A DNA stretch of 64,000 bases, from positions 64,001-128,000 of the forward strand of contig JAHQJS010000005.1 in NCBI GenBank assembly GCA_019057385.1. The letters run 5' to 3'. This document shows positions 1 through 64,000 of the stretch, piece by piece. The translations under genes were made by a program, and so were the position numbers. How positions within the stretch are numbered: position 1 is the stretch's first letter; each line of letters opens with the position of its first letter. The notes beneath the pieces are model-generated. The model searched no databases. It was not told where the DNA came from and was given only the letters and a program-made list of their open reading frames with translations. Origin of the DNA: Candidatus Borrarchaeum weybense. GTDB lineage: Archaea; Asgardarchaeota; Sifarchaeia; Borrarchaeales; Borrarchaeaceae.

Positions 1-135
1 GGTTTCTATCATAAACCAAAACATATTGAAGATCTTGTGAATTTTGTTGTTGGTCGGATATTAGATCTATTACATATTCCACATAACTTGTTTTCGCGGT
101 GGCCATCTAAAAAGACTAAACGAAATGATTCTTAA
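1..135 (+). CDS. ubiX: C-terminal fragment of UbiX/Pad1 flavin prenyltransferase (truncated by window start)
   Basis: Frame 1 translates [34 protein letters not shown]..., the typical UbiX C-terminus; stop TAA at 133-135. Confidence 0.8.
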
Positions 136-358
136 CAAGCATTTAGTTGACTTCTGGGAATAATTACACCAAATAAACTCTCTATGCGTTTTAGGGATGT
201 AGTTCACAAAAACTAGTTGATTTTATCAAAACTTGTGGTCTTTATATACTATTTTTCATTTTTGTCTACGCTCTAATAGAGCCCCACATTTCTAGAAGAG
301 ATGTACAGTTAATCACTAATACATCATTTCTAAACCAGATTTCCTTAGGTGAGAGACC

Positions 359-640
359 ATGACTGAGGCAATTACAACCACGAGTACTGAAGTAACGCAA
401 GAAGATCTACAAAAACTCTATAAGAAACAGACTGATTTAATTGCGGAAAAAATCAAATATGAACTAGTAATTGGAGATATCCTTCATGCTTTTGATACTA
501 GAGATGCCCTGAAATGGAACAAAGCAAAAAAAATAGCAAAGATGGAACTTTTGAACAAATATATTCTTCAGTACAACCAGGTAAGAAAACAACTCATTGA
601 AATAAATAAGACAATTAGGGCATTAGAAGAGCAAACATAG
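359..640 (+). CDS. hypothetical coiled-coil protein
   Basis: 93-aa ORF preceded by AGGTGA RBS. Confidence 0.6.
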   Translation: MTEAITTTSTEVTQEDLQKLYKKQTDLIAEKIKYELVIGDILHAFDTRDALKWNKAKKIAKMELLNKYILQYNQVRKQLIEINKTIRALEEQT

Positions 641-712
641 ACTTAATTCTATTCTACTATTAATTCTGCACTGCACTAGCTTATTTTCATGGTTTAATCA
701 CAGTAAGAGATA

Positions 713-967
713 TTATATCATGCTATGAAGTCTTAGGCGTTTTTTTTCCCATGAGATGGTACCTTTATCGACCATATGATCGATAAGTTCACTTATTCGG
801 TGTTTAAGATCCTCAACCGATGATGAAGTTGTATACTGTATTAATTCAATCAATTCATCAAATTTTGGAAATTTACCAGTTTGGTTATGAAATTGGTCAA
901 TGAAGAATTTCAAATCCTCTTCACTGATGCTACTAAAATCGCCACTCATAACTAAAATCGCCGCCAC
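713..967 (-). CDS. hypothetical protein, possible winged-helix
   Basis: 84-aa ORF with a wHTH-like C-terminus (LIDHMVDKGTISWE). Confidence 0.5.
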   Translation of the reverse strand: MAAILVMSGDFSSISEEDLKFFIDQFHNQTGKFPKFDELIELIQYTTSSSVEDLKHRISELIDHMVDKGTISWEKKRLRLHSMI

Positions 968-1169
968 AAATTCAATTAGAAGAGTTGGTGAAATTATTTC
1001 TCATATCATGAGAATTTCTTATCTATAAAATAATTAATTTTTCTCGTTTAACTAAGGAAAAAATCTATGATTGAAATCAGTAGTATAGCATCAAAGTCTT
1101 TTGTCAAACTGGATTTGCAGTTTTTTCCAATATGTTTCTTTTCTTCCACTTTTTCCACTTCCTTCTTAA

Positions 1170-1342
1170 TTTAAAGATTACACATCGGATAGTGGTTCCA
1201 AATAAAAAATCATAATTTAAGAACTATAGTTAAAAAGTCGGCTTCACGTATAAAAAGAAATTGTCTTTGAAGTAATCTTGCAATATAGGTGACCTATGGT
1301 CTGGGGTAAATCCATTTTTTCAATATGTTTCTTTTCTTCCAC
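1170..1342 (-). pseudogene. frameshifted paralog remnant of the 1357-1809 gene
   Basis: Translates in shifting frames as VEEKKHIEK / DLPQTIGHL / IARLLQRQF, matching MEEK...YDLPQSLGYLIARLVHQKF of the upstream ORF; left end approximate. Confidence 0.55.
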
Positions 1343-1356
1343 CTTTCTACTCCCTT

Positions 1357-1809
1357 TTAGCTATAAAATAACAGTTTCTGTTGCAATTCAGTCTGCGCTA
1401 TTTGTTGTTTTATTGCAGAAATGCCGACTTTAGCTTCCGTCATATCTCCGCCTATTTTGTAACGTTCGGTCAAATCATATTGCCCTTTCTTGACTTCCTT
1501 CAGTTCATAACTAACATAATAGACGGTTTTTATGTAATTACTTTTGCAGTGCAGACATTTTGCTTCTCCAGAAACCGCTTTAGTTTCAACTGCTTCATAG
1601 ACGAATTGCATTTTACCAAAGTCTAGCTTAATGATATTGTAACGTTCCATTTTTTCTTTATCATCGAAGACTATTGTCATTGTTCCATCTCGATTTATGG
1701 CGGCAACTTCTCTAGGAAACTTTTGGTGAACGAGCCTCGCAATGAGATAGCCTAGGGACTGGGGTAGATCATATTTTGCTTCAGAGGTCTTTTCCTCCAT
1801 TTTTTCCAC
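1357..1809 (-). CDS. hypothetical protein (single CxxC)
   Basis: 150-aa ORF, GTG start. Confidence 0.6.
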   Translation of the reverse strand: MEKMEEKTSEAKYDLPQSLGYLIARLVHQKFPREVAAINRDGTMTIVFDDKEKMERYNIIKLDFGKMQFVYEAVETKAVSGEAKCLHCKSNYIKTVYYVSYELKEVKKGQYDLTERYKIGGDMTEAKVGISAIKQQIAQTELQQKLLFYS

Positions 1810-2269
1810 CTCTTTTTTAATTTATGATGCAAATAAATTTGATTTACTAATAGATAAAGATACAAATGGTTTGGAAATCGAGGGGATTGTTAACGATATC
1901 TTCAATTAACTTTTCGGATCCATCTCTTAAATTACTTGTGGGAAATCTCTACGCTGTTCTCAACTCTTATGCTCCAAGAACCGCTAAAGTGAGGTATAAT
2001 GTAATTTACTTGTATCAATAAATTAATCGAAATATCGCCATATATAGATACACAACAATAAGTTAAAAATACATCGATAGCGGAAATTTAAGATTAACAC
2101 GAACTGTCATGTTTCTTGTAAAGTTCGCAGGATCATGTTTCATTATCATTTACATCAACAGATCCTTTGATGTTTCTTTCAGTAACCACAATACTAAGAA
2201 ATATATAATGTCCACGAACGAAAGAATGATACATACTATTAATTGAATAAATTGAAAGGAAAGAAAAAA

Positions 2270-2455
2270 ATGGCTAATAAGGAACAGATGATAATAGATG
2301 CGATGAAGAAAGCAAACAAACCCGTAAGACCTGGAGACATCGCAAAAATGACAGACTTAGAATCGAAGGAAATTTCTAAAATTATAAAGGAGTTAAAGAA
2401 GAGCGGAAAGGTTGTCGTTCCTAAAAGGTGCTATTACATACTAGTTGATGAATAA
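2270..2455 (+). CDS. small winged-helix (MarR-like) DNA-binding protein
   Basis: MANKEQMIIDAMKKANKPVRPGDIAKMTDLESKEISKIIKELKKSGKVVVPKRCYY, HTH pattern. Confidence 0.75.
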   Translation: MANKEQMIIDAMKKANKPVRPGDIAKMTDLESKEISKIIKELKKSGKVVVPKRCYYILVDE

Positions 2456-2489
2456 AAAAACAAGTTTCATTTCTAAAAAGCTAGCGAGT

Positions 2490-3923
2490 CTATAATTTCT
2501 TTGAAATGTCGAGAATTCGTTCCATCTTAGTAATACGTTCTTCGAGATTTTTAATTGCTTTATCCTTTTCTCTAATTTCTTTTTCTATCTGATTGAGTCT
2601 TCCGACACCCTCTCTGCTAAAAGGTGCTTTCATGTATTCAGAAGCGATCCAACCAAGATCATGTCTATCAAAATAGTTCTCTTTTGATCCTTCGAGTTTA
2701 TGACCCATTAATGCTTCTGCAAGGTCGTTATCAATGGGTGCTTTGTAGAACATTTTTCTAAAACTCTTTCGAAGTAGGTGCGCCCATATTCGGTCAGGGT
2801 CTAAACCGATTTTCTTAGCACTACGTTTCACAATACGATTTACTGAATCGTGATAGAGAGGTCTACCATTTTCACGATAACTTTCAGAAGCAAATACAAT
2901 GTCGTCATCTTTTGGTTTCCATCCTTCTGTTTCTTTTCTCCACTCGATATAAGTTTTCAATGCTTCAGCAGCTTCGTCTTGTAGGAAGGTATAATAGTAG
3001 GTGAGTTGATAATTAATGAGTTTGGTGTCTATGTCTGATGTAATTTTGAGATGAATAGGAACGGTTAATTTTGGTTCGACAAATGCTTTAATCATTCCAT
3101 ATGTCCAGCGGCGAATACAATTACTTCTAACTCCGCTTTGAAACAAACACAGAATCAATGCTCTATTCCTTAACGATCCTGCACTATCAGCCATACGGTA
3201 GATTTCTTCCTTTTGTGGTATTTGTTGAATACGAGTTCTTTTAGCAGTTCTTTTTACCTTATCCCTTTTGGTAAACGGTATTCTTCGTCGATGATAATCA
3301 AAAAACGATCTTAATACTATATAGATTTTTCGAGCGGTCTCGTTCTTTCCTTCTTTAATATATTTTTGTTTAACTAGCGTATATTTCTTAATTATCTCTT
3401 CTGGTGATAGAGATAAAAGGTCTGGTGGTTTTAGTTTTGAGTGGTCAAGAAAATAATTCATACAACTCAGATAACCGTCGCGAGTACCAGTAGATTTATA
3501 GTCATTTATCCAAAGATTGATTTCGTCGTAATCCAATAGCCAACCATAGACTTTTTCTGTCATGGGAATTTTTACAAAACGACCATACTCGTCTTGACGT
3601 TCTCCTAAAGGTTTTTCTATTTTTTTATTGTGATAACGCAAAAAATTATTTACTGCTGCTCTCATTTTCCAAAAACTACGATCTCTTAATGTTTCTTTTA
3701 GTTCTTTGAAAGTACGGTCAAAAAGAACGCTGATTTCTTCAGGTGTTTGATCTAAAAGTGTTTGTGGTGTGGTGTTTGTCTTTTTGCAGAAATGAGATAA
3801 ATTAGTTATACGCTCTCGCTGAGTGCTTTCTTTATTTGTATCAACAATCCATTCAGTTACAGACTTGAAATTTAAAAGCCAATCATAAGATTTCCGTTTG
3901 CTTCGAGTCAAGATTTTTGACAA
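2490..3923 (-). CDS. tyrosine recombinase/integrase with duplicated N-terminal core-binding domain
   Basis: Catalytic motifs SGVR, HLLRK, MGH, NYF; two similar N-terminal segments (YDWLLNFKSVTEWI / YGWLLDYDEINLWI); C-terminal coiled coil. Confidence 0.9.
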   Translation of the reverse strand: MSKILTRSKRKSYDWLLNFKSVTEWIVDTNKESTQRERITNLSHFCKKTNTTPQTLLDQTPEEISVLFDRTFKELKETLRDRSFWKMRAAVNNFLRYHNKKIEKPLGERQDEYGRFVKIPMTEKVYGWLLDYDEINLWINDYKSTGTRDGYLSCMNYFLDHSKLKPPDLLSLSPEEIIKKYTLVKQKYIKEGKNETARKIYIVLRSFFDYHRRRIPFTKRDKVKRTAKRTRIQQIPQKEEIYRMADSAGSLRNRALILCLFQSGVRSNCIRRWTYGMIKAFVEPKLTVPIHLKITSDIDTKLINYQLTYYYTFLQDEAAEALKTYIEWRKETEGWKPKDDDIVFASESYRENGRPLYHDSVNRIVKRSAKKIGLDPDRIWAHLLRKSFRKMFYKAPIDNDLAEALMGHKLEGSKENYFDRHDLGWIASEYMKAPFSREGVGRLNQIEKEIREKDKAIKNLEERITKMERILDISKKL

Positions 3924-4070
3924 TATATCATCCTCCTCTTTGTTGAAGAAAGATCGCTGACTTCATATTAAAAAGAGATATATAAGGGTACCGCAGTAAG
4001 TCACCAAAACGATGTTATTACGCTCTGGCTGAGCAGTAAACTAATAGTCTAAACTCTGACAAGTTTTCAT

Positions 4071-4706
4071 TTATTCATCTTTTTTTGCGCTTTTTAAAAA
4101 AATTGTAAGCTGTGCAAGTCTCTTAACCATCTTATGGATTGATTTGAGACCCACTTCGTCCTCTTTGGTTCCCTCGGCTTTTTGGTCCTTTGACCAAATA
4201 GTTCCCCCTAGGTTCGCGCCAAAACTTCCTCCCCCGACCGGAAGCATGAAATTTATTATGTAGAAATCGATGATCGTCTTAATTGTTGGTTCTTGACCTC
4301 CTATTCTATCGCCCCCAGAAGCGATCGCTCCACCTACTTTGTTCTTAAAAATATGAATATCTTTTGCAACTAAGGCACGGCATCGATCAAGTATTGCTTT
4401 TGTCTGAGCGGATACATTTCCCTGATAAACAGGTGAACCGATAATCCACGCATCTGCCCATACTAATTTCTGAAAAAGTTCCTGTGACACGTCATCGTCC
4501 TTATGTACACATTTGCCCTCTTTTTTTCGTACGCATAAATCACAATGAATACAGAACTTGATATTCTTTTTATGTGCGGAAAAGTAATCAGTCTTAACGT
4601 TATATTTCTCACGAGCGTATCTTAATGCTTCGTTCACTGCGAAATCAGTTGATCCTAGCCTAGGACTGCCAGAGATCCCAAGTATTTTAATTTGATCATT
4701 GGTCAT
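4071..4706 (-). CDS. iron-sulfur flavoprotein (NADPH-dependent FMN reductase/flavodoxin family)
   Basis: GISGSPR, CxxCxxCx6C cluster, GSPVY, GGQE motifs. Confidence 0.9.
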   Translation of the reverse strand: MTNDQIKILGISGSPRLGSTDFAVNEALRYAREKYNVKTDYFSAHKKNIKFCIHCDLCVRKKEGKCVHKDDDVSQELFQKLVWADAWIIGSPVYQGNVSAQTKAILDRCRALVAKDIHIFKNKVGGAIASGGDRIGGQEPTIKTIIDFYIINFMLPVGGGSFGANLGGTIWSKDQKAEGTKEDEVGLKSIHKMVKRLAQLTIFLKSAKKDE

Positions 4707-4786
4707 TAATATCCCTCACTTGATGTAATTAAAGCGATTTATTGTCTAAAAAAAGGTTGTAAAAAAGTCTTTTGGAGAATTAAAAC

Positions 4787-5221
4787 TCAATACAGTGTGA
4801 GATAGACGAAGATTCCGCTAATCACCAGAAAATACCACAATAATAGTAGTATTATTCCTAATGTCTGATGTATACGTCGCTGCCTAGGTGGTAGAACCAT
4901 GACCGGGCTGTCTTTTGCCCTCCAAATAAACCCAAGAATGATATTAATTGCAGCTAATATCACAACCAAAGACGCAATTGTAGCATGTGCGATTGTTGAC
5001 GCCGCTTCAGCTATGGAAAGCAAAATAGAGAAACTAATGACCATTAACGCAACACCAAATACAATGTGAGCCACAAAAGAACTTAGCATTATCCAGTGGT
5101 GCCGAGTACCTCTATGCTTTCGTGCAAAATAGAAACCAAGCGTCAAGAGAATCGCTAAAATTATTTCTACAATCAAGATTGCATCGGAAATTAATGGTGC
5201 TTGTGCTCTAAAAATTACCAT
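4787..5221 (-). CDS. DUF420/cytochrome b-like 4-TM membrane protein
   Basis: Four hydrophobic helices with His residues (HHWIM, HATI, RIHQTLG). Confidence 0.6.
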   Translation of the reverse strand: MVIFRAQAPLISDAILIVEIILAILLTLGFYFARKHRGTRHHWIMLSSFVAHIVFGVALMVISFSILLSIAEAASTIAHATIASLVVILAAINIILGFIWRAKDSPVMVLPPRQRRIHQTLGIILLLLWYFLVISGIFVYLTLY

Positions 5222-5266
5222 CTTTTCCCTCCATTAATTATTAAAGTCCGTTTTATGAAAGTTCGG

Positions 5267-5836
5267 TTATAAAAAGCGATCTAATGTGGCACTTTTGCTA
5301 ACGATACTACGTATGTCTTCTGGTTTCTTCAGTACGGTGATACTTTGCATTTGACGAAGTTTCGCTACGTTTTCAACATCAATAGGTCGCATTGTTAATG
5401 TCAATTCCTTTCCACTAGGCAATATCGTTGTAACACTACCAAACTCTTGATCTACTGGTAAAATAAAAACAGGACATCCTCCCTTAATTCCCTGACTCAA
5501 AGAATTCGTGATTAAAGTATCTGCAATCCCGTGAACTATTTTGGCAGTTGTATTTGCTGATGACGGCGCAATGAGGAAGAAATCATATTTTCGTAGTTGT
5601 AATGAAGCAGCTAAGAATGGAGTATTTGCGTCCTTCTCAACCATTACTTTTCCAATCGTTTCTAAAGTATCCCAAAATTTATACATATCAGCAACAGTCT
5701 TGCCTGCTTTGCTCAAAAAAATTTTAACTTGAACTTTTTCTTCTTCTATAAGTTCTTTCATTATTTCTACTAACTCAGGAAGCATATCTCCTGCGCCCGT
5801 TATTCCCCATGCGATTCTTAAGTTCTTTTGCGACAT
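5267..5836 (-). CDS. afpA: archaeoflavoprotein (AfpA/DmrX-like, HFCD flavoprotein family)
   Basis: IAWGITGAG, APSSANTTAKIVHGIADTLITN, ILPVDQ motifs. Confidence 0.85.
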   Translation of the reverse strand: MSQKNLRIAWGITGAGDMLPELVEIMKELIEEEKVQVKIFLSKAGKTVADMYKFWDTLETIGKVMVEKDANTPFLAASLQLRKYDFFLIAPSSANTTAKIVHGIADTLITNSLSQGIKGGCPVFILPVDQEFGSVTTILPSGKELTLTMRPIDVENVAKLRQMQSITVLKKPEDIRSIVSKSATLDRFL

Positions 5837-6061
5837 AGGTCTACCTCACTTAGCTCAAACTTAAAGTAACATTATGGCACTATCTCTATAAGAATCTATT
5901 TGTTGACAAATACCTCTTGTAAAAATTTAGATCGCGCAAAATTATCTTCACAGGTCATCTATTTTCTCTTATTTCGAACACTATAAGTTTAAATTTAATT
6001 TACCTATGCCTATATCGATTAAATTATAATGATACATAATGAAAGAACAAATACGGAGACT

Positions 6062-6313
6062 ATGACAATGTCAAATGATAAAAAAGCAGACAAAGTTTTG
6101 GATTGCCGTGGAATGCTATGCCCAGAACCAGTTTTAGAAACGAAAAAAAATATTAAAAATTTAGAAATTGGGCAAGTCCTAGAAGTTTTAGCCGATGACA
6201 GGGGCTCTGTAGAAGATATTCCACGATGGGCCAAAAGAACTAAACAAGAGTTTCTAGGTTATGAAGAAACAGATGAGGGCCACTATAGTTTCCTTATAAA
6301 ACGAATTAAGTAG
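6062..6313 (+). CDS. tusA: TusA/SirA sulfur carrier protein
   Basis: LDCRGMLCPEP and LEVLADD...DIPRWA motifs. Confidence 0.9.
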   Translation: MTMSNDKKADKVLDCRGMLCPEPVLETKKNIKNLEIGQVLEVLADDRGSVEDIPRWAKRTKQEFLGYEETDEGHYSFLIKRIK

Positions 6314-6324
6314 GAGGAATTAAT

Positions 6325-6681
6325 ATGGCTAAGAAAATCGCAATCATTGTATCAGGAGATACACCAGATAAGGCGTATCCCCCGTTCATTTTAGCAACGA
6401 CGGCAGCGGCGAGTGACATGGAGGTGCACTTGTACTTCACCATGAATGGCTTGCGTTTGCTGACGAAAGGATTTGCTGACAATATATCTATGCCTGGTGC
6501 TCCACCGCTGATTGGTCTGATCAATCGTGCAAGAGAAATGGGCGTGTATATGTACGGGTGCACAGTAAGTATGCCAATGCTACAAATCACAGAAGATGAC
6601 TTCATAGAAGGCGTTACCTGTGTAGGCGCAGCTACTTATCTTGATATAGCTGCTGATTGTGACGTCAGCCTCTATGTTTAA
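6325..6681 (+). CDS. DsrE/F-like (DsrE2-type) protein
   Basis: AYPPFILATTAAA..MEVHLYFT..G, YGC, GAATYL. Confidence 0.85.
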   Translation: MAKKIAIIVSGDTPDKAYPPFILATTAAASDMEVHLYFTMNGLRLLTKGFADNISMPGAPPLIGLINRAREMGVYMYGCTVSMPMLQITEDDFIEGVTCVGAATYLDIAADCDVSLYV

Positions 6682-6726
6682 AAATAAAACTCTCCTTTCT
6701 TTTTTTTGAATTTGAAGGTGATTATT

Positions 6727-7095
6727 ATGGGTACCTTATCTATTTTGCTCACAACAGGTCCTTACACTTCGCAGAACACAGATACAGTAATAGAGGTAAC
6801 TAAGGCTGCAGTAAAAAGGGGACACGAAGTCATGGGAATATATTTATTTATGGACGGTGTTTTAAATACCAATAAGGATATAGATAGTCTATCAGATGAG
6901 GAAAGAAATATTGCAAGGCTTCTGGAGGAGTTAACTGCAACGGGCGTAAAGATCTTTTCATGCCCAGTATGTTGTAGTTACCGGGGGATCAAGGATGAAA
7001 AATTACTGATCGAGGGTGCGACGTTCGATGGACTGGGCGGACTTAGTGAATTAGTGCTAGACTCTGACAGATTTTTGGTTTTTAGCGGTTATTAA
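6727..7095 (+). CDS. DsrE/TusD-like sulfur relay protein
   Basis: TTGPY, IYLFMDGV, CPVCCSYRG. Confidence 0.85.
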   Translation: MGTLSILLTTGPYTSQNTDTVIEVTKAAVKRGHEVMGIYLFMDGVLNTNKDIDSLSDEERNIARLLEELTATGVKIFSCPVCCSYRGIKDEKLLIEGATFDGLGGLSELVLDSDRFLVFSGY

Positions 7096-7478
7096 TGTTT
7101 GATGAGGAGAATGAATTGCCAGAAAGTGTCGTAATATTATTCCGAAATGCCCCTTATGGCACTGTTTTCAATGCCGAAGGTTTAAGAGTTTGTACTGGAC
7201 TGACGGCTTTAGATGTGGAGACGCATGCAGTATTTATGGACGATGCTGTTTTCACGTTGTTACAAGGACAAACGCCTAAAGGCATTCATATGGGGGATTT
7301 AAGCAAAGGAATCATTCCAATGATTGAGTTCGAAGTGAGTGTCTATGTAATGAAGGAGTCACTTGATTCACGTGGCTTAGCTGAAGATGACATCATAAAA
7401 AACGATGAAATTCAAATCATCTCTAAAAAAGAATTAAGCAAACTCATCGTAGAAGCAGATGTCACATTTTCGATATAG
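7095..7478 (+). CDS. DsrF/TusC-like protein
   Basis: APYGT..AEGLR, VFMDDAV, SLDSRGL. Confidence 0.85.
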   Translation: MFDEENELPESVVILFRNAPYGTVFNAEGLRVCTGLTALDVETHAVFMDDAVFTLLQGQTPKGIHMGDLSKGIIPMIEFEVSVYVMKESLDSRGLAEDDIIKNDEIQIISKKELSKLIVEADVTFSI

Positions 7479-7502
7479 GATAAAAGGATAGGTGGAAGTA
7501 AG

Positions 7503-7829
7503 ATGCCAAGTTTGTTATATATCGTAAGAAGATCTCCTTTCATGTATTCAGATCTTGAACGCGCTTCTGAATTAGCGTCTATGCAAAAAGAGGAAGGGAA
7601 TGATGTAGGGATGGTCTTGATGCAAGATGCTGTTCTTATCACTAAAAAATCCGAGAAGTCGAAAATGTTGGAAGAGATAATGGTAAATGGAATAAACATT
7701 TACGTTATAGAGGCAGACTGCAACGCAAGAGGCATCAATGAGATGATTATTGAAGGGGTCAAAAAAGTAGGCTACGAAGAGTTCATAGATTTAGTCATGG
7801 AAAACTATGAAAAAACTGTTTCTTTCTAA
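7503..7829 (+). CDS. DsrH/TusB-like protein
   Basis: RSPF, LMQDAV, DCNARGI, YEEFIDL. Confidence 0.85.
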   Translation: MPSLLYIVRRSPFMYSDLERASELASMQKEEGNDVGMVLMQDAVLITKKSEKSKMLEEIMVNGINIYVIEADCNARGINEMIIEGVKKVGYEEFIDLVMENYEKTVSF

Positions 7830-7876
7830 ACACTTATTTTTGTGACAGAAGAAGTTTCAATTGGATCGGAGTTTCA

Positions 7877-8539
7877 ATGAGTAAAGAAAATTTATTGCTA
7901 ACACTTGATAATAGGTTCGTGGACAATTTTCAACTTAAAATAAAGGACCTATCTGAAGGACGTTTCGTTGAAGAAACTAATTTCAAAATCTATTTGAAGA
8001 ACGAGAAAGAGAATTTATCTCGAAACCCGGCGATGTTTGGGAAGCACTTCAGTGGAAGAGGCAAATTCTATTTGCCCTGGGTCGAGGTGTATTTTGTAGA
8101 TACTGTAAAATTTGAATCTCGTGAAGAGACACTCTCCTATAAAACCCTTGGACTGCTCTTTAAAGAGATTTCCAGTATTATTCCTGCAGGCGGAAAGTTG
8201 ATGATACCTTATATCGGTCATGAAACTACTGATGCGGCTCTTCGTCATGGAGCACCACCAGTGACCACCGAAATAGGTTATCTCATGTGGCGAGCTGGCG
8301 CGACTTGGTTTAAAGACTGGTATTTCTCGGAGGGGGCGTGGGAAGGAGATGTGAAGATGCAAGGTAACAAGCCTTTTGATGAGAAACATCGGAAAAAAAA
8401 TTTATTATCGATTTACGAGGAAGTAAGCGACTTTTTGAAGAAGGATAACTCTAATTCTAAACTCTTTAATGGTTGCAGACAACGTGCCAAATTGATTTTG
8501 GACGAGATAATAACGCGATTTCCAGATATTTCTCTATAA
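7877..8539 (+). CDS. DUF1122 family protein
   Basis: FSGRG..YLPWVE and G.TWFKDWYF.EG..EG..K.Q..KP motifs. Confidence 0.8.
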   Translation: MSKENLLLTLDNRFVDNFQLKIKDLSEGRFVEETNFKIYLKNEKENLSRNPAMFGKHFSGRGKFYLPWVEVYFVDTVKFESREETLSYKTLGLLFKEISSIIPAGGKLMIPYIGHETTDAALRHGAPPVTTEIGYLMWRAGATWFKDWYFSEGAWEGDVKMQGNKPFDEKHRKKNLLSIYEEVSDFLKKDNSNSKLFNGCRQRAKLILDEIITRFPDISL

Positions 8540-8679
8540 GCACGCCTTTTGTTTATTTTTCTCTTGTATTTATTTTTTTATTTATTTCAAAACAATTGTT
8601 CTAAAATCCGCAAGGTTTATATGTAGAGTTAACAATATAAACATTGATGACTCTACATATTTTATGGAGGTAAAATAAT

Positions 8680-8883
8680 ATGAGTATGAAAGACTGGGAA
8701 AAGGACATTAAAGAGTTAACCGTTCTTGGTAAAGAATTTTTTGGAAAGACTCAAGTGCTTCTCACAAAAATTACCAAAGAATTAGAAAAAGAGGCAGCAA
8801 ACAGGGTAAATGAACTGAAGGTTAACTTCGATAAATTTATGAAGGTTCTACTTAAGGCTGAGGTCACAAAAACTGCTGCCTAA
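8680..8883 (+). CDS. hypothetical helical protein
   Basis: 67-aa ORF with GGAGGT RBS and upstream TTTATA box. Confidence 0.6.
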   Translation: MSMKDWEKDIKELTVLGKEFFGKTQVLLTKITKELEKEAANRVNELKVNFDKFMKVLLKAEVTKTAA

Positions 8884-8915
8884 ACCTTATTTTTTATATT
8901 CTAAGAGGATTGAAA

Positions 8916-9083
8916 ATGTCGGACGAATATCTAAGAAATAAAGTCAAAGAACTTTCAAATGAATGGAAAAAAACGAAAGAGCCTTATTACATTCAAGAAG
9001 CATTAAGTACAGCCAAAAAAATTAAAGACGGGCAGGCTCAATCATTCTTAGAAATTTTACTTGCACTTGCCAGTGCTAAATGA
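8916..9083 (+). CDS. small hypothetical protein (55 aa, below the ORF track cutoff)
   Basis: MSDEYLRNKVKELSNEWKKTKEPYYIQEALSTAKKIKDGQAQSFLEILLALASAK*, GAGGA RBS. Confidence 0.5.
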   Translation: MSDEYLRNKVKELSNEWKKTKEPYYIQEALSTAKKIKDGQAQSFLEILLALASAK

Positions 9084-9175
9084 AACAATTGAAGAAATCA
9101 TTTTTTAAAATACTTTCACTCTTTTTTCGAAGCATGGGGCATTCATCTACGATTTGGTAGTTTTCTTGCAAGATA

Positions 9176-9219
9176 GTCAACTACCTACCCCACAAGTTGG
9201 GATCTTCTTGGGAGAAATA
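9176..9219 (-). mobile_element. degenerate IS200/IS605 end-fusion miniature element (PATE/MITE-like)
   Basis: Minus strand reads TTTAT|tatttctcccaagaagatcccaacttgtggggtaggtagttgac, i.e. the left end plus right end of the neighbouring TnpB element. Confidence 0.65.
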
Positions 9220-9290
9220 ATAAAAAAATAAGTAAGTTCACGAAAAACATGTAAAGTTAAGATTGTGGGAGAGTACACTAATACAGCTAA

Positions 9291-9575
9291 TTACTCAATG
9301 AGTTTGAGGATTTCTCCTTTTTTTTCTTCATTAATTGTGTATTTGACAGGAGAACCGTGTCGAATGGCGTTACGTGTAGGATCTATATGATGCTCGACCA
9401 CTAGACCATTTTCCATGAGCCATACTAATCGATGACTTATGATATCACTAGTTATTTTATCGCTTTGCGACTTTGTCTTCATTACTAAATGACTTGCTGT
9501 AAGTTCACCTTCAGATAGCAACGTTTTTAGTACTATTGAATCTAATTCTTTGTCAAAACCAGGCATTTCGCTCAT
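9291..9575 (-). CDS. winged-helix DNA-binding protein
   Basis: ISHRLVWLMENGLV...KYTIN wHTH pattern; GGTGA RBS. Confidence 0.65.
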   Translation of the reverse strand: MSEMPGFDKELDSIVLKTLLSEGELTASHLVMKTKSQSDKITSDIISHRLVWLMENGLVVEHHIDPTRNAIRHGSPVKYTINEEKKGEILKLIE

Positions 9576-9768
9576 TAATATCACCACGTTATCTTCAATG
9601 TTTCAAATTTGGCACTTATATTATTATTTTCAGCGGCAACTAGGAGTGTTTCACGTATGGGCTTCTGGTGAACAATAGAGTTGTAGAAATTGTATGATGG
9701 GGAACTAAACTAAAGAAAAAACGAAAAAAATTGCTAAATTACTAACCTTGTTTTTAAGCAGTTTATAT

Positions 9769-11149
9769 CATTTCTTCGCAAGAAGACCCCCCCAACTTGT
9801 TGGGGGGATGAATTGCGTGTGTTACTTGTTTCACTTTCACCGTAGCGTCCCTCACTTTAAATAGCTTTTTGCGGATAGTAACTCTACTAGTGACATGAAT
9901 CTTCAGGGGAACATAGGGAGGGGTGTGATGAAACGCACGTACAAATTTCGCCTGTATCCAACCACACCACAACAGGCTACGTTCACGCAATGGCTGACTA
10001 CCTGTCGTTGTGTGTATAATAACGCTTTGGCCGAGCGAAAAGACGCCTGGCACACCCATCAACAAGCAGTCAGCTATTATGAGCAAGCCAACCACTTGAA
10101 AGACGCAAAAAAAACTAATCTGTTTTTGCAGGCGGTGCATTCGCAGGTACTGCAAGATACCCTAAGACGACTGGATAAGACCTTTAAGAACTTTTTTCGG
10201 CGTCTTAAGAAGGGTGAAAAGCCAGGTTACCCACGCTTTAAAGGAAAATACCGGTATGATTCCTTCACGTACCCGCAAAGTGGGTTCGCCCTCGATTACC
10301 ACAACAAGAAACTTCGGCTCTCGAAAATTGGAAGTATCACGATTACACTCCACCGCCCGATACCAACTGAGTGTGTGATCAAGACTTGCACCATTAAGCG
10401 TGATGTCGACCACTGGTATGCCTGTGTTGCAGTAGCACTGCCTGATCCTGCTCCTGACACTCAGCAAAGAGCCATAAAGAGCGCGATAGGTTTGGATGTG
10501 GGGCTGAAGAGTTTGCTGACCTTACATACTGGGGAAACCATAGATAATCCCCGCTGGTTGAGACACTCGGAGAAGAAAGTAGCCAAAGAACAACGAAGAA
10601 AAGATAGGAAGGTTAAGGGCTCAAATAACCGTCATAAGCAGAACAGGAAGGTGGCACAGGTACACCGGAAGATACGCCATCAGCGAAAGGACTTTCATCA
10701 CAAACTCAGCCGGAAATTGGTCGATAGTTATGACCTCATCGTGTATGAGAACCTTAGGATCACCAACATGGTGAAGAACCATCATCTCGCCAAGTCGATT
10801 AGTGATGCAGGCTGGAGGCAACTCATGCGTTTTACCGAGTACAAAGCGGAGGAAGCTGGTACTCTCGTAGAATATGTGAATGCCTATAACACCACACAAT
10901 TGTGTAGTCGGTGTGGGCAGCTGGTGCCGAAAACACTAGCAACCCGTATCCACCGCTGTCCGTACTGTGGATTGGTGTTAGCGAGAGATCATAATTCAGC
11001 CATCACTGTTTTACACCGATCAATTCACTATGTAGAAGCACGATCATCATCATCATCAGGGCAGGGACTGTCCGTTGAGCCTGTTTGACATATCCCGTTG
11101 GGGAATGGATGATTCAGGAAGCCAGCCTACTTGTAGGGTGGTAGTTCAC
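9769..11149 (+). mobile_element. IS200/IS605-family (IS1341-like, tnpB-only) element
   Basis: Left-end hairpin CCCCCCAAC-TT-GTTGGGGGG near 9788-9807, preceded by TATAT; right end ...CCTACTTGTAGGGTGGTAGTTCAC; no tnpA. Confidence 0.85.
9928..11088 (+). CDS. tnpB: RNA-guided endonuclease TnpB
   Basis: N-terminal YKFRLYPT HTH; RuvC motifs GLDVG, VYENL, RDHNSA; Zn finger CSRCG...CPYCG; catalytic D/E/D intact. Confidence 0.95.
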   Translation: MKRTYKFRLYPTTPQQATFTQWLTTCRCVYNNALAERKDAWHTHQQAVSYYEQANHLKDAKKTNLFLQAVHSQVLQDTLRRLDKTFKNFFRRLKKGEKPGYPRFKGKYRYDSFTYPQSGFALDYHNKKLRLSKIGSITITLHRPIPTECVIKTCTIKRDVDHWYACVAVALPDPAPDTQQRAIKSAIGLDVGLKSLLTLHTGETIDNPRWLRHSEKKVAKEQRRKDRKVKGSNNRHKQNRKVAQVHRKIRHQRKDFHHKLSRKLVDSYDLIVYENLRITNMVKNHHLAKSISDAGWRQLMRFTEYKAEEAGTLVEYVNAYNTTQLCSRCGQLVPKTLATRIHRCPYCGLVLARDHNSAITVLHRSIHYVEARSSSSSGQGLSVEPV

Positions 11150-11169
11150 CGATATGTAGAGAACACATT
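11000..11169 (+). ncRNA. putative TnpB omega/reRNA (scaffold to TTCAC at 11149 plus ~20-nt flank-derived guide)
   Basis: Established TnpB architecture; structured right end overlapping the tnpB 3' end; 5' boundary approximate. Confidence 0.6.
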
Positions 11170-11224
11170 TCTTAAAAAAGTAAAGAAGTATGCCATATTG
11201 AAACACTGCACAGGTTGGAAACAG

Positions 11225-12022
11225 ATGAATAACGAAAAGAACACGTCAAAAGATATCGGAGACAGGTTTCAACAAAAAACGAAATACCAAAGAAACAAAT
11301 TACCAAGACACTTTATGGACTGGGATAACAAACCTACGCTCTATAAAGCTTATGAGGATCCTATTGAGGAGCTCTCACTACCTGAACCTGAATTTAGGAA
11401 TGAAGCTAAACTCATGGAGGTTTTAGCTAGTAGAAGGTCGAGAAGAAACTATGATCCGCAAGAATCAATTGATCTTAAAACACTCTCAACCCTTCTATGG
11501 GCGACACAAGGAGCAACTTCAAAGCATGACACCCCGTTTGGACCTCTTTTTTTAAGAACAGCACCATCAGCAGGCGCATTATATCCTATTGAGACTTATT
11601 TGAATGTTCGACTCGTAACTGGCCTTGAACCTGGCATTTATCATTTTAGACCGCATTACTTTGATCTTGAGTTATTAAAGAAAGGTGATCATTCAGAAGA
11701 GTGTGCAGCAGCTGCACTCAACCAGAAGATGGTTAAATCCGCACAAGTTACGTTTGTATGGACAGCTGTTGTTGAGAGGTCAAAATGGAAATACCTCCAA
11801 AGAGCGTATAGATACATATATCTTGATGCAGGTCATATTGGACAAAATCTTTATCTAGCAGCGGAAGCGCTTCAGTTAGGTTGCTGTACAATTGGTGCTA
11901 TTTTTGACGAAGAAGCGAATAAATTACTAGATGTGGATGGTGTCAACGAAACCGTTGTCTATATGGCAACTGTTGGTGTACTTCGAAAGTCAATACAAGA
12001 CTTTCCTTCTATGCCGCCATAA
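11225..12022 (+). CDS. SagB/ThcOx-family nitroreductase-like dehydrogenase
   Basis: RRSRR, LLWATQG, RTAPSAGALYPIETY, LDAGHIGQNLYL. Confidence 0.9.
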   Translation: MNNEKNTSKDIGDRFQQKTKYQRNKLPRHFMDWDNKPTLYKAYEDPIEELSLPEPEFRNEAKLMEVLASRRSRRNYDPQESIDLKTLSTLLWATQGATSKHDTPFGPLFLRTAPSAGALYPIETYLNVRLVTGLEPGIYHFRPHYFDLELLKKGDHSEECAAAALNQKMVKSAQVTFVWTAVVERSKWKYLQRAYRYIYLDAGHIGQNLYLAAEALQLGCCTIGAIFDEEANKLLDVDGVNETVVYMATVGVLRKSIQDFPSMPP

Positions 12023-12131
12023 ACATCATTATATTTTGAAATCTCAAAAAGTTAGTCTCAATGTTCTAGATCACAAAAGGAAAAAGATTTACGAAAGAAA
12101 CCACCAATAGATAGGATGGGGGTTTTGAATT

Positions 12132-13343
12132 ATGCCAAAATATGTAATTAAACCAAATGTATATTGCATCTCTATCAATGACAGGACAACTGACCTATTC
12201 GAAGGACTTTGGCCAGTAACGGAAGAAGGCGTCTCATACAACTCGTATATGATCGTTGACGAGAAAAAGGTGTTGATCGATTTATCTAAAGCATTTAAAG
12301 GGGACGAATTCTTTGACGCGGTAGAAGAAATTATTCCAATTTCAGAACTTGACTATGTAATTATGAACCATTTGGAACCTGACCATGGCGGACTCGTAAC
12401 CACTATGCGAAGAATCAACCCTAATTTAACCATCTTGTGTACCGACAAGGCAAAAGAAATGCTTGCAACATTTTATAATATAACTGACAACGTGCAAGCT
12501 GTAAGTGACGGAGAAACCCTTGATCTTGGCACTAAAACTTTACAGTTCTTCCATGCACCCTTTGTACACTGGCCAGAAACAATGGTAACCTATGATACTG
12601 CTGATAATATTCTCTTCGCGTGCGACGCATTTGGCGGGTACGGAGCTATTCGTGGTGCCATCTTTGACGATGAAATCAAAGAAGAAGAGTGGGAGTTCTA
12701 CATAAGAGAATCACTTCGCTACTATGTGAACATCGTTGCGAAATTTAGCGGGCAAGTAAATAAAGCAATAAAAAAATTAGTTGACGCAGGCCTCAAAATT
12801 GATGTAATCGCTCCTTCTCATGGAATTATCTGGCGTAAAAACCCAGGGCAGATTATCGAGTTATATCAGAAATGGGCAGGATATATGCTTGGGGAAACTG
12901 AGCCAGGTATAACTGTACTTTATGCAAGCATGTATGGCAATACAGAAGCAATGATGAATGCCGTAGTTCAGGGAATTTCTGAAGTTGGTGTACCAGTTGA
13001 AGTCTTTGACGTCGCAAGAATTAACGTGAGTTATATTCTTCCGGCGCTATGGTCCAATAAAGGCATTATGATCGGTGCTCCTACCTACGAAGCAGGTCTC
13101 TTTCCTCTAATGGTTTATGTCTTAGATATGGCGAAACGTAAACGCATCCTTAATAAAAAAGTTGCCCGATTTGGCAGTAAGGGATGGAGTGGTGGTGCAC
13201 AGAAAGAAGTTGAGGAACTGGTAGAGCGCAATAGATGGGAACTCACTGATTATTTTGAGTTCACCGGTCATGCTACAAAAGAGGAATTAACAAAAGGTGA
13301 AGAATTCGGTAAGAAGTTTGCGCAACTCATAAAGAGTTCATAA
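12132..13343 (+). CDS. fprA: FprA-type flavodiiron protein
   Basis: NHLEPDH, HWPETM, CDAFG, PSHG, YASMYGNTE. Confidence 0.95.
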   Translation: MPKYVIKPNVYCISINDRTTDLFEGLWPVTEEGVSYNSYMIVDEKKVLIDLSKAFKGDEFFDAVEEIIPISELDYVIMNHLEPDHGGLVTTMRRINPNLTILCTDKAKEMLATFYNITDNVQAVSDGETLDLGTKTLQFFHAPFVHWPETMVTYDTADNILFACDAFGGYGAIRGAIFDDEIKEEEWEFYIRESLRYYVNIVAKFSGQVNKAIKKLVDAGLKIDVIAPSHGIIWRKNPGQIIELYQKWAGYMLGETEPGITVLYASMYGNTEAMMNAVVQGISEVGVPVEVFDVARINVSYILPALWSNKGIMIGAPTYEAGLFPLMVYVLDMAKRKRILNKKVARFGSKGWSGGAQKEVEELVERNRWELTDYFEFTGHATKEELTKGEEFGKKFAQLIKSS

Positions 13344-13400
13344 CGAGCCGATAAAGGTACTGCCTTCATTCTTTTTTTTCATATTTAATCGCAGATGCAT

Positions 13401-14360
13401 TCATTTTTTTTGCTTTCGGACATACTTAATTGCATTCATGCCCGCTACAGCACCTTCCCCGGCTGCAGTGACTATTTGCATCCCACCACAAGTGACATCC
13501 CCAGCAGCGAACACGCCGGATAAATTGGTTTGTTGCATTCTATCAACTTGTATGCAATTACGCCCTCCTATTTTCACTCCTGCCTTTTTGAATAACGGCG
13601 TCATTGGGATCGCTTTAAAAACAAACACGGCATCAATTTTTAGTTCCTTTTCTCCCTCATCATTTTCAATTACAATACTTTCTACTTTCTCTTGTCCCTT
13701 AATTTCTTTTACAACAGCAGTTTCAATTATTGGAATATTCAATTCTTTGATTTCTTCAACTAGTTCTGGTGAAACCTTGAGCCCATCGGGGTCATCGAGG
13801 ATCCAGGTAACTTTGCAGCCCATCTGATGAAGAGTTAAAAGGTCTTCTGCGGCCTCATTGCTATTTCCGATTGCCACTACCTCACGTCCTCTGTAAAGAG
13901 GTCCATCACATGTGGCACAATAACTCACACCCATTCCTACAAAGGATGCTTCTCCAGGGATCAGTTTTTTCCTTGCTGTGCCTTTACCAGTAGCAATAAC
14001 CACGGCAACAGCGGATATCGCATTTTTTTTGGTGGTGATAAGTTTAGGATCACCCAAGACGAAATCGGTTACTTCCGTTTCTATAATTCTTGCTCCAAAT
14101 TTTTGAGTATGTTCTATGAACTTTTCGAGAAGATCTGCGCCTTTTATAGAAGGGATTCCTGGATAATTTTCGATTAAATGCCCCTTACCTAAATAAGATT
14201 CTGACTTTTTCCCAACGATAATCGTATCTAATCCCGCGCGTGCAGTATAAATTGCTGCTGCTAGACCAGCAGGTCCAGTACCGATGCAGAGGACGTCAGT
14301 GGATATACTTTCTAATGTAGGACCAATATCTACACTAATTCCAAAATCCAGCTCCATCAA
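13401..14360 (-). CDS. trxB: thioredoxin reductase
   Basis: GTGPAG, GVSYCATCDG, FAAGD. Confidence 0.9.
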   Translation of the reverse strand: MMELDFGISVDIGPTLESISTDVLCIGTGPAGLAAAIYTARAGLDTIIVGKKSESYLGKGHLIENYPGIPSIKGADLLEKFIEHTQKFGARIIETEVTDFVLGDPKLITTKKNAISAVAVVIATGKGTARKKLIPGEASFVGMGVSYCATCDGPLYRGREVVAIGNSNEAAEDLLTLHQMGCKVTWILDDPDGLKVSPELVEEIKELNIPIIETAVVKEIKGQEKVESIVIENDEGEKELKIDAVFVFKAIPMTPLFKKAGVKIGGRNCIQVDRMQQTNLSGVFAAGDVTCGGMQIVTAAGEGAVAGMNAIKYVRKQKK

Positions 14361-14478
14361 AAAACCTCCACTGAAGGAATGTTTCTAGAAAAATATATTC
14401 TTTTTAGTATTTTAAAAATTGAAAACCTAAAAATGAATTCACTATAAAAAAGGGATAAGTGTGGTTTTTCGGGTTAAT

Positions 14479-15705
14479 CTATGTGCCTAGCACTGCAGAA
14501 GATAATGCTAGGTTGCAATGCATTATTTCCTTTTGTTGAGTCGTTGCTTGTTCGCCGAAAACATTGTATCCGATGAACGGTGTGTCACCAAGAGCCATTT
14601 TTGCCTGTTCGACTACTTCACCGACTCTATCCCCAATTGCCAGTCTACATCCAGCACAGTGGACGAGAAAACCGAAACTTGGTTGTGATATCTTGCCCAT
14701 GTCAATCGCTCTCTTAAAGACTGCATTAGTCTCCGCAACTAATTCATCTTGTGTAGCAGACAAAACAGCAATATCAGCCCCTTGAGGAAATACCACATAA
14801 CCATCTATTGATAGATCCTCATTGACATTGCCAGGATGCACCGTCTGCCAATAGCCCTCGTGTGCAATTCCGATCGGATTAAAGAAGGATTCGCTTAATA
14901 TCGCTCCACCTTTAATTGAGTCTAAAGTTTTGCCCGCCCATTCCGCATAGACTTCTGCTGCGGGGCGCCCATCTATTTCGTAGAGTGTCCTTCCTTTGGC
15001 CTTCGTTGCTTTACCACGTTTCAAAGGTTCATATTCCTGACTATAACTATAGCCAACCTTAAGATCCTTTGAATACAAGCAAGCTACCGATAAATAGTCG
15101 CTGTATACGTCCAAATCAGCAAACTGCTTCCATTTACCCTCAAGTGTATTATCCGCTGAGGTGCCTCCAACTATTGGAAACATTGTAGGGACGGCACTTC
15201 TAATCCCACGGATGTGCCCCTCTTCAACTCCCGGTGCAGCGCACATCAACACCAAATCCGGTGGATGGCGTTCAGTTTGCCCTACCGCAGTAGTCGTACG
15301 TGAGTCCACAGCGGTCTGAACGTGTTCACCAACATCGGCTAAGGCTCGTTTCATTGCGAGTTCGCCTTCACCGAAACCATCACTTCTGATTTTTGTCGCC
15401 CCTACGCCAACAGTCAAAGTCGGTGAAGATAAAATTGCTACCCCTACAGAGCCATTTTCACTTTCAATAAAACCGTCAGGGGTCCACACACCACCTAATG
15501 ATGTCCCGCCCCATAGTGGCGCTCTTTTTGTGGCTTTATTGATTCCATTTATTATTTTTTGTTCATTATATTGAACTGTGCAAAATGCTATTGTAAAGGT
15601 TGGTTCGGCACCGCCAAGTTGTGCTAGAGCTTTATTAGCGGCTTCTGTTCCTGCCTCTTTCGGATCTTCCAAAGTAGAATATCCTATTCCTACCTTCAAG
15701 GACAT
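14479..15705 (-). CDS. FIST N/C domain protein
   Basis: GGTSADN, LYEIDGRPA, HCAGCR, GYNVFGEQ, HCN. Confidence 0.85.
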   Translation of the reverse strand: MSLKVGIGYSTLEDPKEAGTEAANKALAQLGGAEPTFTIAFCTVQYNEQKIINGINKATKRAPLWGGTSLGGVWTPDGFIESENGSVGVAILSSPTLTVGVGATKIRSDGFGEGELAMKRALADVGEHVQTAVDSRTTTAVGQTERHPPDLVLMCAAPGVEEGHIRGIRSAVPTMFPIVGGTSADNTLEGKWKQFADLDVYSDYLSVACLYSKDLKVGYSYSQEYEPLKRGKATKAKGRTLYEIDGRPAAEVYAEWAGKTLDSIKGGAILSESFFNPIGIAHEGYWQTVHPGNVNEDLSIDGYVVFPQGADIAVLSATQDELVAETNAVFKRAIDMGKISQPSFGFLVHCAGCRLAIGDRVGEVVEQAKMALGDTPFIGYNVFGEQATTQQKEIMHCNLALSSAVLGT

Positions 15706-15807
15706 TTTTCATTACCTAACAAAGCGTTACTATTAGAATTTAAAATATAATATTGATGTCTAACGCTTTTAGGGTTTCGATTGAGGCGAATATTTCAATT
15801 AAAATTA

Positions 15808-16113
15808 TTAATGTGCGGGAATACTACGTACTGATCCTTGATGAAATGAATAAGAATTCACATAATAATTCAATATTAATTCTTCTAGTAGTACTTGGTC
15901 ACACACACCACCTATTTTCATGAAGTCAGGGAAAACAAGTGTAGGACATACAACTACATCATACTTTTTAGAAGTCTCTGGAATTTTGGTTATATCTACT
16001 TTTTTGATTTTGATTGGTAGTTTATTTTTTTCAATAACTCCTAAAAGACGTTGTTCTACCAGAGGACAAAGACCACATGTGGGCGATATAAAAAGATAGA
16101 CTTCTAATTTCAT
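15808..16113 (-). CDS. thioredoxin/glutaredoxin-like protein
   Basis: SPTCGLCP and VVCPTLV. Confidence 0.8.
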   Translation of the reverse strand: MKLEVYLFISPTCGLCPLVEQRLLGVIEKNKLPIKIKKVDITKIPETSKKYDVVVCPTLVFPDFMKIGGVCDQVLLEELILNYYVNSYSFHQGSVRSIPAH

Positions 16114-16261
16114 TCGTTTCCCCTGCCTACTTCCTTTAACTTTATATAAAGACCACATTTTTTGTGAGAGTCCAAAAATTAGCTGAGTTTATCGAATGTA
16201 TTTAAGTTACAAATTTAAACCACATAATCCATTTTAGAGTGCATAACAAAAGGTGGAGTCT

Positions 16262-16411
16262 TTAACCTCTATTCTTCTCCTTAAGCCATAACTTGATCGC
16301 TTCTTCTATCGCTTTACTTTGATCGCCTTTTTTCCCACCTAGTCTCTTTGCTACTTCCACTCTGAATTCCTTTTCTAGCTCATCATCTATTACGAAGGAG
16401 ACTTTGCCCAT
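16262..16411 (-). CDS. ribbon-helix-helix (CopG-like) regulator, 49 aa, not in the ORF track
   Basis: MGKVSFVIDDELEKEFRVEVAKRLGGKKGDQSKAIEEAIKLWLKEKNRG*; GGTGA RBS; divergent from the cas7-like gene. Confidence 0.8.
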   Translation of the reverse strand: MGKVSFVIDDELEKEFRVEVAKRLGGKKGDQSKAIEEAIKLWLKEKNRG

Positions 16412-16431
16412 CTAATATCACCCGCACAATT

Positions 16432-16506
16432 TATAGGAATATCTACTTATATGATTAACGGTTATTATTGATATTCCTATATTCAGAAAAGTTTATATAG
16501 GAATAT
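16432..16506. promoter_or_regulatory. divergent promoter with three TATAGGAATAT boxes (putative RHH operators)
   Basis: Perfect 11-mers at 16432-16442 (+), 16471-16481 (inverted) and 16496-16506 (+); the last overlaps TTTATATA at 16492-16499. Confidence 0.7.
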
Positions 16507-16629
16507 GACCTTATAAATAATGCCGACGAAAAAACTTGTCGCATAGAAAACGAATGCGGGTACAAAAATAGCGATTTTTTCCAAATATGATACATAAAAA
16601 ATCATCTCAAGTTAGGGGAGTCGTGTGGC

Positions 16630-17472
16630 ATGTCCAAAAAAATGTCTGACCGAGTTAAGAGGATACAAAATCCTCAGAGAATTCTAAAAGTGGTTGCTTA
16701 TACCGCAATCGCCAAACCGTTAAACGGTTCTCTTCCTAGAAGTAATAATTCGCATTTTTTGAGATTATATCCTATAAAGTATTCTTACAGGAATGGTAAA
16801 GAGGAAAAGGAAGCTTTCTCTATATCGTATTTACTTAAAGGGATTAGAGGAGCTATTAGGCATCAAGTGATGAAGACTTGTTATGATGCTGGTGTGGAGG
16901 TGTGCCACACTAGCGATAAAGCGACCGATAAAGCGGGCAACAGTCTTCTTCCTAAAGGTTTTCATCTTTCGGGTTCTTGTAAGGGCAATGGTGAATGCAT
17001 AGTTCATCAAGTTTTTGGATCTATGGGTACTGAAGGTTTAATTTCTGTCTACGCAGAGCCAATTACAGCAATTTCTCATAAATCGGCTAAAACTGAAGTT
17101 AAAGTTCAAAAAGTCCATATTGCCACTGAAAATCGTGTTTGCATGACTTTTGATAACAAACCTGTCCAAGACTTTGGCGAGCGGTATTTTTCCGGTGAAT
17201 TTACCTTTGAAATTGATGTTACGCGTTGTACAAGTGAACAAATTGGTTTATTGATTGAATCAGTTATTAACATGCAAAGACTAGGCAGAGGATACAATGC
17301 GGGATATGGTAGGGTTCAAATTAAGCGATTTCAATTATTAGAGCGCATAATAAAGAGGATTCCGGAGTGGCAAGAAGATAACTTCATTGTCAAAGAAGAA
17401 CTTAACGAAATTTCGTTAAAAAACGAGGTTGTAGAGGCGATGGAGGCTTGGAATGCTTACGTTAATACTTGA
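16630..17472 (+). CDS. cas7: Cas7-family RAMP (Csm3-like), copy 1
   Basis: KGIRGAIRH helix, Cys/His-rich insert ending CIVHQVFG, thumb HIATENRV, G-rich loop LGRGYNAGYGRV. Confidence 0.8.
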   Translation: MSKKMSDRVKRIQNPQRILKVVAYTAIAKPLNGSLPRSNNSHFLRLYPIKYSYRNGKEEKEAFSISYLLKGIRGAIRHQVMKTCYDAGVEVCHTSDKATDKAGNSLLPKGFHLSGSCKGNGECIVHQVFGSMGTEGLISVYAEPITAISHKSAKTEVKVQKVHIATENRVCMTFDNKPVQDFGERYFSGEFTFEIDVTRCTSEQIGLLIESVINMQRLGRGYNAGYGRVQIKRFQLLERIIKRIPEWQEDNFIVKEELNEISLKNEVVEAMEAWNAYVNT

Positions 17473-18274
17473 AGGTCAAATTGTAACTCCAATTGTCACT
17501 AGGAAAACTGAATTTTATATGGAAGGATGTAAAGCTATAATTAAGCATCCAAGAAGACGTTATTACAATAAAATTAATGCATCTAAGCCGATGTATCCCT
17601 ATTCATTTCAGTGCTATTTAGGAGCTATTGAATTACACTTTAGATGTTCAAATACTGCAAAACTAAAACAGAAATTAAAAGATTTGTTGCAGATTAAAGC
17701 GATAGGGCGCTTTCATAGTGAAGGGATGGGATTGGTCCAATGGATCAAGGGCACCATACATTCGAATTATGAGCCAACTCACACAAAAAATACACGAACA
17801 CTCCGAATTCGCAAAGGTCTTCCTCATAATTTAACAAAAGATACCAAGAAACTGTTATTGTATGCTTTGCTTCATGATTTTGTTAATACGCCTAAACATA
17901 AATCTAAAATTTACATAGAACCGAATCTAGACGGCATAGCGTATTTATGCAACCATCATGATAAAACAGAAGACAGTTTCATTCAGTTATTTCAGAAATA
18001 TGACCATCTAGCGGCCATGATTACAAGAAAGATAAGGTCACCCAGAACTAATAGGTATAACTGGTCTTCCAATAGCAATATTAATTTTGAAAAATTAGCA
18101 ACAGAGATAAAGGAGGTGGCATCCAACATTTGGAAGTTGTATGATTACATCTATCAGAGTAAAGAACTAGAGCAATTAAACGAAAGTTTACAACATGGCC
18201 ACACGTCATTAAGAAATCATTTACTGGTGATAGTCAATTTAATAGTGCATGATTTTCAAAGAAATGAACTTTGA
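17453..18274 (+). CDS. Cas5-like RAMP fused to Cas10-type permuted HD domain, copy 1
   Basis: G-rich loop IGRFHSEGMGLV; LLHDF, H, NHHD, YDHLAA and C-terminal TSLRNHLL. Confidence 0.7.
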   Translation: MLTLILEGQIVTPIVTRKTEFYMEGCKAIIKHPRRRYYNKINASKPMYPYSFQCYLGAIELHFRCSNTAKLKQKLKDLLQIKAIGRFHSEGMGLVQWIKGTIHSNYEPTHTKNTRTLRIRKGLPHNLTKDTKKLLLYALLHDFVNTPKHKSKIYIEPNLDGIAYLCNHHDKTEDSFIQLFQKYDHLAAMITRKIRSPRTNRYNWSSNSNINFEKLATEIKEVASNIWKLYDYIYQSKELEQLNESLQHGHTSLRNHLLVIVNLIVHDFQRNEL

Positions 18275-18413
18275 AGGGTTTTGCACACCAAGGGACAGAT
18301 TGCCGTTGCCCTGCTAAATGTGAGCAGAAGGGCTTGATAGTAGGGCGTTAAAGGTTTCTGCTCTTTACCCCGCACCCAAAATATTATATTGGATTGGGGA
18401 TCCTTAAGGCACT

Positions 18414-18902
18414 ATGACTGAAACAACTGAAAAGCCCTATTTAGACTATATTGATTTTGGACATGCAAGCCTCAAAAATTTCTTCGTTTTCCGAATTAGC
18501 AAAGGTGGTGACTTGTTCCGCTGTCTTGAAGCGAAATTAAAAGACGAAGGAATTAGATCAGGTTTAGTACTGTTCATGCTCGGGACGTTGAGAAACGCAC
18601 GTCTTGCTTATTTCAACACAAATATTGGCGAGTTTCACGTGAATGAATTCAATCCTCCTGGAGGTATTGAATGTGTTGCAGGGAGCGGTACTGTAAGCAT
18701 TCAAGAAGACGAAATGCTAGCACATATCCATGTGGTTGTTGCTGGTCCAACAGGAAATGCCTATGGCGGTCATATTTACCCCGGGAGTATTGTAAAAGAG
18801 TATATAGAAGGCGGCATAGTGATTTTAGAAGATATACGTATGGAACGAATTTATGATGAAAATGTTAAAGCTTTTCCTCTGAAGTTTTTCGATCCTGAAT
18901 GA
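18414..18902 (+). CDS. PPC/DUF296 domain protein
   Basis: LGTLRNARL, HIHVVVA, AYGGHI. Confidence 0.85.
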   Translation: MTETTEKPYLDYIDFGHASLKNFFVFRISKGGDLFRCLEAKLKDEGIRSGLVLFMLGTLRNARLAYFNTNIGEFHVNEFNPPGGIECVAGSGTVSIQEDEMLAHIHVVVAGPTGNAYGGHIYPGSIVKEYIEGGIVILEDIRMERIYDENVKAFPLKFFDPE

Positions 18903-18938
18903 AAGGGAAAAATTAGCGAGAAATATATCGTAAAAAGG

Positions 18939-19469
18939 TTACATTCTGACGAGTTTTTCGCCTTTTTCTATCACAACTTTACAAGACGTCGGAAATTTCA
19001 TAGCGGCACGTCGTAATGCATCCTTTGAAAACTTGAAGTTTTCAGCAGTCGTTCTGACGGTAACTAATGGTTGGCCACGACGTACTCGGGCAGCTGTACC
19101 GATTGGTTTTCCAAATGCCCGTCGCATACCGTCTTGAAGCCTGTCTGCACCTGCAAAAGCCATCATCTTGTTTTCTCTAAGAACGTGAAACGGGTGCGGG
19201 CGAATTCTTAAATGATATCCTTGTCTTCCGATTGTCTTTGTGAGATATCTATTTACAGTTTGTCTTGCTGCTTCTAAAGCGCTGTGGCGAATTTGACATG
19301 ATTCTTCTGCAATCAATGAAACTTTTAAAGGAAACTGTTCAATGCCACCTGTCCTCAATCCCATGTCATAAATTGTAATTTTTGGACCAGGGATGCCGCG
19401 CATGTACTTTTTTCTTGTGTACGCTTTTTTCTTGAGGTTACGATAACATTTCGCTGGTCTTTCTGGAAT
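18939..19469 (-). CDS. rpl10e: 50S ribosomal protein uL16 (L10e)
   Basis: [17 protein letters not shown]...[15 protein letters not shown]; the conserved N-terminus PERPAKCYR extends to an ATT codon at 19469. Confidence 0.95.
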
Positions 19470-19677
19470 AGTAATACACCTTCTTTGAATTCTAGTAGCG
19501 TGAAGTACAGTAAAATGGTTGTTTTTTAACTTTATCGGAAGAGTGGTGAGAGGTATAACACGTCATCGAATTGCACTAAACGGTTGTTTTAAAGATTGAA
19601 TTCACAATATATTAGTACAATTATTTCTAGAATTGATATTTTTTGTATTTAAACTAAAATTTGTTGTGGTGAAAGAA

Positions 19678-20187
19678 ATGACACTTAGTGACACCATGAG
19701 AGACTCCCTAAATGATCAAGTAAAATGGGAATTATGGAGCGGGTATTATTACCTCTCAATGGCAACATACTTCTACGAGAAAAACCTACCTGGATTTGCG
19801 AAATACTGGACCGTACATGCAGCGGAAGAACAAGAACATGCAATGAAGATCTTCAAGCATATCGTCGAACGAGGAGGAAGAGTTACTCTCCAAACAATAG
19901 AGCAGCCTCAAACTGATTGGAATTCACCTTTACACGTTGCGGAAGAAGTTGTAGAACATGAACGAAAAGTAACTGGTATGATAAACAACTTAGTTACTAT
20001 GGCAAAATCAGAGAATGATTATGCTACAGAAGTTTTTCTACAATGGTTTATTGATGAACAGGTAGAAGAAGAAGAGGGTGCTGAGAAGGTTTATAATCAA
20101 GTGAAACTTGCGGGTGATTCTGGCACTGCTTTACTGATGTTAGACATTGAATTCGCTAAAAAAGCGGCAGCAAAGGAAGAGGATTAA
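19678..20187 (+). CDS. ftnA: ferritin
   Basis: LNDQVKWE, YLSMA, EEQEHAMK, LQWFIDEQVEEE. Confidence 0.95.
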   Translation: MTLSDTMRDSLNDQVKWELWSGYYYLSMATYFYEKNLPGFAKYWTVHAAEEQEHAMKIFKHIVERGGRVTLQTIEQPQTDWNSPLHVAEEVVEHERKVTGMINNLVTMAKSENDYATEVFLQWFIDEQVEEEEGAEKVYNQVKLAGDSGTALLMLDIEFAKKAAAKEED

Positions 20188-20376
20188 ATTAATTCCTTTG
20201 GTCTAATCATACTTAAGGAAACCTATCGCAAGTCTCCTAATAATTTTTTTCTTTTTTTTATGATTTACAGTTCACTCAGATTTTTTTGTTCATCATATTA
20301 GAAAATTAGAAAAGAAAAAAGCAGAATATAAGGCTAAAAAAATTATAGGCCGGTGGATGCGTATTCATCAGCGGTA

Positions 20377-21237
20377 TCAATAGAGTGAGTAATCTAACAC
20401 GGTGTTACAAGAGCATTCTTTATCCGTAGGGATTCTTGGAATAACCTCAAATAGGAGTTTATTTACATTTTTGACGTTTTCTTTCATAGATTGAGCGACT
20501 CGTTCTGCAGTGACCGGAAGCACACCATAGACATCTGTATCTGTTATCAGGGCAATACTTGCAAAACATATTTCTGCTTCTCGACACAAGCAAGCCTCAG
20601 AAAATGCAGTCATGCCGACACAAGACCATCCTTGTGACTTGTAAAACAACGATTCTGCACGAGTGGAGAAACGTGGCCCTTCCATACAGACATATGTGAA
20701 CATTTTTTTCTCTTTTTCCTCTTCTGGAGTAGGATGGACAACAACTTCATTATTTGGCCAAAGTTCACGTGCAGTATCGAGAATTACACGTCTCAATTCA
20801 TCACAAGTTGGATCTGAAAATGGTACATGTCCTGTTAGTCCTCCTTCATAGAATGACAAAGGTCGACGTATTGTAGTTCGATCAAAAAACTGGTCACTAA
20901 CTACGAATTCATAAGGTTTGATAAAATCGGGCTGTAATGATCCCACCGCTGCAGGAGAAATAATCCTTTTCACGCCCAGTTCTTTCATTGCCCAAACGTT
21001 TGCACGATAGTTTACACGGAATGGGGGGATTGTATGATGTCTTCCATGGCGCGGTATAAACGCAACTTTTTTGCCTTTAATCCAACCTACAAGAACAAGG
21101 TCACTGGGAGCACCGTAAGGGGTGTAAATCTTTATCTCTTTCGCGTCTTCAAAGATATCAGGATCATAATTGCCTGTTCCGGCAAAATAACCAATTTCCA
21201 CATCTTTTTCTTCTGGTTCAATTCGTGTGCTTGCCAA
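20377..21237 (-). CDS. mtnP: 5'-methylthioadenosine phosphorylase (MTAP/PNP family)
   Basis: TPYGAPS, PRHG..HTIPP..VNYRAN, EGPRFSTRAES, VGMT. Confidence 0.9.
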   Translation of the reverse strand: MASTRIEPEEKDVEIGYFAGTGNYDPDIFEDAKEIKIYTPYGAPSDLVLVGWIKGKKVAFIPRHGRHHTIPPFRVNYRANVWAMKELGVKRIISPAAVGSLQPDFIKPYEFVVSDQFFDRTTIRRPLSFYEGGLTGHVPFSDPTCDELRRVILDTARELWPNNEVVVHPTPEEEKEKKMFTYVCMEGPRFSTRAESLFYKSQGWSCVGMTAFSEACLCREAEICFASIALITDTDVYGVLPVTAERVAQSMKENVKNVNKLLFEVIPRIPTDKECSCNTVLDYSLY

Positions 21238-21489
21238 ATTCGAAACCTCCGAAGATTGTTTCTAAAGACTGTAAGAATATAGAAAAGAAGTGAAACATTC
21301 GCAGTTATAAATGTTAATTTTGGATCACGAAATCAAATAAAAACAGATTTTTTAATTTGTTACCCTAATTCACAATTAAAAAACGTAATACATCTAACGT
21401 TACAACAAAAAAGAGTTTCTTCATTAACTATAAAAAAGGAAAGTGGGAGGGTTATATACTGACCGCAGCACCTATTAATTGCTTCAGAC

Positions 21490-22074
21490 TTAGAACTTTT
21501 CGCATAAGACTGCGTAATAATTTCTCTCATGACCGCAAGATGGACATTCTTCTGGTGGCTCAGTTCCATTATGGACGTAACCACATTCTAAACAGACCCA
21601 ATCTACTGGAGTAGCTTTTTTAAAGACTGTACCTGCCTCGACGTTTTTTAGAAGCGCTGTATATCTGTCACGATGATGCTTTTCTGCGAGTCCAATTGAT
21701 CTTAACTGTTCAGCGAGATCTGGATATCCCTCGCTCTCTGCGATTTTTGCAAATTCAGGATACATCTCTGTGTATTCATAATTTTCTCCAGCGATTGCAC
21801 CTTTTAGGTTGTCAGCGGTTGTGCCAAAAGCAGTTGGTGCTGCTGCTGGAACATTGATTTCTCCCCAATCCTCAGAGCTCATTCCTTTTAATTTTTGGAT
21901 CCATTCCCACAATTGTTCTGCGTGTTCTTTTTCGTTCTCCGCAGTAACTATGAAAAGCTGAGATATCTGGATAAAACCTTCTTTTCTTGCAACCTTACTG
22001 TACATGGTGTATCGGTTTCTTGCTTGGCTCTCTCCAATAAATGCTTTTGTTAGACTCTCAATAGTATTTTTCAT
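21490..22074 (-). CDS. rbr: rubrerythrin
   Basis: [24 protein letters not shown]-terminal CLECG...CPSC. Confidence 0.95.
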
Positions 22075-22146
22075 GGTTTTTCCTCCACGTAAAAGAAGAA
22101 AGTTGCTTCTATTATGTAGTGAATTGGTATTAGGAGTAATTACTAT

Positions 22147-22184
22147 TATAAACGCAACTTTAGCGGTATAAACGCAACTTTAGC
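22147..22184. repeat. tandem 18-bp repeat TATAAACGCAACTTTAGC (20-bp period)
   Basis: Copies at 22147-22164 and 22167-22184; a near copy at 22665-22680. Confidence 0.85.
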
Positions 22185-22211
22185 TGTGTATTTTTACTAT
22201 TTGAAAAAAAA

Positions 22212-22619
22212 TCAGGCAGATACAAGCACACGTTCTTTTAACACGGATCTCAGTTCATCCATTAAATCACTGTGGTTGTATCCATAATTCATGCCGGGTG
22301 GTGATCCGACAGTTGGACTATCCATCGAGGAACTCAATTCCATAGGGATGGACTCAGAAAGTGGTTCCCATTTCACATGATTATCATATTTCATTTGTCG
22401 AAGTAATTGGCCTAAATCGATAATCAACTGACGTAGTGAATGAAGTTCTGCTACAATATCTTCTTGAGTAACTAAATTGATGTCTATTAAATTTTGAGGA
22501 GACTCTTTTTTAAGCAGACCATTGTTTTCTCTTTTATGCATATGACCTTTATGAATGCTAAGACCCCTTTCATTTTTGCAGGTCTTTCCACAGATGTCGC
22601 AAATAACTGATGTTTCCAT
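22212..22619 (-). CDS. C2H2 zinc-finger protein
   Basis: CDICGKTCKNERGLSIHKGHMH. Confidence 0.75.
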   Translation of the reverse strand: METSVICDICGKTCKNERGLSIHKGHMHKRENNGLLKKESPQNLIDINLVTQEDIVAELHSLRQLIIDLGQLLRQMKYDNHVKWEPLSESIPMELSSSMDSPTVGSPPGMNYGYNHSDLMDELRSVLKERVLVSA

Positions 22620-22910
22620 TGTTAACACATCATAGCTTCGTATTACCAATTTTTCATTTTTGCTTATATACGCAACTTTATTTAAGAATACATGCGCGCA
22701 TTTTTATCGTTTTTATAATAAAATGCCGATCGACCATATAAATATTATGGTAAATAAAACATCATTGTAATTACGATGGAGTTTAATACACTACTAATGT
22801 ACTTCAAATGTAGATTATATACCATTTTAAGGCAATAAGTTTTATCATATTACTGAAATTCATTTTTTCGTTTTCGCATAAATACGCCGCTAAATGCTCC
22901 TAATCTCTTG

Positions 22911-23483
22911 TTATTTTTCCTTCCTAAGTGCTTTTTCAATGCCTTCCTTCATAGCATTAATATAAACGAACATAAGCCTTGAAGAATAATAATAGAGGTG
23001 AAAGGCAAGCTCTTTATCAACTTGTGATGTTATTTTTTCTTTAAGATCAACTAAAATATCGAAAAAATGACGTGTGTATATGAATAATTCTTCATGTTCT
23101 ACTAAGTCTTCGAAAAGAGGCAATAGTTCCGAAAAATGAACCGCATCAATTTTTTCCTTATTTTCTAAAAGATAATTCTGGAAATGAAACATATGATCTA
23201 AATCAGTTCTGTTTAATTCTTCTAACCTTTGGCTGATTAAACTTCGCCCCCAACACTCCTCTCCAGATTCTGTATATGTGTAAAAGGCACCGACCTTCTC
23301 TACTCTCTGTTCCTTAATTAATTCTTTTAAATATTTGCTCAATGTTTTTTTAGTCACTTTAAAACGTCCTTTGCTAAAGGAACGATTTAATTCAGAGAAT
23401 AACTGTTTTTTGTGATCCATCAAGCGCGAAACAATTTCTTGTTTATATTTTTCTTTTGAATCGGCGTCACGTCTCACCATCAA
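22911..23483 (-). CDS. winged-helix transcriptional regulator
   Basis: FSEL...KKTLSKYLKELIKEQRVEK...YT. Confidence 0.7.
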   Translation of the reverse strand: MMVRRDADSKEKYKQEIVSRLMDHKKQLFSELNRSFSKGRFKVTKKTLSKYLKELIKEQRVEKVGAFYTYTESGEECWGRSLISQRLEELNRTDLDHMFHFQNYLLENKEKIDAVHFSELLPLFEDLVEHEELFIYTRHFFDILVDLKEKITSQVDKELAFHLYYYSSRLMFVYINAMKEGIEKALRKEK

Positions 23484-23597
23484 AGTGCACCTATGGTATA
23501 CTTTCGTATACCTTTATAAAAACCTATGTTTACTTCGCGCGCGACATAGAAATAGTATAAAGGCACAAAAATGCAATGATTTGGTTGGTGAAATATA

Positions 23598-25109
23598 ATG
23601 GCCAAAAGTAGCTATAGACCCGATGGCGTATACCCTGCCATAGTGACACCCTTTACTAAAGAAGGAGAAATTGATGAAGAAGCATTTAGAAATGTAATCC
23701 GGTATGTGTTTGATGATCTAGGTGTAACTGGTATTGTACCAGCAGGATCCACAGGTGAATTCAGCTCACTGACGTGGGAACAACACCTTCAAGTTTTAAG
23801 AATTGCTGTTGAAGAAGCCAGTGGACCTGTGCTAGCGGGAACTGGTACTTCTGGAACAAGTAGAACAATAAAATTGTCAAAAGCTGCTGCAGATATAGGC
23901 GCCGACGGAGTTATTGTAGTTTCCCCGTTTTATATGAAACCAACGAACCGTGGAATGTATATGCATTTCGCAGCATTAGCAGAAGCCGTTGACATTCCAA
24001 TTGTCATGTACCAAATTCCAGTACTAACAGGAAGTTGGATACCACGAACGGTTGTCGAAGATCTTATAGTAGAATACAAGAATATTGTAGGGCTTAAAGA
24101 TTCAAGCGGTGATATAAAATACCAGCAGGAGTTACTTGAACGAGTGAAGGGACCTGTAGATCCCGATTTTAGGATCATGAACGGGTGGGATGAAATTGCG
24201 TTTCCAGCATTCTGTTGTGGAATCGATGGAACGATTTTAGCATCTGCCAACTTTTTGGGAGATTATTGGGTTCAGATAAGAGATCTAGTGCTAGAGGGTA
24301 AAATTGAAGATGCCCGTAAGAAAGAGATGGAAATCCATAAGATCACTAGGATTATCACGGCTACAGGTGCCGCAGGAACAAAAGCCGCCCTTAACATGAT
24401 TGGAGTGAAAGTAGGAAAACCAGCATTGCCTTTAGAGATCGGAGGCTCAATCAGTTACGAATTACGGGAAGAATTGAGATTTGAACTTGAAAAAATCGGA
24501 AAGGCAACACGCCCAACCTATGAAAAACTCGAACCAACACCAGAAAAACCGCTTGAGGAACGCTTCGAGATAATTGGAATCGCTGGGAAACAAATTACCG
24601 ACTTCAAGATGCTCGTCGGCGAGGCATTATTTGGAGGCGGGGCAGAGGTAGCACATATAGATCTATTGATAGGATTAAAGGATGGTCCTGTCGGAGAAGC
24701 CTTTGCAAAGGTATTTAGTGGTCTTGAAAAGAAAGAAGGTATCGAAGGTTTGCTAGCTGTAACTCAACCCAATGAAAAAGTTCGACCAGAGACCCTAATC
24801 ATACCCACGGTAACGGTCACCGATTTAAGAAAAGCACAAATGATTTATGGTCCTGCACAATCGGCAGTAGCGAGAGCTGTAACTGAATCAGTCAAAGAGG
24901 GTCTTATTCCGGAGGAGTTAGTTGATAAACTCTGCATTATAACGAATATATTCGTTCACCCGACAGCTGTGGCAAGACATCGCGTGTATATCAACAATTA
25001 CAAAGCTGCAAAACAGGCAATAAGGCGGGCCCTTGAAAAATATCCTACTCTTGATGAACTAATGGAAAGCGCAGAAATGTCGCGGCATCCATTTAGGCAT
25101 GAGCCCTAA
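23598..25109 (+). CDS. DapA-family aldolase fused to formaldehyde-activating enzyme (Fae) domain
   Basis: N-terminal AIVTPF, GSTGE, GLKDSSGD; C-terminal VGEALFGGGAEVAHIDLLIG, GPAQSAVARAV, FVHP. Confidence 0.85.
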   Translation: MAKSSYRPDGVYPAIVTPFTKEGEIDEEAFRNVIRYVFDDLGVTGIVPAGSTGEFSSLTWEQHLQVLRIAVEEASGPVLAGTGTSGTSRTIKLSKAAADIGADGVIVVSPFYMKPTNRGMYMHFAALAEAVDIPIVMYQIPVLTGSWIPRTVVEDLIVEYKNIVGLKDSSGDIKYQQELLERVKGPVDPDFRIMNGWDEIAFPAFCCGIDGTILASANFLGDYWVQIRDLVLEGKIEDARKKEMEIHKITRIITATGAAGTKAALNMIGVKVGKPALPLEIGGSISYELREELRFELEKIGKATRPTYEKLEPTPEKPLEERFEIIGIAGKQITDFKMLVGEALFGGGAEVAHIDLLIGLKDGPVGEAFAKVFSGLEKKEGIEGLLAVTQPNEKVRPETLIIPTVTVTDLRKAQMIYGPAQSAVARAVTESVKEGLIPEELVDKLCIITNIFVHPTAVARHRVYINNYKAAKQAIRRALEKYPTLDELMESAEMSRHPFRHEP

Positions 25110-25182
25110 AGAATGAAAAATCAAGAAACACTTCATAGCAGTCTTGGTTCAATCACTCTTCTTTTATTTTTGTCCACTAGTT

Positions 25183-25689
25183 TTAGGACATGATGCCTTT
25201 CAGGAATTTCAGTATATCCACAATATCAGTTATTTTTGAGCCTAAGAATTTAGTAGCTTCTTTCATCAGATAATCTGCACTTTCAGCCTTATTGATCATC
25301 CCTATAAAATTTTGCACATCTGGAATCTCCAAATTTTTTTCTTTATCCTCATAGCGGATTGTAAATAAAACAGCATTATCTTTAGGGTCCTCAGTATCAT
25401 ATGCTAATCTTGTATCCTTCGGTGTGAAGCCTGGGGCCATCGGGAGGTATTTCGTGAATTCGCTTATGACCGATCCCAGAGCATTACTAAATTTAAACCA
25501 GCGAATTGATTTTTCAAAAATTTGATCAACTTCTTTTTTGGTTATTTCTGAAGAACCTCTCTTCTTGAAAACTCCAGAGACAGAGTTATCTTTTCCTTTA
25601 TTAAGATTAATCTCATAATCTACATCTTTGTAAGAAACAGTTATCTTTTCAGAAGCCAATGCCTTTTTTAGATATTGTGCCAAGATCAC
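25183..25689 (-). CDS. hypothetical protein
   Basis: 168-aa ORF, GAGGTG RBS. Confidence 0.6.
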   Translation of the reverse strand: MILAQYLKKALASEKITVSYKDVDYEINLNKGKDNSVSGVFKKRGSSEITKKEVDQIFEKSIRWFKFSNALGSVISEFTKYLPMAPGFTPKDTRLAYDTEDPKDNAVLFTIRYEDKEKNLEIPDVQNFIGMINKAESADYLMKEATKFLGSKITDIVDILKFLKGIMS

Positions 25690-25967
25690 TACACCTCATA
25701 ATACCGGATTTGTTGACAGCTTTTTTTGATATTGTCGAAGTAGTTTAAAAGCATTTATTTTTGCGTTTATCAGCAAATTTATCGATTGCTTCAATTTGTG
25801 TGGTATTTCTTTGCTTTTGTCTTCTCAAGACAGCAAAATTCAAAATCAACTATAATTTTAGGGTCTAAAGATTTAACCAAACACTGCGGTGCCTTAATAA
25901 AAATTCTTTTTAAAAACAAATTCTATTTCAGTTATGCGAATGCAATTGTGGAAAGGAGCTACTAATC

Positions 25968-27017
25968 ATGCCAATTAAAAGCGTACGCGTCGATTTAAAG
26001 AAGGTCATTCTTGAGAAAATAAAAAATAAGGAAGATTCTCTCAAAAAAATCATAGGACAAGATGAGGCCAAGGAAGGAATTCTTGCATCACTTATTGCAG
26101 GTCATCATGTGTTGATTGAAGGTCCTCCAGGAATTGGAAAAACAACCTTAGCAAAAGAAATTGCAAAACTATTACCTCCGTTAGAAGTTATAGAAGATTG
26201 CCCATATCACTGTGATCCTGCGGAACCTGTATGCCCTTCATGTAAGGAAAAAGCGATCACAGGAGAGGAACTCGAAACTGTTATGACGGAAGGGAGCGAA
26301 CGGTTTATAAGAATTCAGGGAAGTCCAGATCTAACAGCTGCCGATTTATTGGGAGATATTGATATCTCAAAAGCATTTAAGTTCTCGCCCTCGGACTATC
26401 GAGCATTTACTCCAGGAAAACTCCTCAAAGGAAATCACGGCGTCGTCTTTTTTGATGAACTTAACAGGATTCCAGAAAAACTTCAAAACGCTTTATTACA
26501 AGTATTAGAGGAAGGTATCGCCACTATCGGCCCCTATGATTTAGCTTATCCTAGTAATTTTATTATGATTGCAACGATGAACCCGGCAGAACATGCTGGT
26601 GTGGAAGAACTTTCAGATGTTTTACTTGATAGATTTGACATGGTTAAAATGGATTATCCTGCCAGTACTGAGGAAGAAAGAGAAATTATACTAAAAAACG
26701 CAAAGAAATTTGATGAAGTACAAGTACCATCAAAGATGCTGGATACACTGATTGAAATAGTTCGAAGTACTAGAGATCACAAAGATTTAATTCAAGGGGG
26801 AAGTGTAAGAGCCAGTATTGGATTATATGAAAAGGCTCAGGCGTCGGCTTTGCTCAAAGGAAGAAAAGTCGTCTCACTTGAAGATATTGAAAGAATGGCT
26901 GCTTCAGTGATGGCAAAGAGAATCAGACCATCTCCGGAATCTGCATATTATGATGATCCAACCCTTCTTATTACGACCATAGTCAGAGAAATTACTAAAA
27001 GAGATGTTAATCAATAG
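25968..27017 (+). CDS. MoxR/ChlI-like AAA+ ATPase
   Basis: GPPGIGKT, RIQGSPDL, FFDELNR, ATMNP, LLDRF. Confidence 0.9.
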   Translation: MPIKSVRVDLKKVILEKIKNKEDSLKKIIGQDEAKEGILASLIAGHHVLIEGPPGIGKTTLAKEIAKLLPPLEVIEDCPYHCDPAEPVCPSCKEKAITGEELETVMTEGSERFIRIQGSPDLTAADLLGDIDISKAFKFSPSDYRAFTPGKLLKGNHGVVFFDELNRIPEKLQNALLQVLEEGIATIGPYDLAYPSNFIMIATMNPAEHAGVEELSDVLLDRFDMVKMDYPASTEEEREIILKNAKKFDEVQVPSKMLDTLIEIVRSTRDHKDLIQGGSVRASIGLYEKAQASALLKGRKVVSLEDIERMAASVMAKRIRPSPESAYYDDPTLLITTIVREITKRDVNQ

Positions 27018-27026
27018 GCGATAATT

Positions 27027-29447
27027 TTGGCAGTTTCATCAGTTCAGTCAGAATTGAAAGATATCATAATGAATGATCCTGAGGCTATCGATAGACTATT
27101 TGAGGGAGTCGTCCTTGAAGAACCAATCAAACACAGTTTCTTGAGCAGTTTGATCTCAGGACACCATATTCTTATTTTAGGACCCCCAGGCAGTGGTAAG
27201 ACGAAACTAGCCCTAAGTGTCGCAAAGATTCTGCCTCCTCTTAGAATTCTAAAAGAATGTATAATACGCAACACACCAGAGTCACAATGCCCTTGGTGTG
27301 AAAAAGAATGCCAAGAAACGATAGAGATTTCTGGCGAAGAAAGGATAACACGAATACAGGGCAGCCCTGAATTAGTTCCCGAAGATATTATAGGCGATAT
27401 TGACCCAGAAATGGCGTTGAAGTGGGGCACACACGACATCAGATCCTTCAGTCCAGGAAAGGTACTAAGGGCGAATAATGGGGTCCTCATACTTGACTTC
27501 ATTGATAGAATGCAAGAGCGTGTGATCAATACATTATTGGTAGCTATGGAAGGTGGAGATCAAATCGAAATTGGCCATTTTGACGAGAAAATCCCTGCAC
27601 TGGATCTAATAATAATTGCAACAGGAGCTTATCATGCAGTAGATGTACTACCCCAAGATCTTCTTGATCGATTTGATGTTATTCGGTTGGAATATATCAA
27701 AGATGATGATAAGGAAAAAGAAATCGTTGCAAAAGAAGTGAACATTCCACGAGAAAAGATGTTTTCCAAAGAATATCTGCTGGCTATGGCGCTTCTAAGA
27801 AACACCCGAGCACATGAAGACATCTTAAGGGGCGTAAGCACGAGAGGAGGAATCAGATTTTTTGAGTTATTAGAGGCCTTTTCCTTGATGAATGAAGAGA
27901 ATTCTGTTACACCTCAAGACATTTTAAAATCGGCTATGATCACATTACCGCATAGAATAAGGTTAAAGCCAACAGTCGAGAGATCACTGACGCCAAATGA
28001 TGTTATTTTGGATATTTTTGAAAGAACAGCAACAGCAACATTGGAAGAACAACTCATCAAAGAAGATGAGATTCGAAAGATCATAAGAGAACTGATGACT
28101 GAAAAAGAGATACAGAAACTCTTACGCTATGGTCATTACGACATAATCTTAGCGCGAATAGAAAACAGGCCAGATCTAACTCTTTCAAAAACTCATGAAA
28201 AGTTATTAGAGCAGATATTTAAGACTGAAAGAACAGAGTTTGGATTCAAAGTAATGCCAGATGAATTGAGACGAGATATAGAGAGAGAAACCGGAAAACA
28301 ACTCATTAAGAAACTCAAACTTAAAGCGCTCGAACAATTATTTGAAAAACTTGGAGAAATGAAAGTTCTAGAAACTACATTTCCAGGCTGGGTTTTAAGC
28401 ACAAAAGCAGCACAAGTATTTTTGGAAGAATTATTTCCAAGGGTATGGGGCTACGCACCATCTTTGAGTGAAGGGGCTCACCCTGTTGGCAAGAAGGCAT
28501 TTTCAGGATCCGGAAAAATTGTAGGTACTAGAAAATTTCGAACCGGCGACAGATACAGAGATGTTTCTATCAAAGAAACTATTAAGAATACCATTAGAGC
28601 AGGGCGCTCGACAGTCGAACGAGAAGATATAATGGCCTTTCAGAGAGAACCTCGCACGCGCGTTGAAATAATTTTACTTTTGGATATAAGTGGTACAATG
28701 CTTGAAGGAAATAAACTCTTACATGCTAAAAAAGCAGCGTCAGCCTTAGCATTAATGAGTTCAAAATACGGGGATCGCATGGGAATTGTTTCATTCAGTA
28801 ATAAAGGTAAGAAAGAACTTCGTTTAACAGACGATCCGAACATTCTCACAAAAAAGATCCTAGATCTGTTCGTCTTGAACAGGGGGGATGAAACGAATAT
28901 TGGTGAGGCATTGAGGATTGCACGTTTTATGATGATGAGAGAAGGGTCTACGTCTGCAACGAAGCATTTGATTTTGATATCAGATGGGGTACCTACGGCA
29001 CCTCAACCAAATCCGGAAGAATTCGCACTAAAAGAAGCTGTAGAGATCATTAGAAAAAAGATAACAATCTCAGCAATTTGTATTTGCACTGAAGAGGCTT
29101 CAGCAGAACCTGAATTCCTACGAAAAATCACAAAGATAGGACATGGTCGTCTCTTTCGTGTTGGAGAAGAGGAATTGCCACAAACACTATTGACTGAACA
29201 TGAATTTGTAAGAAAGATCTCGAAAAAATTGCCAAAGGGGATTGGTACTGCTGCTGAGAAACCGCTTAGAGCGATGATCTTATCTATTTTGGCGAAAGAA
29301 GGAGTAGCCGCAGTAAGTAGTCTTAGTAAGATCTTTGGAGTCAAAACGGAATGCATTGCAAAAGAACTGAGAGAGTTAGAAAACGAAAAAATCGTAGAAA
29401 AGGTTACAGTCGAGAGTGTGTACTTTTACTATATCGTCCCAACATAA
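27027..29447 (+). CDS. ChlD-like AAA + vWA protein with C-terminal HTH
   Basis: GPPGSGKT; vWA LLDISGTM, TNIGEAL, ISDG; C-terminal wHTH-like segment. Confidence 0.85.
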   Translation: MAVSSVQSELKDIIMNDPEAIDRLFEGVVLEEPIKHSFLSSLISGHHILILGPPGSGKTKLALSVAKILPPLRILKECIIRNTPESQCPWCEKECQETIEISGEERITRIQGSPELVPEDIIGDIDPEMALKWGTHDIRSFSPGKVLRANNGVLILDFIDRMQERVINTLLVAMEGGDQIEIGHFDEKIPALDLIIIATGAYHAVDVLPQDLLDRFDVIRLEYIKDDDKEKEIVAKEVNIPREKMFSKEYLLAMALLRNTRAHEDILRGVSTRGGIRFFELLEAFSLMNEENSVTPQDILKSAMITLPHRIRLKPTVERSLTPNDVILDIFERTATATLEEQLIKEDEIRKIIRELMTEKEIQKLLRYGHYDIILARIENRPDLTLSKTHEKLLEQIFKTERTEFGFKVMPDELRRDIERETGKQLIKKLKLKALEQLFEKLGEMKVLETTFPGWVLSTKAAQVFLEELFPRVWGYAPSLSEGAHPVGKKAFSGSGKIVGTRKFRTGDRYRDVSIKETIKNTIRAGRSTVEREDIMAFQREPRTRVEIILLLDISGTMLEGNKLLHAKKAASALALMSSKYGDRMGIVSFSNKGKKELRLTDDPNILTKKILDLFVLNRGDETNIGEALRIARFMMMREGSTSATKHLILISDGVPTAPQPNPEEFALKEAVEIIRKKITISAICICTEEASAEPEFLRKITKIGHGRLFRVGEEELPQTLLTEHEFVRKISKKLPKGIGTAAEKPLRAMILSILAKEGVAAVSSLSKIFGVKTECIAKELRELENEKIVEKVTVESVYFYYIVPT

Positions 29448-29604
29448 GTTATAGATGGTCTTTCATAACAAGAGAAGTTAACAAAGGTTTAGAGAACCAA
29501 GTATATCTTTAAATTTCGATTGAAAAAGTATAGAAATTCTTGACATTATTCTAAAAAATAATTAAATTAAAAAAAAGGATTAGGCAGTGTAAGAGACTGA
29601 TTCT

Positions 29605-29817
29605 CTAACAAGAACTGTGTTCGATAGCTTCGTTTGGACATGCTGTGACGCAAGCACAACACTCTGTACATTCATCGATTTTTTCTACCACTGCTTTTCC
29701 ATCCACTACTTTGAACATTTCCACAGGACACATATCGACACAGTCTCCAACGCCTGTGCATTTATCATAGTCTACAGTGATGTCAATATCTAATTCGTCT
29801 GAGTGCCAAGTTGGCAT
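29605..29817 (-). CDS. 4Fe-4S dicluster ferredoxin
   Basis: CTGVGDCVDMCP and [12 protein letters not shown]. Confidence 0.9.
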   Translation of the reverse strand: MPTWHSDELDIDITVDYDKCTGVGDCVDMCPVEMFKVVDGKAVVEKIDECTECCACVTACPNEAIEHSSC

Positions 29818-29920
29818 TAATATCACCTAAATCATTTTTTATGGATTTAATTGGGCAAGTGATATCATTTGCTTTAAATAATTTTCGAATTTGGACTCAT
29901 ATACTTTATTTTGATTAGCA

Positions 29921-30139
29921 TCAGCAGCTACTGTGTGTGATTGCGTCCTCAGGACAAACTAAAACACATGCACAACATTCTGTACAGTCATCAAGGCGTA
30001 TTGGTACTGCTTTTTCTATTTCTTCGTCTATCTCTAAAACGTTTGTAGGGCAATTTTCAACACATGGTAAACACGCGTGGCATTTCTCGTAATCGATTGT
30101 AATCGTAAAATCAAGTTCATAATTTTTCCATTCAGGCAT
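29921..30139 (-). CDS. 4Fe-4S dicluster ferredoxin (tandem paralog)
   Basis: [12 protein letters not shown] and [12 protein letters not shown]. Confidence 0.9.
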
Positions 30140-30685
30140 AATTGTCACCCACATTTTTAAACTGCGATCAAATATAAAATCTCATAATTTAAATAAATAT
30201 CTAAATATGCACACTTGCTAATCAAACTAATTTGTTCTTGTTTGCAATATGATTTACGTCACGTAGGTAGTTTTTTAGGGTTGGATATTACGGAAAATCT
30301 CAAATCGGTTAATAAAGTTCGTAAAAAGGAATTATGAAAAATCTAATTGCGATGAAAACTGAGAAATCTTACTTAGCTGCAACTAAATATAAACCTGATA
30401 GCAGATTTTTTATTAGCGCGCGTTGTTTTAGTTGATTATAATCAATTATTTCATAAAAAGAAAATATTATAAATAAGAATAATAATGGTTGTTTGAGCAA
30501 TTTTTCGGAGGAAATACATTGCGAATCACCACATTATTCATTGATATACTAATGAGATTATTTGAGAGATTAGATGTATTTTTACTGAAACATAGAACAG
30601 TCTTACGTGTTCTGAAATAATTTCCTCATTTATTTTTTGAACTAATTCATGTTTAAATTATAATTGTTAAAGATAACATCTTTTA

Positions 30686-31912
30686 TTATAACATAGACTC
30701 TCTACTAGCAGCTATAACCTTGTCTAACTCTGATTGTAACTCTGACGGAAGTCCTTCGATTTTTACGTCCAAAAAACCGCTGACAATTGAAGTTGTGGCC
30801 TCTTCTTCGGTAAGACCTCGCGCTTGTAAGTACATAATCGATTCTTTTGCAATTTTTCCAACTGCAGCTTCATGAGATAACTCTACATCTGGGTTGACTC
30901 CCTCTAGCTCAGGTACCGCGCGAATGAATCCCCCTTCTTTTAATATGAGCCCTTCACATTCCAAATGACCTTTAACTCCAGGTGCATTACCTATTATGTG
31001 CCCACGAGCCCATATGTTTCCACCGGTAGTAATAGCGCGTGATATTATTTCAGCTCGGGATCCTTGGCCTAACAGATAGACACGAGCACCTGTATCGAGT
31101 TCGGAATGTGGTGGAGCCAGTAATATACTATGAAAACGCGCTGTTGCATTACGACCACATAGTTTAGTTGTAGGATATGCCTGAAGTGATCGAACAGGTT
31201 GCATAGACACATAATTGTTAAGAAAAATGCCACCATCTTCAACATTAATCCCAGTTCTAGGTCGGACTGCGATTTCAGGTGCCCAATTATGAATCATAGT
31301 AAAACTCAGTTTTGCATTTCGTTTTACATAGAATTCACTTACACCGATATGCGCTCCTCGTTGAACACGATGACTGACCGAGCAACCTGTAATTATGTCT
31401 AACTGTGCTCCCTCTTCAACGATGATAATGTTATGAACATTCTGAGCAATGTTATCCTGTGACATATACAGGCATGATTGAAGTGGTTGAATCGTTTTTA
31501 CTCCAGGCAACACACGTATGAAATAGCCTAGATGTTTTCCTTCTAATTCTGTATATGCAGTATATTTATCAGTATCTACGGCTACCGCCTTCCACCAGTA
31601 ATCTTTTAACCAAGAATGTTTTTTTAATGCGTTACCCGTGTTTAGAATCTCGATTCCATCCTGGGAAACCGAACTATGAACGACTGAGTTATCCATCATA
31701 ACAAAAGTGCCTGCACGATTATGTGCATCAGGTTCGACACCTGACATGCGCAAAGTCTTTTGTTCTTCCTTAGAAAACACAGTGAGATCGTCATAATAGG
31801 AATGCGGTGAGGGGTTCATAGAATATTTATCTAAATCAAGATCTTTACCTAATGAAGCTTTTTTACTCTTTGAAGAAATAGCTTTCTTCTTTATTTCATC
31901 AAAATCTGTCAT
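30686..31912 (-). CDS. sufB: SufB/SufD-family Fe-S scaffold (SmsB type)
   Basis: QNVHNIIIVEEGA, GHLECEGL, VPELE, LSHEAAVGKI. Confidence 0.9.
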   Translation of the reverse strand: MTDFDEIKKKAISSKSKKASLGKDLDLDKYSMNPSPHSYYDDLTVFSKEEQKTLRMSGVEPDAHNRAGTFVMMDNSVVHSSVSQDGIEILNTGNALKKHSWLKDYWWKAVAVDTDKYTAYTELEGKHLGYFIRVLPGVKTIQPLQSCLYMSQDNIAQNVHNIIIVEEGAQLDIITGCSVSHRVQRGAHIGVSEFYVKRNAKLSFTMIHNWAPEIAVRPRTGINVEDGGIFLNNYVSMQPVRSLQAYPTTKLCGRNATARFHSILLAPPHSELDTGARVYLLGQGSRAEIISRAITTGGNIWARGHIIGNAPGVKGHLECEGLILKEGGFIRAVPELEGVNPDVELSHEAAVGKIAKESIMYLQARGLTEEEATTSIVSGFLDVKIEGLPSELQSELDKVIAASRESML

Positions 31913-31924
31913 GCGTTATCACTT

Positions 31925-32677
31925 TTAAGAACTTTTCATTAAGCAAGCAACGCACTCTTCGTAACCCATCTTCCTAACATTCGCAAGAATGACTGATGGA
32001 GTACCACTGCATCCTAAATTCCCATTACACATAACATGTCCAATATCCGCTTTAACATAATCTAAAATATACCCCGTATGTGTGATGATTAAGCCAGCTT
32101 TTGGAGATGGTTGGGTTCTTCTGTTTTCACAATTTAAATCTGCGCAGAATAAATCATTTATAATACTGCCAATAAGTGCAATATTTTCAAGATCGACTCC
32201 AGAAGTAGGCTCATCTAGAAGCAAAAGATTTGGATTTTGTGCTAATAACTGTAAAAGTTCAGCACGTTTAATTTCTCCTCCTGAAAATCCTTGATTTATA
32301 TCTCGCTCTAAAAAAGTTTCTAGATTTAGTTTTTCTGCACACCCTTTCACATTAAAAGGTTTATTCTTTGCACATAATTCCACAAGTTGTTTCATTTTCA
32401 GTCCTTTAATAGTTGGAGGGCGCTGAAACATATATCCAATCCCTCGTTTTGCTCTTTCGTCTATAGTTAGATGAGTGATATTTTCCCCTCGAAATACAAT
32501 CCGGCCAGTAGTCACATTATAATCGGGAAAGCCCATTATTGTCATAAGTAATGAGGTCTTTCCAGAGCCATTTGGACCAAATAGTGCATGAATTTCGCCC
32601 TCTTTTATCTCCAAGTTGATTGAGTGTAAGACTTCTTTGTCATCTATTGAAACAGTTAAGTTCTCAATTTGAAGCAT
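31925..32677 (-). CDS. sufC: SufC ABC ATPase
   Basis: GPNGSGKT, GFSGGE, LLDEP, ITH; adjacent to sufB. Confidence 0.9.
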   Translation of the reverse strand: MLQIENLTVSIDDKEVLHSINLEIKEGEIHALFGPNGSGKTSLLMTIMGFPDYNVTTGRIVFRGENITHLTIDERAKRGIGYMFQRPPTIKGLKMKQLVELCAKNKPFNVKGCAEKLNLETFLERDINQGFSGGEIKRAELLQLLAQNPNLLLLDEPTSGVDLENIALIGSIINDLFCADLNCENRRTQPSPKAGLIITHTGYILDYVKADIGHVMCNGNLGCSGTPSVILANVRKMGYEECVACLMKSS

Positions 32678-32905
32678 ATCTCAAAGTCACCTTTGAAAAC
32701 TTATGGACTTTGAAAATGACAATCAATGGATAGATATTTGAATGTTTTCACATGCTAGGTAATCGGTAGTTTGTGGCGTTGAAAAAATAGAGACTTTCAC
32801 TAAGAAGAAAATTTATATTCTTAGATTTTAATAATTAGAAAGCTTCAAGATATAATCGCAAATCAATTGAACAAAAGAATTTAACTTGTAAAAGGTTGTG
32901 AACTA

Positions 32906-33208
32906 ATGAGATCTTCAAAGGGCTATAGAGCAAGGACGAGAAAGTGCCTAAAGAAACACCCGAGAAATCGAGGAATGCCTCCTTTATCAAAGATGACAAC
33001 AAACTATGAAATCGGAGACTATGTAGACGTAGATCCAGAACCAGCCATACATAAAGGTTTACCTCATCGAAGGTTTATTGGGAAGACAGGAGTTGTAATT
33101 GGTAAAAGAGGACGCGCATACTTGATCCGGATTAAAGACAAAAAGAGGGAGAAGACGCTTATCACTCTTCCAGAGCATATATCTCCTAGTAAATCAATTA
33201 TGAGATAA
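32906..33208 (+). CDS. rpl21e: 50S ribosomal protein L21e
   Basis: SKGYRARTR, HKGLPHRRFIGKTG. Confidence 0.95.
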   Translation: MRSSKGYRARTRKCLKKHPRNRGMPPLSKMTTNYEIGDYVDVDPEPAIHKGLPHRRFIGKTGVVIGKRGRAYLIRIKDKKREKTLITLPEHISPSKSIMR

Positions 33209-33227
33209 TAATCGAGAGGTAAATTAG

Positions 33228-33563
33228 ATGCCGAAAAAAATTATGGAAGAAAAACTTCTTACACTTCCAGAAGTTAAAGAAATTCTCACAAAACGTGGAG
33301 AGGATGACGAACTTGGCTATATACAAAGAGTTACTCTCGATTATACTATGAAATTTGCTGCGGCTGATAAAGACAATGCACGTAAGCTTGTGAGTGATTT
33401 AGTATCCAAATTTGATTTTGTAGATGAAAATATGGCCGTTCAGATAGTCAATGCTATGCCTACATCAATTCCTGAATTAAAAGTGTTTGTAACTGAAAAA
33501 CACAAAGTTGTTTTATCGAGTGATATGGAAAAAATGCTTGGAATTATTGATAAATACAGATAA
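33228..33563 (+). CDS. rpo4: RNA polymerase subunit F (Rpo4)
   Basis: Sequence pattern and conserved position after rpl21e. Confidence 0.9.
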   Translation: MPKKIMEEKLLTLPEVKEILTKRGEDDELGYIQRVTLDYTMKFAAADKDNARKLVSDLVSKFDFVDENMAVQIVNAMPTSIPELKVFVTEKHKVVLSSDMEKMLGIIDKYR

Positions 33564-33632
33564 ATGGAACATTTATGTTTTCTAATTAGCTTTTTTCTAT
33601 TTTGAACTTTTAATTTTTCCAGGGGTAAGTAT

Positions 33633-34235
33633 ATGCGAGATCAAATCACAAGTCGCAATAAAAAGGAATATGAAGAATATGTGGTGGTACTCGATTTTTT
33701 GCCTCTTGGTCGACTGGGTAAGAAACCTGCATATTTACAAGAACCCCTGGTTCAAGTGGTTGGTGAGAAGCGTTTCACTTTATTAGAACTCACAACCACA
33801 AAAGATGCCCTTATCAACTTACATGATCGTTTAAACATCAATCCACGTGTAAAACGGAAAGGCGACAAAATTTTACATGTCAAGCGGCGTATAAATGACG
33901 AAGAATTAACCACAACTGCAAAAAGAGAACTACCGTTTGCAATTGAAAAAATTGTGACAATGCAAGAAACTCGTTTCGTTAAGTTTTTCAACAATGCACG
34001 CCCTATAACTACTCGAAGGCACCAACTCGAACTTTTACCTGGCGTAGGGAAAAAACTTGTTATTGATACCTTAAATGAGCGAAAAAAAGGGCCGTTTAAA
34101 TCATTTACAGATATTGAGGAACGGACACGCATCCATCCAAAAAAAGTAATCGAGAAACGCATCTTGTTAGAACTTGAGAGAAATGAAAAACACTATCTTT
34201 TCGCACGACCTCCCATCAGGGAGGATAATAGATGA
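33633..34235 (+). CDS. DUF655 putative RNA-binding protein
   Basis: VLDFLP.G, FTLLEL, HQLELLPGVGKK; conserved synteny. Confidence 0.9.
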   Translation: MRDQITSRNKKEYEEYVVVLDFLPLGRLGKKPAYLQEPLVQVVGEKRFTLLELTTTKDALINLHDRLNINPRVKRKGDKILHVKRRINDEELTTTAKRELPFAIEKIVTMQETRFVKFFNNARPITTRRHQLELLPGVGKKLVIDTLNERKKGPFKSFTDIEERTRIHPKKVIEKRILLELERNEKHYLFARPPIREDNR

Positions 34236-35077
34236 CAAATCTCTTGACTGAGACTCAGAAAACTTTGAATAAATATAATATCAAGCTAAGAAAACGAATG
34301 GGCCAAAATTTTCTTGTAAATTCAAATGTGCTTGATAAACAAATTGCTTACGCCAGTTTAAAAAGATCGGACACCGTCTTAGAGATCGGTGCAGGCATTG
34401 GGACATTAACAAGACGCTTAGCAGACTATGCAAAAGAAATAATAGCCGTTGAAAAAGATTCACGCCTTTTAGAAATTTTAACGGAACAATGTGCGAAATA
34501 TGATAACATTACGATTATTCACGCTGACATCCTACAGATAGATATACCTCCCTTCACAAAAGTTGTTTCAAATATCCCTTACTCAATTTCTTCACCTTTG
34601 ACATTCAAATTACTTACTTATGATTTTGAATATGGGATAATAACCTACCAAATTGACTTTGCTGAAAGACTAGTCGCAAAACCTGGTTCTCGTGAATACA
34701 GTCGGCTTTCCGTAACAGCCTATTATCGAGCACATACCAAAATCCTTGAAAACATTTCGCGAACTGCGTTTTATCCGTCACCTAAAGTAGATTCTGCACT
34801 TGTAAAAATCACACCACATCCCCCCCATTTTCGTGTAGACAATGAAAATCTTTTTTATGACGTTGTTCGTGCCCTTTTCGGTCGAAAAAACAGAAAAATA
34901 AAAACAATGCTTGCGATATATTTGGATAAACAAGAGACATCTACATCAAGAAAGCAAATTCTTCAAGAATTGACCCAAGAACTTCCATTTCTTGAAAAGA
35001 GGGTCAGGCAGATGTCACCAGAAGAAATCGGTCTTTTAACCAACCACCTCCAGGGAACGATAAAAACAGCAGCGTAA
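34232..35077 (+). CDS. ksgA: 16S rRNA dimethyladenosine transferase KsgA/Dim1
   Basis: GQNFL, LEIGAGIG, VSNIPYSISS, FYPSPKVDS. Confidence 0.95.
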   Translation: MTNLLTETQKTLNKYNIKLRKRMGQNFLVNSNVLDKQIAYASLKRSDTVLEIGAGIGTLTRRLADYAKEIIAVEKDSRLLEILTEQCAKYDNITIIHADILQIDIPPFTKVVSNIPYSISSPLTFKLLTYDFEYGIITYQIDFAERLVAKPGSREYSRLSVTAYYRAHTKILENISRTAFYPSPKVDSALVKITPHPPHFRVDNENLFYDVVRALFGRKNRKIKTMLAIYLDKQETSTSRKQILQELTQELPFLEKRVRQMSPEEIGLLTNHLQGTIKTAA

Positions 35078-35093
35078 AGGAGGAACATCCAAG

Positions 35094-35705
35094 ATAAAGA
35101 CATTTAAATTCAATAACCTTGTCTTTCAAATTTTTAATGAAGTATATGAGCCTGCAGATGATTCATTGTTATTGGCAGACTATTTAAAGCACGAAATTCG
35201 CTCAAAAGATATAATCCTTGACTTAGGAACTGGCTGTGGAATCCAAGCTATCACAGCAACTACTTTAAAGGACGATGTGCGGGTTATTGCGACAGATATT
35301 AACCCTATTGCAGTAAAAAACGCAGTGAAAAACGCAAAACTAAACAACGTAAATGAAAGAATAGAATTTATTCATGGTGATTTATTTCAGCCATTTCTTA
35401 AAAAAGAGTATTTCAATCTAATAATTTTTAATCCACCTTACCTTCCTCTCCCACTACCCGATCAAAAAAAACAAGATTGGATTTCACTTGCTTGGGCTCA
35501 AGGAATAGGTTCTGATATAATTCAGAGATTTCTTCTAGAATCGAATTCATATCTTAAGGAAAATGGGCGCATCCTACTGATTATTTCTACATTATCAAAT
35601 ATTGATTTTAAAAGATGGGAGGGTACATATTCCTTTGAAAGACTATCAGAGCGTGCCTTTTTCTTTGAAAAGTTAATTCTATTAAAGATAACGAAAGTTC
35701 GTTAA
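35094..35705 (+). CDS. hemK: HemK2/PrmC-like methyltransferase
   Basis: VYEPADDSLLL upstream of the track start, LDLGTGCG, FNPPY; probable ATA start at 35094. Confidence 0.9.
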   Translation: MKTFKFNNLVFQIFNEVYEPADDSLLLADYLKHEIRSKDIILDLGTGCGIQAITATTLKDDVRVIATDINPIAVKNAVKNAKLNNVNERIEFIHGDLFQPFLKKEYFNLIIFNPPYLPLPLPDQKKQDWISLAWAQGIGSDIIQRFLLESNSYLKENGRILLIISTLSNIDFKRWEGTYSFERLSERAFFFEKLILLKITKVR

Positions 35706-35828
35706 TAACATCAATTAAAATGTGGTCTTTAAATTATTTTGTGTAGATAGGTAAAATGGACGTGCATCGCAAAAGAGAGTCATGTCTGAAATCTTTTATA
35801 TCTGAAAGACAAGTAAATACAACATTAG

Positions 35829-36107
35829 GTGGAGCAGATGGCAAAACTCTATAAAGTGGTAGATGAAGATTTGGAAATCGCACCTTATCAAAATACAACT
35901 TTAATGAACGCTTCTAATGAGGTTTTCGTGCTAGACGATAGTGAAAACAAGAAAATTTGGATTTGGATTGGTAGGAAAGCCAGTACTCGCCAAAGATTCA
36001 ATGCTGCACGGTTATCTGAGAAATTAGATAAAGAGGCTGGAGGCTTACCTGTCATTAAGACGATAGATGAAGCGGAAGAACCTCAGGAATTCCTTGATAT
36101 GTTCTAA
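35829..36107 (+). CDS. single-domain gelsolin/villin-repeat protein
   Basis: EVFVLD...IWIWIGRKAS...A.....I..IDEAEEPQEF gelsolin-repeat signature. Confidence 0.8.
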   Translation: MEQMAKLYKVVDEDLEIAPYQNTTLMNASNEVFVLDDSENKKIWIWIGRKASTRQRFNAARLSEKLDKEAGGLPVIKTIDEAEEPQEFLDMF

Positions 36108-36563
36108 AAGTTATCTACTTCAAAATTAAACCAAGAAAACAGTTCTTAATCCCATAATGTTTCTTTTAATAAAGGGTAATTAAGAAACTAAGTTTATACT
36201 TTTTCTAATTTTTGCTAATTTAGTTAAGAGGAATCTATTCTTCTTTTTTAGTATTAAATGATCAGTGAGATATAGAACTCTATATGTGAAGAGATTAATT
36301 TTAATTGGAAAAACGGTGATAAAATCGTTATTTTTGAAAATTACAACGATAATATTGACAATGAGTTTTAAGAGATAAGTCTTATACATATCATTAGTTA
36401 GTCATGAGCACGAATTAGTTCTATATCTCCGAGTAATGAAACTGATTTGAGCATTAAAGGAGAGAAGGATTTATATAGACGTAATGACGTTAAATGTTTA
36501 GTACAGAGATTATATAATATCTTGATTTTACAGAATTGGGGGTACCTATAGGAGGTCAAATAT

Positions 36564-36809
36564 TTGGCAAAAAAGAAAAAAGCTGCACCGAAAAGAGCAG
36601 CTAGCAAGACACGATTAGCCCTTGCCCCAGTAAGAGAACTTATGAAAGATGCTGGAGCGGACCTTGTAGCTAAAGATGCTATTATGGCAGTTGTGGAGCA
36701 TTTGGAGACCACAATTAAAAAGGTCAGCAAAAATGCCCTTGAGCTTGTAAAACTTTCTAAACGGAAGAAGGTCACTGGCGCTGATGTTGCCAAGGCTTTC
36801 ACGATGTAA
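36564..36809 (+). CDS. archaeal histone with basic N-terminal tail
   Basis: Histone fold LALAPVRELMK..GA..VAKDA...KRKKVTGADV; GGAGGT RBS, upstream TATA. Confidence 0.9.
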   Translation: MAKKKKAAPKRAASKTRLALAPVRELMKDAGADLVAKDAIMAVVEHLETTIKKVSKNALELVKLSKRKKVTGADVAKAFTM

Positions 36810-36921
36810 TAACTTTGTTACTTCAATCCAGACCTTATTCCTTTTTTTTTATTATTTTTAAAAAATTTACTTTAAAGTTATGTCCTTGTTTTATATTGAT
36901 TTTCTCCTAAGAGGATAAAAC

Positions 36922-37737
36922 ATGAAAAAATTAAGTATAAATCGCTGGTGGCTTTTTGAAGGTAAAGAAATATCTGATACAATTGAAGAAATTTCCACTT
37001 TTGGATTTAATGGAATAGAATTGGATTTAGCAGACCCCACTAACTACAACATAAATGAACTCAAAAAGATATTAAACAAATACAAAATGAAGCCTTCTGG
37101 CATCGCAGCGGTAAATACTCTGTACTCTGAATATGATCTCTGTAGTTTAGAGGAAGATATCAGAAAAAGAGCGATAAATGACGTAAAAAGTTGTTTATCT
37201 TTTGCTAAGAAAGTAGGTGCACCAGTTGTCGTTATTCTTCCTGGGCTTAAACAGGAAGGAAAAGATGACGAATTGCTATTCAATAATTTCATAGGAAACC
37301 TAAAGGAACTTGGAGAGGTGTGTGAGGAACTAAATCTTAGAATTTGCATAGAGAACGCACATGGACGTATTTGTGAGAATTCAGATGATCTATTGAAAGT
37401 ATTTGAGACCATTGGAAGCCTATCACGATATATAGGCGCTGTATTTGATACAGGACATTTTTTACTCAGCAAAGAGAATTTAAACGATGTTGCAACAAAA
37501 TTAAGGCGCTACATATACCATCTTCATATAGATAACAATGGAGGCAAATTAGACGATCATGCACTGCCCACAGTGGGACTTTTAACGGAACATGATTTCG
37601 TCAAGTTTTTTGAGACACTAAAAGCAAATAACTATCAAGGTTGGTACAGTTTCGAAATACGACCTAAAAATGAAACGGTTTCTTTTATTCTTAAGTCTTG
37701 TAAAAAGTTTTTTGATAACGTTGTGGCGCAAGATTAA
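36922..37737 (+). CDS. sugar phosphate isomerase/epimerase (AP endonuclease 2 TIM barrel)
   Basis: GFNGIEL, CIEN, FDTGH, HLHIDNN, SFE. Confidence 0.85.
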   Translation: MKKLSINRWWLFEGKEISDTIEEISTFGFNGIELDLADPTNYNINELKKILNKYKMKPSGIAAVNTLYSEYDLCSLEEDIRKRAINDVKSCLSFAKKVGAPVVVILPGLKQEGKDDELLFNNFIGNLKELGEVCEELNLRICIENAHGRICENSDDLLKVFETIGSLSRYIGAVFDTGHFLLSKENLNDVATKLRRYIYHLHIDNNGGKLDDHALPTVGLLTEHDFVKFFETLKANNYQGWYSFEIRPKNETVSFILKSCKKFFDNVVAQD

Positions 37738-37856
37738 ACATTTTTTGAAAATATGTGACATGCCACGAACAGAATTAAATTATATCCCTAAATCCCATTT
37801 TTACTAGGATTGAAGACCACAAGCGTGAATCTTTTCCAGCTGAATAAGGTGATAAA

Positions 37857-38684
37857 GTGTCACTTCACAAAGAAAATATCTCCTTTTTTAATAAGAAAAG
37901 CATTCGAGAGGATAGGATCAATGAAGCTATACGGATAATTGATGTTGCTAGAAAAAAGGATGCTATCTTAAGGCTTATAGGCGGTCTGGCAGTACGAAAT
38001 CATTGTGAAATAATTGATTTTTGTGAGAGAGACTACGGAGATATAGACCTCGTAGGCTTAAAGAAGCATTTTAAGAAAATTAACGAGACTTTTAAGGAAC
38101 TTGGATACACAGAAAACAGAAACGTGGCTATTGCAACTTCAGGCCAACAGATGCAGTTCTATAAAAAAGATTTAGAAGACCACGTGGATGTCTTCTTAGA
38201 TACTTTTCGTATGGAGCATGATGTCGTTTTAAAAGACAGGCTTACTCTTGAAGATTACACCATATCTATAAGCGATATCCTGATCACCAAACTGCAAATA
38301 TACACGATGAACGAGAAAGATCTTCGGGACATTCTCACTATTGTTAAAGATGTATCTCTAGATGAAGAAGACAAATCTGGTGTCATCAATGTGAAATACA
38401 TTGCTCAACTGTGTGCGAAGGACTGGGGACTTTATACTGATATTATTTCTAATATTAACAAATGTCTTAATCTAATGCATCATTACAACCTTTCGCCTGA
38501 GGAAGTTAAGCAAATCCAAATTAAACTAAAAACTATCAAAGAGATGATAGAAAATGAACCGAAGACACGTAGATGGAAATTGAGGGCAAAAATTGGAAAG
38601 AAAAAGTCATGGTATAGGGTAGTAGAAGAAGAAGGAGCAATACCAATTTCCTTAGAAGAGGAACTTGAAAAAAGAAAGAATTAA
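37857..38684 (+). CDS. nucleotidyltransferase-fold protein
   Basis: LIGGLAV, RDYGDIDLV, VDVF, LITKLQI, EKDLRD. Confidence 0.75.
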   Translation: MSLHKENISFFNKKSIREDRINEAIRIIDVARKKDAILRLIGGLAVRNHCEIIDFCERDYGDIDLVGLKKHFKKINETFKELGYTENRNVAIATSGQQMQFYKKDLEDHVDVFLDTFRMEHDVVLKDRLTLEDYTISISDILITKLQIYTMNEKDLRDILTIVKDVSLDEEDKSGVINVKYIAQLCAKDWGLYTDIISNINKCLNLMHHYNLSPEEVKQIQIKLKTIKEMIENEPKTRRWKLRAKIGKKKSWYRVVEEEGAIPISLEEELEKRKN

Positions 38685-38751
38685 ATAATAGCAACGTTTT
38701 GCAGATAAAAAAGAAAGGAGAATAACTTCTCCAACAAGAGGAACTCGGGTT

Positions 38752-39375
38752 TTAGGCTAAGTCTTTGTTTAGAGTATAGGTTCCTGTGATTTTTACTTCA
38801 GCTAGAATATGCCCTTTTATAGCTTCTAAAACCTCAGGTCTGCCGAATTTTTCTGGGACATGAATATGGTCGATATCTAAAGCGTAGAGTGTGAAATGAT
38901 AGTGGTGGATGATGGAATCATTCCAAGGAGGGCAGGGACCATCGTAACCATAATAATCGCCTTCCATGTTTTCGTCGCCCTTGAACCAATCCGTATAATT
39001 ATTGAGACCTTGTCTTGTTCCCTGTGAAACTCTTCCACTTGGCTTACCGCGAGCCGTAATGCCACTAGAAAATTCTCCCTCCTTGATGCCTGCTGAATCA
39101 GCCGGAATCTCGATAAGAACCCAATGCGCAAAATCAACACGAGGTAGATCTTTTGGCACCGTCATGCCTTCTTTATTGACTTGATCTGGTTTTGAAGGTA
39201 CATCTGAGTCGTGACAGATGAATACAAAGGACTGTGTTCTTGCGGGAACATCCGACCACGAAAAGTCTGGGTTAATGTTTTCTCCCATCTGCACGCCTTC
39301 AGGAGTGAGCACACAGAAGCCATATTTTCCTGGAATTCGCTCGCCATCTTTAAATGCAGTTGTTGTCAATTTCAT
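38752..39375 (-). CDS. YbhB/YbcL (PEBP) family protein
   Basis: DSDVP, FAHWVL, YDGPCPPWND..HHYHFTLYALD. Confidence 0.9.
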   Translation of the reverse strand: MKLTTTAFKDGERIPGKYGFCVLTPEGVQMGENINPDFSWSDVPARTQSFVFICHDSDVPSKPDQVNKEGMTVPKDLPRVDFAHWVLIEIPADSAGIKEGEFSSGITARGKPSGRVSQGTRQGLNNYTDWFKGDENMEGDYYGYDGPCPPWNDSIIHHYHFTLYALDIDHIHVPEKFGRPEVLEAIKGHILAEVKITGTYTLNKDLA

Positions 39376-39673
39376 GGGAATCTCTCCTGCTAAGCCTATA
39401 TGTATGCAAGAATTATATAATAGTTGTAGATTGTTACAAAAAAGATACAAAAATGTCTACTGCTTTAGCGATGGGAAAATGTCAAAAATTTTCAAATAAT
39501 GAGTACCTAGAATTTTCCAAAAATTTAATTGATGCACCAGCGATAATATGTTGTCAGAACTACACAGTCCTGTTCTATGCTTCGTATCTTTTTCTTTACA
39601 AAGTCTAATTATAAAACTTAATATATTCATGTTTACATATAGTTTGAGTACTATTTTTCTTGGAGGTGGAGTT

Positions 39674-40327
39674 GTGTGTAAAGTAGGTGTAGTTTTGTCT
39701 GGGTGCGGTGTATACGACGGCGCAGAAATCCATGAAGCAGTAATTACCCTTTTAGCACTTGATCGTGCTGGCTGCAAAATCGTTATGATGGCACCAAATA
39801 TTCCTCAAATGCATGTTGTCAATCATTTGACAGGGGAAGAAGCTAAGGGCGAAACAAGAAACGTGTTAGTAGAGTCTGCACGCATTGCACGTGGAAACAT
39901 TAAAGATATGAAAGACGTAAAGAGCGCAGATTTGGATGCACTTGTTTTCCCAGGTGGATTTGGAGCAGCTAAAAATCTATCAAACTTTGCGACCAAAGGA
40001 ACTGGAATGGAAGTTAATCCTGAAGTTGATCGGTTATTTAAGGAAATGTTTGGTAAAAAACCAATCGGGTTAATTTGCATTGCTCCAGCAATTGGCGCGA
40101 AGTCTGGAGAAGGCGTGACACTGACGATTGGCACTGATAAAGATACAGCAGCCGCATTAGAGACGATAGGTGCTAAACATGTAGACAAACCTGTGAACGA
40201 TATTGTCGTGGATGAAAAAAATAAGGTTGTCTCAACACCTGCCTATATGTTAGGACCACGCATATCCGATGTTGCTACCGGCATTGAAAAATTGGTTGAC
40301 CAAGTTCTGAAAATGGCACAAGCGTAA
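39674..40327 (+). CDS. elbB: ElbB/ES1 (DJ-1/PfpI) glyoxalase
   Basis: VLSGCGVYDGAEIHE, ESARIARG, PGGFGAAKNL, STPAYM. Confidence 0.95.
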   Translation: MCKVGVVLSGCGVYDGAEIHEAVITLLALDRAGCKIVMMAPNIPQMHVVNHLTGEEAKGETRNVLVESARIARGNIKDMKDVKSADLDALVFPGGFGAAKNLSNFATKGTGMEVNPEVDRLFKEMFGKKPIGLICIAPAIGAKSGEGVTLTIGTDKDTAAALETIGAKHVDKPVNDIVVDEKNKVVSTPAYMLGPRISDVATGIEKLVDQVLKMAQA

Positions 40328-40479
40328 ATTAAAGGACTGCTTAATTTAACAGCAGTTCTCTCTTTTTTTAAGGTTCATCGGCGTTCCTTTCAGCTTTAGA
40401 GACGTGTGATGAGTGATCGATGAAAAAATAATCCACATTAGATTTGTTTAACGATAAAGCCAAAAAAAAGGAAAGGATA

Positions 40480-40761
40480 TCAGACATACATTTCAGGCAT
40501 GTTTTTGTTATAATAATGAACGGATTCGCGTTTTTCTTTCAGGAAAACTAATTTTTCTGTCAATTCAGCTAATTCTGCAAAATGATCTTGAATGTCATTT
40601 ATGACATCTGCAACACGTTTTATAGACTCAAACAAGGCTTTTTGATTCTCAATAAGTATTTTTTGACCTTTATAGAGTTTTTCAAGTTTTTTATCGGTAT
40701 ATTTATTTGATTCATTCATTTTAAATACACGTTGATTCATGTTTTTTGGTATACTAATCAT
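40480..40761 (-). CDS. hypothetical coiled-coil protein
   Basis: 93-aa ORF. Confidence 0.5.
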   Translation of the reverse strand: MISIPKNMNQRVFKMNESNKYTDKKLEKLYKGQKILIENQKALFESIKRVADVINDIQDHFAELAELTEKLVFLKEKRESVHYYNKNMPEMYV

Positions 40762-41035
40762 GATATGATAATACTTTAAGAACCTTTTGATTAAACAAGC
40801 ATTTGGTTAAAAGGATTTATGTTCTTTTGGGGAAAGGGTGGATTATAGTGAATGCTTTCTTTTCAGTAATTGTCTTTGAAACTATGAGGCAGTGAGAAAA
40901 AATGTAAGGCGATCTCTTAGTAACTAAAATATAATAGCCTCAAAAAGGCATAGATTCTCTCAATTATTTTATTTATTGATTAAAACCACAATAAAAGGAA
41001 AATATTAACGGGTGTGACCTTATGTGAATAATTCG

Positions 41036-41746
41036 TTAAGTTTCTGTTTTAATTGCCACAAGACCCTTTTCTCTAAGAAATTCAATTGCATCAATAGTTG
41101 CTGTCATAGATAAGGCTGTCCTTTTTGAGATTTCTCGAATAGTCAATTCCCCCTCAGTAAGAAGTGGAAGAATTTTTTGAACAATATTTGAAGGAAGATA
41201 CGGTATATAACTAGTAAGAAGGTCAAGGCGCGTGCTGATAATAATAGGTTTTAAAGAGGCCAGTTCGTATATAAGCATCTTTTCTTTTTGATCCAATGGT
41301 GGACTGGTTTGCTGGGCATCAAGTTCTGATACAAGGAAGTTGTATAAACCATCAATAAGTCCTTGAAATGGCTGCCCCTTCCTTATGGCTTTCACGATAG
41401 GTACAATTCGATGCGTAAACATCCATGCTTTTTCATACAGAAGTGATAAATAGTTTCTTTCAACAAGAATTGAAACAGTAGCAGGAACTACACCGCCTCT
41501 TTTCTCAGGATTTTCAATATAGAAATAATAAGCGAATGAAATAAACTGTTCCATAGGGAATGGAATAATAGACTTACCCTCCACACTAGATGTTTTTCCT
41601 TTTTCTTCTACACCTATAAAACAAATCGTCATGATTTTAATGACCTTATCGTTAATAAAGTCTTCATCTAAAGCATCAGGATGCCAATAAATAGGTTGAG
41701 GTCCAATGTTTTCGTCAATAACTGAATAAATGACACCACGAACCAC
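41036..41746 (-). CDS. longin/uDENN-like domain protein with C-terminal wHTH
   Basis: GVIYSVIDENIGPQPIYWHP, YYFYIENPEKRGG..ATVSILV; C-terminal HTH ending LREKGLV. Confidence 0.6.
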   Translation of the reverse strand: MVRGVIYSVIDENIGPQPIYWHPDALDEDFINDKVIKIMTICFIGVEEKGKTSSVEGKSIIPFPMEQFISFAYYFYIENPEKRGGVVPATVSILVERNYLSLLYEKAWMFTHRIVPIVKAIRKGQPFQGLIDGLYNFLVSELDAQQTSPPLDQKEKMLIYELASLKPIIISTRLDLLTSYIPYLPSNIVQKILPLLTEGELTIREISKRTALSMTATIDAIEFLREKGLVAIKTET

Positions 41747-41772
41747 TTTAAGTGCCTCAAAGAGATCGATTT

Positions 41773-42969
41773 TTATTTTTTATGTCCATGTGAAACATCT
41801 AATTGTACTGACTTCCACAGATCATCCAGTTGTCTTTCTACCCATCCTAACTCATAGAGAATCTTTTCACAATCTTGGTAAAATACATCTCGTGTGTGAG
41901 CATTTGAGTATTTTTTGTGAAAAAGCCCAATATCTAACAAACGACGATAAATCAGCCATCTGTATTTATCTATTTGATTAAGTTTTATAGCGATGAGTTG
42001 CTGAAACAAGGAATCAGCATTATAAATTGGTTTTTTGTGCTTAATGAAGTTTTCTAACTTAAAATAGAGCAGTTCAACACATTGATATCTCATCAATACT
42101 GCATTTCTGCGAATCCACATTTTGTGAAAAAAGCTGTCATCAAAGAAAATACTCAGGTCTTCAGCCCATGTTGTGATACCATCAAAGGAATATGATCCTA
42201 CAACTGGAGATTTATTCAGAAGTTCATTTGCATGCCAAATAGAGATATCTGTTCTTTGTGATTCTTTCTCAAATATATACCATAATAATGAAAAATAGAC
42301 ATCCGAACGATAATATCCAAAGGTTTCTGCATCAAGTGCAATAAGTAAAGGAGAAAGATGATTCTTGTGTGTTACCTTATCAAGGATTTGTTCGGCACGA
42401 GGCCATCCATGACTTAAAGCATAACTAAGGTCACGATTTCTTGGGAAAAGCTTCATTTCTGTTCCATAGAACTCACAATTATAAATACCCCCAAGATCTT
42501 GCTTGTCAAAAGCGATGGGATCTCCATCCACAATAATATAGCTAAGTCCTAACTCTGACAATGTGGGCACAATATCTTTTGCAAAAATCAATTCTGGGGG
42601 AAAAAATCCTGTTGGCGTAATCCCAAAAGAGTCACGTATCATTTTTAGATGATGAAAAGTCTGTTCTTTTAACAGACCATCTGGTGTAAAGATAGAGGGG
42701 GCCTGGTGAAAGGGGGAAGTCATCAGTTCAAGAACCTGGGAATCAACTAATTCCCCTATTAGACTGAAAAGATCATCTCTTTTCCTCTCAAACCATTTTA
42801 ATAACGCACCAGTAATATTTGCGGTGATTCTGACAGGGCTAAAGTTGTGTTCTAAATCTCGAATTAAATATAGTAGTCTTTCATAGCACTTTTTACAAAT
42901 TTCGAAAAAGATTTCGTCAGGACCGTAATAAGGATAATGAAAATGAAGTAATAGTGCGATATCTGTCAT
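41773..42969 (-). CDS. glycoside hydrolase family 57-like protein
   Basis: LHFHYP, NITG, GFFPPEL, ALDAETFG. Confidence 0.8.
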   Translation of the reverse strand: MTDIALLLHFHYPYYGPDEIFFEICKKCYERLLYLIRDLEHNFSPVRITANITGALLKWFERKRDDLFSLIGELVDSQVLELMTSPFHQAPSIFTPDGLLKEQTFHHLKMIRDSFGITPTGFFPPELIFAKDIVPTLSELGLSYIIVDGDPIAFDKQDLGGIYNCEFYGTEMKLFPRNRDLSYALSHGWPRAEQILDKVTHKNHLSPLLIALDAETFGYYRSDVYFSLLWYIFEKESQRTDISIWHANELLNKSPVVGSYSFDGITTWAEDLSIFFDDSFFHKMWIRRNAVLMRYQCVELLYFKLENFIKHKKPIYNADSLFQQLIAIKLNQIDKYRWLIYRRLLDIGLFHKKYSNAHTRDVFYQDCEKILYELGWVERQLDDLWKSVQLDVSHGHKK

Positions 42970-43166
42970 TTAAACTCCACAATGTTTTTTTTAATACTTA
43001 ATATTTTATTTTGGTCAAATAGATTCTAGGTGAAATAATTGCAATCATTTCTTTTCTAGATTGTGGATGATCTTCTAAATATAGAGTTAGATTTTTGTAA
43101 AGAAGCATTTTTAACCTGACCTACTTAAATTGCATAAACATTAGCCTCAGTCAGGAGGAGGCCATC

Positions 43167-43412
43167 ATAAAAGAAATCCTTTATAAGCTTTCAAAAATCG
43201 ATAATGCAAGAATAATTGGTGTAAATACCACCGAAAAAGAAGTACATATAGAATTGTTTGTTCCAAAGGTTATGGAAGAAACTCAAGAAAATGGACAAAT
43301 AAACAAGATAGTTAAAGAGATATCTAAGATCATAGATGAAGGATCATCCCAAAGACATTCAATAAAGGTCAAAGGTGCGGTTATTTCTATAAAAATTCCA
43401 GTTTTTAAATAG
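43167..43412 (+). CDS. hypothetical protein (~81 aa) with probable ATA/ATC start, not in the ORF track
   Basis: Open frame IKEILYKLSKIDNARIIGVN...VISIKIPVFK* directly after AGGAGGAGG. Confidence 0.55.
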   Translation: MKEILYKLSKIDNARIIGVNTTEKEVHIELFVPKVMEETQENGQINKIVKEISKIIDEGSSQRHSIKVKGAVISIKIPVFK

Positions 43413-43468
43413 AAAGAAGAAAAAGTTTGTGTAAGATTATCTTGTGCTTTTTTGTTTTGTTTTAAACA

Positions 43469-44404
43469 TCAGGGGTCTCCAATGCCATCTTCCTTGATCA
43501 CAAATACGGCTTCAGATTCAGGAAGGCAGGGGCTATCTACTACTCTTGCAACGCGTCGATCACCCTTGGATTTGCGCAGGTACACACGCGTGGTACAGGC
43601 ATGAGCAACAATATGTCCACCGACTGGGGCTGTAGGATCGCCAAAGAACATATCTGGTCGAGCCATCACCTGGTTGGCCACCACTACCGCTAAATGATGA
43701 ACTTCTGCAAGACGAAGCAGTTGATGCAAGTGCTTATTAAGTTTCTGCTGTCTTTCTGCTAGTGTACCGCGCCCAATGTATTCGCTTCTGAAGTAACTGG
43801 TCAGAGCATCCACTATAACCAGTTTAATGTTTTTTTCCTGAATGATATTAGGGGCTTCTTCTATAAGTAAAATCTGATGATCACTATTATACGCTCTTGC
43901 ATAGACAACATTTTGTAATGCAGAATCAATCTCAAGATCTTCTTTTTCCATCATTTGAACAAGGCGCTCTGGACGGAATGTACCCTCTGTATCGACATAT
44001 AAGGCTCCGCCGCCTAATCCTCCTTTTTCAGGAGGAAGTTGGGTCTTTATACATAGTTCGTGGCAAATCTGTGTCTTGCCCGATCGAAAAGGTCCGTAAA
44101 ATTCAGTAATACCATTAGTTTCTATGCCGCCGCCTAGAACTGCGTCTAATTGTTCACTACCTGTGGTTATACGCCCTACAACTTTTCGAATTTCATAAAA
44201 TTCCAAGGCGGTGGAATAACCAATCTCTAATTGTTCTCGCGCCGATTGTATTATCTTCTGGGCGGTGCTTTCGCCAATATCGACAGTTGTAGACAGTTCT
44301 TTGGGTGCAGCGACAGCTAATGTTTCGAGAGAAGTGTATCCTGCTTCTTTCAATTTTGCTGCTGTAGCGGGGCCTACACCGGGCAGTTCCTCTAATTCAA
44401 CCAT
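43469..44404 (-). CDS. radA: DNA repair and recombination protein RadA
   Basis: LPGVGPATA HhH, GPFRSGKTQ, DTEGTFRPER, LAERQQKL. Confidence 0.97.
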   Translation of the reverse strand: MVELEELPGVGPATAAKLKEAGYTSLETLAVAAPKELSTTVDIGESTAQKIIQSAREQLEIGYSTALEFYEIRKVVGRITTGSEQLDAVLGGGIETNGITEFYGPFRSGKTQICHELCIKTQLPPEKGGLGGGALYVDTEGTFRPERLVQMMEKEDLEIDSALQNVVYARAYNSDHQILLIEEAPNIIQEKNIKLVIVDALTSYFRSEYIGRGTLAERQQKLNKHLHQLLRLAEVHHLAVVVANQVMARPDMFFGDPTAPVGGHIVAHACTTRVYLRKSKGDRRVARVVDSPCLPESEAVFVIKEDGIGDP

Positions 44405-44769
44405 ACTATCACCTTATCACACTTTATGTTGGCTTCATGGTCTTTAAACAAAACTGAGGGGTAAGTGAAAGTAAAACTATTTTACATATGAATAGGCATC
44501 CCTGAAACAAGAAATTCGCCTTATACTACAAATCCTATGTTTTTAAAATAACCCTCATCATATATTTTCTCTTTATGGTTAATTTTAATCTCATGAAAAT
44601 GTTGTTAAACTGCCTCCTTAAATTTTCAATTCTCAAATAACTATCCAATGCTTGTTCCGCACTCCAAAAGTATTTAACTAAAATAGAAAAACCTTAATTA
44701 GTTTTGTGTTCTATAAGGAAGGCAAAATCTCACTAAGCAACGCTGCAAAAATTTTACCATCTTTACGCA

Positions 44770-45765
44770 TTGGAAAAGGAGTTTAATAGTGAAATGCAAC
44801 TGCTAATGCCAACAAGTTGTGCATTCGCAATCACCTATAAATGTAACTCTAGGTGCACAATGTGCAACATTTGGCAGAAATATGAAAAAGATCCTCAGGC
44901 ATATCAAAAGGAAATTCGAAGTGACCAATTCTTCGCGTTTGTAAAGAAATGGCAAACCATTACATCATATAATATTGTTGGAGGAGAACCTTTTTTAAGC
45001 CCATATATCGAAGATGCAGCTTTGTTTTTACTTTCAAACGGAAAAAACTTTACCGTTACAACTAATGGTGTCCTATCATCCAAAATCACTGATTTTGTTA
45101 CAAAATTGTCTACATTTCCTCAACAGTATGGTATCTCGATCTCTCTTGATGCAATTGGCGAAATTCATGATAAAATGCGAGGCAGAAGAAAATCATATGA
45201 AAGGGCAATGCAGACGCTAAAAAACTTAATACAAACAAAAGAAAACGGTTCGAATATTCGACTTTCAATACATTTTACTTTATCGCCCCTCAACTACAGC
45301 CAATTGTGGCAAGTATATGAATTGACCAAAGAATTAAAGCTTGGTTTTCGTTTCAATTTTATGGCATACAGCGATTTTTACTTTGAAAACAAAGATACAC
45401 GCATGAAATTTACTGAAACTCAATTTAATATTATAGAAAACCAGATAAACAAGATTATTTCTGATGAAAGAAATGGAAAGAATACAAACGATAAATTAGA
45501 AAAACGTCATGCTCATTTTCGAGCAATGCTAGCCTATGAAAAAAACCAGGTGAAAAATATGTTATGCACGGCGTATACAACACACATGTATCTTGATCCC
45601 TATGGGGCGATTTACCCGTGCTGTTTTTTAAATAAAAAAGTTGGAACTATAGATGATCCTCCAGAAGTCGTATGGGCAAATGAAGAACTTAAAGAGTTTA
45701 TTAAATGTGATTGCAAATGTAATATCTGCCCACATTGGTTTGAAAGTGTTTGTCTTATGAGTTGA
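44770..45765 (+). CDS. radical SAM/SPASM protein
   Basis: CNSRCTMC, GGEPFL, TTNG, C-terminal YPCC...C.C..C. Confidence 0.9.
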   Translation: MEKEFNSEMQLLMPTSCAFAITYKCNSRCTMCNIWQKYEKDPQAYQKEIRSDQFFAFVKKWQTITSYNIVGGEPFLSPYIEDAALFLLSNGKNFTVTTNGVLSSKITDFVTKLSTFPQQYGISISLDAIGEIHDKMRGRRKSYERAMQTLKNLIQTKENGSNIRLSIHFTLSPLNYSQLWQVYELTKELKLGFRFNFMAYSDFYFENKDTRMKFTETQFNIIENQINKIISDERNGKNTNDKLEKRHAHFRAMLAYEKNQVKNMLCTAYTTHMYLDPYGAIYPCCFLNKKVGTIDDPPEVVWANEELKEFIKCDCKCNICPHWFESVCLMS

Positions 45766-45769
45766 TACC

Positions 45770-47059
45770 ATGAAAAAGGATAATCTGACCTCTGTTTGTT
45801 TCTATTTTGAAGTACATCAGCCTTTTCGATTGCGAAAAGATTTTCATGTCAAAAGATTTTCACTGCTTGGTCGTTCTTTATTTGATCAATATTTTGACGA
45901 TGATGTTAATAAGGCCTTATTCAATAGAATTGCAGAAAAATGCTATTTACCCACAAATGAAATTCTGTTGAAAAAAATTGACCAGTTCAAAAAGGAACGC
46001 CGCCAATTCAAGGTATCATTTGGATTAACAGGGCTTTTTATTGAACAATGCGAGCGCTACAATACAGACCTACTAGACTCATTTAAGCAACTTGTTGATA
46101 CGGGATGTGTTGAGCTACTAAACGAAACGTATTATCACTCAATATGTAGTCTATATGATGTAGAGCGAGAAGAATTCATAGACCAAGTGGCTTTACATCA
46201 ACAATTGATTCAAGATGTTTTCAGTTACAAACCTACAGCCTTCATCAATACTGAATGCTTATATAATAACAGTATTGCGCGGGTAGTAGAAGAAATGGGC
46301 TATAAAGTCATCCTGACTGAAGGAGTCGATTGGGTTTTAAGTAACTGGAAATCACCAAATTTTGTATATAAACCACCTTCTAATTTCTGTAAGCGCTTAC
46401 GAGTTTTGTTGAGGAATTATCGATTAACGGATGATATTGGTTTTAGATTTTCTTCGCGGGACTGGGCAGAGTGGCCTCTTACTGCAGGTAAATACGCCTC
46501 ATGGTTATCCGCAACTTCAGGACAATGTATTAATCTATTCATGGACTATGAGACCTTTGGAGAACATCATTGGACAGATTCAGGGATCCATTGGTTTTTA
46601 CAGGCGCTCCCTGATGAAATTTTCAAACATAAATCCCTTGATTTCGCCACACCAAGCGAAATTGTTGAAGAAAATGCTTCAATTGGTGGTGAAATTAGTA
46701 TAGGAGACTATGAAACAATTTCATGGGCCGATGAGGAACGAAGTACCGAGAGTTGGATTGGGAATTGGATGCAACAAGAAATTTATCGAGAGTTATTGGC
46801 TTTGGAAAAACCAGTGAAAGCAATTGCTGATAAATCTTTAATTCAAATATGGCGAAATTTACAGGCGAGTGATCATCTTTATTACCTAGCAACCTTTGGT
46901 GGAGGACCTGGAGAAGTTCATAGTTATTTTAGTCCCTATCATACTCCTTTTGAAGCGTATTCAGTTTATGTCAGAATACTTGCAGATTTCGCACGAGTTG
47001 TGAACGAACGAAAAAAAAAGCAAACTGACGAACAAAATGAGTTAGAAAAGATTTCTTAG
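45770..47059 (+). CDS. GH57 alpha-amylase
   Basis: FEVHQP, ETYYHS, NTECLY, MDYETFGEH, ISWAD. Confidence 0.9.
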   Translation: MKKDNLTSVCFYFEVHQPFRLRKDFHVKRFSLLGRSLFDQYFDDDVNKALFNRIAEKCYLPTNEILLKKIDQFKKERRQFKVSFGLTGLFIEQCERYNTDLLDSFKQLVDTGCVELLNETYYHSICSLYDVEREEFIDQVALHQQLIQDVFSYKPTAFINTECLYNNSIARVVEEMGYKVILTEGVDWVLSNWKSPNFVYKPPSNFCKRLRVLLRNYRLTDDIGFRFSSRDWAEWPLTAGKYASWLSATSGQCINLFMDYETFGEHHWTDSGIHWFLQALPDEIFKHKSLDFATPSEIVEENASIGGEISIGDYETISWADEERSTESWIGNWMQQEIYRELLALEKPVKAIADKSLIQIWRNLQASDHLYYLATFGGGPGEVHSYFSPYHTPFEAYSVYVRILADFARVVNERKKKQTDEQNELEKIS

Positions 47060-47350
47060 AAGAGCTTTTTCAATTTTTTTTTAAATAGTCTTCCAGAAGC
47101 CACAAGAACAGCGTAAAAGACGGTTTAATTTATAAAGTAAAGCTCCACATCTAGGACAGTGACCATATAAAGAAATATTCAACTCTGAATGAGTCTTAGT
47201 AGAATGAAAATTGCTGCTCACGGTTTATCAAGCATAATAATATATTTCTACCTTATAAGGATAAGAGAGGCTTTCATGTAAGTGAAAAAAGCAAAAGAAG
47301 AACTCTTAGAAACGTAAACGTGTTACAAATTTGTTTAAGGGTAATCCTAA

Positions 47351-48253
47351 TTGGTGAGAATGATGGATAGAAAGACACTTTCTTTGATCTTAATTCTAAC
47401 AGCGATATGGGGTACCGGCCCAGTTACTGCACGATTTCTTGTGGGAGTTTCAGGGGAGATCACCCCAACTGACCTTACTCTCTTGAGGTGGGTGATTGCG
47501 TTCATTTTCCTATTTGTACTACTTTGTAGAACTCAAAGTTTTAACGAATCAAAACTTTCATTTAGGGCAGATTGGTTGAATTTTCTGGCTATTGGCGCCG
47601 CAAATGCAGCATTTGGTTTATTGTTTTTGTTTGGAGTCAGTTTGAGTTTTGCTGTAAATGCTGCACTTTTAACAAATCTTCATCCTATTTTTATAGCTAT
47701 TTTAGCACATGTTTTATTAAACGAAAAAACTGGAATCAAGCAATCTCTTGGAATTTTTTCAGCAATAATTGGAATGCTGGTAGTTGTAACGCAAGGTGAT
47801 TTTTCATCATTAGTTCTTTCAGGACAGTTTATTGGAGATTTTCTATTAATACTTTCAGCTTTGGCGTGGTCTATTCAATCTCTTCTCGCCAGGAAACATG
47901 TTAAGACGTACGGAGGATTACAAACTCTTGCTTTAAGTGCTCCATTCACCATTATAATCTTGATTCCATTTGCAGTTATTTTAGGAAATATGCAGACGAT
48001 ATTCACCGTATCTCTGATTGGATGGCTTTTGATATTGCACTTCAGTTTGGGTATTTCTGGAATAGGTTATGTTTTATGGTTCTTAATTCTTCGTAGAATC
48101 GAAACCGCAAAGGCCAGCGTATCAATATTAATAGTCCCTTTATATACGATAATCTTCGCAAATATATTCTTAAACGAACCAATTACATTGATGGTAGTTA
48201 TTGGAACGGTGTTTGTATTGACAGGTATTTATTTGGTTCAAAAAGCTAAGTAG
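47351..48253 (+). CDS. DMT/EamA transporter
   Basis: About 10 TM helices in two EamA repeats. Confidence 0.9.
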   Translation: MVRMMDRKTLSLILILTAIWGTGPVTARFLVGVSGEITPTDLTLLRWVIAFIFLFVLLCRTQSFNESKLSFRADWLNFLAIGAANAAFGLLFLFGVSLSFAVNAALLTNLHPIFIAILAHVLLNEKTGIKQSLGIFSAIIGMLVVVTQGDFSSLVLSGQFIGDFLLILSALAWSIQSLLARKHVKTYGGLQTLALSAPFTIIILIPFAVILGNMQTIFTVSLIGWLLILHFSLGISGIGYVLWFLILRRIETAKASVSILIVPLYTIIFANIFLNEPITLMVVIGTVFVLTGIYLVQKAK

Positions 48254-48333
48254 TTGATGCGTCGAACCATTTTATACGAATTGGATCAGGTTCATATGGT
48301 CCAAATGGGGATTTGATGCAGAAAAATTTGCAA

Positions 48334-48813
48334 TTACGTCCCATTCTTAAGAGCTATTATTTCTTTAACATCTATAAGTTTCCATACGTAATTTCTTTCT
48401 TCTTTGACTATAGATTCAAGAGGTTCTTCAGGCGAATGACCAAGGGCTTTCAGGATATTCTTTGAAAGATTCTTATCTTTAATTAGTTGTACAAATCTTT
48501 CCCGTATGGTCTTCTTCTTGTTATCACCCTTCACTTCTACCAAGCGTCCTAAGAGGGTTACAAAGGAATAATCAGAGAGGTCTCGACTATATCTGTCCAC
48601 TTCAACGGAAACATTAGGATTTTGCTGGAAAAATTCGATTTTTTTACCATATTTGGTTGACAGAAAAAACATGTGCTTTCCATCAAAAATGTAAAGAAAC
48701 GGCGCAATATAGGGATGTTCTTTGCCTTTAAAAGCAATCCGACACACATATTCATCAATAATTAATTGATCATATTCCTTTCTGTCCATTTGTGGGATTT
48801 TTTGAATATCCAT
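48334..48813 (-). CDS. pyridoxamine 5'-phosphate oxidase-like FMN-binding protein
   Basis: CRIAF..PYIAP, G.K....NPNVSVEVD. Confidence 0.85.
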   Translation of the reverse strand: MDIQKIPQMDRKEYDQLIIDEYVCRIAFKGKEHPYIAPFLYIFDGKHMFFLSTKYGKKIEFFQQNPNVSVEVDRYSRDLSDYSFVTLLGRLVEVKGDNKKKTIRERFVQLIKDKNLSKNILKALGHSPEEPLESIVKEERNYVWKLIDVKEIIALKNGT

Positions 48814-49007
48814 AGATATCCCTGCATTCCATTAAATTTTCAACAGTTACCTCAATAAATCTTAGACTATAAAACTTATCAGGATTCATTCTCTTTTTCA
48901 ACCAATGTTTTGACAGATTCGATGAAGCAAAACACAAAAATGATGATTTCAATAGATATTACAATCAAGATTTTTAGTAAATATTGGTAAAAAAGAGTTG
49001 AGATTTT

Positions 49008-49910
49008 ATGACGTTCTCAATTATTGGTTATGATCCTAACACAGGTGATTTAGGAGTTGCCGTACAGAGCAAGTTCATGTGTATTGGAATTGTAACTCCA
49101 TTTGCGAAAGCAAATGTTGGAGCTCTTGCAACCCAATCTTGGATAAACACAACTTACGGCCCACGAGGGATTGAGATGCTAGAAACAGGTATGGGCGCGA
49201 AACAAGTCTTAAAAAAACTCATATCAACTGATGAAATGCGAGAATATCGTCAAGCAGCGATTATAGATTCCACAGGTGCAGTTGACGCATTTACAGGAAA
49301 GGATTGCTTCTATTGGGCGGGACACATCATTGGAGACAACTTCAGTTGTCAAGGTAATATTTGTTACGAAGGAACAGTTGAAAGTATGGCTAAGGCATTT
49401 GAAACTCAAAAAGGAGATTTAATTGACAAATTGCTTGCAGCAATGAAAGCGGGGGATGAAGAAAGAAGAGGGGACGTTAGAGGGAAACAAGCTGCTGCGC
49501 TTTTGGTTGTGCGTGAAAAAGGTGGTTATGAAGGCCTAAATGATCGTTACGTTGATATTCGAGTTGATGAGCATACAGAACCTATTAAAGAACTCTGTAG
49601 AATATTTGAACTCTATGATCTGACTTTCCTTGCCAGAGAAGCTACATCAAATTTGTTGACGATTGAAGGAGAAATTTCAATAAAAATAAAGCAAATTCTT
49701 ATAGAACTTGGTTATCTCAATGAGGCTGAAGCAGCGAAAGGGGATGGCTGGGAAAAAGTAGAGAGGGATGCCTTAGAGGCATGGATTGGAATTAACAATT
49801 TCGAAAGCAAATGGCGTGATGACGGTACGATATGGAAGTCAATCTACGGCTATATGATGAAAGAAAAAGGAACGTCTTTCGTTTCGCTCAGAAAAATGTC
49901 AGAATGGTGA
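49008..49910 (+). CDS. DUF1028 (Ntn-hydrolase-like) protein with C-terminal PG-binding-like domain
   Basis: MTFSIIG.D..TG.LGVAVQSK, GDVRGKQAAAL, DIRVDEH. Confidence 0.9.
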   Translation: MTFSIIGYDPNTGDLGVAVQSKFMCIGIVTPFAKANVGALATQSWINTTYGPRGIEMLETGMGAKQVLKKLISTDEMREYRQAAIIDSTGAVDAFTGKDCFYWAGHIIGDNFSCQGNICYEGTVESMAKAFETQKGDLIDKLLAAMKAGDEERRGDVRGKQAAALLVVREKGGYEGLNDRYVDIRVDEHTEPIKELCRIFELYDLTFLAREATSNLLTIEGEISIKIKQILIELGYLNEAEAAKGDGWEKVERDALEAWIGINNFESKWRDDGTIWKSIYGYMMKEKGTSFVSLRKMSEW

Positions 49911-49953
49911 ACTACCACCCTACAAGTTGGGGGGGTCTTCTTGCGGAGAAGGG
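49907..49953 (-). mobile_element. 47-bp IS200/IS605 left-end/right-end fusion element (PATE/MITE-like)
   Basis: Minus strand TTTAT|cccttctccgcaagaagacccccccaacttgtagggtggtagttcac; both halves are near-identical to the ends of the 9769-11149 element. Confidence 0.85.
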
Positions 49954-50025
49954 ATAAAGGGGAGACAAAATAACAATACTTTGAAAAACTAATGGTGTTT
50001 TGTCACAACAAATTATTATTTTGAT

Positions 50026-50340
50026 GGTTAGACTTCTTTAACCATATAAATGGTTGGTTAGATATATATTACCTATAGGTGAACCTACTATGAGCATTAT
50101 CATCAACACCAAATACACAAACAACAAACCCTATTATTACGTGTATGTAGTCTATGGTGAAGGCAATAAAGAAACCCATTACATTGGTAGTGCAAAAAAC
50201 CCAATATCATATGAAAAAGCATTGTATAAAGTCAAAGAGATCCTTAAACAAGAAATGCAGAAGAAACTTCACCATGCGGAAACACGAGCCGAGAACTTAA
50301 AGAATGAATACCTTTCTAAATAGGTTAAATATATCTAACC
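50026..50340. repeat. three GGTTA-N8-TAACC palindromic sites
   Basis: 50026-50043, 50056-50073 (TTACC variant), 50323-50340. Confidence 0.7.
50090..50323 (+). CDS. small basic putative DNA-binding protein
   Basis: KYTNNKPYYYVY...KETHYIGS, a beta-sheet motif seen in archaeal mobile-element proteins; AGGTGA RBS. Confidence 0.6.
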   Translation: MSIIINTKYTNNKPYYYVYVVYGEGNKETHYIGSAKNPISYEKALYKVKEILKQEMQKKLHHAETRAENLKNEYLSK

Positions 50341-50384
50341 TATATATGCTGCGTTTTTCTATTGTTATGTTTTCTATAATAGAT

Positions 50385-50969
50385 TCATACTATTTTGACT
50401 GTTCTAAATGCTTTTCTCATTGACTTAATGCTTTTCCGCGCGATTGATTCAGGATAGAATCCTAGAACCGCCTGATTTAGTGCTTCTAGGGATACTTCTC
50501 CGCTTATTCTGCAGAAAGCACCTAAAATTCCTATGTAATTATTACCGCCATAATTTTGATTTGTTAGGCTTTCATCTATTTCATTCATTGAAACTTTGTC
50601 AACATCTACTGTTGCTGTGGAGAATCCTATGCCGAAGAGTTCTATTAACTCGTATGGGGAATATGATGAATTGACAAGGAGAATGCCTGACCTTTTTAAT
50701 CCCTCTGTAACGTCCAATATTTTCAAAAACGAATCATCCAGTACTATGGTGTAATTTGGGCAGCAGATCTGTGGATAAGTAGATAAAAGTTTCTTGCTAA
50801 TTCGAATGGCAACTTTTAGAATCACTTCTGGTGTTGTGGTTTTAGGTTGAAACACTTGGGAACACTTATTCCTATAAGCTATTGCCTCAGCAAGGATCTC
50901 TGCTAATGTAACTACATTCATGTCTCCTCGACCGATTAAGAGAATTTCTTTGATTTTATAAAATGACAT
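50385..50969 (-). CDS. divergent 2-oxoacid:ferredoxin oxidoreductase gamma-subunit-like protein
   Basis: EILLIGRG, IRIS, PNYTIVLD, GLKRSGILLVNS; orphan with no alpha/beta genes adjacent. Confidence 0.7.
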   Translation of the reverse strand: MSFYKIKEILLIGRGDMNVVTLAEILAEAIAYRNKCSQVFQPKTTTPEVILKVAIRISKKLLSTYPQICCPNYTIVLDDSFLKILDVTEGLKRSGILLVNSSYSPYELIELFGIGFSTATVDVDKVSMNEIDESLTNQNYGGNNYIGILGAFCRISGEVSLEALNQAVLGFYPESIARKSIKSMRKAFRTVKIV

Positions 50970-51188
50970 GAGGGTACAACCTTTCTTAGAATAAATTGAA
51001 TCCTGTGTTTTGCTCCTTTTTATCGCATACTTATACTTTGAAATTAAAATTTAGACACTTTTTAATGGATATTTTTGTCTTAAGAACGCAGATTCTAGTA
51101 AAAACATTTGAATAGCGATTTAAAATTAGATCAAATCTTAAAACTTTTTAAGTAATAATAATTGACTTTGTAAATAGCAAATTTTTTC

Positions 51189-51608
51189 ATGGAGGAAAAA
51201 TTTATGCAATTCTCTCAGTTCTCTATAGCATTCCTGATTGACTTTATTGTGTTTGTAGCTATTGTGGCAGTTTCTGTAGCCATAACGTGCTGGCTTTGGG
51301 GCTATTCGAGATACAAATTTGCTTGGGGGTCAAGTATCGTTACTGGAATTGTAGCCGCTGTCGTATGGATTATATTTAGAATGTTACCGCTCGGTCGTTA
51401 TACCTTGGCTATTGCATTTGTTGCAGTCTTTGTAGTGATTCTTCTTGCACTTCGTCACTTTTGGCCTAAATTTTCTGAATGGCCAACAGCGTTTCTCGGT
51501 ACGCTGGTTTGTATCGTTATAGTCATTGTCATTTGGCTGGTAATTTCATTTATCATTGCGGGGCTGGGTTTGATAGCAGGATATCTGCCCCCACTGAGTA
51601 TATTCTAA
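51189..51608 (+). CDS. membrane protein
   Basis: Four hydrophobic segments. Confidence 0.65.
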   Translation: MEEKFMQFSQFSIAFLIDFIVFVAIVAVSVAITCWLWGYSRYKFAWGSSIVTGIVAAVVWIIFRMLPLGRYTLAIAFVAVFVVILLALRHFWPKFSEWPTAFLGTLVCIVIVIVIWLVISFIIAGLGLIAGYLPPLSIF

Positions 51609-51774
51609 CACCAGAATCTAAAAAATTCTTTTCTTTTTTTTTAAGACGGTCATATGAGTTTTTTGAGAAGCTAAAATGAACTAAGAGATAATAAAATTCA
51701 AGACAACGAATGAAGAGCTGAAATAGATTATTATAAAAAAAAGGCGAAAAAGAGAAAAAATGGATCGGGATAGA

Positions 51775-52098
51775 CTATGTAACTTGTGCAATTATTGCAA
51801 GAATAGCGCCTATTATAACGAGTAATCCCCCGAGACCAAGCACAATTATACCAAAGATTAGGGCAAGTATTATGTATACCCACTCATCTAACTGATCTGC
51901 AACGCGGAGAACAATAATTATTATTCCGATAATTATTGATATAGCCGCTGCAATTAAGCCACCAAGAGCACCTAGCGAACTTGGAACACCAAGTCCGATT
52001 CCCACGAAACTCAACGCTCCTTGGACAATCATAAGGATTGCACCGACAATCACTAGTATCCATGCCGCTAATAAAATACCACCAGACGGTCTAGCCAT
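51775..52098 (-). CDS. small membrane protein
   Basis: Highly hydrophobic Gly/Ile-rich ORF; GGTGA RBS. Confidence 0.65.
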   Translation of the reverse strand: MARPSGGILLAAWILVIVGAILMIVQGALSFVGIGLGVPSSLGALGGLIAAAISIIIGIIIIVLRVADQLDEWVYIILALIFGIIVLGLGGLLVIIGAILAIIAQVT

Positions 52099-52340
52099 AC
52101 AATCACCATTTCAATATCTTATTTCAGGTTAGGATGAACCCGATTTCCTAGTATATAACTTGTTCGCATTCAAGCTTGTAGAGAACCATGGACTTAAACA
52201 AATATCATAGAAGAAATCAACTTCAAGAGAATCAAATAATAACTATTTGAACACTATCGTTTTCTAGATCGAATAAGTGCCAATAACAAAGAATAAGGAT
52301 TCTCTAAAATTATATAGAAAAAAAGGAAAAAATAATAGGA

Positions 52341-53699
52341 TTATACTTTTGGCAAGATTTCGAGCGATTTATCGATTTGTTCCTGTGGCATTTCATAGTC
52401 AACAAGGTTTCCAGCGAGATATTCTTCATATCCTTTTAAATCAAAATGACCGTGTCCGCTGTAATTAAAAGCAATCACTTTTTCTTCACCAGTTTTTTTA
52501 CATTTTTGTGCTTCTTTGATCACTGCAACGATAGCATGATTGGTTTCTGGCGCTGGAACGATCCCTTCTGTCTTTGCAAAGATCACTCCTGCTTCAAAGG
52601 TTTCTATTTGATGGTATGCAACGGACTCCAAGATACCTTCTTTTTGCAGTAGACATAAACTGGGGGCGTCTCCGTGGTATCTTAATCCTCCAGAATGAAT
52701 TGGTGGTGGGACAAACTCGTGCCCAAGAGTGTACATTTTCACTATAGGAGCTAACTTACCAGTATCTCCGTAATCGTAGGCATAAGGTGCTCTTGTCAAT
52801 GTAGGAACCGCCTTCGGCTCAACAGCAATAAATCGGATATCTTTTCCTTTCAATTTGTCTGGAACAAACGGATAAAAGAACCCTGCAAAATTACTGCCGC
52901 CTCCAACGCAGCCAAGCATCATATCAGGATATTCCCCAATCTCTTCAAACTGTTTTTTAACCTCCTGACCTACAATTGTTTGATGTAGCAGGACGTGATT
53001 GAGCACGCTTCCTAGACTGTACTTAATTTTATCGTCGTTTAGAGCATCCTCCACAGCTTCAGATATTGCTAAACCAAGGCTTCCAGGATGGTCAGGATTT
53101 TCCTTTAAAACACTTCGTCCGACCTCTGTATTATTAGACGGACTTCGGAAAACTTCGCTGCCATAAGTCTGCATTAATACGCGTCTATACGGTTTCTGGT
53201 CGTAACTGACACCAACCATATATACACGGCATTTTATGTCAAAAAGGGCACATGCGAGGGAGAGCGCACTTCCCCATTGACCTGCACCTGTTTCAGTTGT
53301 AATTTGTTCTACACCTTCTTTCATTGCAAAATACGCTTGGGCGATAGCTGTGTTGGGCTTATGACTTCCCGTAGGGCTGAGATCCTCTCGCTTATAGTAG
53401 ATCTTAGCTGGCGTATCCAAATACTCCTCAAGCCGTTTTGCCCGATATAGTGGGCTTGGTCTACCTAATCGCCTGTAAGCCTCTTGTAACTCTTCAGGAA
53501 TAGGAATGTATCTTTCTGGGGACATCTCCTGTTGTAGAAGTGCAACAGGGAACAAAGGCATTAAATCAGGAGGACCACAAGGTTCTTTCGTTACAGGGTG
53601 TAACGGAGGAGGGAGAGGGGCTGGTAGGTCGGCTAATACATTATACCATTGAGTTGGTAACTCATCAAGGTTTAAGACAACTTTTACACCATCATACAT
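52341..53699 (-). CDS. trpB2: tryptophan synthase beta, TrpB2 type
   Basis: [41 protein letters not shown]. Confidence 0.95.
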
Positions 53700-54035
53700 T
53701 TTCAATCACCTCAAATTTTTTAGATTTCTATTTTTATTTTTCAAAAAAGTTGGAAACGAGGGGGTATCAATAGCTGTTGAAATAGTGGGCTACTGCCACC
53801 GCCAAGAATGCCAGGGATGCCAAGAAAAGTTTGAAAAGCTCAAAGCTAAGTCAATTAAAAATTCAGGAGTAAAATCTGTTGGAGTTTTATAAAAACCTTT
53901 TTCCGGGCAGGGTGGTTTAGCTTCAAGACTGAGAGAAAAGAAAAGACATTTTGTTAAAGCAAATCCCATTGGCGCAATCAAACCACCTAATCTGCCTATT
54001 TCTTTAGGCTTGTTATTTAAATCTTTCTCTGTTTT

Positions 54036-54183
54036 ATTACATTTTTCGTCCCCTGCGAGTCATCCATTCCCAACAATTGAGGCGTCGGACCTCTGAATTG
54101 GTTCAGTCTCATGCACAAGAACGTGTCCCACGTGATATACGAGGAACATACCGCCTTGTAACTCATGTATTCTCTTTCAAAGA
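54036..54183 (-). repeat. long structured repeat R3 (148 bp), putative guide-RNA scaffold
   Basis: 9 mismatches versus 55447-55594; TTTATATA box just upstream on the minus strand (54194-54187). Confidence 0.9.
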
Positions 54184-54351
54184 TTCTATATAAACACCGC
54201 GATTCTGCTAAACCAACTTTTTCTTACCACTTTTCGATCCTGAAAGCAAAGCAGAGCTGAGTTTTCTACAGCTTATTTTTATCCCTCATTAAGTTGCTTC
54301 CTGAAAAAACGAATTTTTACTGCCACTCCTCTCGAAAACAATTTAACGTTG

Positions 54352-54534
54352 TCACTTCTGTCGATTTTGCATCGCTCCCCACCTTGAAGATTTCTTCCTG
54401 TTCGTCAAATTTAACTCATGATGTTCCGCTAGGAGCCGATACAAGTTGTAACGTGGCAATAAAAAGTTGCATTCGAGGCAACAAAATGTTGTTTTAACAG
54501 ATTCAATACAATGATCCATTCTTGTCATGTTCAC
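54352..54534 (-). CDS. possible small ORF coupled to the Cas5-HD gene
   Basis: GTGA overlap with the upstream stop; no recognisable motif. Confidence 0.25.
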   Translation of the reverse strand: MNMTRMDHCIESVKTTFCCLECNFLLPRYNLYRLLAEHHELNLTNRKKSSRWGAMQNRQK

Positions 54535-55343
54535 AAACCACTATTCAAGTCGTCAAGATAGAGATTTACCATTAATAAGAGATGATTTTTCAAAGACGAA
54601 AACCCAAATTTTAACGCTTCGTTGATCTTATCAAGTGCTTGACATTTTCGAATAAAAGTATAAAGGGCATACGGGGAATATTGGCACTTTTCTATCTCTC
54701 TTTTTAATGCATCGAAATTTATCTTTTCTAGTTCAGTCACACGATAACGCGTGAACGCAGACCATCTAAATTTTCGAGAAATCATTGCAGAAAGTCTATC
54801 ATAATACTGAAGAAGAGGGAGAAGAGGCAATTCAGCCTCATCTGTATCATAGTTGTGGTGATTTTCCACAAACTTACGGACTTCTTCATCAAGTATATTA
54901 ACTTCAGAGTAGATTTTGCTCTGATGTCGATTAGTGTGTACGAAATCATGTAGTAACATAGCTATAACTAATGTTTCTTGCACGTTGGAGAGTTTAGGGA
55001 GTTTTTTACGGATCTTAATTGTTCTTGAAATATAGAGCGGATTTTTTTTGAGTTTACTAACAGAAGTCCATAAGATTTGCCCCATCCCTTCACATGTATA
55101 ACTCCCAACACTGTCAATGGCGAGCGCTTCTTCAAGTTTATATTCTGGAACGATGAACTCAACATTTCCATACCATGCCCTAAAGGTCATAGGCGCACGT
55201 CTTTGCCCTACAGTCAATTTTCCGAATACCCTAGGACGACCATTTATGGTCATCGCTCCAATATCGGCAATTCCAAAATGCCTGCGCCTTGAAACGATAG
55301 GAGTTTTTGTATAACCCATTAATTTAAAGTATTTTTGTGACAT
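54531..55343 (-). CDS. Cas5-like RAMP fused to Cas10-type permuted HD domain, copy 2
   Basis: TPIVSR, VGSYTCEGMGQI G-loop, IRKKLP, LLHDFVHT..HQSKIY, NHH, YDRLSA, SSLKNHLL; collinear with 17453-18274. Confidence 0.7.
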   Translation of the reverse strand: MSQKYFKLMGYTKTPIVSRRRHFGIADIGAMTINGRPRVFGKLTVGQRRAPMTFRAWYGNVEFIVPEYKLEEALAIDSVGSYTCEGMGQILWTSVSKLKKNPLYISRTIKIRKKLPKLSNVQETLVIAMLLHDFVHTNRHQSKIYSEVNILDEEVRKFVENHHNYDTDEAELPLLPLLQYYDRLSAMISRKFRWSAFTRYRVTELEKINFDALKREIEKCQYSPYALYTFIRKCQALDKINEALKFGFSSLKNHLLLMVNLYLDDLNSGL

Positions 55344-55446
55344 TTAATCCCCTCTTTTTAGGTCTTATCTCCTCTTGAAACAAAAGAGAGGAGATACAAA
55401 CCTTGCCAAAGTAAACGCTTTTGCAACTTTTATTAGTAAAGTGGGT

Positions 55447-55594
55447 ATGACATTTATCGTTCCTTGCGAGTCATCCTTCCCCAACAATTGAGGCGTCGGA
55501 CCTCTAAATTGGTTCAGTCTCATGCACAAGAACGTGTCCCACGTGATATACGAGGAACATACCGCCTTGTAACTCATGCATTCTCTTCCAAAGA
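55447..55594 (-). repeat. long structured repeat R2 (148 bp), putative guide-RNA scaffold
   Basis: Direct repeat of 54036-54183; internal hairpins GAGG-N7-CCTC and ACGTG-GGA-CACGT. Confidence 0.9.
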
Positions 55595-55717
55595 GATACT
55601 ATTATTAATATAGTACACGTACAGGCGTCAAGAAGGAAGGAGAGGATTAACCTCTCCCTAAAGTAGGACGGTGTTAAAGCAACATCCGTTGGCGCAATCA
55701 AAACCGCCTGTATTTTG

Positions 55718-55806
55718 ATGACATTTTTCGTCCCCTGCGAGTCATCCTTCCCCAACAATTGAGGCGTCGGACCTCTAAATTGGTTCAGTCTCATGCACAT
55801 GAACGT
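55718..55806 (-). repeat. repeat R1 (89-bp core of the long repeat)
   Basis: Near-identical to the minus-strand 3' 89 nt of R2 and R3. Confidence 0.9.
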
Positions 55807-55868
55807 ATCACTCACAAAAGTAAGTGATAGTCCGTTATGAGATGAGAAAAAAGAATGAGATGGAGTTA

Positions 55869-56687
55869 TCATGCAGTCACCGTTTCTTCGTTTTGTTCGT
55901 TTTGTTCGCTAAAATTCAAAGAATCCCTCCAATCCTCGATATTACTGAGAGAGATAGGTTTTTCAGTTGCTTTTTCGACAATTTTATAATTTCCTTTGTT
56001 ATCTTCCGCGACATTGCGAGTAGTTTCGATCTTCTGGAGGTCGAAATTGAAAATCGTGACGCGACCATAACCACTCGCTCGTCCTGCGCCCAGAATCTCA
56101 ACATATAATAGCGATTCCATGAGAAACTTGATTTCTGTATTCGTTAATTTGGTCACATCAATGTAAAAACTGAAATAGCCGCTGAAATAACTCTCCCTAA
56201 AATCTTGGATAGCTATACCATCATAGGTGAGCGCAATTCTGTTTTCACTAGCGATATGGACTTTTTGGACTGGAACTTCAGTTAAGTATTCTTTATGTTT
56301 GATTGAGGCAATAGGATCTGCTAACACATTAATAGAAGATTTCTCGCCAAATGCACCAAAGATTTTTCGCAGAATGCAGGGAGGATCACATGTACCAAGT
56401 GCATGAAAACCAGAAGGGATGAGTCCAGTGCCATCTTTGAATGTCTCCTTTTCACTGGTATGACATACCTCGATACCGCACTCCTGAGCGAGCGCCATAC
56501 AGGCATGTCTTAGCATCCCTCGAATACCTTTGATATAATAGAATTTAGTGTTGAAGGTTTTGTCTCCATTCACATACGGAAGTTCTCCTAACAAAAGCAT
56601 GGTCGAATTTTTTTGAATCGAGGCATTAAGAGGCTTAGCAATAGGGGTAAAAGCATGAACCACTAACTGTTTTTTGATTTTTCTCAT
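55869..56687 (-). CDS. cas7: Cas7-family RAMP (Csm3-like), copy 2
   Basis: IAKPLN, KGIRGMLRH, EVCH...C...CILRKIFG, HIASENRI, LGAGRASGYGRV; collinear with 16630-17472. Confidence 0.8.
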   Translation of the reverse strand: MRKIKKQLVVHAFTPIAKPLNASIQKNSTMLLLGELPYVNGDKTFNTKFYYIKGIRGMLRHACMALAQECGIEVCHTSEKETFKDGTGLIPSGFHALGTCDPPCILRKIFGAFGEKSSINVLADPIASIKHKEYLTEVPVQKVHIASENRIALTYDGIAIQDFRESYFSGYFSFYIDVTKLTNTEIKFLMESLLYVEILGAGRASGYGRVTIFNFDLQKIETTRNVAEDNKGNYKIVEKATEKPISLSNIEDWRDSLNFSEQNEQNEETVTA

Positions 56688-56721
56688 GTTTCTAACCTCA
56701 ATTATAGTTAGTACAAGTACC

Positions 56722-56776
56722 TATATAAACCTTGCTCAAAATAAACACTTTTCCAACTTTTATTAGTAAATTGGGG
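56722..56776 (-). promoter_or_regulatory. cas7 promoter region (TTTATATA box), matched by the guide after R2
   Basis: TATA at 56729-56722, 35 bp upstream of the ATG; GAGGT RBS. Confidence 0.7.
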
Positions 56777-56780
56777 AATT

Positions 56781-56866
56781 AATTGACTTCCTTCTGAGAA
56801 AATAAGTATTTTAAACGGCTTTTAGCAAAAAAATCATTAAAAAAGTAGAACCCCCTTTATAAATAA
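56781..56866. repeat. 86-bp direct repeat, copy A
   Basis: 66/86 ungapped identity to 62135-62220. Confidence 0.7.
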
Positions 56867-57033
56867 CAACGTATTGAGACGATTTGTATTATTGTCTTTT
56901 TAAAAGAATAGTTGAACAATTTAACAAAATGAAACATTCTTGAAGATTCAAAAGGAATAAATTTATGGTCTCAACTGAACTAACACACGTTTTTAAAAGA
57001 ATATGTATACTATAACTGATTCTTAATTAAGTA

Positions 57034-60000
57034 TTAGGGTAAAAGATCCTTTACAGCAACTGGAGGACCTTTTTTCGGTGGTTTATAGATGCCTTCCAGA
57101 TGTTGAAACCGCTCATACATCAAGTGGAGAGTTTCCTTATCTGGAGCGTAGATAAAGGGGACAAAGCGCTTTTTTTCCAACAAAAAACCCTTGAGTTGTA
57201 GTGCGCACCGCCTTATAGCTTCCTTTACTGTCATATATTCTTCTAGATAGTATACCTTTTGAGCGAGTATGTTGTTAACCAATCTCTCAACTTTGTAGTG
57301 TCCATTCCAGTTAAGATGATAGAATCGTTCACGCTCTAGTGTTTTACGTCGAATGAAATCAGTTTTCGCAAATTTATCATGTATACATGCAAAGATGAAG
57401 GCGAACCTGAACAGGGGAAGAAACACCTCTCGGAAGTCAACAACAGTGCCAAGAAAAGATCTTTGTTTTTTCTTATAATGCAATATCAGTTCGTTGGGTA
57501 CCCAGGAGAACCCTGCCTCAGCGAGTGCTTTTCGACAGTAAAAGTTAAGGTGTCGATAGACAGCATTGAGTGCAGCACTAAAGGGAGTTCGCGCCTTTGC
57601 TTCCCCCAGAAGCACCACTGTGGCAATATAGCGGTCGAGGGTACGACTGATGATTTCAAAATAACTGCCCTGAAGCAAATGCTTGGGAACCTCCCAGGCA
57701 ATGCTTTCCACTACGCCTTCAAGACCGCGAAGGTTGTCAATATTGCCCCGCCAATAGAGAAACGTATACGCCACGCGATCCAGTAGTTGGGATAAGAATT
57801 CCTGTGCCTCTGCAGGAGATAATAATCCCTCTTTTTCAAAATGGAGAATTGCATTGGCGAGTCCCATATTTTTACTCATCACCAGCAACCTCGCTAATAA
57901 CTTGCCTCGTTCCGTCTCTCTGAGTTGCTGGGCGGCGTGTTTCAGTTCATCGGCTAATTGTTGTTTCTCGGGTGTCAGTGTATGCTCTACAAAGAATCTG
58001 CCTTCGGGCGAATTAATATCAATGAGTTTTTTACCATAGTTCTTACGAACCTGTTGCGTAACTTCTCCACCCTCGATGATGATGTGACGGATAGCACCGA
58101 TTAAATATCGCTGTGTTGTTTTCCCGTCCTTTAAGGAATGAGTAAATCGTTTTTTCTTAATATCAAGCTGTTCACCGCACTTGACACGGATGATTCGTTT
58201 TGGTCGTCGAATGTAAACCCTTGTTTTTTTAACCCGCGGGACATAATTTCCAGCCTTGCCTAAAAGCAATTCCAACCCTTTTAACATCAAACCTCGGCGG
58301 CCTGGTTTCACCACTAGGTCACCTTTCATGGTTAAATAATAGCGGGAATTGCATTCAGGACAGACGGTGTATTCGTTATAGCGTGACGGCAGTTCCACTG
58401 TACCGTCGGAGTTGCAGAAGTAGCATGGAGTATCATCAAGTGTTTCTTGTAAGACACGAATTGTGCGCTTTTTTAACTTCCGCGCTTTCGTATGATATTC
58501 GCAGGCACCCATCTTTGGTGCGACATAAGACTTTCTTGCTCGCCTTCCAACTTTTGTGTTATACTTACGATTCAACACGCAAATATGTGCACGTTTCGAT
58601 CTGCGACGGTCCTTCATGGAGTTTATCCGAAAGAAGCCACATGAGCCACAGGTGAGGCGCAGATGTTCAGGAAGACTCACATTCACATCTGCCACATAGA
58701 TTTTGGGGCGACCTCGTAACTGCCCTTGAGAGATAAACTGGATTTTTCCCTGGATTCCTAACCGCTTGACATGTTTAACTACCGTGGTGTAGTGAACTGG
58801 TCTTTTATATTGCTTACGAACTTTTGTCGTAATTTGTTTATAAGAAATAAGTTTATACTGTTTAATAAAGGTGTAGATTGCTTCCTGAAGTCCTGGATAT
58901 GGTTTCGGTCTATGTTTTGGATACCAGCGTCTCCTTCTGCCTTTGTTCCCTCTTTCAACTTCAGGCTCTTTGTATTCAGGATTTAGTTTTGAGGTAAGTT
59001 CTTTAGCAACCCTTGCCGCCCTCGGGTCGCTGCGCCCCAGATAGTCATAACTTGCTTCTGCGATCCATGACGCCGTCTTTCTATGTGCTTCTGCATCACC
59101 CGGTCTTATGTTTACCCGAGTTGCCGCTTCTGTGACTGAAGAACCCTGACTGAGTAACCATACGAAAGAGGTATATTGTTGGGTGGTGTATCGTGTGGTG
59201 CTGCTCACTTCATGCATGCTTCGCCCGATTAGTGTAATCACGTGCCGGGAGAATTCCCGTTCTGAGGAGCAGTGATGTGTGGCAAAAAAATTCTTGATCC
59301 TGATGGCGGTTTTAGTCGGCAGTAAAAATTGGCTGGCCCAGCGTCCTTTGGCTGTTGCACTAAACTTTCCACCATTTCTTTTGATAAAACCTTCCTTGAT
59401 AAGTGTGTGAAGGATTCCCTCTCTTTTTTTCTTCGGTTCATCCTGCTTAGGTCGAGCTAACAGTTTCTCTCTTAGTTGTTGTGTAAAGTCTTTCAACTGG
59501 TCGTGGGTGAATGGTGTCAACAGTAAGCGAAGCTCTCCATTTTTGATTCCGCGTGTAGTGGTGTTCTTCTTGACCCACATGAAGAATTTTCTCGTTACGC
59601 GTTTCAAGTCGAATGGGAGAGAGCCTTCGTGCGTTTCGCGCAATAAGGAGAGTAAATGAAGTTCGTTATTGAGCCAGCAAAGCTCCTCCTCATGAGTCAA
59701 GAGTGCGGTATTCATTAGTTCGGACCAATTCTGTAGCAACGCTTTGTGTTGATGCCAGAAGTAATGTCTTTCAAGTTTGAGGAGCAATTGTTTCGTGGAT
59801 ACCGAGCCTCTAGCTATCAGGGTGAGTACAATATCTGCCAAAGAAGAACGAGCTTGGCTTACTATACGATGTTCTTTGACTATCAATTGTCCTTCAACGA
59901 TTTGAATATCCTTTTGCTTCAAAATCTCTTGGTCGTCCCCCACGAAGATCAGATCGGCATAGCCCACCCGATGATGGCGCGGTCGTGCCGCCCTGCCGCT

Positions 60001-61125
60001 CAATTGTATCAACAGTTGAGAGCTGAACATTCCTGCATCGGCAATTATCACCCTTTTGATCGGAAAGTCCACCCCCTCTCCGTATTGAGTCGTTGATAAA
60101 AAGACCTGAAATTCACCCTTCTTAAGTTTTCTCATAGCTTTTTGTTGTTTCTCTTTACTGAGCCCAGCATGGCTGTAGCCAACGGTTAGATTGAGCCCAA
60201 AACTCTTTAGAAAGGTCTGCAATTCTTCAGCGCGTTGTTCAACCTGATTTCGTGTGTAGCAAAAGATATGCACGATTTTAGTCCGCTGATCATCGCCATA
60301 TGAGTGTAGTTCAAAGGTCTTTTTGATCAAGCGAGCGAACAGAAAGCGCTTTTTTCGTTCGATCTGCTCTATTGTGCTGCCTGAAACTCCAAAAGACGAT
60401 ACAATAAGTTTCGACCGCCGTTCTTTGGTATGGATAAGTTGAGCATCGAGCCAGCTTGCCAGTTCCTCAGCATTCCCCAAAGTAGCCGAGAGATAGATGA
60501 TGTGAGGACGAGGTCGCAACCACGCTTTCGCATTGACAATCGCGGTTTCTAGACACGTACCCCGCCCTTTGTTACCCAGATTATGCAGTTCATCGACTAC
60601 AATTAATCCTATCCTGTCTAAAAACGGATACTCGAAATGTTTGGCTAGCAGCCCATTGAAGGATTCGTAGGTGATGATGAGGATATCCGCAGTTTCAAGC
60701 TCTTCAGGAGACGGTCGGTTATCTCCGCTGACCCGGAGGATGGTGCAGATGTCGTGATACCACTCTTTGAACCTGTCATACATCTGATCGATCAGCCGTT
60801 TGGTCGGCTCAAGGATCACACAGCGCATCCCTTTTCCAAGGATGCGGGTGGACACTATTTGGGCGATCAAGGTTTTTCCAGAAGCGGTGGGAGTGTATAA
60901 CACTTTGTCATGTCTTTGCTTACCAGAAAAGCATGCCTCCCATTGAAAGTCATAGAGAAGTTTAATGTCAGCCTGTTCCAATTGTTGACGTATAAATTCG
61001 TAGTTTAACCCTCTTTTCGTCATTGTAAGGAACTGTCCCCTCAATCCCTGTGTCTCACTTATGATGGTTGAAAAGTTCTTTATAAAGAGGGCAAACCTTT
61101 GGATCACTGGCTTGATAACTGTCAC
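57034..61125 (-). CDS. Ski2/Hel308-like SF2 helicase - wHTH - Zn fingers - Cas1-like integrase fusion
   Basis: Helicase motifs PTASGKT, VVDELH, LSAT, HAGL, GEGVDFP, QLSGRAAR; Cas1-like LRGLEG, PFSAALNAVY, ILH, VVDFREVF. Confidence 0.8.
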   Translation of the reverse strand: MTVIKPVIQRFALFIKNFSTIISETQGLRGQFLTMTKRGLNYEFIRQQLEQADIKLLYDFQWEACFSGKQRHDKVLYTPTASGKTLIAQIVSTRILGKGMRCVILEPTKRLIDQMYDRFKEWYHDICTILRVSGDNRPSPEELETADILIITYESFNGLLAKHFEYPFLDRIGLIVVDELHNLGNKGRGTCLETAIVNAKAWLRPRPHIIYLSATLGNAEELASWLDAQLIHTKERRSKLIVSSFGVSGSTIEQIERKKRFLFARLIKKTFELHSYGDDQRTKIVHIFCYTRNQVEQRAEELQTFLKSFGLNLTVGYSHAGLSKEKQQKAMRKLKKGEFQVFLSTTQYGEGVDFPIKRVIIADAGMFSSQLLIQLSGRAARPRHHRVGYADLIFVGDDQEILKQKDIQIVEGQLIVKEHRIVSQARSSLADIVLTLIARGSVSTKQLLLKLERHYFWHQHKALLQNWSELMNTALLTHEEELCWLNNELHLLSLLRETHEGSLPFDLKRVTRKFFMWVKKNTTTRGIKNGELRLLLTPFTHDQLKDFTQQLREKLLARPKQDEPKKKREGILHTLIKEGFIKRNGGKFSATAKGRWASQFLLPTKTAIRIKNFFATHHCSSEREFSRHVITLIGRSMHEVSSTTRYTTQQYTSFVWLLSQGSSVTEAATRVNIRPGDAEAHRKTASWIAEASYDYLGRSDPRAARVAKELTSKLNPEYKEPEVERGNKGRRRRWYPKHRPKPYPGLQEAIYTFIKQYKLISYKQITTKVRKQYKRPVHYTTVVKHVKRLGIQGKIQFISQGQLRGRPKIYVADVNVSLPEHLRLTCGSCGFFRINSMKDRRRSKRAHICVLNRKYNTKVGRRARKSYVAPKMGACEYHTKARKLKKRTIRVLQETLDDTPCYFCNSDGTVELPSRYNEYTVCPECNSRYYLTMKGDLVVKPGRRGLMLKGLELLLGKAGNYVPRVKKTRVYIRRPKRIIRVKCGEQLDIKKKRFTHSLKDGKTTQRYLIGAIRHIIIEGGEVTQQVRKNYGKKLIDINSPEGRFFVEHTLTPEKQQLADELKHAAQQLRETERGKLLARLLVMSKNMGLANAILHFEKEGLLSPAEAQEFLSQLLDRVAYTFLYWRGNIDNLRGLEGVVESIAWEVPKHLLQGSYFEIISRTLDRYIATVVLLGEAKARTPFSAALNAVYRHLNFYCRKALAEAGFSWVPNELILHYKKKQRSFLGTVVDFREVFLPLFRFAFIFACIHDKFAKTDFIRRKTLERERFYHLNWNGHYKVERLVNNILAQKVYYLEEYMTVKEAIRRCALQLKGFLLEKKRFVPFIYAPDKETLHLMYERFQHLEGIYKPPKKGPPVAVKDLLP

Positions 61126-61176
61126 AAAATCCCCTCTTTATAAATTAATTATAACCTATTGACAGTAGTGGCAACA

Positions 61177-62124
61177 ATGTCTTTCGAAGAACACCTTAAG
61201 CAAGGAAATGAGTTTTATGAACAGAAACAATACCGAAGGGCGTTAAAACATCTCACAAAGGCTGCAAAATTAAAACCAAAAGACTATCAACCTTGGCAGA
61301 AATGTGGAGATATTTATTTTACTTTGCACATCTATCAGAAGGCAATCAAATGTTGGAAAAAGGCGTTTGCGAAAAAACCTGACGAAATGTCACCCTTGGT
61401 CGGCATAGCTAATTCATACGGATTCTTGGGCGAATACGAAAAAGCCATCAAATACTGTCAAAAGATATTGAATACACAACCAAACTTTCCTTTAATTAAA
61501 CTCTTGATGAGCAATATAAAAGATGTACAAGAACATTCACCTCTTACCGATGAAGAGGTAGCAAAAATAAAAGAAGCAGATTCAAAAAAGGTCATCACAA
61601 GTGTCGTAATCCGTGGTATAGACTATTATGTTATTAATAACACATTAAAACTTCGCGATCTAAATATCAAAGATATTAAACACATCAAAGGATTGGAAAA
61701 TCTTACCAATCTCCAAGAACTTGATCTAAGCGGGAATAAAATATCAGTAATTGAGGGATTAGACACACTTTGCAATCTTCAAGAACTTAATTTAAGTGCG
61801 AATAAAATTACTATGATACAAGGTTTAGATACCCTTACCAAGTTACAAGTTTTAGAACTTTACGACAACCAGATCAATAGGATAACTGGACTGGATAACC
61901 TTACGCAATTGAAAAAGTTATATCTTAATGGGAACTCGATAGAAACAATTGACGGAGTGGAACAACTCACGAATTTGGAAGTTTTAAGCCTTGCAGATAA
62001 CCCTCTATGTGAGGAAGATCGACGCGTGTACGAACGAAGTGTGACAGCTATGGATGCCCAGTATTGTGTAAAATATTGCCAGAAAAAGATGTCGATATTT
62101 TCTACCAAGAGTCCTAATAACTAA
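61177..62124 (+). CDS. TPR + leucine-rich repeat (SDS22-like) protein
   Basis: Three TPRs followed by LxxLxxLxLxxNxIxxIxGL repeats. Confidence 0.9.
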   Translation: MSFEEHLKQGNEFYEQKQYRRALKHLTKAAKLKPKDYQPWQKCGDIYFTLHIYQKAIKCWKKAFAKKPDEMSPLVGIANSYGFLGEYEKAIKYCQKILNTQPNFPLIKLLMSNIKDVQEHSPLTDEEVAKIKEADSKKVITSVVIRGIDYYVINNTLKLRDLNIKDIKHIKGLENLTNLQELDLSGNKISVIEGLDTLCNLQELNLSANKITMIQGLDTLTKLQVLELYDNQINRITGLDNLTQLKKLYLNGNSIETIDGVEQLTNLEVLSLADNPLCEEDRRVYERSVTAMDAQYCVKYCQKKMSIFSTKSPNN

Positions 62125-62134
62125 ATAGAGAATC

Positions 62135-62220
62135 AATAGACTTCCTTTTATGATATAAAGTGATTAAAAAGGCTTTTAGTTGAAAAATCAAAGAAAGAGT
62201 AGAACCCTCTTTGTAAATAA
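62135..62220. repeat. 86-bp direct repeat, copy B
   Basis: 66/86 ungapped identity to 56781-56866. Confidence 0.7.
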
Positions 62221-62612
62221 TATGAAGACTAAGAATGTAAGTTGATGAGATCTGAAAATATTTATTTTGTTGATTTACAGATCTCTTCAAATTAATTAGT
62301 CATAATTAACTTTTCAGAAAATTTATGTAGGAGAATCCATATTACATTTTAGTTAATCATAAGAAGCGATATTAAGAAGTTACTATATGAAAGATTATTC
62401 TGATTTAAATTTTACTTTCACCCATCACACTCTAACTCTTATTTGGGTTACATTAAATGTATTAATTATGAAGTTTAGTTGTGCATTTTTGTCAAAATAA
62501 AAATGATAATAATGCAAGTATGTGCTATCAAATAAGATGAGGGGCAGAGTTTACTCTTTTTAATGGGGAAATTCAATCTTCATCTTAACAATGATTTTAG
62601 AGAGTGATAAAC

Positions 62613-63308
62613 ATGGGAGCGATCGAAGGGTTTGTAGTAGGTATTGCCTCTAATGTAGCTTATGATTTAATCAAAAAGCTTTCAAGAATTGAAATATTCA
62701 AGCAGATACCAATAAGAACTAGTTTCAGTCTTGTAATTAATTTTAGAGAAGGTATCGAGGTTATTGAAATTGATAATAATTTGACTAAGACATTTCGAGA
62801 AGAGTTTGGAATCAAAAAAGATCAGAAGAAAGTACCATTTATTGAAATTGATAATCTAAAATTATATGTACTTATAGACTACCATTATCTTGAAGATAGC
62901 GAAAAAATCATTGATGCTTTGAATGATATCTTTGAAATAAGAGAGGAAGATGCAGTTCAACCAGAATTCATAGATGCATTAACCATACAAATTTTTCCCG
63001 ATGATACGAAAGAATTAGATGACATATTAATGGTTATGGATGTTTTGAAAGATATAAAGAGACTTATTCAACGTGATTACAATATTGAAAAAGATTTGAT
63101 CTGGCTACGCTTGGATGTTGATGATGAAAAATCAGCGATCTTAATACAAAAGAAACTTGTTGAAAGTTTTCCCGAATTAATTATTATTAAAAATAAAGAT
63201 ATGCAGAATAATGTTTTTTTGAAAATAAAAGATACTAGTGACTTAGAATTAAAACAAATAATAGATGTTCTAAAATCTAACAGAATCAGAAAAATACTAC
63301 ACATTTGA
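62613..63308 (+). CDS. hypothetical protein
   Basis: Long AT-rich ORF, no recognised motif. Confidence 0.6.
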   Translation: MGAIEGFVVGIASNVAYDLIKKLSRIEIFKQIPIRTSFSLVINFREGIEVIEIDNNLTKTFREEFGIKKDQKKVPFIEIDNLKLYVLIDYHYLEDSEKIIDALNDIFEIREEDAVQPEFIDALTIQIFPDDTKELDDILMVMDVLKDIKRLIQRDYNIEKDLIWLRLDVDDEKSAILIQKKLVESFPELIIIKNKDMQNNVFLKIKDTSDLELKQIIDVLKSNRIRKILHI

Positions 63309-63317
63309 GATGATTTA

Positions 63318-64000
63318 ATGGTTTTTGTCTGCCGAGTTTTGAAAATTATGCCAAGATATGATGATCAAGTCAAGCAATTATTGAAAAAACCATCTGAAAT
63401 AGTATTTGATACAATAAGACAAAGTGAACTCATTGAATTAAAGCTATACATAGATGAACCTGCTGAAGAGAACGATTTTGGCTTTTTAATAACAGCCTAT
63501 GTTGATATACCTCAAACATTATGGAGTAAAGATACAGGTACTTATTCTACGAAAATCACAAAAAAACTAGAAGTTCAAATATTTACTACTCCTGAAGTTG
63601 GAAACTATTTAGTCGTATTTGCATCAAATATTCTTGTAAAGGAATTTGTAAATTCTGTAACTAAGATATTAAATACAGTTGAATGGTTTAAGCCAGTATT
63701 AATAGATACTGACCGAAAAGAGGAAGAGATAAGAAATGAGTTAGGCGATTTTAGGCGTGTTTACGTGAAAGATATGGATGATGATCTTGTAAAAACAGCA
63801 ACAATGGGTGGTCTAAGACTAGAATTGTCGTCAGATTATGCTAGATATATTAGAGATTATGGGGGTAGGCTAAGTGCAGTTTCGCTTATTTATGAAGGTA
63901 ATTGGATGATGATAACGTTTAGAGGAATTTTTTATTCACCTAGTAAAGATGCCGAAAGTAGGAAAGTTGAAATAATTCACAACTTACTGAAACTTCTAAA
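63318..64000 (+). CDS. hypothetical protein, truncated by window end
   Basis: Open frame MVFVCRVLKIMPRYDDQVKQLL... running off the window. Confidence 0.6.
   Translation, partial: MVFVCRVLKIMPRYDDQVKQLLKKPSEIVFDTIRQSELIELKLYIDEPAEENDFGFLITAYVDIPQTLWSKDTGTYSTKITKKLEVQIFTTPEVGNYLVVFASNILVKEFVNSVTKILNTVEWFKPVLIDTDRKEEEIRNELGDFRRVYVKDMDDDLVKTATMGGLRLELSSDYARYIRDYGGRLSAVSLIYEGNWMMITFRGIFYSPSKDAESRKVEIIHNLLKLL

Follow-up and report, generated by a model that had tools for sequence, protein, structure and literature searches.

A candidate RNA-guided element in an ARAMP island of the Asgard archaeon Candidatus Borrarchaeum weybense

The locus and its proteins

The window analysed here, a stretch of 64,000 nucleotides from Candidatus Borrarchaeum weybense, carries most of an inserted island of 10.56 kb. 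Its minus-strand module encodes a helicase-Cas1 fusion (HelCas1), a Cas7-like RAMP protein (Cas7L) and a Cas5-like RAMP protein fused to an HD nuclease domain (Cas5HD), with three copies of a structured RNA of about 135 nt among these genes. The host belongs to the Asgard archaea, the archaea closest to eukaryotes. The island extends from position 53988 to about 548 bases past the window end (G000:C5:128548). Its junctions were placed by synteny with the same-genus genome G004: window positions 46409-53987 correspond to G004:C77 1-8966, and G004:C77 8978 onward corresponds to G000:C5:128549 onward. The features are as follows.

53952..53987, minus strand: host target or attachment-site flank, chromosomal, present in the G004 empty site
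53988..64000, continuing beyond the window, minus strand: inserted island (synteny with G004:C77)
54032..54168, minus strand: scaffold R1 (covariance model, 148 bits; own TATA-like box at 54185-54193)
54531..55343, minus strand: Cas5HD, Cas5-like RAMP with Cas10-type HD nuclease domain, 270 aa (VIA-align, HD motif)
55443..55579, minus strand: scaffold R2 (covariance model; TATA-like box upstream)
55672..55709, minus strand: R3 guide-like segment, matching the host junction target at 53952-53988
55714..55849, minus strand: scaffold R3 (covariance model, 131 bits), starting 20 nt past the cas7L stop codon
55869..56687, minus strand: Cas7L, Cas7-like RAMP (Pfam PF03787; AlphaFold and Foldseek)
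57034..61125, minus strand: HelCas1, 1363 aa (Pfam, NCBIfam, motif residues)
61159..62124, plus strand: TPR and LRR repeat protein, island cargo, divergent from HelCas1 (Pfam)
62604..64000, plus strand: two cargo ORFs of unknown function, 234 aa and 237 aa (ORF calls)

The position of the TPR and LRR gene is occupied by TPR or LRR genes in two other islands as well, and an AT-rich stretch lies between the two cargo ORFs and the distal junction, the latter outside the window. The minus-strand reading frames are those described in an earlier reading of the letters alone (hereafter the sequence-only reading), namely a helicase-Cas1 fusion of 1363 aa, a Cas7-like and a Cas5-like/HD protein.

Residues 59-382 of HelCas1, whose probable start is the ATG at 61023, form a Hel308-type SF2 helicase (Pfam DEAD/ResIII/Helicase_C; NCBIfam Hel308-type), and the central part holds four CxxC pairs and a hint of a winged helix. 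On the basis of HMM matches and motif reading, the C-terminal ~380 residues are assigned to a Cas1 domain. Pfam Cas_Cas1 (PF01867) matches residues 984-1261 with E 3.9e-9 and 36.5-40 bits, over the cut-off of 22.3, and TIGR00287 cas1 of NCBIfam matches with E 2.6e-7, under that model's own cut-off. The Cas1 motif residues E, H, D and E, which were located with the genome's own canonical Cas1 as reference, are invariant in 9 homologs. Against solved structures, phmmer gave no match for this domain and a 9-sequence profile nothing relevant; hhalign against the canonical Cas1 of the genome returned a probability of 0.2%, though the EG motif was aligned. The Cas1 domain that the sequence-only reading had recognised in the fusion is upheld by the Pfam match above cut-off and the retained motif residues.

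Comparison of folds, which the same reading had proposed as a check, gives a Cas7 fold for Cas7L and a RAMP domain with a Cas10-type HD domain for Cas5HD. Cas7L matches Pfam RAMPs (PF03787) with E 1.5e-7, and the top Foldseek matches of its AlphaFold model (pLDDT 85) are Cas7 proteins of types VII, III-E, III-A, I-A, I-D and IV (best match E 3e-8, prob 1.00). In Cas5HD, residues 119-270 match the HD domain of Csm1/Cas10 (VIA-align: 6ifk_A Z 8.5, 6mua_A Z 7.1), the HD motif residues being invariant in 22 homologs, and residues 1-107 form a RAMP/RRM domain that matches Cas5, Cas6 and Csm4 about equally (VIA-align Z 5.5-6.1). This N-terminal domain has no sequence-family match in Pfam or NCBIfam, and Foldseek with Cas5HD returned weak RAMP matches alone (E 0.03-0.2), the stronger matches given above coming from a wide VIA search. 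The two proteins are predicted to form a complex with an ipSAE of 0.70, against 0.00 for the best control, a score that may stem from likeness to solved Cas5-Cas7 complexes; the calibration mark for ipSAE was reached by 58 of 80 solved complexes and by 2 of 110 mismatched pairs. At least 81% of the contacts agree between runs, the partner pLDDT is at least 72, and the predicted contact with Cas7L is made through the N-terminal RAMP part of Cas5HD. The named homologs of Cas7L and Cas5HD are all from Asgard MAGs (Promethearchaeota, Sifarchaeia, Borrarchaeum, Hodarchaeales, Hermodarchaeota and Heimdallarchaeota). One RAMP pair sits inside a virus-like contig.

The search of the window found no CRISPR array, cas2 or cas6, as had been stated earlier for the surroundings of these genes. 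Among the island proteins there was no Cas6 family match (Pfam, NCBIfam) and no Cas10 palm or cyclase domain was found, the HD being the only Cas10-type part and no larger subunit being present in the island. The genome possesses one canonical CRISPR-Cas locus (contig C4, 145-155 kb), which contains its only arrays (145-149 kb). The 33 spacers of this canonical array have no match elsewhere in the genome, so that there is no sign of the host targeting these elements.

A family of structured scaffold RNAs

The three repeats of the module are 94% and ~66-95% alike, far beyond chance, and belong to a scaffold RNA family with 25 copies in this genome and 41 across relatives. Its fold is preserved by covariation: across 41 sequences, in an alignment that had been fitted to the covariance model, 95% of cells are paired and 81 cells have changed on both sides, against 27.7±4 in shuffles (81 was reached in 0 of 500). 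Slid controls fall far below the real pairing score, and the P1 hairpin of R3 displays compensatory changes. In the region 53500-62500 there was no match to any Rfam family, not even at E 1. The present covariance model did not pick up the RNA next to RAMP pairs that are more distant (window 16630-18274, G028, a Promethearchaeota contig and the virus-like contig).

In all modules a scaffold RNA is placed after each RAMP gene in constant orientation, and some copies have a TATA box of their own. The search for the repeat in related genomes that the sequence-only reading had called for recovered a conserved structured RNA family in homologous loci; its term 'array' was mistaken, the repeats being single RNA genes, one per RAMP gene, with an extra copy here. 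What follows each scaffold differs among the three copies. The 3' segment of R3 matches the host DNA abutting the island, and a hairpin and T-run follow at 55631-55658. The tail of R2 coincides with the promoter region of cas5-HD (55407-55445), itself a copy of the one in front of cas7L (56737-56775). R1 reads outward, its end about 45 nt from the island junction, and its similarity to paralogs stops at the scaffold end. The 3' segment of R3 fits the proposal that the repeats are guide scaffolds. Of the three copies, R3 alone has such a putative stored guide; R1 reads toward the flank and R2 precedes the cas5-HD promoter.

The crRNA 5' tag of type III-A systems is ACGAGAAC (PMC5389561). The 3' motif of the scaffold, ACGA-AAA, resembles this tag but lies 10-20 nt off the guide start, not directly against it, and no weight is placed on the likeness.

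Empty sites and the guide-flank rule

G004 is precisely without the 10.56-kb island, and its empty site adjoins a trpB2 that is 97% identical to that of the present genome. An empty site upstream of trpB2 in related genomes had been suggested as a check on the sequence-only reading, whose coordinates for the element prove too small, the island spanning 53988 to about 550 bases past the window end. The host target at 53952-53987 reaches into the first part of a small ORF that lies upstream of trpB2. The same island is present in two further samples of the source study; among the contigs of four DNA runs none joined across the island, and no population-level empty site was seen.

Related modules behave similarly. 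Empty sites were found for L021, L022 and L029 in both G004 and G002, and for L028 in G004. The modules are patchy among close relatives, and the islands restore the 5' end of the genes that they split, like integrating elements. Paralogous elements are 72-89% alike, and recent transposition is not visible. At four mapped pairs of element ends there were no terminal inverted repeats or shared termini, and one tentative case of target duplication (8 bp) was noted, at L022. This last island, of 6.9 kb, contains HelCas1, cas7L, cas5HD, two RNAs and no other recombinase, so that none besides HelCas1 would be available there.

The R3 tail match to host sequence starts exactly at the island junction (37 nt). 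It comprises 34 identities over 37-39 columns, with a score of 22, the maximum among 200 random 3-kb regions being 13.5. The same relation holds in 5 of the 5 islands whose junctions were mapped in this genome, and is here called the guide-flank rule. For each, the best downstream match of the tail was scored against 200 random 3-kb controls, the junctions having been mapped independently; L023 and L024 (uninformative or complex against the comparators), L026, L027 and L030 were left out of the junction mapping count. The five tail matches (34/37, 28/34, 25/30, 16/17 and 24/25) beat all 200 controls, begin at the junction or within about 10-30 nt of it, and stop at a discrete guide length of 25-37 nt at five different host genes. 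L028, which is without HelCas1 and cas5HD, still obeys the rule. A sixth island, L029, has its scaffold end (7871) right at the junction (7872-7877), so that the flank itself constitutes the tail.

The L022 guide matches the G004 empty site at 33/34 and its own occupied flank at only 25/30. Guide and target vary together in the element targeting ftsY: when this genome is compared with a metagenome scaffold, three positions have changed, in guide and target alike. A comparable tail match occurs in three further elements, among them one in G004 (78 nt, 87%) and one on a distant-clade scaffold (48/60). All mapped guides are in the sense of the target gene, and could therefore pair with its DNA and not with its mRNA. 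For roughly half of this genome's RNA tails no match could be detected. In G004:C46, the match falls 300 nt inside the neighbouring gene, off the mapped junction; when that gene was tested for a surrogate 5' part carried by the element, identity rose from ~0.76 to 0.93 near the guide match, in very short windows. The target-like segment also has a 22/26 antisense match to the cas7L gene, which was attributed to chance, there being no better paralog match.

Candidate mechanism and relation to known systems

On balance, the evidence inclines slightly towards an RNA-guided homing or integrating element, in which Cas7 and Cas5-HD with the scaffold RNA would find the attachment site and helicase-Cas1 would be the likely integrase. 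On this reading the locus is an ARAMP-type element, a separate island acquired horizontally. The scaffold RNAs would be transcribed from their own TATA boxes or along with the RAMP genes, Cas5HD and Cas7L would assemble on scaffold and tail, and the tail would pair with the template strand of the host site, usually the first codons of a gene. The element would come to lie, or be kept, with its RNA-proximal end directly against the target site, with integration probably carried out by helicase-Cas1 and nicking or cleavage possibly by the HD nuclease. The effector, Cas7L with the Cas5-like-Cas10-HD protein, would be a minimal one derived from type III CRISPR. The R3 tail would act as a stored guide for the trpB2-adjacent site, toward which R1 also reads.

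A stronger version of this proposal, natural programmable DNA insertion by Cas1, can be put forward tentatively. Cas7 and Cas5-HD, with a scaffold of ~135 nt and a 3' guide of 25-37 nt, would direct helicase-Cas1 so that an element of 7-10 kb is placed against its site, and the same Cas1 might also write new guides beside the scaffold. The match of the R3 3' segment to the flank fits the programmable Cas1-based mobile element imagined in the sequence-only reading. Several points weigh against the RNA-guided reading in general. Cas1 is not always present, since 5 of the 11 modules are without HelCas1 and L028 lacks cas5HD as well; guide-target identity is only 77-96%, many tails are unmatched and no terminal inverted repeats were seen; and in principle a guide might be copied from the flank once the element is in place, instead of having directed it there.

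A homing or retention process similar to that of TnpB/IscB, in place of a Cas1 transposon, seems rather unlikely, and has several observations on its side. An RNA-guided HD nuclease would cut element-free sites, on other chromosome copies or after DNA exchange, and homologous repair would copy the island; HelCas1 would then have another task, for example writing new guide segments beside a scaffold or helping repair. The scaffold lies at the end of the element or close to it and reads into the flanking DNA (L029, and R1 in the window); the empty site is a closer match to the L022 guide than the occupied one; the catalytic residues of the HD domain do not vary; and islands without HelCas1 such as L028 still follow the rule. 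Moreover, the L022 terminus resembles a scaffold 3' end, which could mark the occupied site as 'self'. However, elements at different host sites carry different guides, so that retargeting and first-time integration are needed in addition; the target is intact beside the island, and avoidance of self-cutting requires an additional rule; and HelCas1 is full length in 5 modules, a sixth copy being split into two ORFs.

It is distinctly unlikely that the locus serves defence or regulation without an array, the role first put forward for HRAMP and ARAMP, with the RNA as a structural cofactor or cis-regulatory element and the tail-flank similarity as a by-product of insertion, for example duplication of end and flank. 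Such a by-product does not explain the guide-target co-variation between hosts, the 33/34 match to an empty site in a different genome or the discrete matches of 25-37 nt at five host genes, and the restoration of the 5' end of split genes also argues against it. The patchy presence among close relatives recalls defence islands, and the RAMP pair within a virus-like contig would be in keeping with a defence role. Duplication is seen in the tail of RNA1, which is the cas5HD promoter region copied from the cas7L promoter, and the R3 and R1 regions of the window look like a scaffold and tail duplication. Reviews place ARAMP among derived, possibly non-programmable defence systems (PMC8730458, PMC12669027), and it is the lack of an array that has led to ARAMP being thought non-programmable. 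Finally, MITE-like selfish repeats or terminator/UTR elements accumulating next to RAMP genes would account for the solo copies away from such genes (four in this genome, more in relatives), but are very improbable given the fixed position after each RAMP gene, the uniform orientation, the TATA boxes on some copies, the covariation that preserves a fold and the lack of terminal repeats at the mapped ends.

By its proteins, the gene set is a member of the already described ARAMP family, and the locus is not unprecedented in this respect; the RNA family with covariation, the island with its empty site and the guide-flank rule appear to be new. ARAMP has been an unexplained CRISPR derivative since 2020, combining Cas1 and RAMPs without an array. 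A scaffold RNA with an attachment-site tail provides a testable RNA-guided mechanism for it, and the pairs of filled and empty sites define experimental substrates. Should Cas1 prove to be the integrase, no RNA-guided mobile element before this one would have used the CRISPR adaptation enzyme itself, which would bear on how casposons, adaptation modules and effectors were joined, and a compact set of three genes would become a candidate for inserting large DNA under guidance. Programmable Cas1 insertion, if true, would supply the link that is missing between casposons, CRISPR adaptation and RNA-guided transposition; the weaker homing reading would extend OMEGA logic to a multi-subunit class 1 effector.

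ARAMP systems with aCas1 were reportedly described by Makarova et al. in the CRISPR J in 2020. As summarised in later reviews (PMC8730458, PMC12669027), they occur in Asgard hosts and combine homologs of Cas7 and Cas5 that have diverged strongly with a Cas1 of their own type and a further nuclease, most commonly HNH or PD-(D/E)xK, in the absence of a CRISPR array. The summaries term the mechanism enigmatic and distinct from CRISPR, and describe no RNA component. The present locus shares the Asgard host, the diverged Cas7, the distinct Cas1 and the lack of an adjacent array. It differs from the summaries in its nuclease, a Cas10-type HD fused to a Cas5-like protein, and goes beyond them in its conserved scaffold RNA with guide-like tails and in the insertions and empty sites that were mapped.

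As in CAST (I-F3, I-B, V-K), an altered or nuclease-poor CRISPR effector is combined with a guide matching a conserved host site by one element end, in fixed orientation. In CAST the target lies about 50-80 bp from the element end, whereas here it abuts that end; the guide is a single scaffold with a tail, not a repeat-spacer array, and the candidate integrase is helicase-Cas1, no TnsA/B/C or TniQ having been recognised among the island ORFs (Pfam, NCBIfam). OMEGA systems (TnpB/IscB) resemble the locus in the long structured scaffold at the element end, in the flank that can be the guide (L029; R1) and in a possible homing or retention logic. Unlike in OMEGA, the effector would be a multi-subunit RAMP complex with an HD nuclease, there is no RuvC protein in the island, and an internal guide copy stored in several elements. 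With casposons the locus shares a Cas1 homolog as the presumed integrase of an archaeal mobile element, but no PolB (Pfam) or terminal inverted repeats were found, and RAMP genes and RNAs are present. The casposon target duplication is 14-15 bp, against at most a tentative 8 bp here.

Among CRISPR effectors, Cas7L comes nearest in fold to the Cas7 of types VII and III, and the HD to that of Csm1/Cas10. Type IV-C has retained just a Cas10-like HD on its reduced large subunit (PMC8730458), and a Cas10-like HD is likewise kept here. In contrast to types VII, III and IV-C, the island has no Cas10 palm, Cas11, Cas6 or array, and its HD is fused to a Cas5-like RAMP.

Proteins of the module

The co-oriented minus-strand genes for helicase-Cas1, Cas7-like and Cas5-like/HD proteins, and the three repeats among them, that the sequence-only reading had described were confirmed by ORFs, domain matches and models. 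The three genes lie in the same orientation between window positions 53950 and 61125.

Features of the window locus
53988 to about 64548: island with R1, cas5HD, R2, R3, cas7L, HelCas1, a TPR/LRR gene and two ORFs without assigned function
54032-54168, minus (gene strand): R1, scaffold RNA copy, repeat and covariance-model match
54531-55343, minus: Cas5HD, 270 aa, Cas5-like RAMP and Cas10-type HD fusion
55443-55579, minus (gene strand): R2, scaffold RNA copy, repeat and covariance-model match
55714-55849, minus (gene strand): R3, scaffold RNA copy, repeat and covariance-model match
55869-56687, minus: Cas7L, 272 aa, Cas7-like RAMP with a Pfam RAMPs match
57034-61125, minus: HelCas1, 1363 aa, helicase-Cas1 fusion; SF2 helicase of Hel308 type at residues 59-382

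Four CxxC pairs separate the helicase of HelCas1 from a Cas1 domain close to the C-terminal end (Pfam Cas_Cas1, residues 984-1261, E 3.9e-9, exceeding the curated cut-off; TIGR00287, residues 999-1321). The residues that would correspond to the Glu, His and Asp/Glu motifs of Cas1, assigned by visual comparison with the genome's own canonical Cas1 and the alignment of that protein to a solved Cas1, are invariant in an alignment of nine homologs. Structural matches to the Cas7L model (pLDDT 85) are Cas7 subunits only, with those of types VII and III ranking first. For Cas5HD, the family search gave no match above threshold. Its model (pLDDT 84) has two parts: an N-terminal RAMP/RRM domain with Cas5, Cas6 and Csm4-like matches (Z 5.5-6.1) and a C-terminal part best matched by the HD domain of Csm1/Cas10 (Z 8.5 and 7.1), whose HD motif residues are all invariant in 22 homologs. 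Modelling of the complex favours an interface of Cas7L with the Cas5HD RAMP domain, with at least 81% contact agreement between runs and a partner pLDDT of at least 72; the ipSAE of 0.70, versus 0.00 for the best control (the mark is attained by 58/80 solved complexes and 2/110 mismatched pairs), could stem from resemblance to Cas5-Cas7 pairs of solved structure.

Homologs of Cas7L and Cas5HD were found in Asgard MAGs only, and the host genome has about 11 modules. HelCas1 is present in six, one copy being split: in the C4:417-424 kb module it forms two overlapping ORFs of 574 and 782 aa (L025 6010-10069), probably through a frameshift. A distant second Cas7L/Cas5HD pair in the window (16630-18274, plus strand), its two genes overlapping and 42% and 34% identical to those of the main module, lacks a neighbouring HelCas1, and the covariance model used detects no scaffold RNA beside it. 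A Cas7L/Cas5HD-like pair (50% and 47% identity) lies between portal and terminase genes on an Asgard contig that is virus-like and has Cas4 and PCNA genes as well (L065 10001-11516, L066 4097-5612). The one canonical CRISPR-Cas locus of the host genome (C4:145000-155000) has about 35 repeats of 36 nt, cas1 at 153602-154474 and cas2 at 154630-154842; its 33 spacers have no match elsewhere in the genome.

Scaffold RNA and promoter-region copies

The repeats are present in homologous loci: a covariance-model search yields 41 copies across the host genome (25 copies), three genomes of the same genus and metagenome scaffolds, and an Rfam search matched no family. On the evidence of covariation, R1, R2 and R3 belong to a structured RNA family. 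Compensatory changes occur in 8/9 pairs of the first hairpin and 95% of cells are paired over the whole structure. Two-sided changes number 81 cells versus 27.7±4 in shuffles (0/500 reached 81), with much lower scores for slid controls, in an alignment fitted to the model and thus somewhat favouring structure. In the standard module, RNA1 follows cas7L and RNA2 follows cas5HD; the window module has one extra copy. RNA2 copies have a TATA-like box ~35 nt upstream and end in a hairpin and T-run 60-100 nt downstream. Solo copies distant from any RAMP gene occur in the host genome (C4:562853, C4:1262866, C6:210642, C7:108106) and at many sites in the comparison genomes G001-G004, and on G004:C118 the scaffold and HelCas1-upstream region are kept with the intervening genes absent.

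The tail (the sequence 3' of the scaffold) of RNA1, and of R2 in the window, is the cas5HD promoter region. This region (55407-55445) duplicates ~50 nt of the cas7L promoter region (56737-56775), as at all RNA1 loci; the copies differ between element clades and are alike within each element. They may represent plain promoter duplication, a common site for a regulator, or a guide used in autoregulation. A separate 98-nt direct repeat (76%) links the HelCas1-cas7L intergenic region (56769-56866) with a site just past the TPR/LRR gene (62123-62220). Promoter-like CCCTCTTTATAAA boxes occur in both of its copies and at 61076-61091 and 61132-61150.

Islands, empty sites and guide-like tails

The empty site upstream of trpB2 that the sequence-only reading proposed to seek in relatives was found in G004, a genome of the same genus with 97% identity in trpB2. 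G004 is syntenic with window 46409-53987 and then directly joins sequence lying 10.56 kb further on in the host genome; the island therefore extends from 53988 to about 64548. Four further host modules lie on islands precisely absent from relatives.

Other islands with mapped junctions
L021, 10.5 kb: interrupts ftsY in its 5' end, for which it brings a diverged replacement
L022, 6.9 kb: three genes and two RNAs only, therefore no other recombinase; tentative 8-bp duplication
L028, 5.3 kb: without HelCas1 and without cas5HD
L029, 5.3 kb: without HelCas1

Because the original ftsY 5' end is left orphaned, the islands are insertions and not deletions in relatives. Inverted termini were looked for in four mapped elements and none was found. 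In the three closest paralogous loci, similarity spans the HelCas1 start to the exact end of the RNA2 scaffold. Judging from their 72-89% identity to one another, the elements are old; two module loci are rearranged. Divergent TPR and/or LRR genes adjoin HelCas1 in three islands (window 61159-62124, L021 12873-15170, L024 13038-17670), are absent from the minimal L022 and may be recurrent accessory genes or cargo. Unrelated short repeat elements of about 320-380 nt, with many copies in every genome of the genus, lie near these islands (L022 5035-5414, 13219-13537), as does an inserted multi-copy 1.4-kb element (L024 1488-2887).

A guide-like segment of 37 nt (55672-55709), 11-14 nt past the R3 scaffold, has 34 identities to 53952-53988, host sequence that is found in the G004 empty site and starts exactly at the island junction. 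When 3 kb downstream of each of 25 tails were searched, five tails had a match exceeding all 200 random 3-kb controls, and all five matches start at an independently mapped junction or no more than about 10-30 nt from it. Each target covers the first codons of a host gene; these genes are ftsY, those for a PRC-barrel protein and a dihydroorotate dehydrogenase, and a small ORF in front of trpB2. The guide is always in the sense of the target gene, which would allow it to pair with DNA and rule out pairing with mRNA. Significant matches in the neighbouring gene were also found for elements on a distant-clade scaffold and in G004, where the one on C46 is some 300 nt into the gene. At L029 the end of the scaffold coincides with the junction, which makes the flank its tail. 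For about half of the host-genome tails, the search of 3 kb downstream gave no match.

Scaffold and flank may have been duplicated together to give the R3 and R1 regions, so the window locus alone is compatible with a guide choosing the site or a site copied into the guide. Two findings, an empty-site match and co-variation, argue for a guide-target relation that is maintained: the L022 guide matches the G004 empty site at 33/34 versus 25/30 for its own occupied flank, and in the ortholog of the ftsY element found on a metagenome scaffold, guide and target both differ from those of the host at the same three positions. The best explanation, which we favour somewhat, is an RNA-guided homing or integrating element, in which tail RNA would pair with DNA at the start of a host gene and helicase-Cas1 would be the likely integrase. 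The main rival, nuclease-driven homing of the TnpB kind, seems unlikely. A defence or regulatory role without guiding is quite improbable, and a selfish repeat is hardly credible.

Relation to Asgard RAMP systems

Judged by its proteins, the window locus is a member of the Asgard RAMP systems (ARAMP). Some Asgard Cas1 systems were reportedly suggested to be unknown mobile elements in the abstract of the original ARAMP paper. The earlier proposal of guide scaffolds, a Cas7/Cas5-HD effector and a Cas1 mobile element is borne out in part, by the scaffold RNA, guide-like tails and mapped insertions; the gene set is not unprecedented, being that of ARAMP. Two reviews describe ARAMP as CRISPR derivatives that lack an array, have diverged Cas5 and Cas7 homologs and in most cases carry a distinct Cas1, and term their mechanism enigmatic and expected to be unlike CRISPR (PMC8730458, PMC12669027). 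A literature search found no description of an RNA component or guide for ARAMP. Relative to the literature searched, what appears new is the scaffold RNA with its guide-like tails, the insertions mapped by means of empty sites, and the rule tying tails to attachment sites.

Follow-up and report, generated by a model that had tools for sequence, protein, structure and literature searches.

Long structured repeats of an Asgard RAMP (ARAMP) locus are candidate guide-RNA genes that match the module's own promoter and insertion site

The three long repeats R1, R2 and R3 at a RAMP gene locus of Candidatus Borrarchaeum weybense are best read as encoding structured guide RNAs of an ARAMP (Asgard RAMP) system, and we put the probability of this reading at about 0.7. 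Because the predicted guides match the promoter of the module and the site of its insertion, ARAMP would seem to be programmable and connected with DNA insertion. The locus is in a window of 64 kb (the whole stretch of DNA that was analysed). Judged from its sequence, it is an ARAMP member: it shares with ARAMP an Asgard host, diverged Cas7-like and Cas5-like RAMP genes, a nuclease domain, a distinct Cas1, and the lack of a canonical array. It differs from ARAMP as reviewed in having a conserved structured predicted RNA with guide-like 3' segments, and in belonging to modules that behave as insertions. Reviews (PMC8730458, PMC12669027) call ARAMP (Makarova et al. 2020, CRISPR J 3:156) array-less and its mechanism enigmatic. 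We found no RNA partner of ARAMP described in the literature; the original ARAMP description, which we know through reviews, may mention a conserved non-coding element.

The module encodes a Cas7-like protein, a RAMP-HD protein and a helicase-Cas1 fusion, all on the minus strand:

57034..61125, minus strand: HelCas1, a helicase-Cas1 fusion, 1363 aa as the longest ORF (Pfam)
55869..56687, minus strand: RAMP272, a Cas7-like RAMP protein of 272 aa (Pfam RAMPs; homologues are named Csm3)
54531..55343, minus strand: P270, a RAMP-HD protein of 270 aa (motifs and structure comparison)

P270 is the product of what the preliminary description called a cas5-HD gene between R2 and R3; the gene is present there and joins a RAMP domain to an HD domain. 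The protein carries a G-rich loop and the motifs H..HD..H..HH..D. Residues 1-100 are RAMP/RRM-like (Z 6-7.4) and residues 119-270 resemble the HD domain of Cas10/Csm1 (Z 8.6 to 6ifk_A), both by VIA-align, through which the HD domain was seen; Foldseek against the PDB gave weak RAMP matches only. The AF2 model of RAMP272 (pLDDT 86) matched type VII Cas7, Cas7-11, Csm3, and type I and type IV Cas7 in Foldseek, with E values from 2e-8 to 1e-5. We considered P270 and RAMP272 as paralogues and rejected the idea. A predicted complex of the two scored 0.69, against 0.14 for the best control; this mark was attained for 58 of 80 solved complexes and for 2 of 110 mismatched pairs. Three runs agreed on at least 88% of contacts, with a partner pLDDT of at least 71. 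The pass of the modelled complex may reflect likeness to Csm3-Csm4. Homologues of both proteins occur in records from Borrarchaeum, Promethearchaeota, and Heimdall-, Hod-, Hermod- and Sifarchaeia.

HelCas1 combines a helicase (DEAD/Helicase_C, residues 59-382; Hel308-like by NCBIfam) with a Cas1 domain (Cas_Cas1, residues 984-1261, by Pfam). Its true start is probably the ATG at 61023, judging from the sequence; paralogues and DNA similarity start about 110 nt upstream of M35. The E, H and D residues of the Cas1 domain are invariant or almost so. A phmmer search of solved structures with this domain gave no match and a profile search was required; the profile matched casposase 6opm_A (E 4e-16) about equally well as a CRISPR Cas1 (4n06, E 1e-15). 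This Cas1 is distinct and highly diverged, with only 28 relatives found in 1.8 billion representatives, and 4 of the 7 relatives scanned with Pfam are fused to DEAD helicases.

R1, R2 and R3 are copies of one structured element (cmsearch E values of about 1e-28 to 1e-32, 139-156 bits), which we call a scaffold:

55717-55864 (shared core to about 55806), minus strand: R1, an A-type scaffold (cmsearch 139 bits; alignments A2 and A4)
55446-55594, minus strand: R2, a scaffold whose 5' part is of the B type (cmsearch 154 bits)
54035-54183, minus strand: R3, a B-type scaffold, with which the conserved part of the module ends (cmsearch 156 bits)

R2 and R3 are 94% identical, with the nine differences, five of them A/G on the minus strand, that had been described. 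What R1 has in common with them is only the 3' core, about 90 nt long; its 5' part is different, and its hairpin P1 differs in sequence but keeps the structure. The repeats are not restricted to this locus. They are dispersed, with 25 copies in the home genome, and since modules within one genome share descent, the independent cases are fewer than this count. There they are mostly tied to the same two genes: 21 of the 25 adjoin RAMP272 or P270 genes. A search with the RNA model found 3-33 copies in each of five related genomes (all four of the same genus and one of the same class), and no match in 35 other genomes of the same phylum. Many copies in the relatives are solitary, notably in G004 and G005. 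A divergent RAMP/RAMP-HD pair at 16630-18274 of the window has no scaffold of this family nearby (cmsearch). Rfam gave no match within the window at gathering thresholds, CRISPR direct repeats included, and there is no short-repeat CRISPR array in 50000-60000.

The modules have a recurrent gene order: [HelCas1]-RAMP (Cas7-like)-scaffold A-P270 (RAMP-HD)-scaffold B. About ten modules, counted here and in relatives, have the RAMP-HD gene between scaffolds A and B or beside the RAMP gene. As this is the usual layout, the alternative offered in the preliminary description, that the repeats are Cas1 integration sites that captured a gene-sized spacer, fails. In Logan DNA contigs from three runs, fragmented by paralogues, we found a paralogous form without the 299 nt at 54200-54500.

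Covariation supports an RNA fold of the scaffold, mainly in one hairpin. In an alignment of 72 copies, 93% of paired cells could pair, compared with 85% in shuffles, and 169 cells had double changes, compared with 57 (0 of 500 shuffles equalled the observed value). These figures come from an alignment (A4) that was fitted to the model. Most of the covariation is within P1, in which 8 of 9 pairs have compensatory changes. The closing stem, ACGTTCT / GGGACG, varies only by wobble-type exchanges (G-U to A-U or G-C), as had been noted, and the nested GAGG-N7-CCTC hairpin is present and shows some compensatory changes. The G-U pairs are compatible with the minus strand only. R3 alone folded no better than shuffled sequence in a single-sequence fold (z 0.04), so the case for structure rests on the comparative data.

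Some of the units appear to have their own promoters. The proposed TATA box of R3 was found (TTTATATA at 54187-54194, directly upstream of the scaffold) and is part of a conserved signal; hairpins follow the other two units:

54187..54196, minus strand: BRE/TATA box upstream of R3, kept at the B-type scaffolds of modules M1 (the window's module), M2, M3 and M6
55639..55660, minus strand: GC hairpin with a T-rich tract behind it, downstream of the R1 guide (read from the sequence)
55366..55396, minus strand: hairpin upstream of the RAMP-HD ribosome-binding site, overlapping a TATA-like box (sequence reading)

The hairpins said to end the R1 and R2 guides are both there, but the one after R2 overlaps the TATA of the downstream gene. 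As judged by eye, most modules carry a hairpin of another sequence at the position equivalent to 55366-55396. The hairpins behind some solo scaffold copies are host terminators. A-type units such as R1 are placed after the RAMP gene stop codon and a T-run and are without a promoter of their own. The preliminary proposal of individually transcribed scaffold-plus-guide units, closer to omegaRNAs than to a Cas6-processed array, is partly supported, by the covarying fold, the BRE/TATA of the B type, and the 6-nt register and flank-abutting terminal scaffolds described below; the A type has no such promoter.

The guide of R2 matches the promoter of the module's own cas7-like gene, with mismatches in a 6-nt register:

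55394..55445, minus strand: R2 guide, matching the cas7 promoter (sequence match)
56723..56775, minus strand: promoter region of the cas7-like RAMP gene, including TTTATATA, target of the R2 guide (match to 55394-55445)

Guide and promoter have the same orientation and differ only at guide positions 5, 23, 29 and 35. In three lineages, the mismatches of the promoter guide fall at every sixth base (positions 5, 11, 17 and so on). The in-register positions are mismatched in 4/6, 7/8 and 8/9 cases and the other positions in 0/33, 2/43 and 4/45 (Fisher p = 2e-4, 2e-6 and 4e-6). Where paired positions differ between lineages, guide and target agree within each lineage, from 9 of 10 to 17 of 17. When all 25 guides were scanned against the genome without gaps and with regard to the register, promoter targets alone were returned; matches to flanks emerged only with gapped local alignment or with sister genomes, and several guides had no match in the home genome. 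In every guide-target match seen, the guide reads in the sense of one of the two DNA strands.

The guide of R1 matches the host DNA at the end of the insertion that carries the module:

55672..55709, minus strand: R1 guide, positions 8-45 (match to host flank 53950-53987)
53950..53987, minus strand: host flank matched by the R1 guide, a candidate attachment site (homology to the empty site in sister genome G004 begins at 53987)
53988..54034, minus strand: 47-nt stretch from R3 to the junction, absent from the G004 empty site

The match begins at the insertion junction (alignment score 52; null maximum 32). A second, inverted match of the R1 guide, to the RAMP coding region (56297-56322), was a poor alignment by eye and is probably due to chance. 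The 47 nt that follow R3 matched no target. Compared with the left flank as a possible diverged long duplication, they scored at chance level (141 of 500 shuffles were as high), and the R3 end loses its similarity to the paralogous modules M2 and M3 at 54032-54035. Guides that match their own element's site are R1 and five units elsewhere, four of these with mapped junctions. M1-R1 matches the flank, and M3-B, C3:65701, G004:C95-B and G004:C24 match the empty site, each at its own junction. Three of the guides are near-identical to their site, with one or two mismatches, and 4 of 6 mismatches of the insertion-site guides are on the sixth-base register (pooled p 0.007). Three of the guides preserve the ancestral sequence, while the resident copies of their targets have extra mutations. 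The M2 guide copies a coding segment of an ftsY-like conserved gene; M2 itself is inserted outside the gene, and its target is about 125 nt away from its junction.

Modules behave as insertions of different sizes. M1 is within a 10.56-kb insertion that is absent from G004 and extends to 64548, past the end of the window; no duplication was identified. M3 is a 6.9-kb insertion, and the cassette at G004:C95 is 2.57 kb with a 7-bp target-site duplication. A 446-nt deletion derivative was found among the insertions. In most other copies the scaffold stops 4-7 nt short of the host flank, so that the guide is host DNA, as with omegaRNA-type transposons; in at least eight sister-genome copies, G000 homology starts 5-8 nt past the scaffold, where G000 has no scaffold match. 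Target-site duplications vary in length (about 7, 12-15 and 22 nt), elements occur in both orientations relative to the matched site, and the M2 target is distant from its junction, so no single insertion geometry is established.

We considered a role of the repeat as DNA alone, in which it would serve as the right-end signal of a Cas1-mobilised element, its hairpin would be recognised in single-stranded or cruciform form as happens at IS200/IS605 ends, and the guide matches would be by-products of target duplication during integration. Several features of the element ends fit this reading. Scaffolds lie 4-7 nt from insertion ends, target-site duplications exist, a 22-nt part of the matched site at G004:C24 is duplicated around the insert, and M3 and C3:65701 end in scaffold-3'-like remnants. 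However, a DNA-only role leaves unexplained the periodic mismatches to the cas7 promoter and the guide-target agreement at lineage-variable positions, the BRE/TATA ahead of B-type scaffolds, internal A-type scaffolds distant from the element ends, and the M2 guide copied from a coding segment. Nor does it explain the inverted element G004:C95, for which a simple duplication cannot put the copy behind the scaffold. We therefore regard a role as DNA alone as unlikely, though a DNA role of the repeat could coexist with an RNA role.

Slightly less likely still is a CRISPR-like adaptive array with giant repeats, in which HelCas1 adds virus or plasmid spacers beside scaffolds for immunity. The number of units does vary (G004:C9 has three A units in tandem, M1 and M5 have an additional unit, and in G001 units stand nearly back-to-back), the catalytic residues of Cas1 are retained, and unmatched guides would be expected of such an array. 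But all guides whose source was traced in the home and sister genomes come from the host chromosome (a promoter, insertion sites and the ftsY-like gene), and many copies are solitary, their guide being just the flank next to them.

A cis-regulatory RNA, or duplicated promoter or UTR DNA without guide function, is very improbable. The R2 match would then come from two genes sharing a duplicated promoter, and the matched segments do lie at comparable distances from the two start codons, about 89 and 102 nt upstream, with TATA-like boxes in them. Such a duplication predicts random or promoter-constrained differences, not mismatches at sixth bases only in three lineages, and it leaves the solitary scaffolds and the insertion-site guides unexplained. 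Least credible of all is an unrelated MITE sitting by chance in the locus, an outcome that the preliminary description had raised: the repeat is indeed dispersed and often solitary in G004 and G005, but it is not unrelated, since 21 of the 25 copies stand beside ARAMP genes with fixed positions and orientation, one solitary deletion derivative retains the upstream region of a RAMP cassette, and its taxonomic range is that of the ARAMP genes.

If the repeats are guide-RNA genes, each predicted RNA would consist of a structured scaffold of about 125-150 nt (the variable hairpin P1, the closing stem and the nested GAGG/CCTC hairpin), a linker of 4-9 nt and a guide, about 28-50 nt long. For terminal copies the guide would be the contiguous host flank, without a defined 3' end. 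R3 is the terminal scaffold of this module. We infer that the units are transcribed and that the RNA assembles with protein: the Cas7-like RAMP protein would form a filament that holds the guide, with every sixth base flipped out, the RAMP-HD protein would cap the filament, and the RNA-protein complex would pair with DNA. The R2 guide would pair at the BRE/TATA of the cas7 promoter in its own module and, by analogy with the cr-like RNAs of type I systems, probably represses it. As its match starts exactly at the insertion end, R1 may be the attachment-site guide for the 10.6-kb insertion carrying the module, with a role in insertion or retention. The helicase-Cas1 fusion is likely the element's integrase. 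We propose, tentatively and at somewhat less than even odds, that ARAMP modules are RNA-guided mobile elements, in which Cas7/RAMP-HD with the long-scaffold guide marks a site and helicase-Cas1 integrates the element, or re-integrates or retains it, beside that site.

The proposed guide system combines traits of several known ones. Where type III-like class 1 systems have an array of 25-40-nt repeats with unique spacers, the locus has 2-4 units of about 150 nt with a gene between them, and of Cas10 it has only the HD-type domain, with no Palm or cyclase part. Like OMEGA systems (IS200/IS605 TnpB, IscB), it has a long structured scaffold with a 3' guide, at an element end, the guide coming from adjoining host DNA. 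The RuvC-type single effector of OMEGA is absent from the module's proteins (Pfam, NCBIfam). The effector here would instead be a Cas7-like filament with RAMP-HD, the 6-nt register is a class 1 trait, and the candidate mobilising enzyme is a helicase-Cas1 fusion rather than TnpA.

ARAMP modules resemble CASTs (I-F3, I-B, I-D, V-K) in that an element-borne guide matches the adjacent insertion site, in five cases with a mapped junction, and in that the M2 guide matches a conserved ftsY-like gene while M2 is inserted outside it. In contrast to CASTs, whose matched site is about 50 bp away, the ARAMP site abuts the insertion (0-10 nt plus duplication), the elements are found in both orientations, and the repeats are about 150 nt. 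No Tn7-like TnsA/B/C or TniQ was found among the ORFs scanned at 54531-63308 of an insertion that continues to 64548. With casposons, ARAMP shares a putative Cas1-family integrase with catalytic residues and insertions with target-site duplications. It differs in the fusion of Cas1 to a Hel308-like helicase and in the presence of RAMP effector genes and predicted RNAs; there was no casposon PolB among the scanned ORFs (Pfam), and no terminal inverted repeats were seen by eye at the ends of M3 or G004:C95. The closest parallel to R2 is in cr-like RNAs, tracr-L and CreA, in which pairing at every sixth position is not expected (Shmakov et al. 2023, bioRxiv 10.1101/2023.03.03.530964). Like R2, cr-like RNAs have a guide that is encoded in the cas locus and partly complementary to an effector-gene promoter. 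They come from ordinary short repeats of type I, II and V systems, whereas the handle of R2 is a long scaffold in a system that is array-less.

In the current CRISPR classification, ARAMP and its relative HRAMP appear as derivatives that lack arrays and have an unknown, possibly non-programmable mechanism. A conserved family of guide RNAs, if real, would make ARAMP testable and programmable, with targets that can be read, namely the promoter of the system and the site of its insertion. Such a family would join a class 1 effector architecture, omegaRNA-style scaffolds at element ends, and Cas1 as the integrase of a whole element, a link that bears on the evolution of CRISPR adaptation modules and of RNA-guided transposition. 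The predicted long-scaffold, Cas7-based DNA binder and the helicase-Cas1 fusion would also be candidates for new tools.

The genes for the helicase-Cas1 fusion (HelCas1), the Cas7-like protein RAMP272 (cas7) and the RAMP-HD protein P270 (the "cas5-HD" of a preliminary description) are the gene set of ARAMP. Makarova et al. 2020 described ARAMP by genome analysis (as cited in PMC8730458 and PMC12669027), and these two later reviews portray it as a type III derivative that lacks an array, has a distinct Cas1 and works by an enigmatic mechanism. A literature search, with the original 2020 description outside its reach, turned up no report of an RNA component of ARAMP. The module in the window (M1) also contains three long structured repeats, or scaffolds, each followed by a putative 3' guide segment.

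Features of the ARAMP module M1
57034-61125, minus strand: HelCas1, 1363-aa ORF
55869-56687, minus strand: RAMP272, 272-aa ORF
55717-55864, minus strand: R1 (A-type scaffold)
55446-55594, minus strand: R2 (scaffold with B-type 5' part)
54531-55343, minus strand: P270, 270-aa ORF
54035-54183, minus strand: R3 (B-type scaffold)

The repeats are a family linked to ARAMP genes. Using nhmmer and a covariance model, we found 25 scaffold copies in this 4.18-Mb genome (G000), and tblastn identified about 10 modules, some truncated, in the order [HelCas1]-RAMP-scaffold A-P270-scaffold B. Because these modules share that order, a gene between two repeats is the standard layout, which argues against the earlier proposal that the repeats had captured P270 as a gene-sized spacer. 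R2 and R3 were 94% identical across 149 nt, and a 3' core of about 90 nt was common to R1 and R2/R3; A-type and B-type scaffolds generally have the same core and different 5' parts. With the covariance model, the four same-genus genomes yielded 3-21 copies and one same-class genome (G005) yielded 33, while no copy turned up in 35 further genomes of the phylum. Solitary copies were numerous in relatives. A stretch of roughly 300 nt that separates R3 from the stop codon of P270 (54200-54500) was missing in the paralogous modules M2 and M3 and in one run X1 contig.

Several related loci were also observed. In the same-class genome, the P270 matches were fragmentary, some with in-frame TGA, and the 33 scaffolds, spread over many contigs, may be remnants, reflect incomplete assembly or be served by proteins acting in trans. 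The window has a second, diverged RAMP/RAMP-HD pair with overlapping genes (16630-18274, plus strand; RAMP 280 aa, 42% identical; RAMP-HD 273 aa, 34%); no scaffold of the R1-R3 family was found there, and the sequence just 3' (about 18275-18400) is G+C-rich by eye and might encode a different RNA. Elsewhere in G000, at C4:153602-154474, there is a canonical Cas1 (270 bits to PF01867), so the genome may carry an ordinary CRISPR-Cas system alongside its ARAMP modules.

The scaffold varied as expected of a structured RNA, most clearly in its variable hairpin, P1. Among 72 copies in an alignment (A4) itself fitted to the model, 93% of paired cells were pairable versus 85% after shuffling, double-change cells numbered 169 versus 57 (a level reached in 0 of 500 shuffles), and pairing fell to 38-57% once partners were slid. 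Re-reading the sequence, we found the stem, the nested GAGG-N7-CCTC hairpin and the TATA box 5' of R3 as they had been described. Compensatory changes occurred in 8 of 9 pairs of P1 and in two pairs of the nested hairpin; the closing stem had mainly wobble-type variation, with only isolated double changes. G-U pairs were compatible with the gene strand only. A conserved GGTGTTTATATAG motif lies 5' of B-type scaffolds in four modules, R3 included, making individual transcription of B units plausible; A-type scaffolds sit behind the stop codon of the RAMP gene and a run of T, and A units may derive from the RAMP transcript.

The proteins resemble parts of class 1 effectors and a Cas1-type integrase. 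RAMP272 is a Cas7-family protein: it matched Pfam RAMPs, its homologues carry the name Csm3, and its model matched type VII Cas7, Cas7-11, Csm3 and type I/IV Cas7 (E 2e-8 to 1e-5). Its repetitive acidic NEQNEQ tail is encoded by short CGTTTTGTT units (plus-strand sequence) repeated in tandem at 55878-55909. P270 had no Pfam family; in its alignment HD motifs come after a G-rich loop of the RAMP kind, and in its model (pLDDT 87) residues 1-100 matched RAMP/RRM domains and residues 119-270 the Cas10/Csm1 HD domain (Z 8.6). Homologues of both were exclusively from Asgard archaea. A predicted complex supports binding of RAMP272 to the RAMP domain of P270 (score 0.69 versus 0.14 for the best control, with at least 88% contact agreement between runs and partner pLDDT of at least 71); 58 of 80 solved complexes attain that mark, as do 2 of 110 mismatched pairs, and resemblance to Csm3-Csm4 may lie behind the pass.

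In domain searches, HelCas1 joined a DEAD/Hel308-like helicase to a highly diverged Cas1 domain, with only 28 relatives among 1.8 billion representative proteins. Most were long proteins with the domain close to the C-terminus, and 4 of 7 scanned with Pfam had a DEAD helicase domain. The Cas1-domain profile matched casposase 6opm_A and A. fulgidus Cas1 4n06 (E ~1e-15 to 1e-16), and its E, H and D positions were invariant or almost so in the relatives' alignment. The longest ORF opens at a GTG, but within 61023-61125 the true start is probably the ATG at 61023: alignment with paralogues begins only at about residue 35-47, and that ATG is preceded by a TTTATAAA box.

The guide of the scaffold preceding P270 matched the region upstream of its own module's RAMP gene, in the same orientation and including the TTTATATA box. 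Mismatches fell mostly at every sixth position (5, 11, 17...; the register).

Mismatches between guide and cas7 promoter
M1 (this locus): in register 4/6, elsewhere 0/33, Fisher p 2e-4
M8 (another ARAMP module): in register 7/8, elsewhere 2/43, Fisher p 2e-6
G004:C9 (diverged module of the sister genome, G004): in register 8/9, elsewhere 4/45, Fisher p 4e-6

Sixth-position bases were kept from guide to guide and not from guide to target; at paired positions that differ between lineages, guide and target agreed within a lineage in 9 of 10 to 17 of 17 cases. A duplicated promoter would not produce such a pattern; a guide held by Cas7 would. Because the guide has the sense of the gene strand, its expected pairing partner is the template strand of the DNA and not the mRNA, which points to DNA binding as the predicted activity. 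Among known RNAs, the closest parallel is offered by cr-like RNAs, which repress cas promoters (Shmakov et al. 2023, bioRxiv 10.1101/2023.03.03.530964).

Other guides matched the sites at which the elements are inserted. G004, with flanks 94% identical, has 11 nt in place of G000 C5:117988-128548 (window 53988 to 64548, extending past the window end). R1 guide positions 8-45 matched the flank from the insertion junction onward (score 52; null maximum 32), apart from substitutions at 11 and 29 and three single-base gaps, and similarity of M1 to M2 and M3 stopped exactly at the R3 3' end. The matched flank overlaps a short ORF (53790-53981, minus strand) whose C-terminal end is rich in Trp; this ORF lies upstream of a TrpB-like gene (52341-53705) and is conserved in G004.

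Guides matching empty sites in the other genome
M3 (G000): 6.9-kb insertion, ~7-nt duplication; B guide 4-35 matches the G004 site at the junction, one mismatch (11)
C3:65701 unit (G000): guide 6-43 matches the G004 site at its junction, two mismatches (23 and 25)
G004:C95: 2.57-kb cassette without HelCas1, duplication TCATTAA; B guide 7-34 matches the G000 site, reverse strand, 10 nt from the duplication, one mismatch (29)
G004:C24: solo unit, 506-nt insert with 22 nt of site duplicated around it; guide matches the G000 site, two mismatches (8 and 17)

Pooled over these four, 4 of 6 mismatches were on register (p 0.007). In the first three, the resident site copy had extra changes and the guide retained the empty-genome sequence; M3's own flank had 6-7 changes within the 36-nt site, versus a background divergence of ~7%. 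Outside these mapped junctions, the G004:C9 A2 guide matched G000 C5:332707-332749 (mismatches at 27, 29 and 41), and the M2 guide copied part of an ftsY-like coding sequence, about 125 nt away from the M2 junction, differing mostly at third codon positions. Terminal scaffolds adjoin host DNA: for at least eight sister-genome scaffolds, homology to G000 began 5-8 nt past the scaffold and ran more than 50 nt, usually more than 100, at G000 coordinates without a scaffold hit in the nhmmer or covariance-model listings. To the left of M3 lies a ~320-nt repeat (L013:10618-10937, G000 C3), probably a small mobile element in its own right, with dozens of copies at 84-98% identity in same-genus genomes.

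A solitary scaffold in G000 forms the end of a 446-nt insertion that has an A/G-rich duplication and retains 216 nt from upstream of a cassette. The hairpin after its scaffold is the host gene's own in the empty site, indicating that some of the downstream hairpins, present as described and taken to terminate guides, are host terminators.

The main rival explanation is that the repeat acts only as DNA, as the end of the element. This leaves the 6-nt register unexplained, and a DNA role as element end may coexist with an RNA role. The best-supported reading is a class 1-like RAMP effector with long-scaffold guide RNAs and insertion-site guides: a Cas7 filament capped by RAMP-HD would use these RNAs, one guide would tune the cas7 promoter, others would match the site where the element is inserted, with the helicase-Cas1 fusion as the candidate integrase. 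Duplication lengths vary, both orientations occur and the M2 target lies at a distance from its junction, and we are therefore cautious about a role of guides in insertion: they could direct it, as in CASTs, or could alternatively be acquired from the flank, for retention or homing, as with omegaRNAs.

Follow-up and report, generated by a model that had tools for sequence, protein, structure and literature searches.

The 53-nt segment at positions 55394-55446 is likely the guide of a scaffolded guide RNA, through which the effector of an ARAMP (Asgard RAMP) system would bind and repress the promoter of its own cas7 gene. This segment lies in a 64,000-nt stretch of the Candidatus Borrarchaeum weybense genome, which we refer to as the window. 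The pairing between guide and target is strongly supported, and the register of its mismatches, the boundary of the RNA handle and the structure of the RNA are very likely, being shown by sequence comparison in the absence of structural or biochemical data. That the target is DNA, that binding leads to repression, and that particular proteins contact particular parts of the RNA are all inferences, made without expression, processing or binding data.

Results

The window carries an ARAMP locus

The genome carrying the window spans 4.18 Mb at 37% G+C, and the window corresponds to G000:C5:64001-128000. On its minus strand we found, in this order, a helicase-Cas1 gene, a 346-nt spacer, cas7, two copies of a scaffold repeat (C and B), a gene that we term RAMP-HD, and a third scaffold copy (A) (Table 1). 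The helicase-Cas1 protein matched the Pfam families DEAD (2.8e-27), Helicase_C (1.2e-14) and Cas_Cas1 (3.9e-9; residues 984-1261), as well as the NCBIfam models of Hel308-type helicases and of cas1. The cas7 product matched Pfam RAMPs (1.5e-7) and PADLOC Csm3 (2.2e-6), and its nearest relative by sequence is the type III protein Csm3. When its AF2 model (pLDDT 85) was searched with Foldseek, the top 50 matches were all Cas7 subunits, belonging to types VII, I-D, III-E, IV-A3 and III-A (best E 1.9e-7).

The RAMP-HD protein (AF2 model, pLDDT 86) combines a Cas5/Cas6-like RAMP (residues 1-108) with a Cas10/Csm1-type HD domain (residues 119-270). According to VIA-align, the C-terminal part resembles 6ifk_A (Csm1; residues 2-217; Z 8.5), and the N-terminal part resembles chain 7xfz_B of a type IV-A Csf complex (Z 6.6) and Cas6 chains (3qjj_A, Z 5.9). 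Residues H132, D133, H140, H162, H163, D182 and H254 are invariant among 35 homologs, and the HD nuclease motif is apparently intact. No large subunit was evident for the effector of the window.

ARAMP systems were introduced by Makarova et al. 2020 (CRISPR J; PMC7307682) and are summarized in PMC8730458 and PMC12669027 as array-less CRISPR derivatives with an enigmatic mechanism. With its helicase-Cas1, its Csm3-like Cas7 and its RAMP fused to a Cas10-type HD domain, the locus in the window is an ARAMP system. The host is an Asgard archaeon, as expected: the closest named homologs come from Candidatus Borrarchaeum sp. and from Promethearchaeota MAGs, and homologs are present in 22 of 400 genomes of the phylum. 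The diverged Cas7 and Cas5-like RAMPs, accompanied by a nuclease, agree with the description as well, although the nuclease here is of the HD type, whereas HNH and PD-(D/E)xK nucleases are the commonest in ARAMP systems (PMC12669027). A distinct Cas1 is also present, and the helicase-Cas1 fusion occurs in 7 of the modules of this genome. No short-period CRISPR array was detected in positions 40000-64000, the only 24 kb searched for one, and the 149-nt repeats found there are not CRISPR-like.

Table 1. Features of the ARAMP module in the window, in minus-strand order (positions are those of the window)
Feature	Positions	Strand	Description	Evidence
Helicase-Cas1 gene	57034..61125	-	Hel308/Ski2-like SF2 helicase with C-terminal Cas1 domain, 1363 aa	Pfam, NCBIfam
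Target of guide B	56723..56776	-	54 nt just upstream of cas7, with the TATA box at its end	Alignment
cas7	55869..56687	-	Csm3-like RAMP backbone subunit, 272 aa	Pfam, PADLOC, AF2 and Foldseek
Scaffold copy C	55717..55865	-	Begins 4 nt past the cas7 stop codon	Repeat search (D1); CM R1, 136 bits
Guide C	55639..55716	-	Guide of ~55 nt, GC hairpin and T-rich tail; not promoter-directed	Repeat search, sequence inspection
Scaffold copy B	55447..55594	-		Repeat search; CM R1, 150 bits
Guide B	55394..55446	-	53 nt matching the cas7 promoter	Alignment, masked genome search, blastn
Hairpin closing guide B	55367..55395	-	Followed by the RAMP-HD Shine-Dalgarno sequence and ATG	
RAMP-HD gene	54531..55343	-	270 aa	AF2 model, VIA-align, residue conservation
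Scaffold copy A	54035..54183	-	Terminal unit, with its own TATA box upstream	Repeat search; CM R1, 151 bits

Guide B matches the promoter of cas7

We counted guide positions from 55446, the first base past the conserved end of the repeat (...AATGTCAT, last base 55447). Positions 2-53 of guide B (55445 to 55394 on the minus strand) align to 56775 to 56723, with substitutions at positions 6, 24, 30, 36 and 50 and a single 1-nt gap after position 40; position 1 is not paired with the target (A versus C). The four mismatches at multiples of six (6, 24, 30 and 36) are all C in the guide. Within the window alone, the probability that 4 of 4 mismatches would fall on the 6 sixth positions available within positions 2-40 is 1.8e-4. 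A blastn search against the entire 4.18-Mb genome gave the guide-target pair E = 1.5e-11. When every sixth position was masked, guide B matched its own cas7 promoter at 33 of 34 positions, and the only other sites in the genome reaching at least 25/34 were copies of the guide and the cas7 promoters of two close paralogous modules.

The target starts 89 nt upstream of the cas7 ATG (target position 1 is 56776) and ends in the TATA box TTTATATA (56730 to 56723), ~35 nt from the ATG; the Shine-Dalgarno sequence of cas7 is GAGGT, and no transcription start has been mapped. Since guide B has the sense of cas7, its only possible partners are the template strand of the DNA and an antisense transcript, and we have no indication of the latter. 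The guide copy itself lies ~50 nt upstream of the start codon of the RAMP-HD gene.

The sequence preceding the target has features of its own. The segment between helicase-Cas1 and the target (56777-57033) is conserved among modules and, 9-17 nt ahead of target position 1, contains a AAAGGAAGT-like motif. A diverged direct copy of 56776-56866, 91-98 nt long and 76-77% identical, is found at 62130-62220, 5.3 kb upstream, on the far side of both the helicase-Cas1 gene and a TPR/LRR gene. The homology breaks off precisely at target position 1, and such a copy exists only in the module of the window.

Mismatches follow a six-base register across modules

Promoter-matching guides were recovered in eleven modules. 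Seven of these belong to this genome, and the other four come from a sister genome, a Borrarchaeum assembly and a metagenome. Wherever a scaffold immediately precedes the RAMP-HD gene, the next ~50 nt match the module's own cas7 promoter, and mismatches concentrate at multiples of six (Table 2), with hypergeometric p-values per module between 0.056 and 1.6e-6. Pooling one representative from each of five lineages, 24 of 34 mismatches fell at multiples of six when positions were numbered from the scaffold end (binomial p 4.9e-12, assuming independence). No other period or phase was comparable, except period 3, which contains 6. The pooled p-values overstate independence, since the modules share ancestry; the bases at sixth positions nevertheless vary between lineages, and these positions have therefore kept changing despite the shared ancestry.

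Table 2. Guide positions mismatched with the cas7 promoter of the same module, in modules other than that of the window
Module	Mismatched positions
C3_93k	6, 12, 18, 22, 24, 28, 36
C4_340k	6, 12, 18, 24, 28, 36
C4_422k	6, 8, 42
C4_524k	6, 12, 15, 24, 30, 36, 42, 48, 49
C4_753k and C4_905k	Like C4_524k
G308:C46 (sister genome)	Identical to C4_524k
G308:C9 (sister genome)	6, 12, 16, 17, 18, 30, 33, 36, 42, 48, 54
L054 (Borrarchaeum assembly)	2, 4, 6, 17, 18, 20, 24, up to an indel
L071 (metagenomic ortholog)	6, 12, 15, 18, 24, 28, 36

Over the five lineages, guide and target agree in 164 of 173 cells at non-sixth positions, compared with 10 of 31 at sixth positions. Despite wide sequence divergence between lineages, guides have kept matching their targets: 32 of 39 non-sixth positions display two or more different matched guide-target states across lineages, and compensated changes are seen within lineages at positions 8, 15 and 26. 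The target spans the TATA box in every lineage, at guide positions 38-45 in some and 47-54 in others. In the guide copy of the DNA, the TATA box is altered in 4 of the 5 lineages and intact in two group I modules of this genome and in the metagenomic ortholog L071. Two or three lineages carry a 1-nt indel between guide and target (after position 40 in group I, near position 29 in L054), which is hard to reconcile with a rigid Cas7 register.

An origin of the periodicity in coding sequence, through codon wobble, was excluded: mismatches at even and at odd multiples of three number 24 and 2, respectively.

No clear PAM was evident beside the nine targets compared, which are few and closely related. 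Their flanks are A/T-rich, with A in 7 and T in 2 at position -3, where the handle has C/G. Matches to scaffold model R1 and guide-promoter matches were both confined to this genus and its close metagenomic kin: among 24 ARAMP-like loci of other genera (Cas7 37-52% identical, searched with 1.5 kb of flank), we found neither a guide-promoter match in ungapped comparison nor an R1 scaffold. These loci may rely on different RNAs.

A preliminary description, made from the sequence alone, had proposed the alignment, its five substitutions, gap and unmatched first position, and the four C residues in the guide; all held on realignment. So did its claims of a 5' handle, a guide of ~50 nt, the same sense as the locus transcript and coverage of the TATA region, and its protein calls, cas7 upstream and cas5-HD downstream, which we assign to a Cas7 backbone subunit and to a small RAMP with a Cas10-type HD domain. 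Its central claim, that mismatches in a six-base register mark a genuine Cas7-bound guide, is supported by the evolutionary signature in eleven modules of five lineages. It had also stated that homologs without 6-nt periodicity would refute this claim; the homologs do show the register, together with guide-target co-change.

The guide is carried by a structured scaffold RNA

The scaffold is a 140-150-nt repeat, present in the window in three copies of its 149-nt version; its core occurs in 22 copies in the genome, within about eleven paralogous modules. The aligned copies of this genome share a fold with a hairpin at the 5' end, a long-range closing stem and inner helices; the 11-nt tail after these elements is single-stranded. 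In the alignment 97% of cells are paired, and 7 of the 9 pairs of helix 1 (the 5' hairpin) show covariation. Several invariant U-G pairs form on the minus strand only, which fixes the RNA strand. The 3' tail of scaffold B, ...AAAUGUCAU, constitutes the 5' handle of the guide. From the sequence comparison, and without processing data, we consider it very likely that the last 8 scaffold nucleotides (AAUGUCAU) act as a crRNA-type 5' handle. A search of positions 50000-64000 against Rfam with a permissive E-value threshold returned no family and no CRISPR repeat match.

In most modules the guide is followed by a closing hairpin, whose sequence is unrelated between modules; no clear closing hairpin was visible in module L054. 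The usual order of a module is helicase-Cas1, cas7, scaffold, RAMP-HD, scaffold. Terminal scaffolds are preceded by their own TATA box and followed by ~50 nt that vary between copies, and in most copies the terminal unit ends with a hairpin and a T-rich tail. In standard modules, the other scaffold follows the stop codon of cas7 with no TATA box in between, and therefore a single autorepressed transcript may carry cas7, the guide RNA and the RAMP-HD gene. The module of the window is rearranged: it includes unit C, with a non-promoter guide and a terminator, and its unit B has a 5' part of the terminal type with a TATA-like element of its own. Depending on the module, one to three units lie between cas7 and the RAMP-HD gene.

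Several arrangements of these units are worth recording. In the sister-genome module G308:C9 (L052/L067), positions 1299-3033 hold three tandem scaffold-guide-hairpin units from cas7 to RAMP-HD and one more after it. This arrangement is array-like, with repeats of ~140 nt, and the promoter-directed guide is always in the unit adjoining the RAMP-HD gene. In the window, guide C (55660-55716) resembles 53952-53988, located ~47 nt beyond the terminal scaffold A (27/31 ungapped, with single-nt gaps); the same resemblance was found as repeat D7 (guide C 55672-55702 against 53952-53982). The core common to guides A and C is antisense-like to cas7 codons (53958-53983 against 56297-56322, 22/26), which may be due to chance.

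Cytosine is enriched at sixth positions, also in guides not directed at the promoter

In the promoter guides, C occupies 18 of 34 sixth positions and 24 of 187 other positions; in the promoter targets, C is found at 1 of 34 sixth positions. The fifteen other guides of the genome show the same preference (45/120 sixth positions versus 93/600 elsewhere, p 2e-7), with C peaks at positions 12, 18, 30, 42 and 48 and none past 48. So do thirteen non-redundant guides from other genomes and metagenomes (30/104 versus 89/520, p 0.009). The periodicity of C thus indicates that all post-scaffold segments share one 6-nt register, running from the scaffold end over ~48 nt, a length that fits eight Cas7 subunits. 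On the basis of this shared register, we argue that the post-scaffold segments are element-encoded guides rather than arbitrary flanking DNA. The enrichment suggests a preference for C, either in the pocket of Cas7 that receives the flipped base or through selection against pairing.

With sixth positions masked, the terminal and extra guides had no second site of at least 25/34 in their own genome, except for weak nearby matches. For four terminal guides (G000:C4:338832, C4:1005737, C3:91583 and C4:424000), the best match anywhere in the genome lies on the same strand, 0.1-1.3 kb downstream. The mismatches of these nearby matches lie mostly at multiples of three (most clearly in 2 of the 4), which is consistent with diverged coding sequence, as in diverged copies of the adjacent host gene, and not with a 6-nt register. 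The two extra guides of G308:C9 had no other site in that genome at up to 3 mismatches, and three guides had no exact sixth-masked match in a viral contig collection.

Related loci

Additional loci related to the module were observed. At 16675-18256 on the plus strand, the window holds another cas7 / RAMP-HD pair, which is divergent (46% and 37% identity) and lacks helicase-Cas1; R1 gave no scaffold match near it. A further pair (~47-50% identical), again lacking helicase-Cas1, resides at 6253-7768 of L069, a contig of GCA_027051165.1, within a region resembling a head-tail virus (capsid, portal, terminase), with only a marginal R1 match (14 bits) directly after the pair. In L060 (2568-7810) we observed a decayed variant in which helicase-Cas1 is followed by RAMP-HD and cas7 is absent. 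Module C3_65k (G000:C3:64937-65846) has lost the RAMP-HD gene and the internal unit; its Borrarchaeum ortholog L054 has kept both, its guide-target match is degrading, and its helicase-Cas1 region comprises three separate ORFs with no family match on record. Outside the window, the 16S rRNA match at G000:C5:332562-335234 extends over 2673 nt against a model of 1533 positions, probably owing to one or more large insertions or introns.

Discussion

A model of autorepression

In class 1 effectors, the thumbs of Cas7 flip guide bases out at intervals of six, starting the count at an 8-nt 5' handle; this geometry rests on structures of Cascade, Csm/Cmr and Csf, which are also among our Foldseek matches. 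The mismatch pattern is what such a geometry predicts, the evidence here being an evolutionary signature only. We propose that the ~140-nt scaffold, the 8-nt handle, a guide of ~48-54 nt and the closing hairpin form one RNA unit, whose guide would be held by about eight Cas7 subunits, each sixth base being flipped out and unpaired. The RAMP-HD protein would probably cap the end that bears the handle, the role of Cas5 in other class 1 effectors. Pairing of the guide is predicted to involve the template strand of a 54-bp stretch with the cas7 TATA box at its end, so that the bound complex would occlude the core promoter, block TBP/TFB and reduce cas7 transcription. In most modules the co-transcribed guide and RAMP-HD gene would be lowered as well, closing a negative feedback loop. 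Given the full-length pairing and the apparently intact HD nuclease, some unidentified factor must then prevent self-cleavage. That type III Csm3, the nearest relative of this Cas7, has known RNA targets counts against reading the target as DNA.

Alternative readings

Helicase-Cas1 could have a part that simple feedback does not include. A bolder reading, which remains possible, holds that scaffolded guides are the missing targeting part of an RNA-guided Cas1 system: hard-wired guides in Cas7/RAMP-HD would bring helicase-Cas1 to the edge of a matched site, where it would insert the element or new guide units, and the promoter guide would double as feedback brake and internal anchor. If true, CRISPR-associated transposons would have a counterpart that derives from CRISPR and is based on Cas1. 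A related reading, in which repression is a mere side effect and the effector parked at its target, just past the helicase-Cas1 gene, marks a site for the action of helicase-Cas1 (integration or homing of the segment that bears helicase-Cas1 beside the effector cassette, or the addition of new scaffold-guide units), appears unlikely to us. In its favor, a promoter guide is found in 8 of 9 modules having both helicase-Cas1 and cas7, compared with 1-2 of 9 cas7 modules without helicase-Cas1; the diverged pre-target copy ends exactly at target position 1; the number of units between cas7 and the RAMP-HD gene is variable; and the best matches of four terminal guides are nearby, downstream and on the same strand. 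Against it, the long-term co-variation of a co-inherited guide and target points to recurrent physiological use, the TATA box is covered in every lineage despite register shifts, and the extra pre-target copy is confined to the module of the window.

A plain promoter duplication, the alternative raised in the preliminary description itself, would make 55394-55446 a second cas7 promoter that drives RAMP-HD, kept similar by shared factor sites or by gene conversion. The location of the copy ~50 nt upstream of the RAMP-HD start codon speaks for it, as does the TATA box left intact in two group I modules and L071, which could drive the RAMP-HD gene. However, neither factor binding nor gene conversion predicts a 6-nt register starting from the scaffold end. 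Duplication also cannot account for near-random sixth positions beside 95% identity and co-variation elsewhere, or for the C enrichment at sixth positions of unrelated guides, and the TATA box of the copy is altered in most lineages. Simple duplication thus does not explain the pattern, and we regard it as very unlikely.

We also give very little credence to an RNA target as in type III, in which the Csm3-like filament would bind or cut an antisense transcript over the cas7 promoter. The sequence of Cas7 is nearest to Csm3 and the HD domain is of the Cas10 type, both in line with this reading. Nonetheless, it requires a plus-strand transcript through 56723-56776, for which no obvious promoter was seen (judged by eye, without an archaeal promoter scan); the match stops at the TATA box instead of tracking a transcript; and type IV Csf2, which is also type III-like, binds DNA, Csf being among the fold matches here. 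Finally, a CreTA-type addiction or safeguard circuit, or a self-recognition decoy that occupies the effector instead of tuning Cas levels, might be suggested by the full-length pairing, since RNAs that tune expression typically pair only in part, but it is very improbable, as cas7 itself follows the target and we saw no small gene resembling a toxin in the 346-nt spacer between helicase-Cas1 and cas7.

Comparison with known systems

Autorepression through a guide is already established for CreR/cr-like RNAs and for tracr-L; the system described here, with autorepression as our preferred reading, is a similar circuit and not a member of the CreR family. CreR and cr-like RNAs, encoded by degenerate mini-CRISPRs, autorepress cas promoters in types I-B, I-E, I-F1 and V-A (10.1101/2023.03.10.532045; PMC10120712). 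In I-F1 cr-like RNAs, mismatches at spacer positions 6 and 12 are harmless (PMC10120712), and the survey in the same study reported no regulatory mini-arrays for type III. As in CreR, an effector-bound guide is encoded within the cas locus and is complementary to the promoter of an effector gene. Unlike in CreR, degenerate repeats are absent, and the guide sits on a structured scaffold of 140 nt, with a hairpin specific to each lineage closing it. Pairing covers 40-54 nt except at sixth positions, in contrast to the partial, PAM-proximal pairing of CreR. The effector is derived from type III, and the system lacks a canonical array that would supply crRNAs in competition with the regulator. Of the two functional claims in the preliminary description, autorepression remains an inference, without expression or binding data, and the analogy to CreR/CreA holds for function only, given the absence of CRISPR repeats and pairing that is full-length rather than partial.

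Other systems share individual traits. Like the proposed RNA, tracr-L of Streptococcus pyogenes Cas9 joins a scaffold to a guide without array processing and represses its own operon (PMC8730458, PMC10120712), repression being inferred in our case; it differs in its class 2 effector, its 11-nt match and the lack of a Cas7 filament. In type IV-A, Csf and DinG provide a type III-like Cas7 filament that binds double-stranded DNA and silences without cutting, together with an SF2 helicase (PMC11519345). The ARAMP module likewise pairs a type III-like Cas7 filament with an SF2 helicase, its DNA binding being inferred, but type IV-A relies on ordinary CRISPR arrays, Cas6 and a large subunit, and has neither a Cas1 fusion nor an HD domain on Cas5. 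The homing and atypical guides of CRISPR-associated transposons (PMC11656645, PMC12774636) are also hard-wired, mismatch-tolerant and located inside a mobile element, a likeness that bears on the terminal guides and on the Cas1 reading. Those transposons use Tn7-type transposases and CRISPR repeats, whereas the only integrase-like protein here is helicase-Cas1, and transposition has not been shown.

Implications for ARAMP systems

The summaries of ARAMP (PMC8730458, PMC12669027) mention no RNA, and we found no description of one in the open-access literature searched, which excluded the text of Makarova et al. 2020. Here, a guide RNA family is delineated with its handle, register, length and one target. 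The self-match works as a natural mutagenesis experiment, which indicates RNA guidance in this ARAMP system. It pinpoints the RNA (scaffold, 8-nt handle, ~48-nt guide and closing hairpin), the Cas7 register and one bona fide target, and with RNA and target thus defined, reconstitution is directly testable. It also revealed an unexpected preference for C at flipped-out positions and gives a handle on the role of the linked helicase-Cas1. If confirmed, the circuit would bring a type III-derived effector into the range of guide-mediated self-repression, with pairing over the full guide length and, apparently, DNA as the target.

Follow-up and report, generated by a model that had tools for sequence, protein, structure and literature searches.

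ARAMP systems of Asgard archaea have been reviewed as array-less derivatives of type III CRISPR systems, with a distinct Cas1 and an 'enigmatic' mechanism, and some of them have been considered to be perhaps tied to new mobile elements (PMC8730458, PMC12669027). The two reviews hold no mention of a structured repeat RNA of ~110-150 nt, of host-matching tails or of insertion and empty-site pairs; the original description (Makarova et al. 2020, CRISPR J) might mention repeats.

Here we describe a locus in a 64,000-nt stretch of the genome of Candidatus Borrarchaeum weybense (contig JAHQJS010000005.1, positions 64,001 to 128,000), referred to below as the window. The gene set of this locus corresponds to the ARAMP systems. 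With ARAMP, and with the haloarchaeal HRAMP systems, it shares a diverged Cas7-like protein, a Cas1 homolog of a distinct kind, occurrence in multiple copies and the lack of a classical CRISPR array; ORF270 is a candidate for the second RAMP protein of these systems. At the window locus itself the Cas7-like RAMP protein is present, the Cas1 homolog is fused to a helicase, and there is no CRISPR array. In contrast to the array-less systems of the reviews, the locus carries long repeats, which we call R, with variable tails. We suggest, with a probability of about 60%, that the segment at 55658-55717, the 3´ tail of the repeat R1, is the insertion-site-matching guide tail of a mobile ARAMP cassette, carried by a guide RNA for the RAMP effector.

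An insertion upstream of trpB2

Empty sites were sought in five relatives (G001-G005) and in the genome holding the window (G000). In G004, which belongs to the same genus, trpB2 and the small ORF that precedes it are collinear with the window (95.7% identity over 1688 nt) up to position 53987, and homology resumes at genome coordinate C5:128549, equivalent to window position 64549. The same empty arrangement is found in an independent 8.4-kb metagenome contig of the G004 lineage. The window carries an insertion of ~10.5 kb that starts at 53989, with the junction at 53988/53989 and the far end at about window 64531-64548, past the window edge. The junction is not an assembly artefact, because contigs from two studies (three runs of one study and one contig of the second) bridge the host sequence X, the adjoining 47 nt and the terminal repeat R3. 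A sequence-only reading of the window had suggested looking for an empty allele upstream of trpB2 in related genomes, and G004 supplies one. There, as in the metagenome contig, 53952-53988 is host sequence and not part of the element. The features of the locus are as follows.

53952-53988, minus strand: X, the host target copy; adjoins the insertion directly; a small Trp-rich ORF that lies upstream of trpB2 has its start codon here (53969-53967)
53989-54035, minus strand: 47 nt of insertion-specific DNA, from R3 to the host junction; missing from the empty site
~54036-54183, minus strand: R3, terminal repeat preceded by a TATA-like box; paralogous homology ends at its 3´ edge
54531-55343, minus strand: ORF270, 270 aa, with a predicted N-terminal RAMP-like beta-sheet domain and a helical domain
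55446-55594, minus strand: R2, full 149-nt repeat with an R3-type 5´ part
55630-55671, minus strand: tail 3´ of X´, with a 13-nt linker, a perfect 8-bp hairpin (55639-55658) and a U-rich run; terminator-like
55672-55709, minus strand: X´, putative guide core of 38 nt; 34/39 against 53952-53988 and 30/39 against the G004 empty site
55710-55717, minus strand: 8-nt linker from the end of R1 to the host-matching segment
~55718-55865, minus strand: R1, putative structured RNA repeat with an R1-type 5´ hairpin and the common 92-nt core; begins just past the RAMP stop codon
55869-56687, minus strand: Cas7-like RAMP protein, 272 aa (Pfam RAMPs, 1.5e-07)
57034-61125, minus strand: Hel308-like SF2 helicase fused to a C-terminal Cas1 domain, 1363 aa; candidate cassette integrase
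61126-64000, plus strand: remaining insertion, with an LRR/TPR protein gene and two ORFs without a family; not common to paralogous modules

The sequence-only reading correctly placed the end of the match 47 nt from the R3 edge at 54036. These 47 nt are not a gap like that of CRISPR-associated transposons (CAST), since they are element DNA and the target adjoins the insertion. The 47-nt stretch has no match elsewhere in the genome or, by an exact search with the R3 tail, in viral contigs, and the DNA between X´ and X has no further copy in the genome. No target duplication was found at the window locus, and the two ends of the 10.5-kb insertion carry no terminal inverted or direct repeats above shuffles.

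The host side of the junction is marked by a small ORF (53790-53969, minus strand) with a Trp-rich peptide at its end, which is kept in the element-free relative. The insertion now lies 19 nt upstream of the ATG of this ORF, such that transcription from R3 may read into the trpB2 operon. Toward the other end, a gene at 61159-62124 on the opposite strand encodes TPR and leucine-rich repeats, with a 66-nt internal tandem repeat; it is absent from the paralogous modules and may be cargo.

The cassette proteins

The 1363-aa ORF matches the Pfam families DEAD (2.8e-27), Helicase_C (1.2e-14) and, at residues 984-1261, Cas_Cas1 (3.9e-09); in NCBIfam it matches Hel308-type helicases, with cas1 at 2.6e-07, under the cut-off. 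The AlphaFold model of the 272-aa protein (pTM 0.68) is predicted to have a Cas7 fold, with Foldseek matches to gRAMP/Cas7-11, type IV-A3 Csf2, type VII Cas7 and Csm3 (E 5.6e-06 to 1e-04, best probability 1.0). ORF270 has no sequence hit in Pfam, NCBIfam or PDB, and its model (pLDDT 76) gives weak Cmr3/Csm4/Cas5-like hits (E about 0.1-0.5). In an alignment of 14 homologs, the helical domain of ORF270 has invariant residues H132-D133, H140, N161-H162-H163 and D182, a pattern that is HD-nuclease-like.

The genome encodes six helicase-Cas1 copies and ~10 RAMP/ORF270 pairs, and the copies of both sets are 34-89% identical. Homology among paralogous modules is confined to the stretch between the terminal repeat's 3´ edge and the helicase-Cas1 start codon, and no conserved left end was found across insertions. 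Module copies that are 82-89% identical sit at different host sites in different genomes; thus, the cassettes move. The protein family was found in 32 of 400 genomes of the phylum. A far more diverged RAMP/ORF270-like pair (42% and 34% identity) is present at 16675-18256 of the same window. In a genome of the sister family, an R end adjoins DNA equivalent to window ~19869-20452.

A repeat predicted to form a structured RNA

R1, R2 and R3 all lie on the minus strand, downstream of the 1363-aa and 272-aa ORFs, with ORF270 between R2 and R3. They are direct copies of 92-149 nt with start-to-start distances of 271 and 1411 nt; R2 and R3 are 94% identical, and R1 has the 92-nt core in common with them. 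The genome holds 22 copies of R, corresponding to an RNA of ~110-150 nt. Among 35 distinct copies, the pairing of the 5´ hairpin is kept through many double changes, with one pair being G-C in 27 copies and A-U in 7, and this covariation supports a structured RNA. The closing stem contains G-U pairs that are possible on the gene strand only, the fold of R1 has a z of -4.1, and a conserved TATA-like box precedes the R3-type copies. R3, which the sequence-only reading called a terminal repeat, is not a transposon end in the Tn7 sense and is better described as a putative RNA gene whose 3´ end marks the end of the conserved module.

By BLASTN with R cores, R was not found outside this genus and class, nor in the phylum's other families that carry the protein. 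Within the 64-kb window, no short-repeat CRISPR array, no Rfam match at gathering thresholds and no tRNA gene were found.

Downstream of R1, the unit consists of 8 nt, the 38 nt of X´, a 13-nt linker, the perfect hairpin and a U-run. A hairpin and T-run likewise follow the guide segment in other complex units, and on sequence grounds the R1 unit looks like a scaffold whose 3´ side holds a guide and then a terminator. What follows the repeat is different in each of ~35 copies, such that X´ is not a conserved 3´ scaffold motif, an outcome that the sequence-only reading had named as refuting its proposal. The tail after R2 (55394-55445) also has a partner, at 56723-56775 upstream of the RAMP gene (49 nt, 90%). 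This pairing is found in six other paralogous loci, co-varying among them and reaching 38/39 at one, and could reflect either a common promoter or a self-directed guide.

The tail of R1 matches the host sequence at the junction

An ungapped repeat search of the window gave 27/31 identities for 53952-53982 against 55672-55702. A global alignment of X´ and X has 39 columns, of which 34 are identical, two are substitutions and three are single-base gaps. The substitutions are at 55706 and 55688, positions 12 and 30 counted from 55717, with C in the guide in both cases. All of these values, for 55672-55709 against 53952-53988, reproduce the sequence-only reading. Its suggestion that mismatches fall at multiples of six is not supported: there are only two substitutions, the three gaps break the register, and mismatches in the better-preserved pairs of other loci are not 6-periodic.

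When the 60-nt tail of R1 was compared with both strands within +/-12 kb, the top local match was X, with a score of 22 against a maximum of 14 over 30 shuffles (z 8.8). X is also the best match for the tail in the 4.18-Mb genome, with an ungapped BLAST E of 0.19, and E is 5e-4 when the search is confined to the 13-kb locus. The genome-wide E alone is weak, and the match carries weight because of its location; the similarity of X´ and X is beyond chance. An exact search of viral contigs with the R1 guide core gave no match. The reverse complement of X also resembles 56297-56322 within the RAMP gene (22/26; E 0.5 within the locus), which is probably chance.

The changes between X´ and X were polarized with G004 as the only outgroup lineage (the contig found in the single metagenome scan is of the same lineage), and by this comparison X´ (30/39) is less outgroup-like than X (34/38) at the window locus. 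The repeat-proximal half of X is nearer to X´ than to the outgroup sequence.

The relation between tail and junction recurs at other loci

Across one genus and one sister genome, the relation was seen at six or more other loci, with near-perfect matches (E 5.8e-07, 2.6e-06 and others). In seven insertions of the genus, the host junction sequence is repeated as a copy of 27-78 nt that starts 5-9 nt downstream of R; two insertions have inverted copies.

Locus 2: 5.25 kb, RAMP only; tail 36/38 against the ancestral pyrD start region, junction at the pyrD start codon
Locus 3: 6.9 kb; 30/31, target 0-7 nt from the junction
Locus 4: 10.35 kb; tail a copy of ftsY nt 115-149, upstream host flank stopping exactly at +114
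Locus 5: tail against junction sequence 26/34
G004:C46: copy of junction sequence, 78 nt
G004:C24: copy of junction sequence, 26/27
G004:C95: 2.57-kb insertion with a 7-bp duplication; inverted copy (27/28) of host DNA that lies on the other strand, 11 nt beyond the opposite junction
G003:C130: inverted copy of host DNA, 224 nt inside the flank

In one case, G004:C9 (L051), three tandem R units ending at 2893, 2629 and 2404 lie between the RAMP gene and ORF270. Two of their tails match C5:332707-332749 and C5:351104-351144 of G000, pointing inward. The two stretches are the ends of an 18.4-kb segment that G000 has in common with three relatives and that G004 lacks. The breakpoints fall 6-11 nt within the matched stretches.

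Locus 4 shows about 114-130 nt of the ftsY 5´ region on both sides of the insertion (G000 C4:338827-338940 and C4:349294-349407), with ftsY intact. The guide and the resident target change together, with GCAGCT in both or GCGAAT in both, a three-base difference between G000 and ENA scaffold L103, which has the insertion in common with it. This co-variation points to gene conversion, re-acquisition or selection for matching, as judged from the two alleles.

The loci differ in other respects. Duplications measure 0, 7, 8, 62 or about 130 nt, and the distance from target to junction varies too. At locus 3 the junction carries a significant remnant of the R 3´ end (14/15), and at loci 2 and 4 none reaches significance. 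For the seven best pairs, no motif common to the target surroundings was visible by eye. Beside locus 3, G000 has a ~380-nt insertion relative to G004 and G003 (C3:90934-91313), which is present in many copies in all genus relatives and looks like a small non-autonomous repeat element.

Guide tail or copied flank

In the reading that we prefer, R and its tail would constitute a guide RNA for the RAMP effector, and the guide part would specify the element's own attachment site. X´ lies on the same strand as X, with its repeat-proximal end facing the element, and the helicase-Cas1 protein would join the R-bearing end of the element beside the recognized site. We infer that the R RNA is made and loaded on the RAMP proteins, and that this complex recognizes the site alongside which Cas1-helicase acts. 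At the window locus, R1 may once have ended the element against X, like the terminal repeats at 17 other sites described below. Later, the R2-ORF270-R3 segment, itself ending in R, would have been placed at the same target, duplicating 38 nt. Since X´ is degenerate, with two substitutions and three indels relative to X, the guide is now probably a relic or a tolerated self-match. A tandem dimer or unequal recombination between R copies was also considered as the source of the present order R1, X´, R2-ORF270-R3 and X, and was rejected because the repeat subtypes do not fit.

The strongest alternative is that X´ is a by-product of integration: host DNA beside the joined R end was later split from the rest of the flank by an insertion or by staggered-cut repair that duplicated ~38 nt, leaving a fossil junction without any targeting. 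We consider this less likely. Seventeen distinct sites show R, followed by 1-13 nt (mostly 6-7), simply adjoining host DNA that runs for hundreds of bases, and host-derived sequence begins at the same offset in these simple loci as in the complex ones. At loci 1, 3 and 4, X´ and the upstream flank form one uninterrupted stretch of the ancestral sequence. ENA scaffold L104 shows exactly the architecture presumed for the precursor, namely a 5.85-kb element with helicase-Cas1, RAMP, R and 7 nt followed by host DNA, and without ORF270. The element is flanked by a 62-nt host duplication (9534-9595 and 15450-15511), and G000 C4:918799-918860 is the empty site. The tails and the intervening DNA are unrelated between loci, even where the unit repeats are 94% identical, and the guide at the window locus is degenerate.

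Several observations do not fit a by-product. The inverted, non-contiguous copies at the far junction of G004:C95 and at G003:C130 cannot be in-situ flank, and the units of the G004:C9 array carry remote host sequences. In every complex unit, the copy is followed by a terminator-like hairpin. At loci 2 and 3 and at G004:C95, the copy adjacent to R is nearer to the outgroup (36/38, 30/31 and 27/28) than the resident, mostly coding, copy, and at ftsY the guide and the target co-vary.

Within the guide-tail reading, a guide that came first, as in CAST, and a guide copied from the flank after insertion, as in OMEGA systems, have roughly even odds. Evidence for the first comes from copies that are inverted or remote, from the arrays and from breakpoints that fall within matched stretches. 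The many simple junctions, the precisely conserved R end, the L104 architecture and the unrelated tails and intervening DNA favor the second. The sequence-only reading had called X´ a possible homing guide. The part of this proposal that stands is that the tail matches the integration site, as tails do elsewhere. That the guide directed the insertion does not follow from the match, given that the tail may be flank-derived or an insertion duplication.

Other points weigh against the guide-tail reading. X and X´ differ by five events, including three indels, and guide positions 1-8 do not match, which makes present-day pairing doubtful. The unrelated tails and intervening DNA are not predicted by a simple model in which spacers are swapped, and most related loci, where the repeat simply adjoins host DNA, need no separate guide. 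The varying target distances and duplications, together with the lack of a conserved left end and of terminal inverted repeats, also count against the guide reading, as does the finding that X´ is less outgroup-like than X at the window locus. The models tried explain neither where the hairpin tails come from nor why duplication sizes vary and a conserved left end is lacking.

A regulatory role for the tail is improbable. In such a scheme, the R1 RNA would bring a RAMP complex that lacks a nuclease to where the small ORF/trpB2 operon begins, or to its transcription bubble, and so control the neighboring host genes in a way resembling CRISPR interference. At loci 1-4 the targets do coincide with the 5´ ends of host genes that are co-oriented and have had their native upstream regions displaced, and in every locus the second tail (at 55394-55445 here) matches sequence upstream of the cassette's own RAMP gene. 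However, the guide has the same sense as the mRNA, such that no pairing with it is possible, and in relatives many R ends point at intergenic DNA or at the 3´ ends of convergent genes. Regulation would not predict that the targets coincide exactly with insertion junctions, and the second protein, ORF270, retains an HD-like motif. Finally, a chance similarity of two AT-rich non-coding stretches, compatible with the genome-wide E, is effectively refuted by the local z, by the position of the match exactly at an independently mapped junction and by the recurrence of the relation, with near-perfect matches, at other loci.

A tail that copies the insertion site, at this and at other copies of the element, suggests that sites are chosen or marked in an RNA-linked manner that is so far undescribed. 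ARAMP thereby gains an RNA component, movement within a genus and RNA tails that correspond base for base to the sites of the element. Even as fossil junctions, these loci would form a dated series of insertions by Cas1 elements for which empty sites are available. To our knowledge, such series are scarce for archaea.

Comparison with known systems

One parallel is provided by the homing spacers of CAST (type I-F3, I-B and V-K). In both cases an element-borne guide matches the chromosomal site beside the element, and RAMP subunits of the Cas7/Cas5 type take part in the effector. The cassette has neither Tn7-type genes (TnsB/TnsC/TniQ) nor a CRISPR array, and a Pfam scan of the larger ORFs of the insertion returned only helicase-Cas1, RAMP and LRR/TPR, with two further ORFs without a family; the candidate integrase is the helicase-Cas1 fusion. 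The geometry also differs. CAST insert about 50 bp past the repeat-distal end of the target, whereas the cassettes adjoin the repeat-proximal side at 0-11 nt (0-3 nt at the window locus). The duplication made by CAST is 5 bp; those of the cassettes are variable, and there is none at the window locus.

OMEGA systems (IS200/IS605 TnpB and IscB, with omega or right-end RNAs) have in common with the cassettes a scaffold RNA gene at the element end that uses the adjoining host DNA as guide, an arrangement resembling that of the 17 terminal R junctions. For R1 of the window locus, in contrast, the putative guide is a separate and degenerate copy of the flank. Guide-sized copies in the cassettes measure about 27-45 nt, apart from one of 78 nt; in some units the tail is a separate copy with its own terminator, and units also occur in tandem arrays. 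The proteins of the two kinds of system are unrelated. OMEGA systems rely on a single RuvC nuclease and TnpA, whereas the cassette encodes a multi-subunit RAMP effector and Cas1-helicase, with no RuvC-type domain in the locus proteins.

Casposons are likewise mobile and have a Cas1 homolog as integrase. Unlike in casposons, no family B polymerase was found in the insertion at the window locus, which has no terminal inverted repeats and no fixed 14-15-bp duplication and carries a putative RNA component. CRISPR adaptation by Cas1-Cas2 resembles the window locus in that insertion occurs by a fixed landmark with a duplication of roughly 30-40 bp, as X´ and X flank the inserted DNA beside R. The cassette differs by duplicating host DNA rather than a repeat, by pieces of 150-1700 nt, by the lack of cas2 and by a duplication length that is not constant. 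Moreover, CRISPR arrays consist of regular 23-55-nt repeats and similar-sized spacers, whereas R repeats are 92-149 nt long with irregular spacing.

We tentatively propose that ARAMP systems are autonomous and non-autonomous mobile elements in which a class-1-type RAMP effector with a long scaffold RNA directs helicase-Cas1 to join the R end. We regard this broader model as possible but more doubtful than the guide-tail reading of R1 itself. It would represent RNA-guided integration with an origin independent of CAST and OMEGA and built on the enzyme of CRISPR adaptation. Should the RNA direct or safeguard Cas1-mediated insertion, CRISPR-type guides and DNA mobility would have become linked a third time by independent evolution. 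This would have a direct bearing on the long-held view of Cas1 transposons as the ancestors of CRISPR adaptation and would offer a compact candidate for programmable integration.
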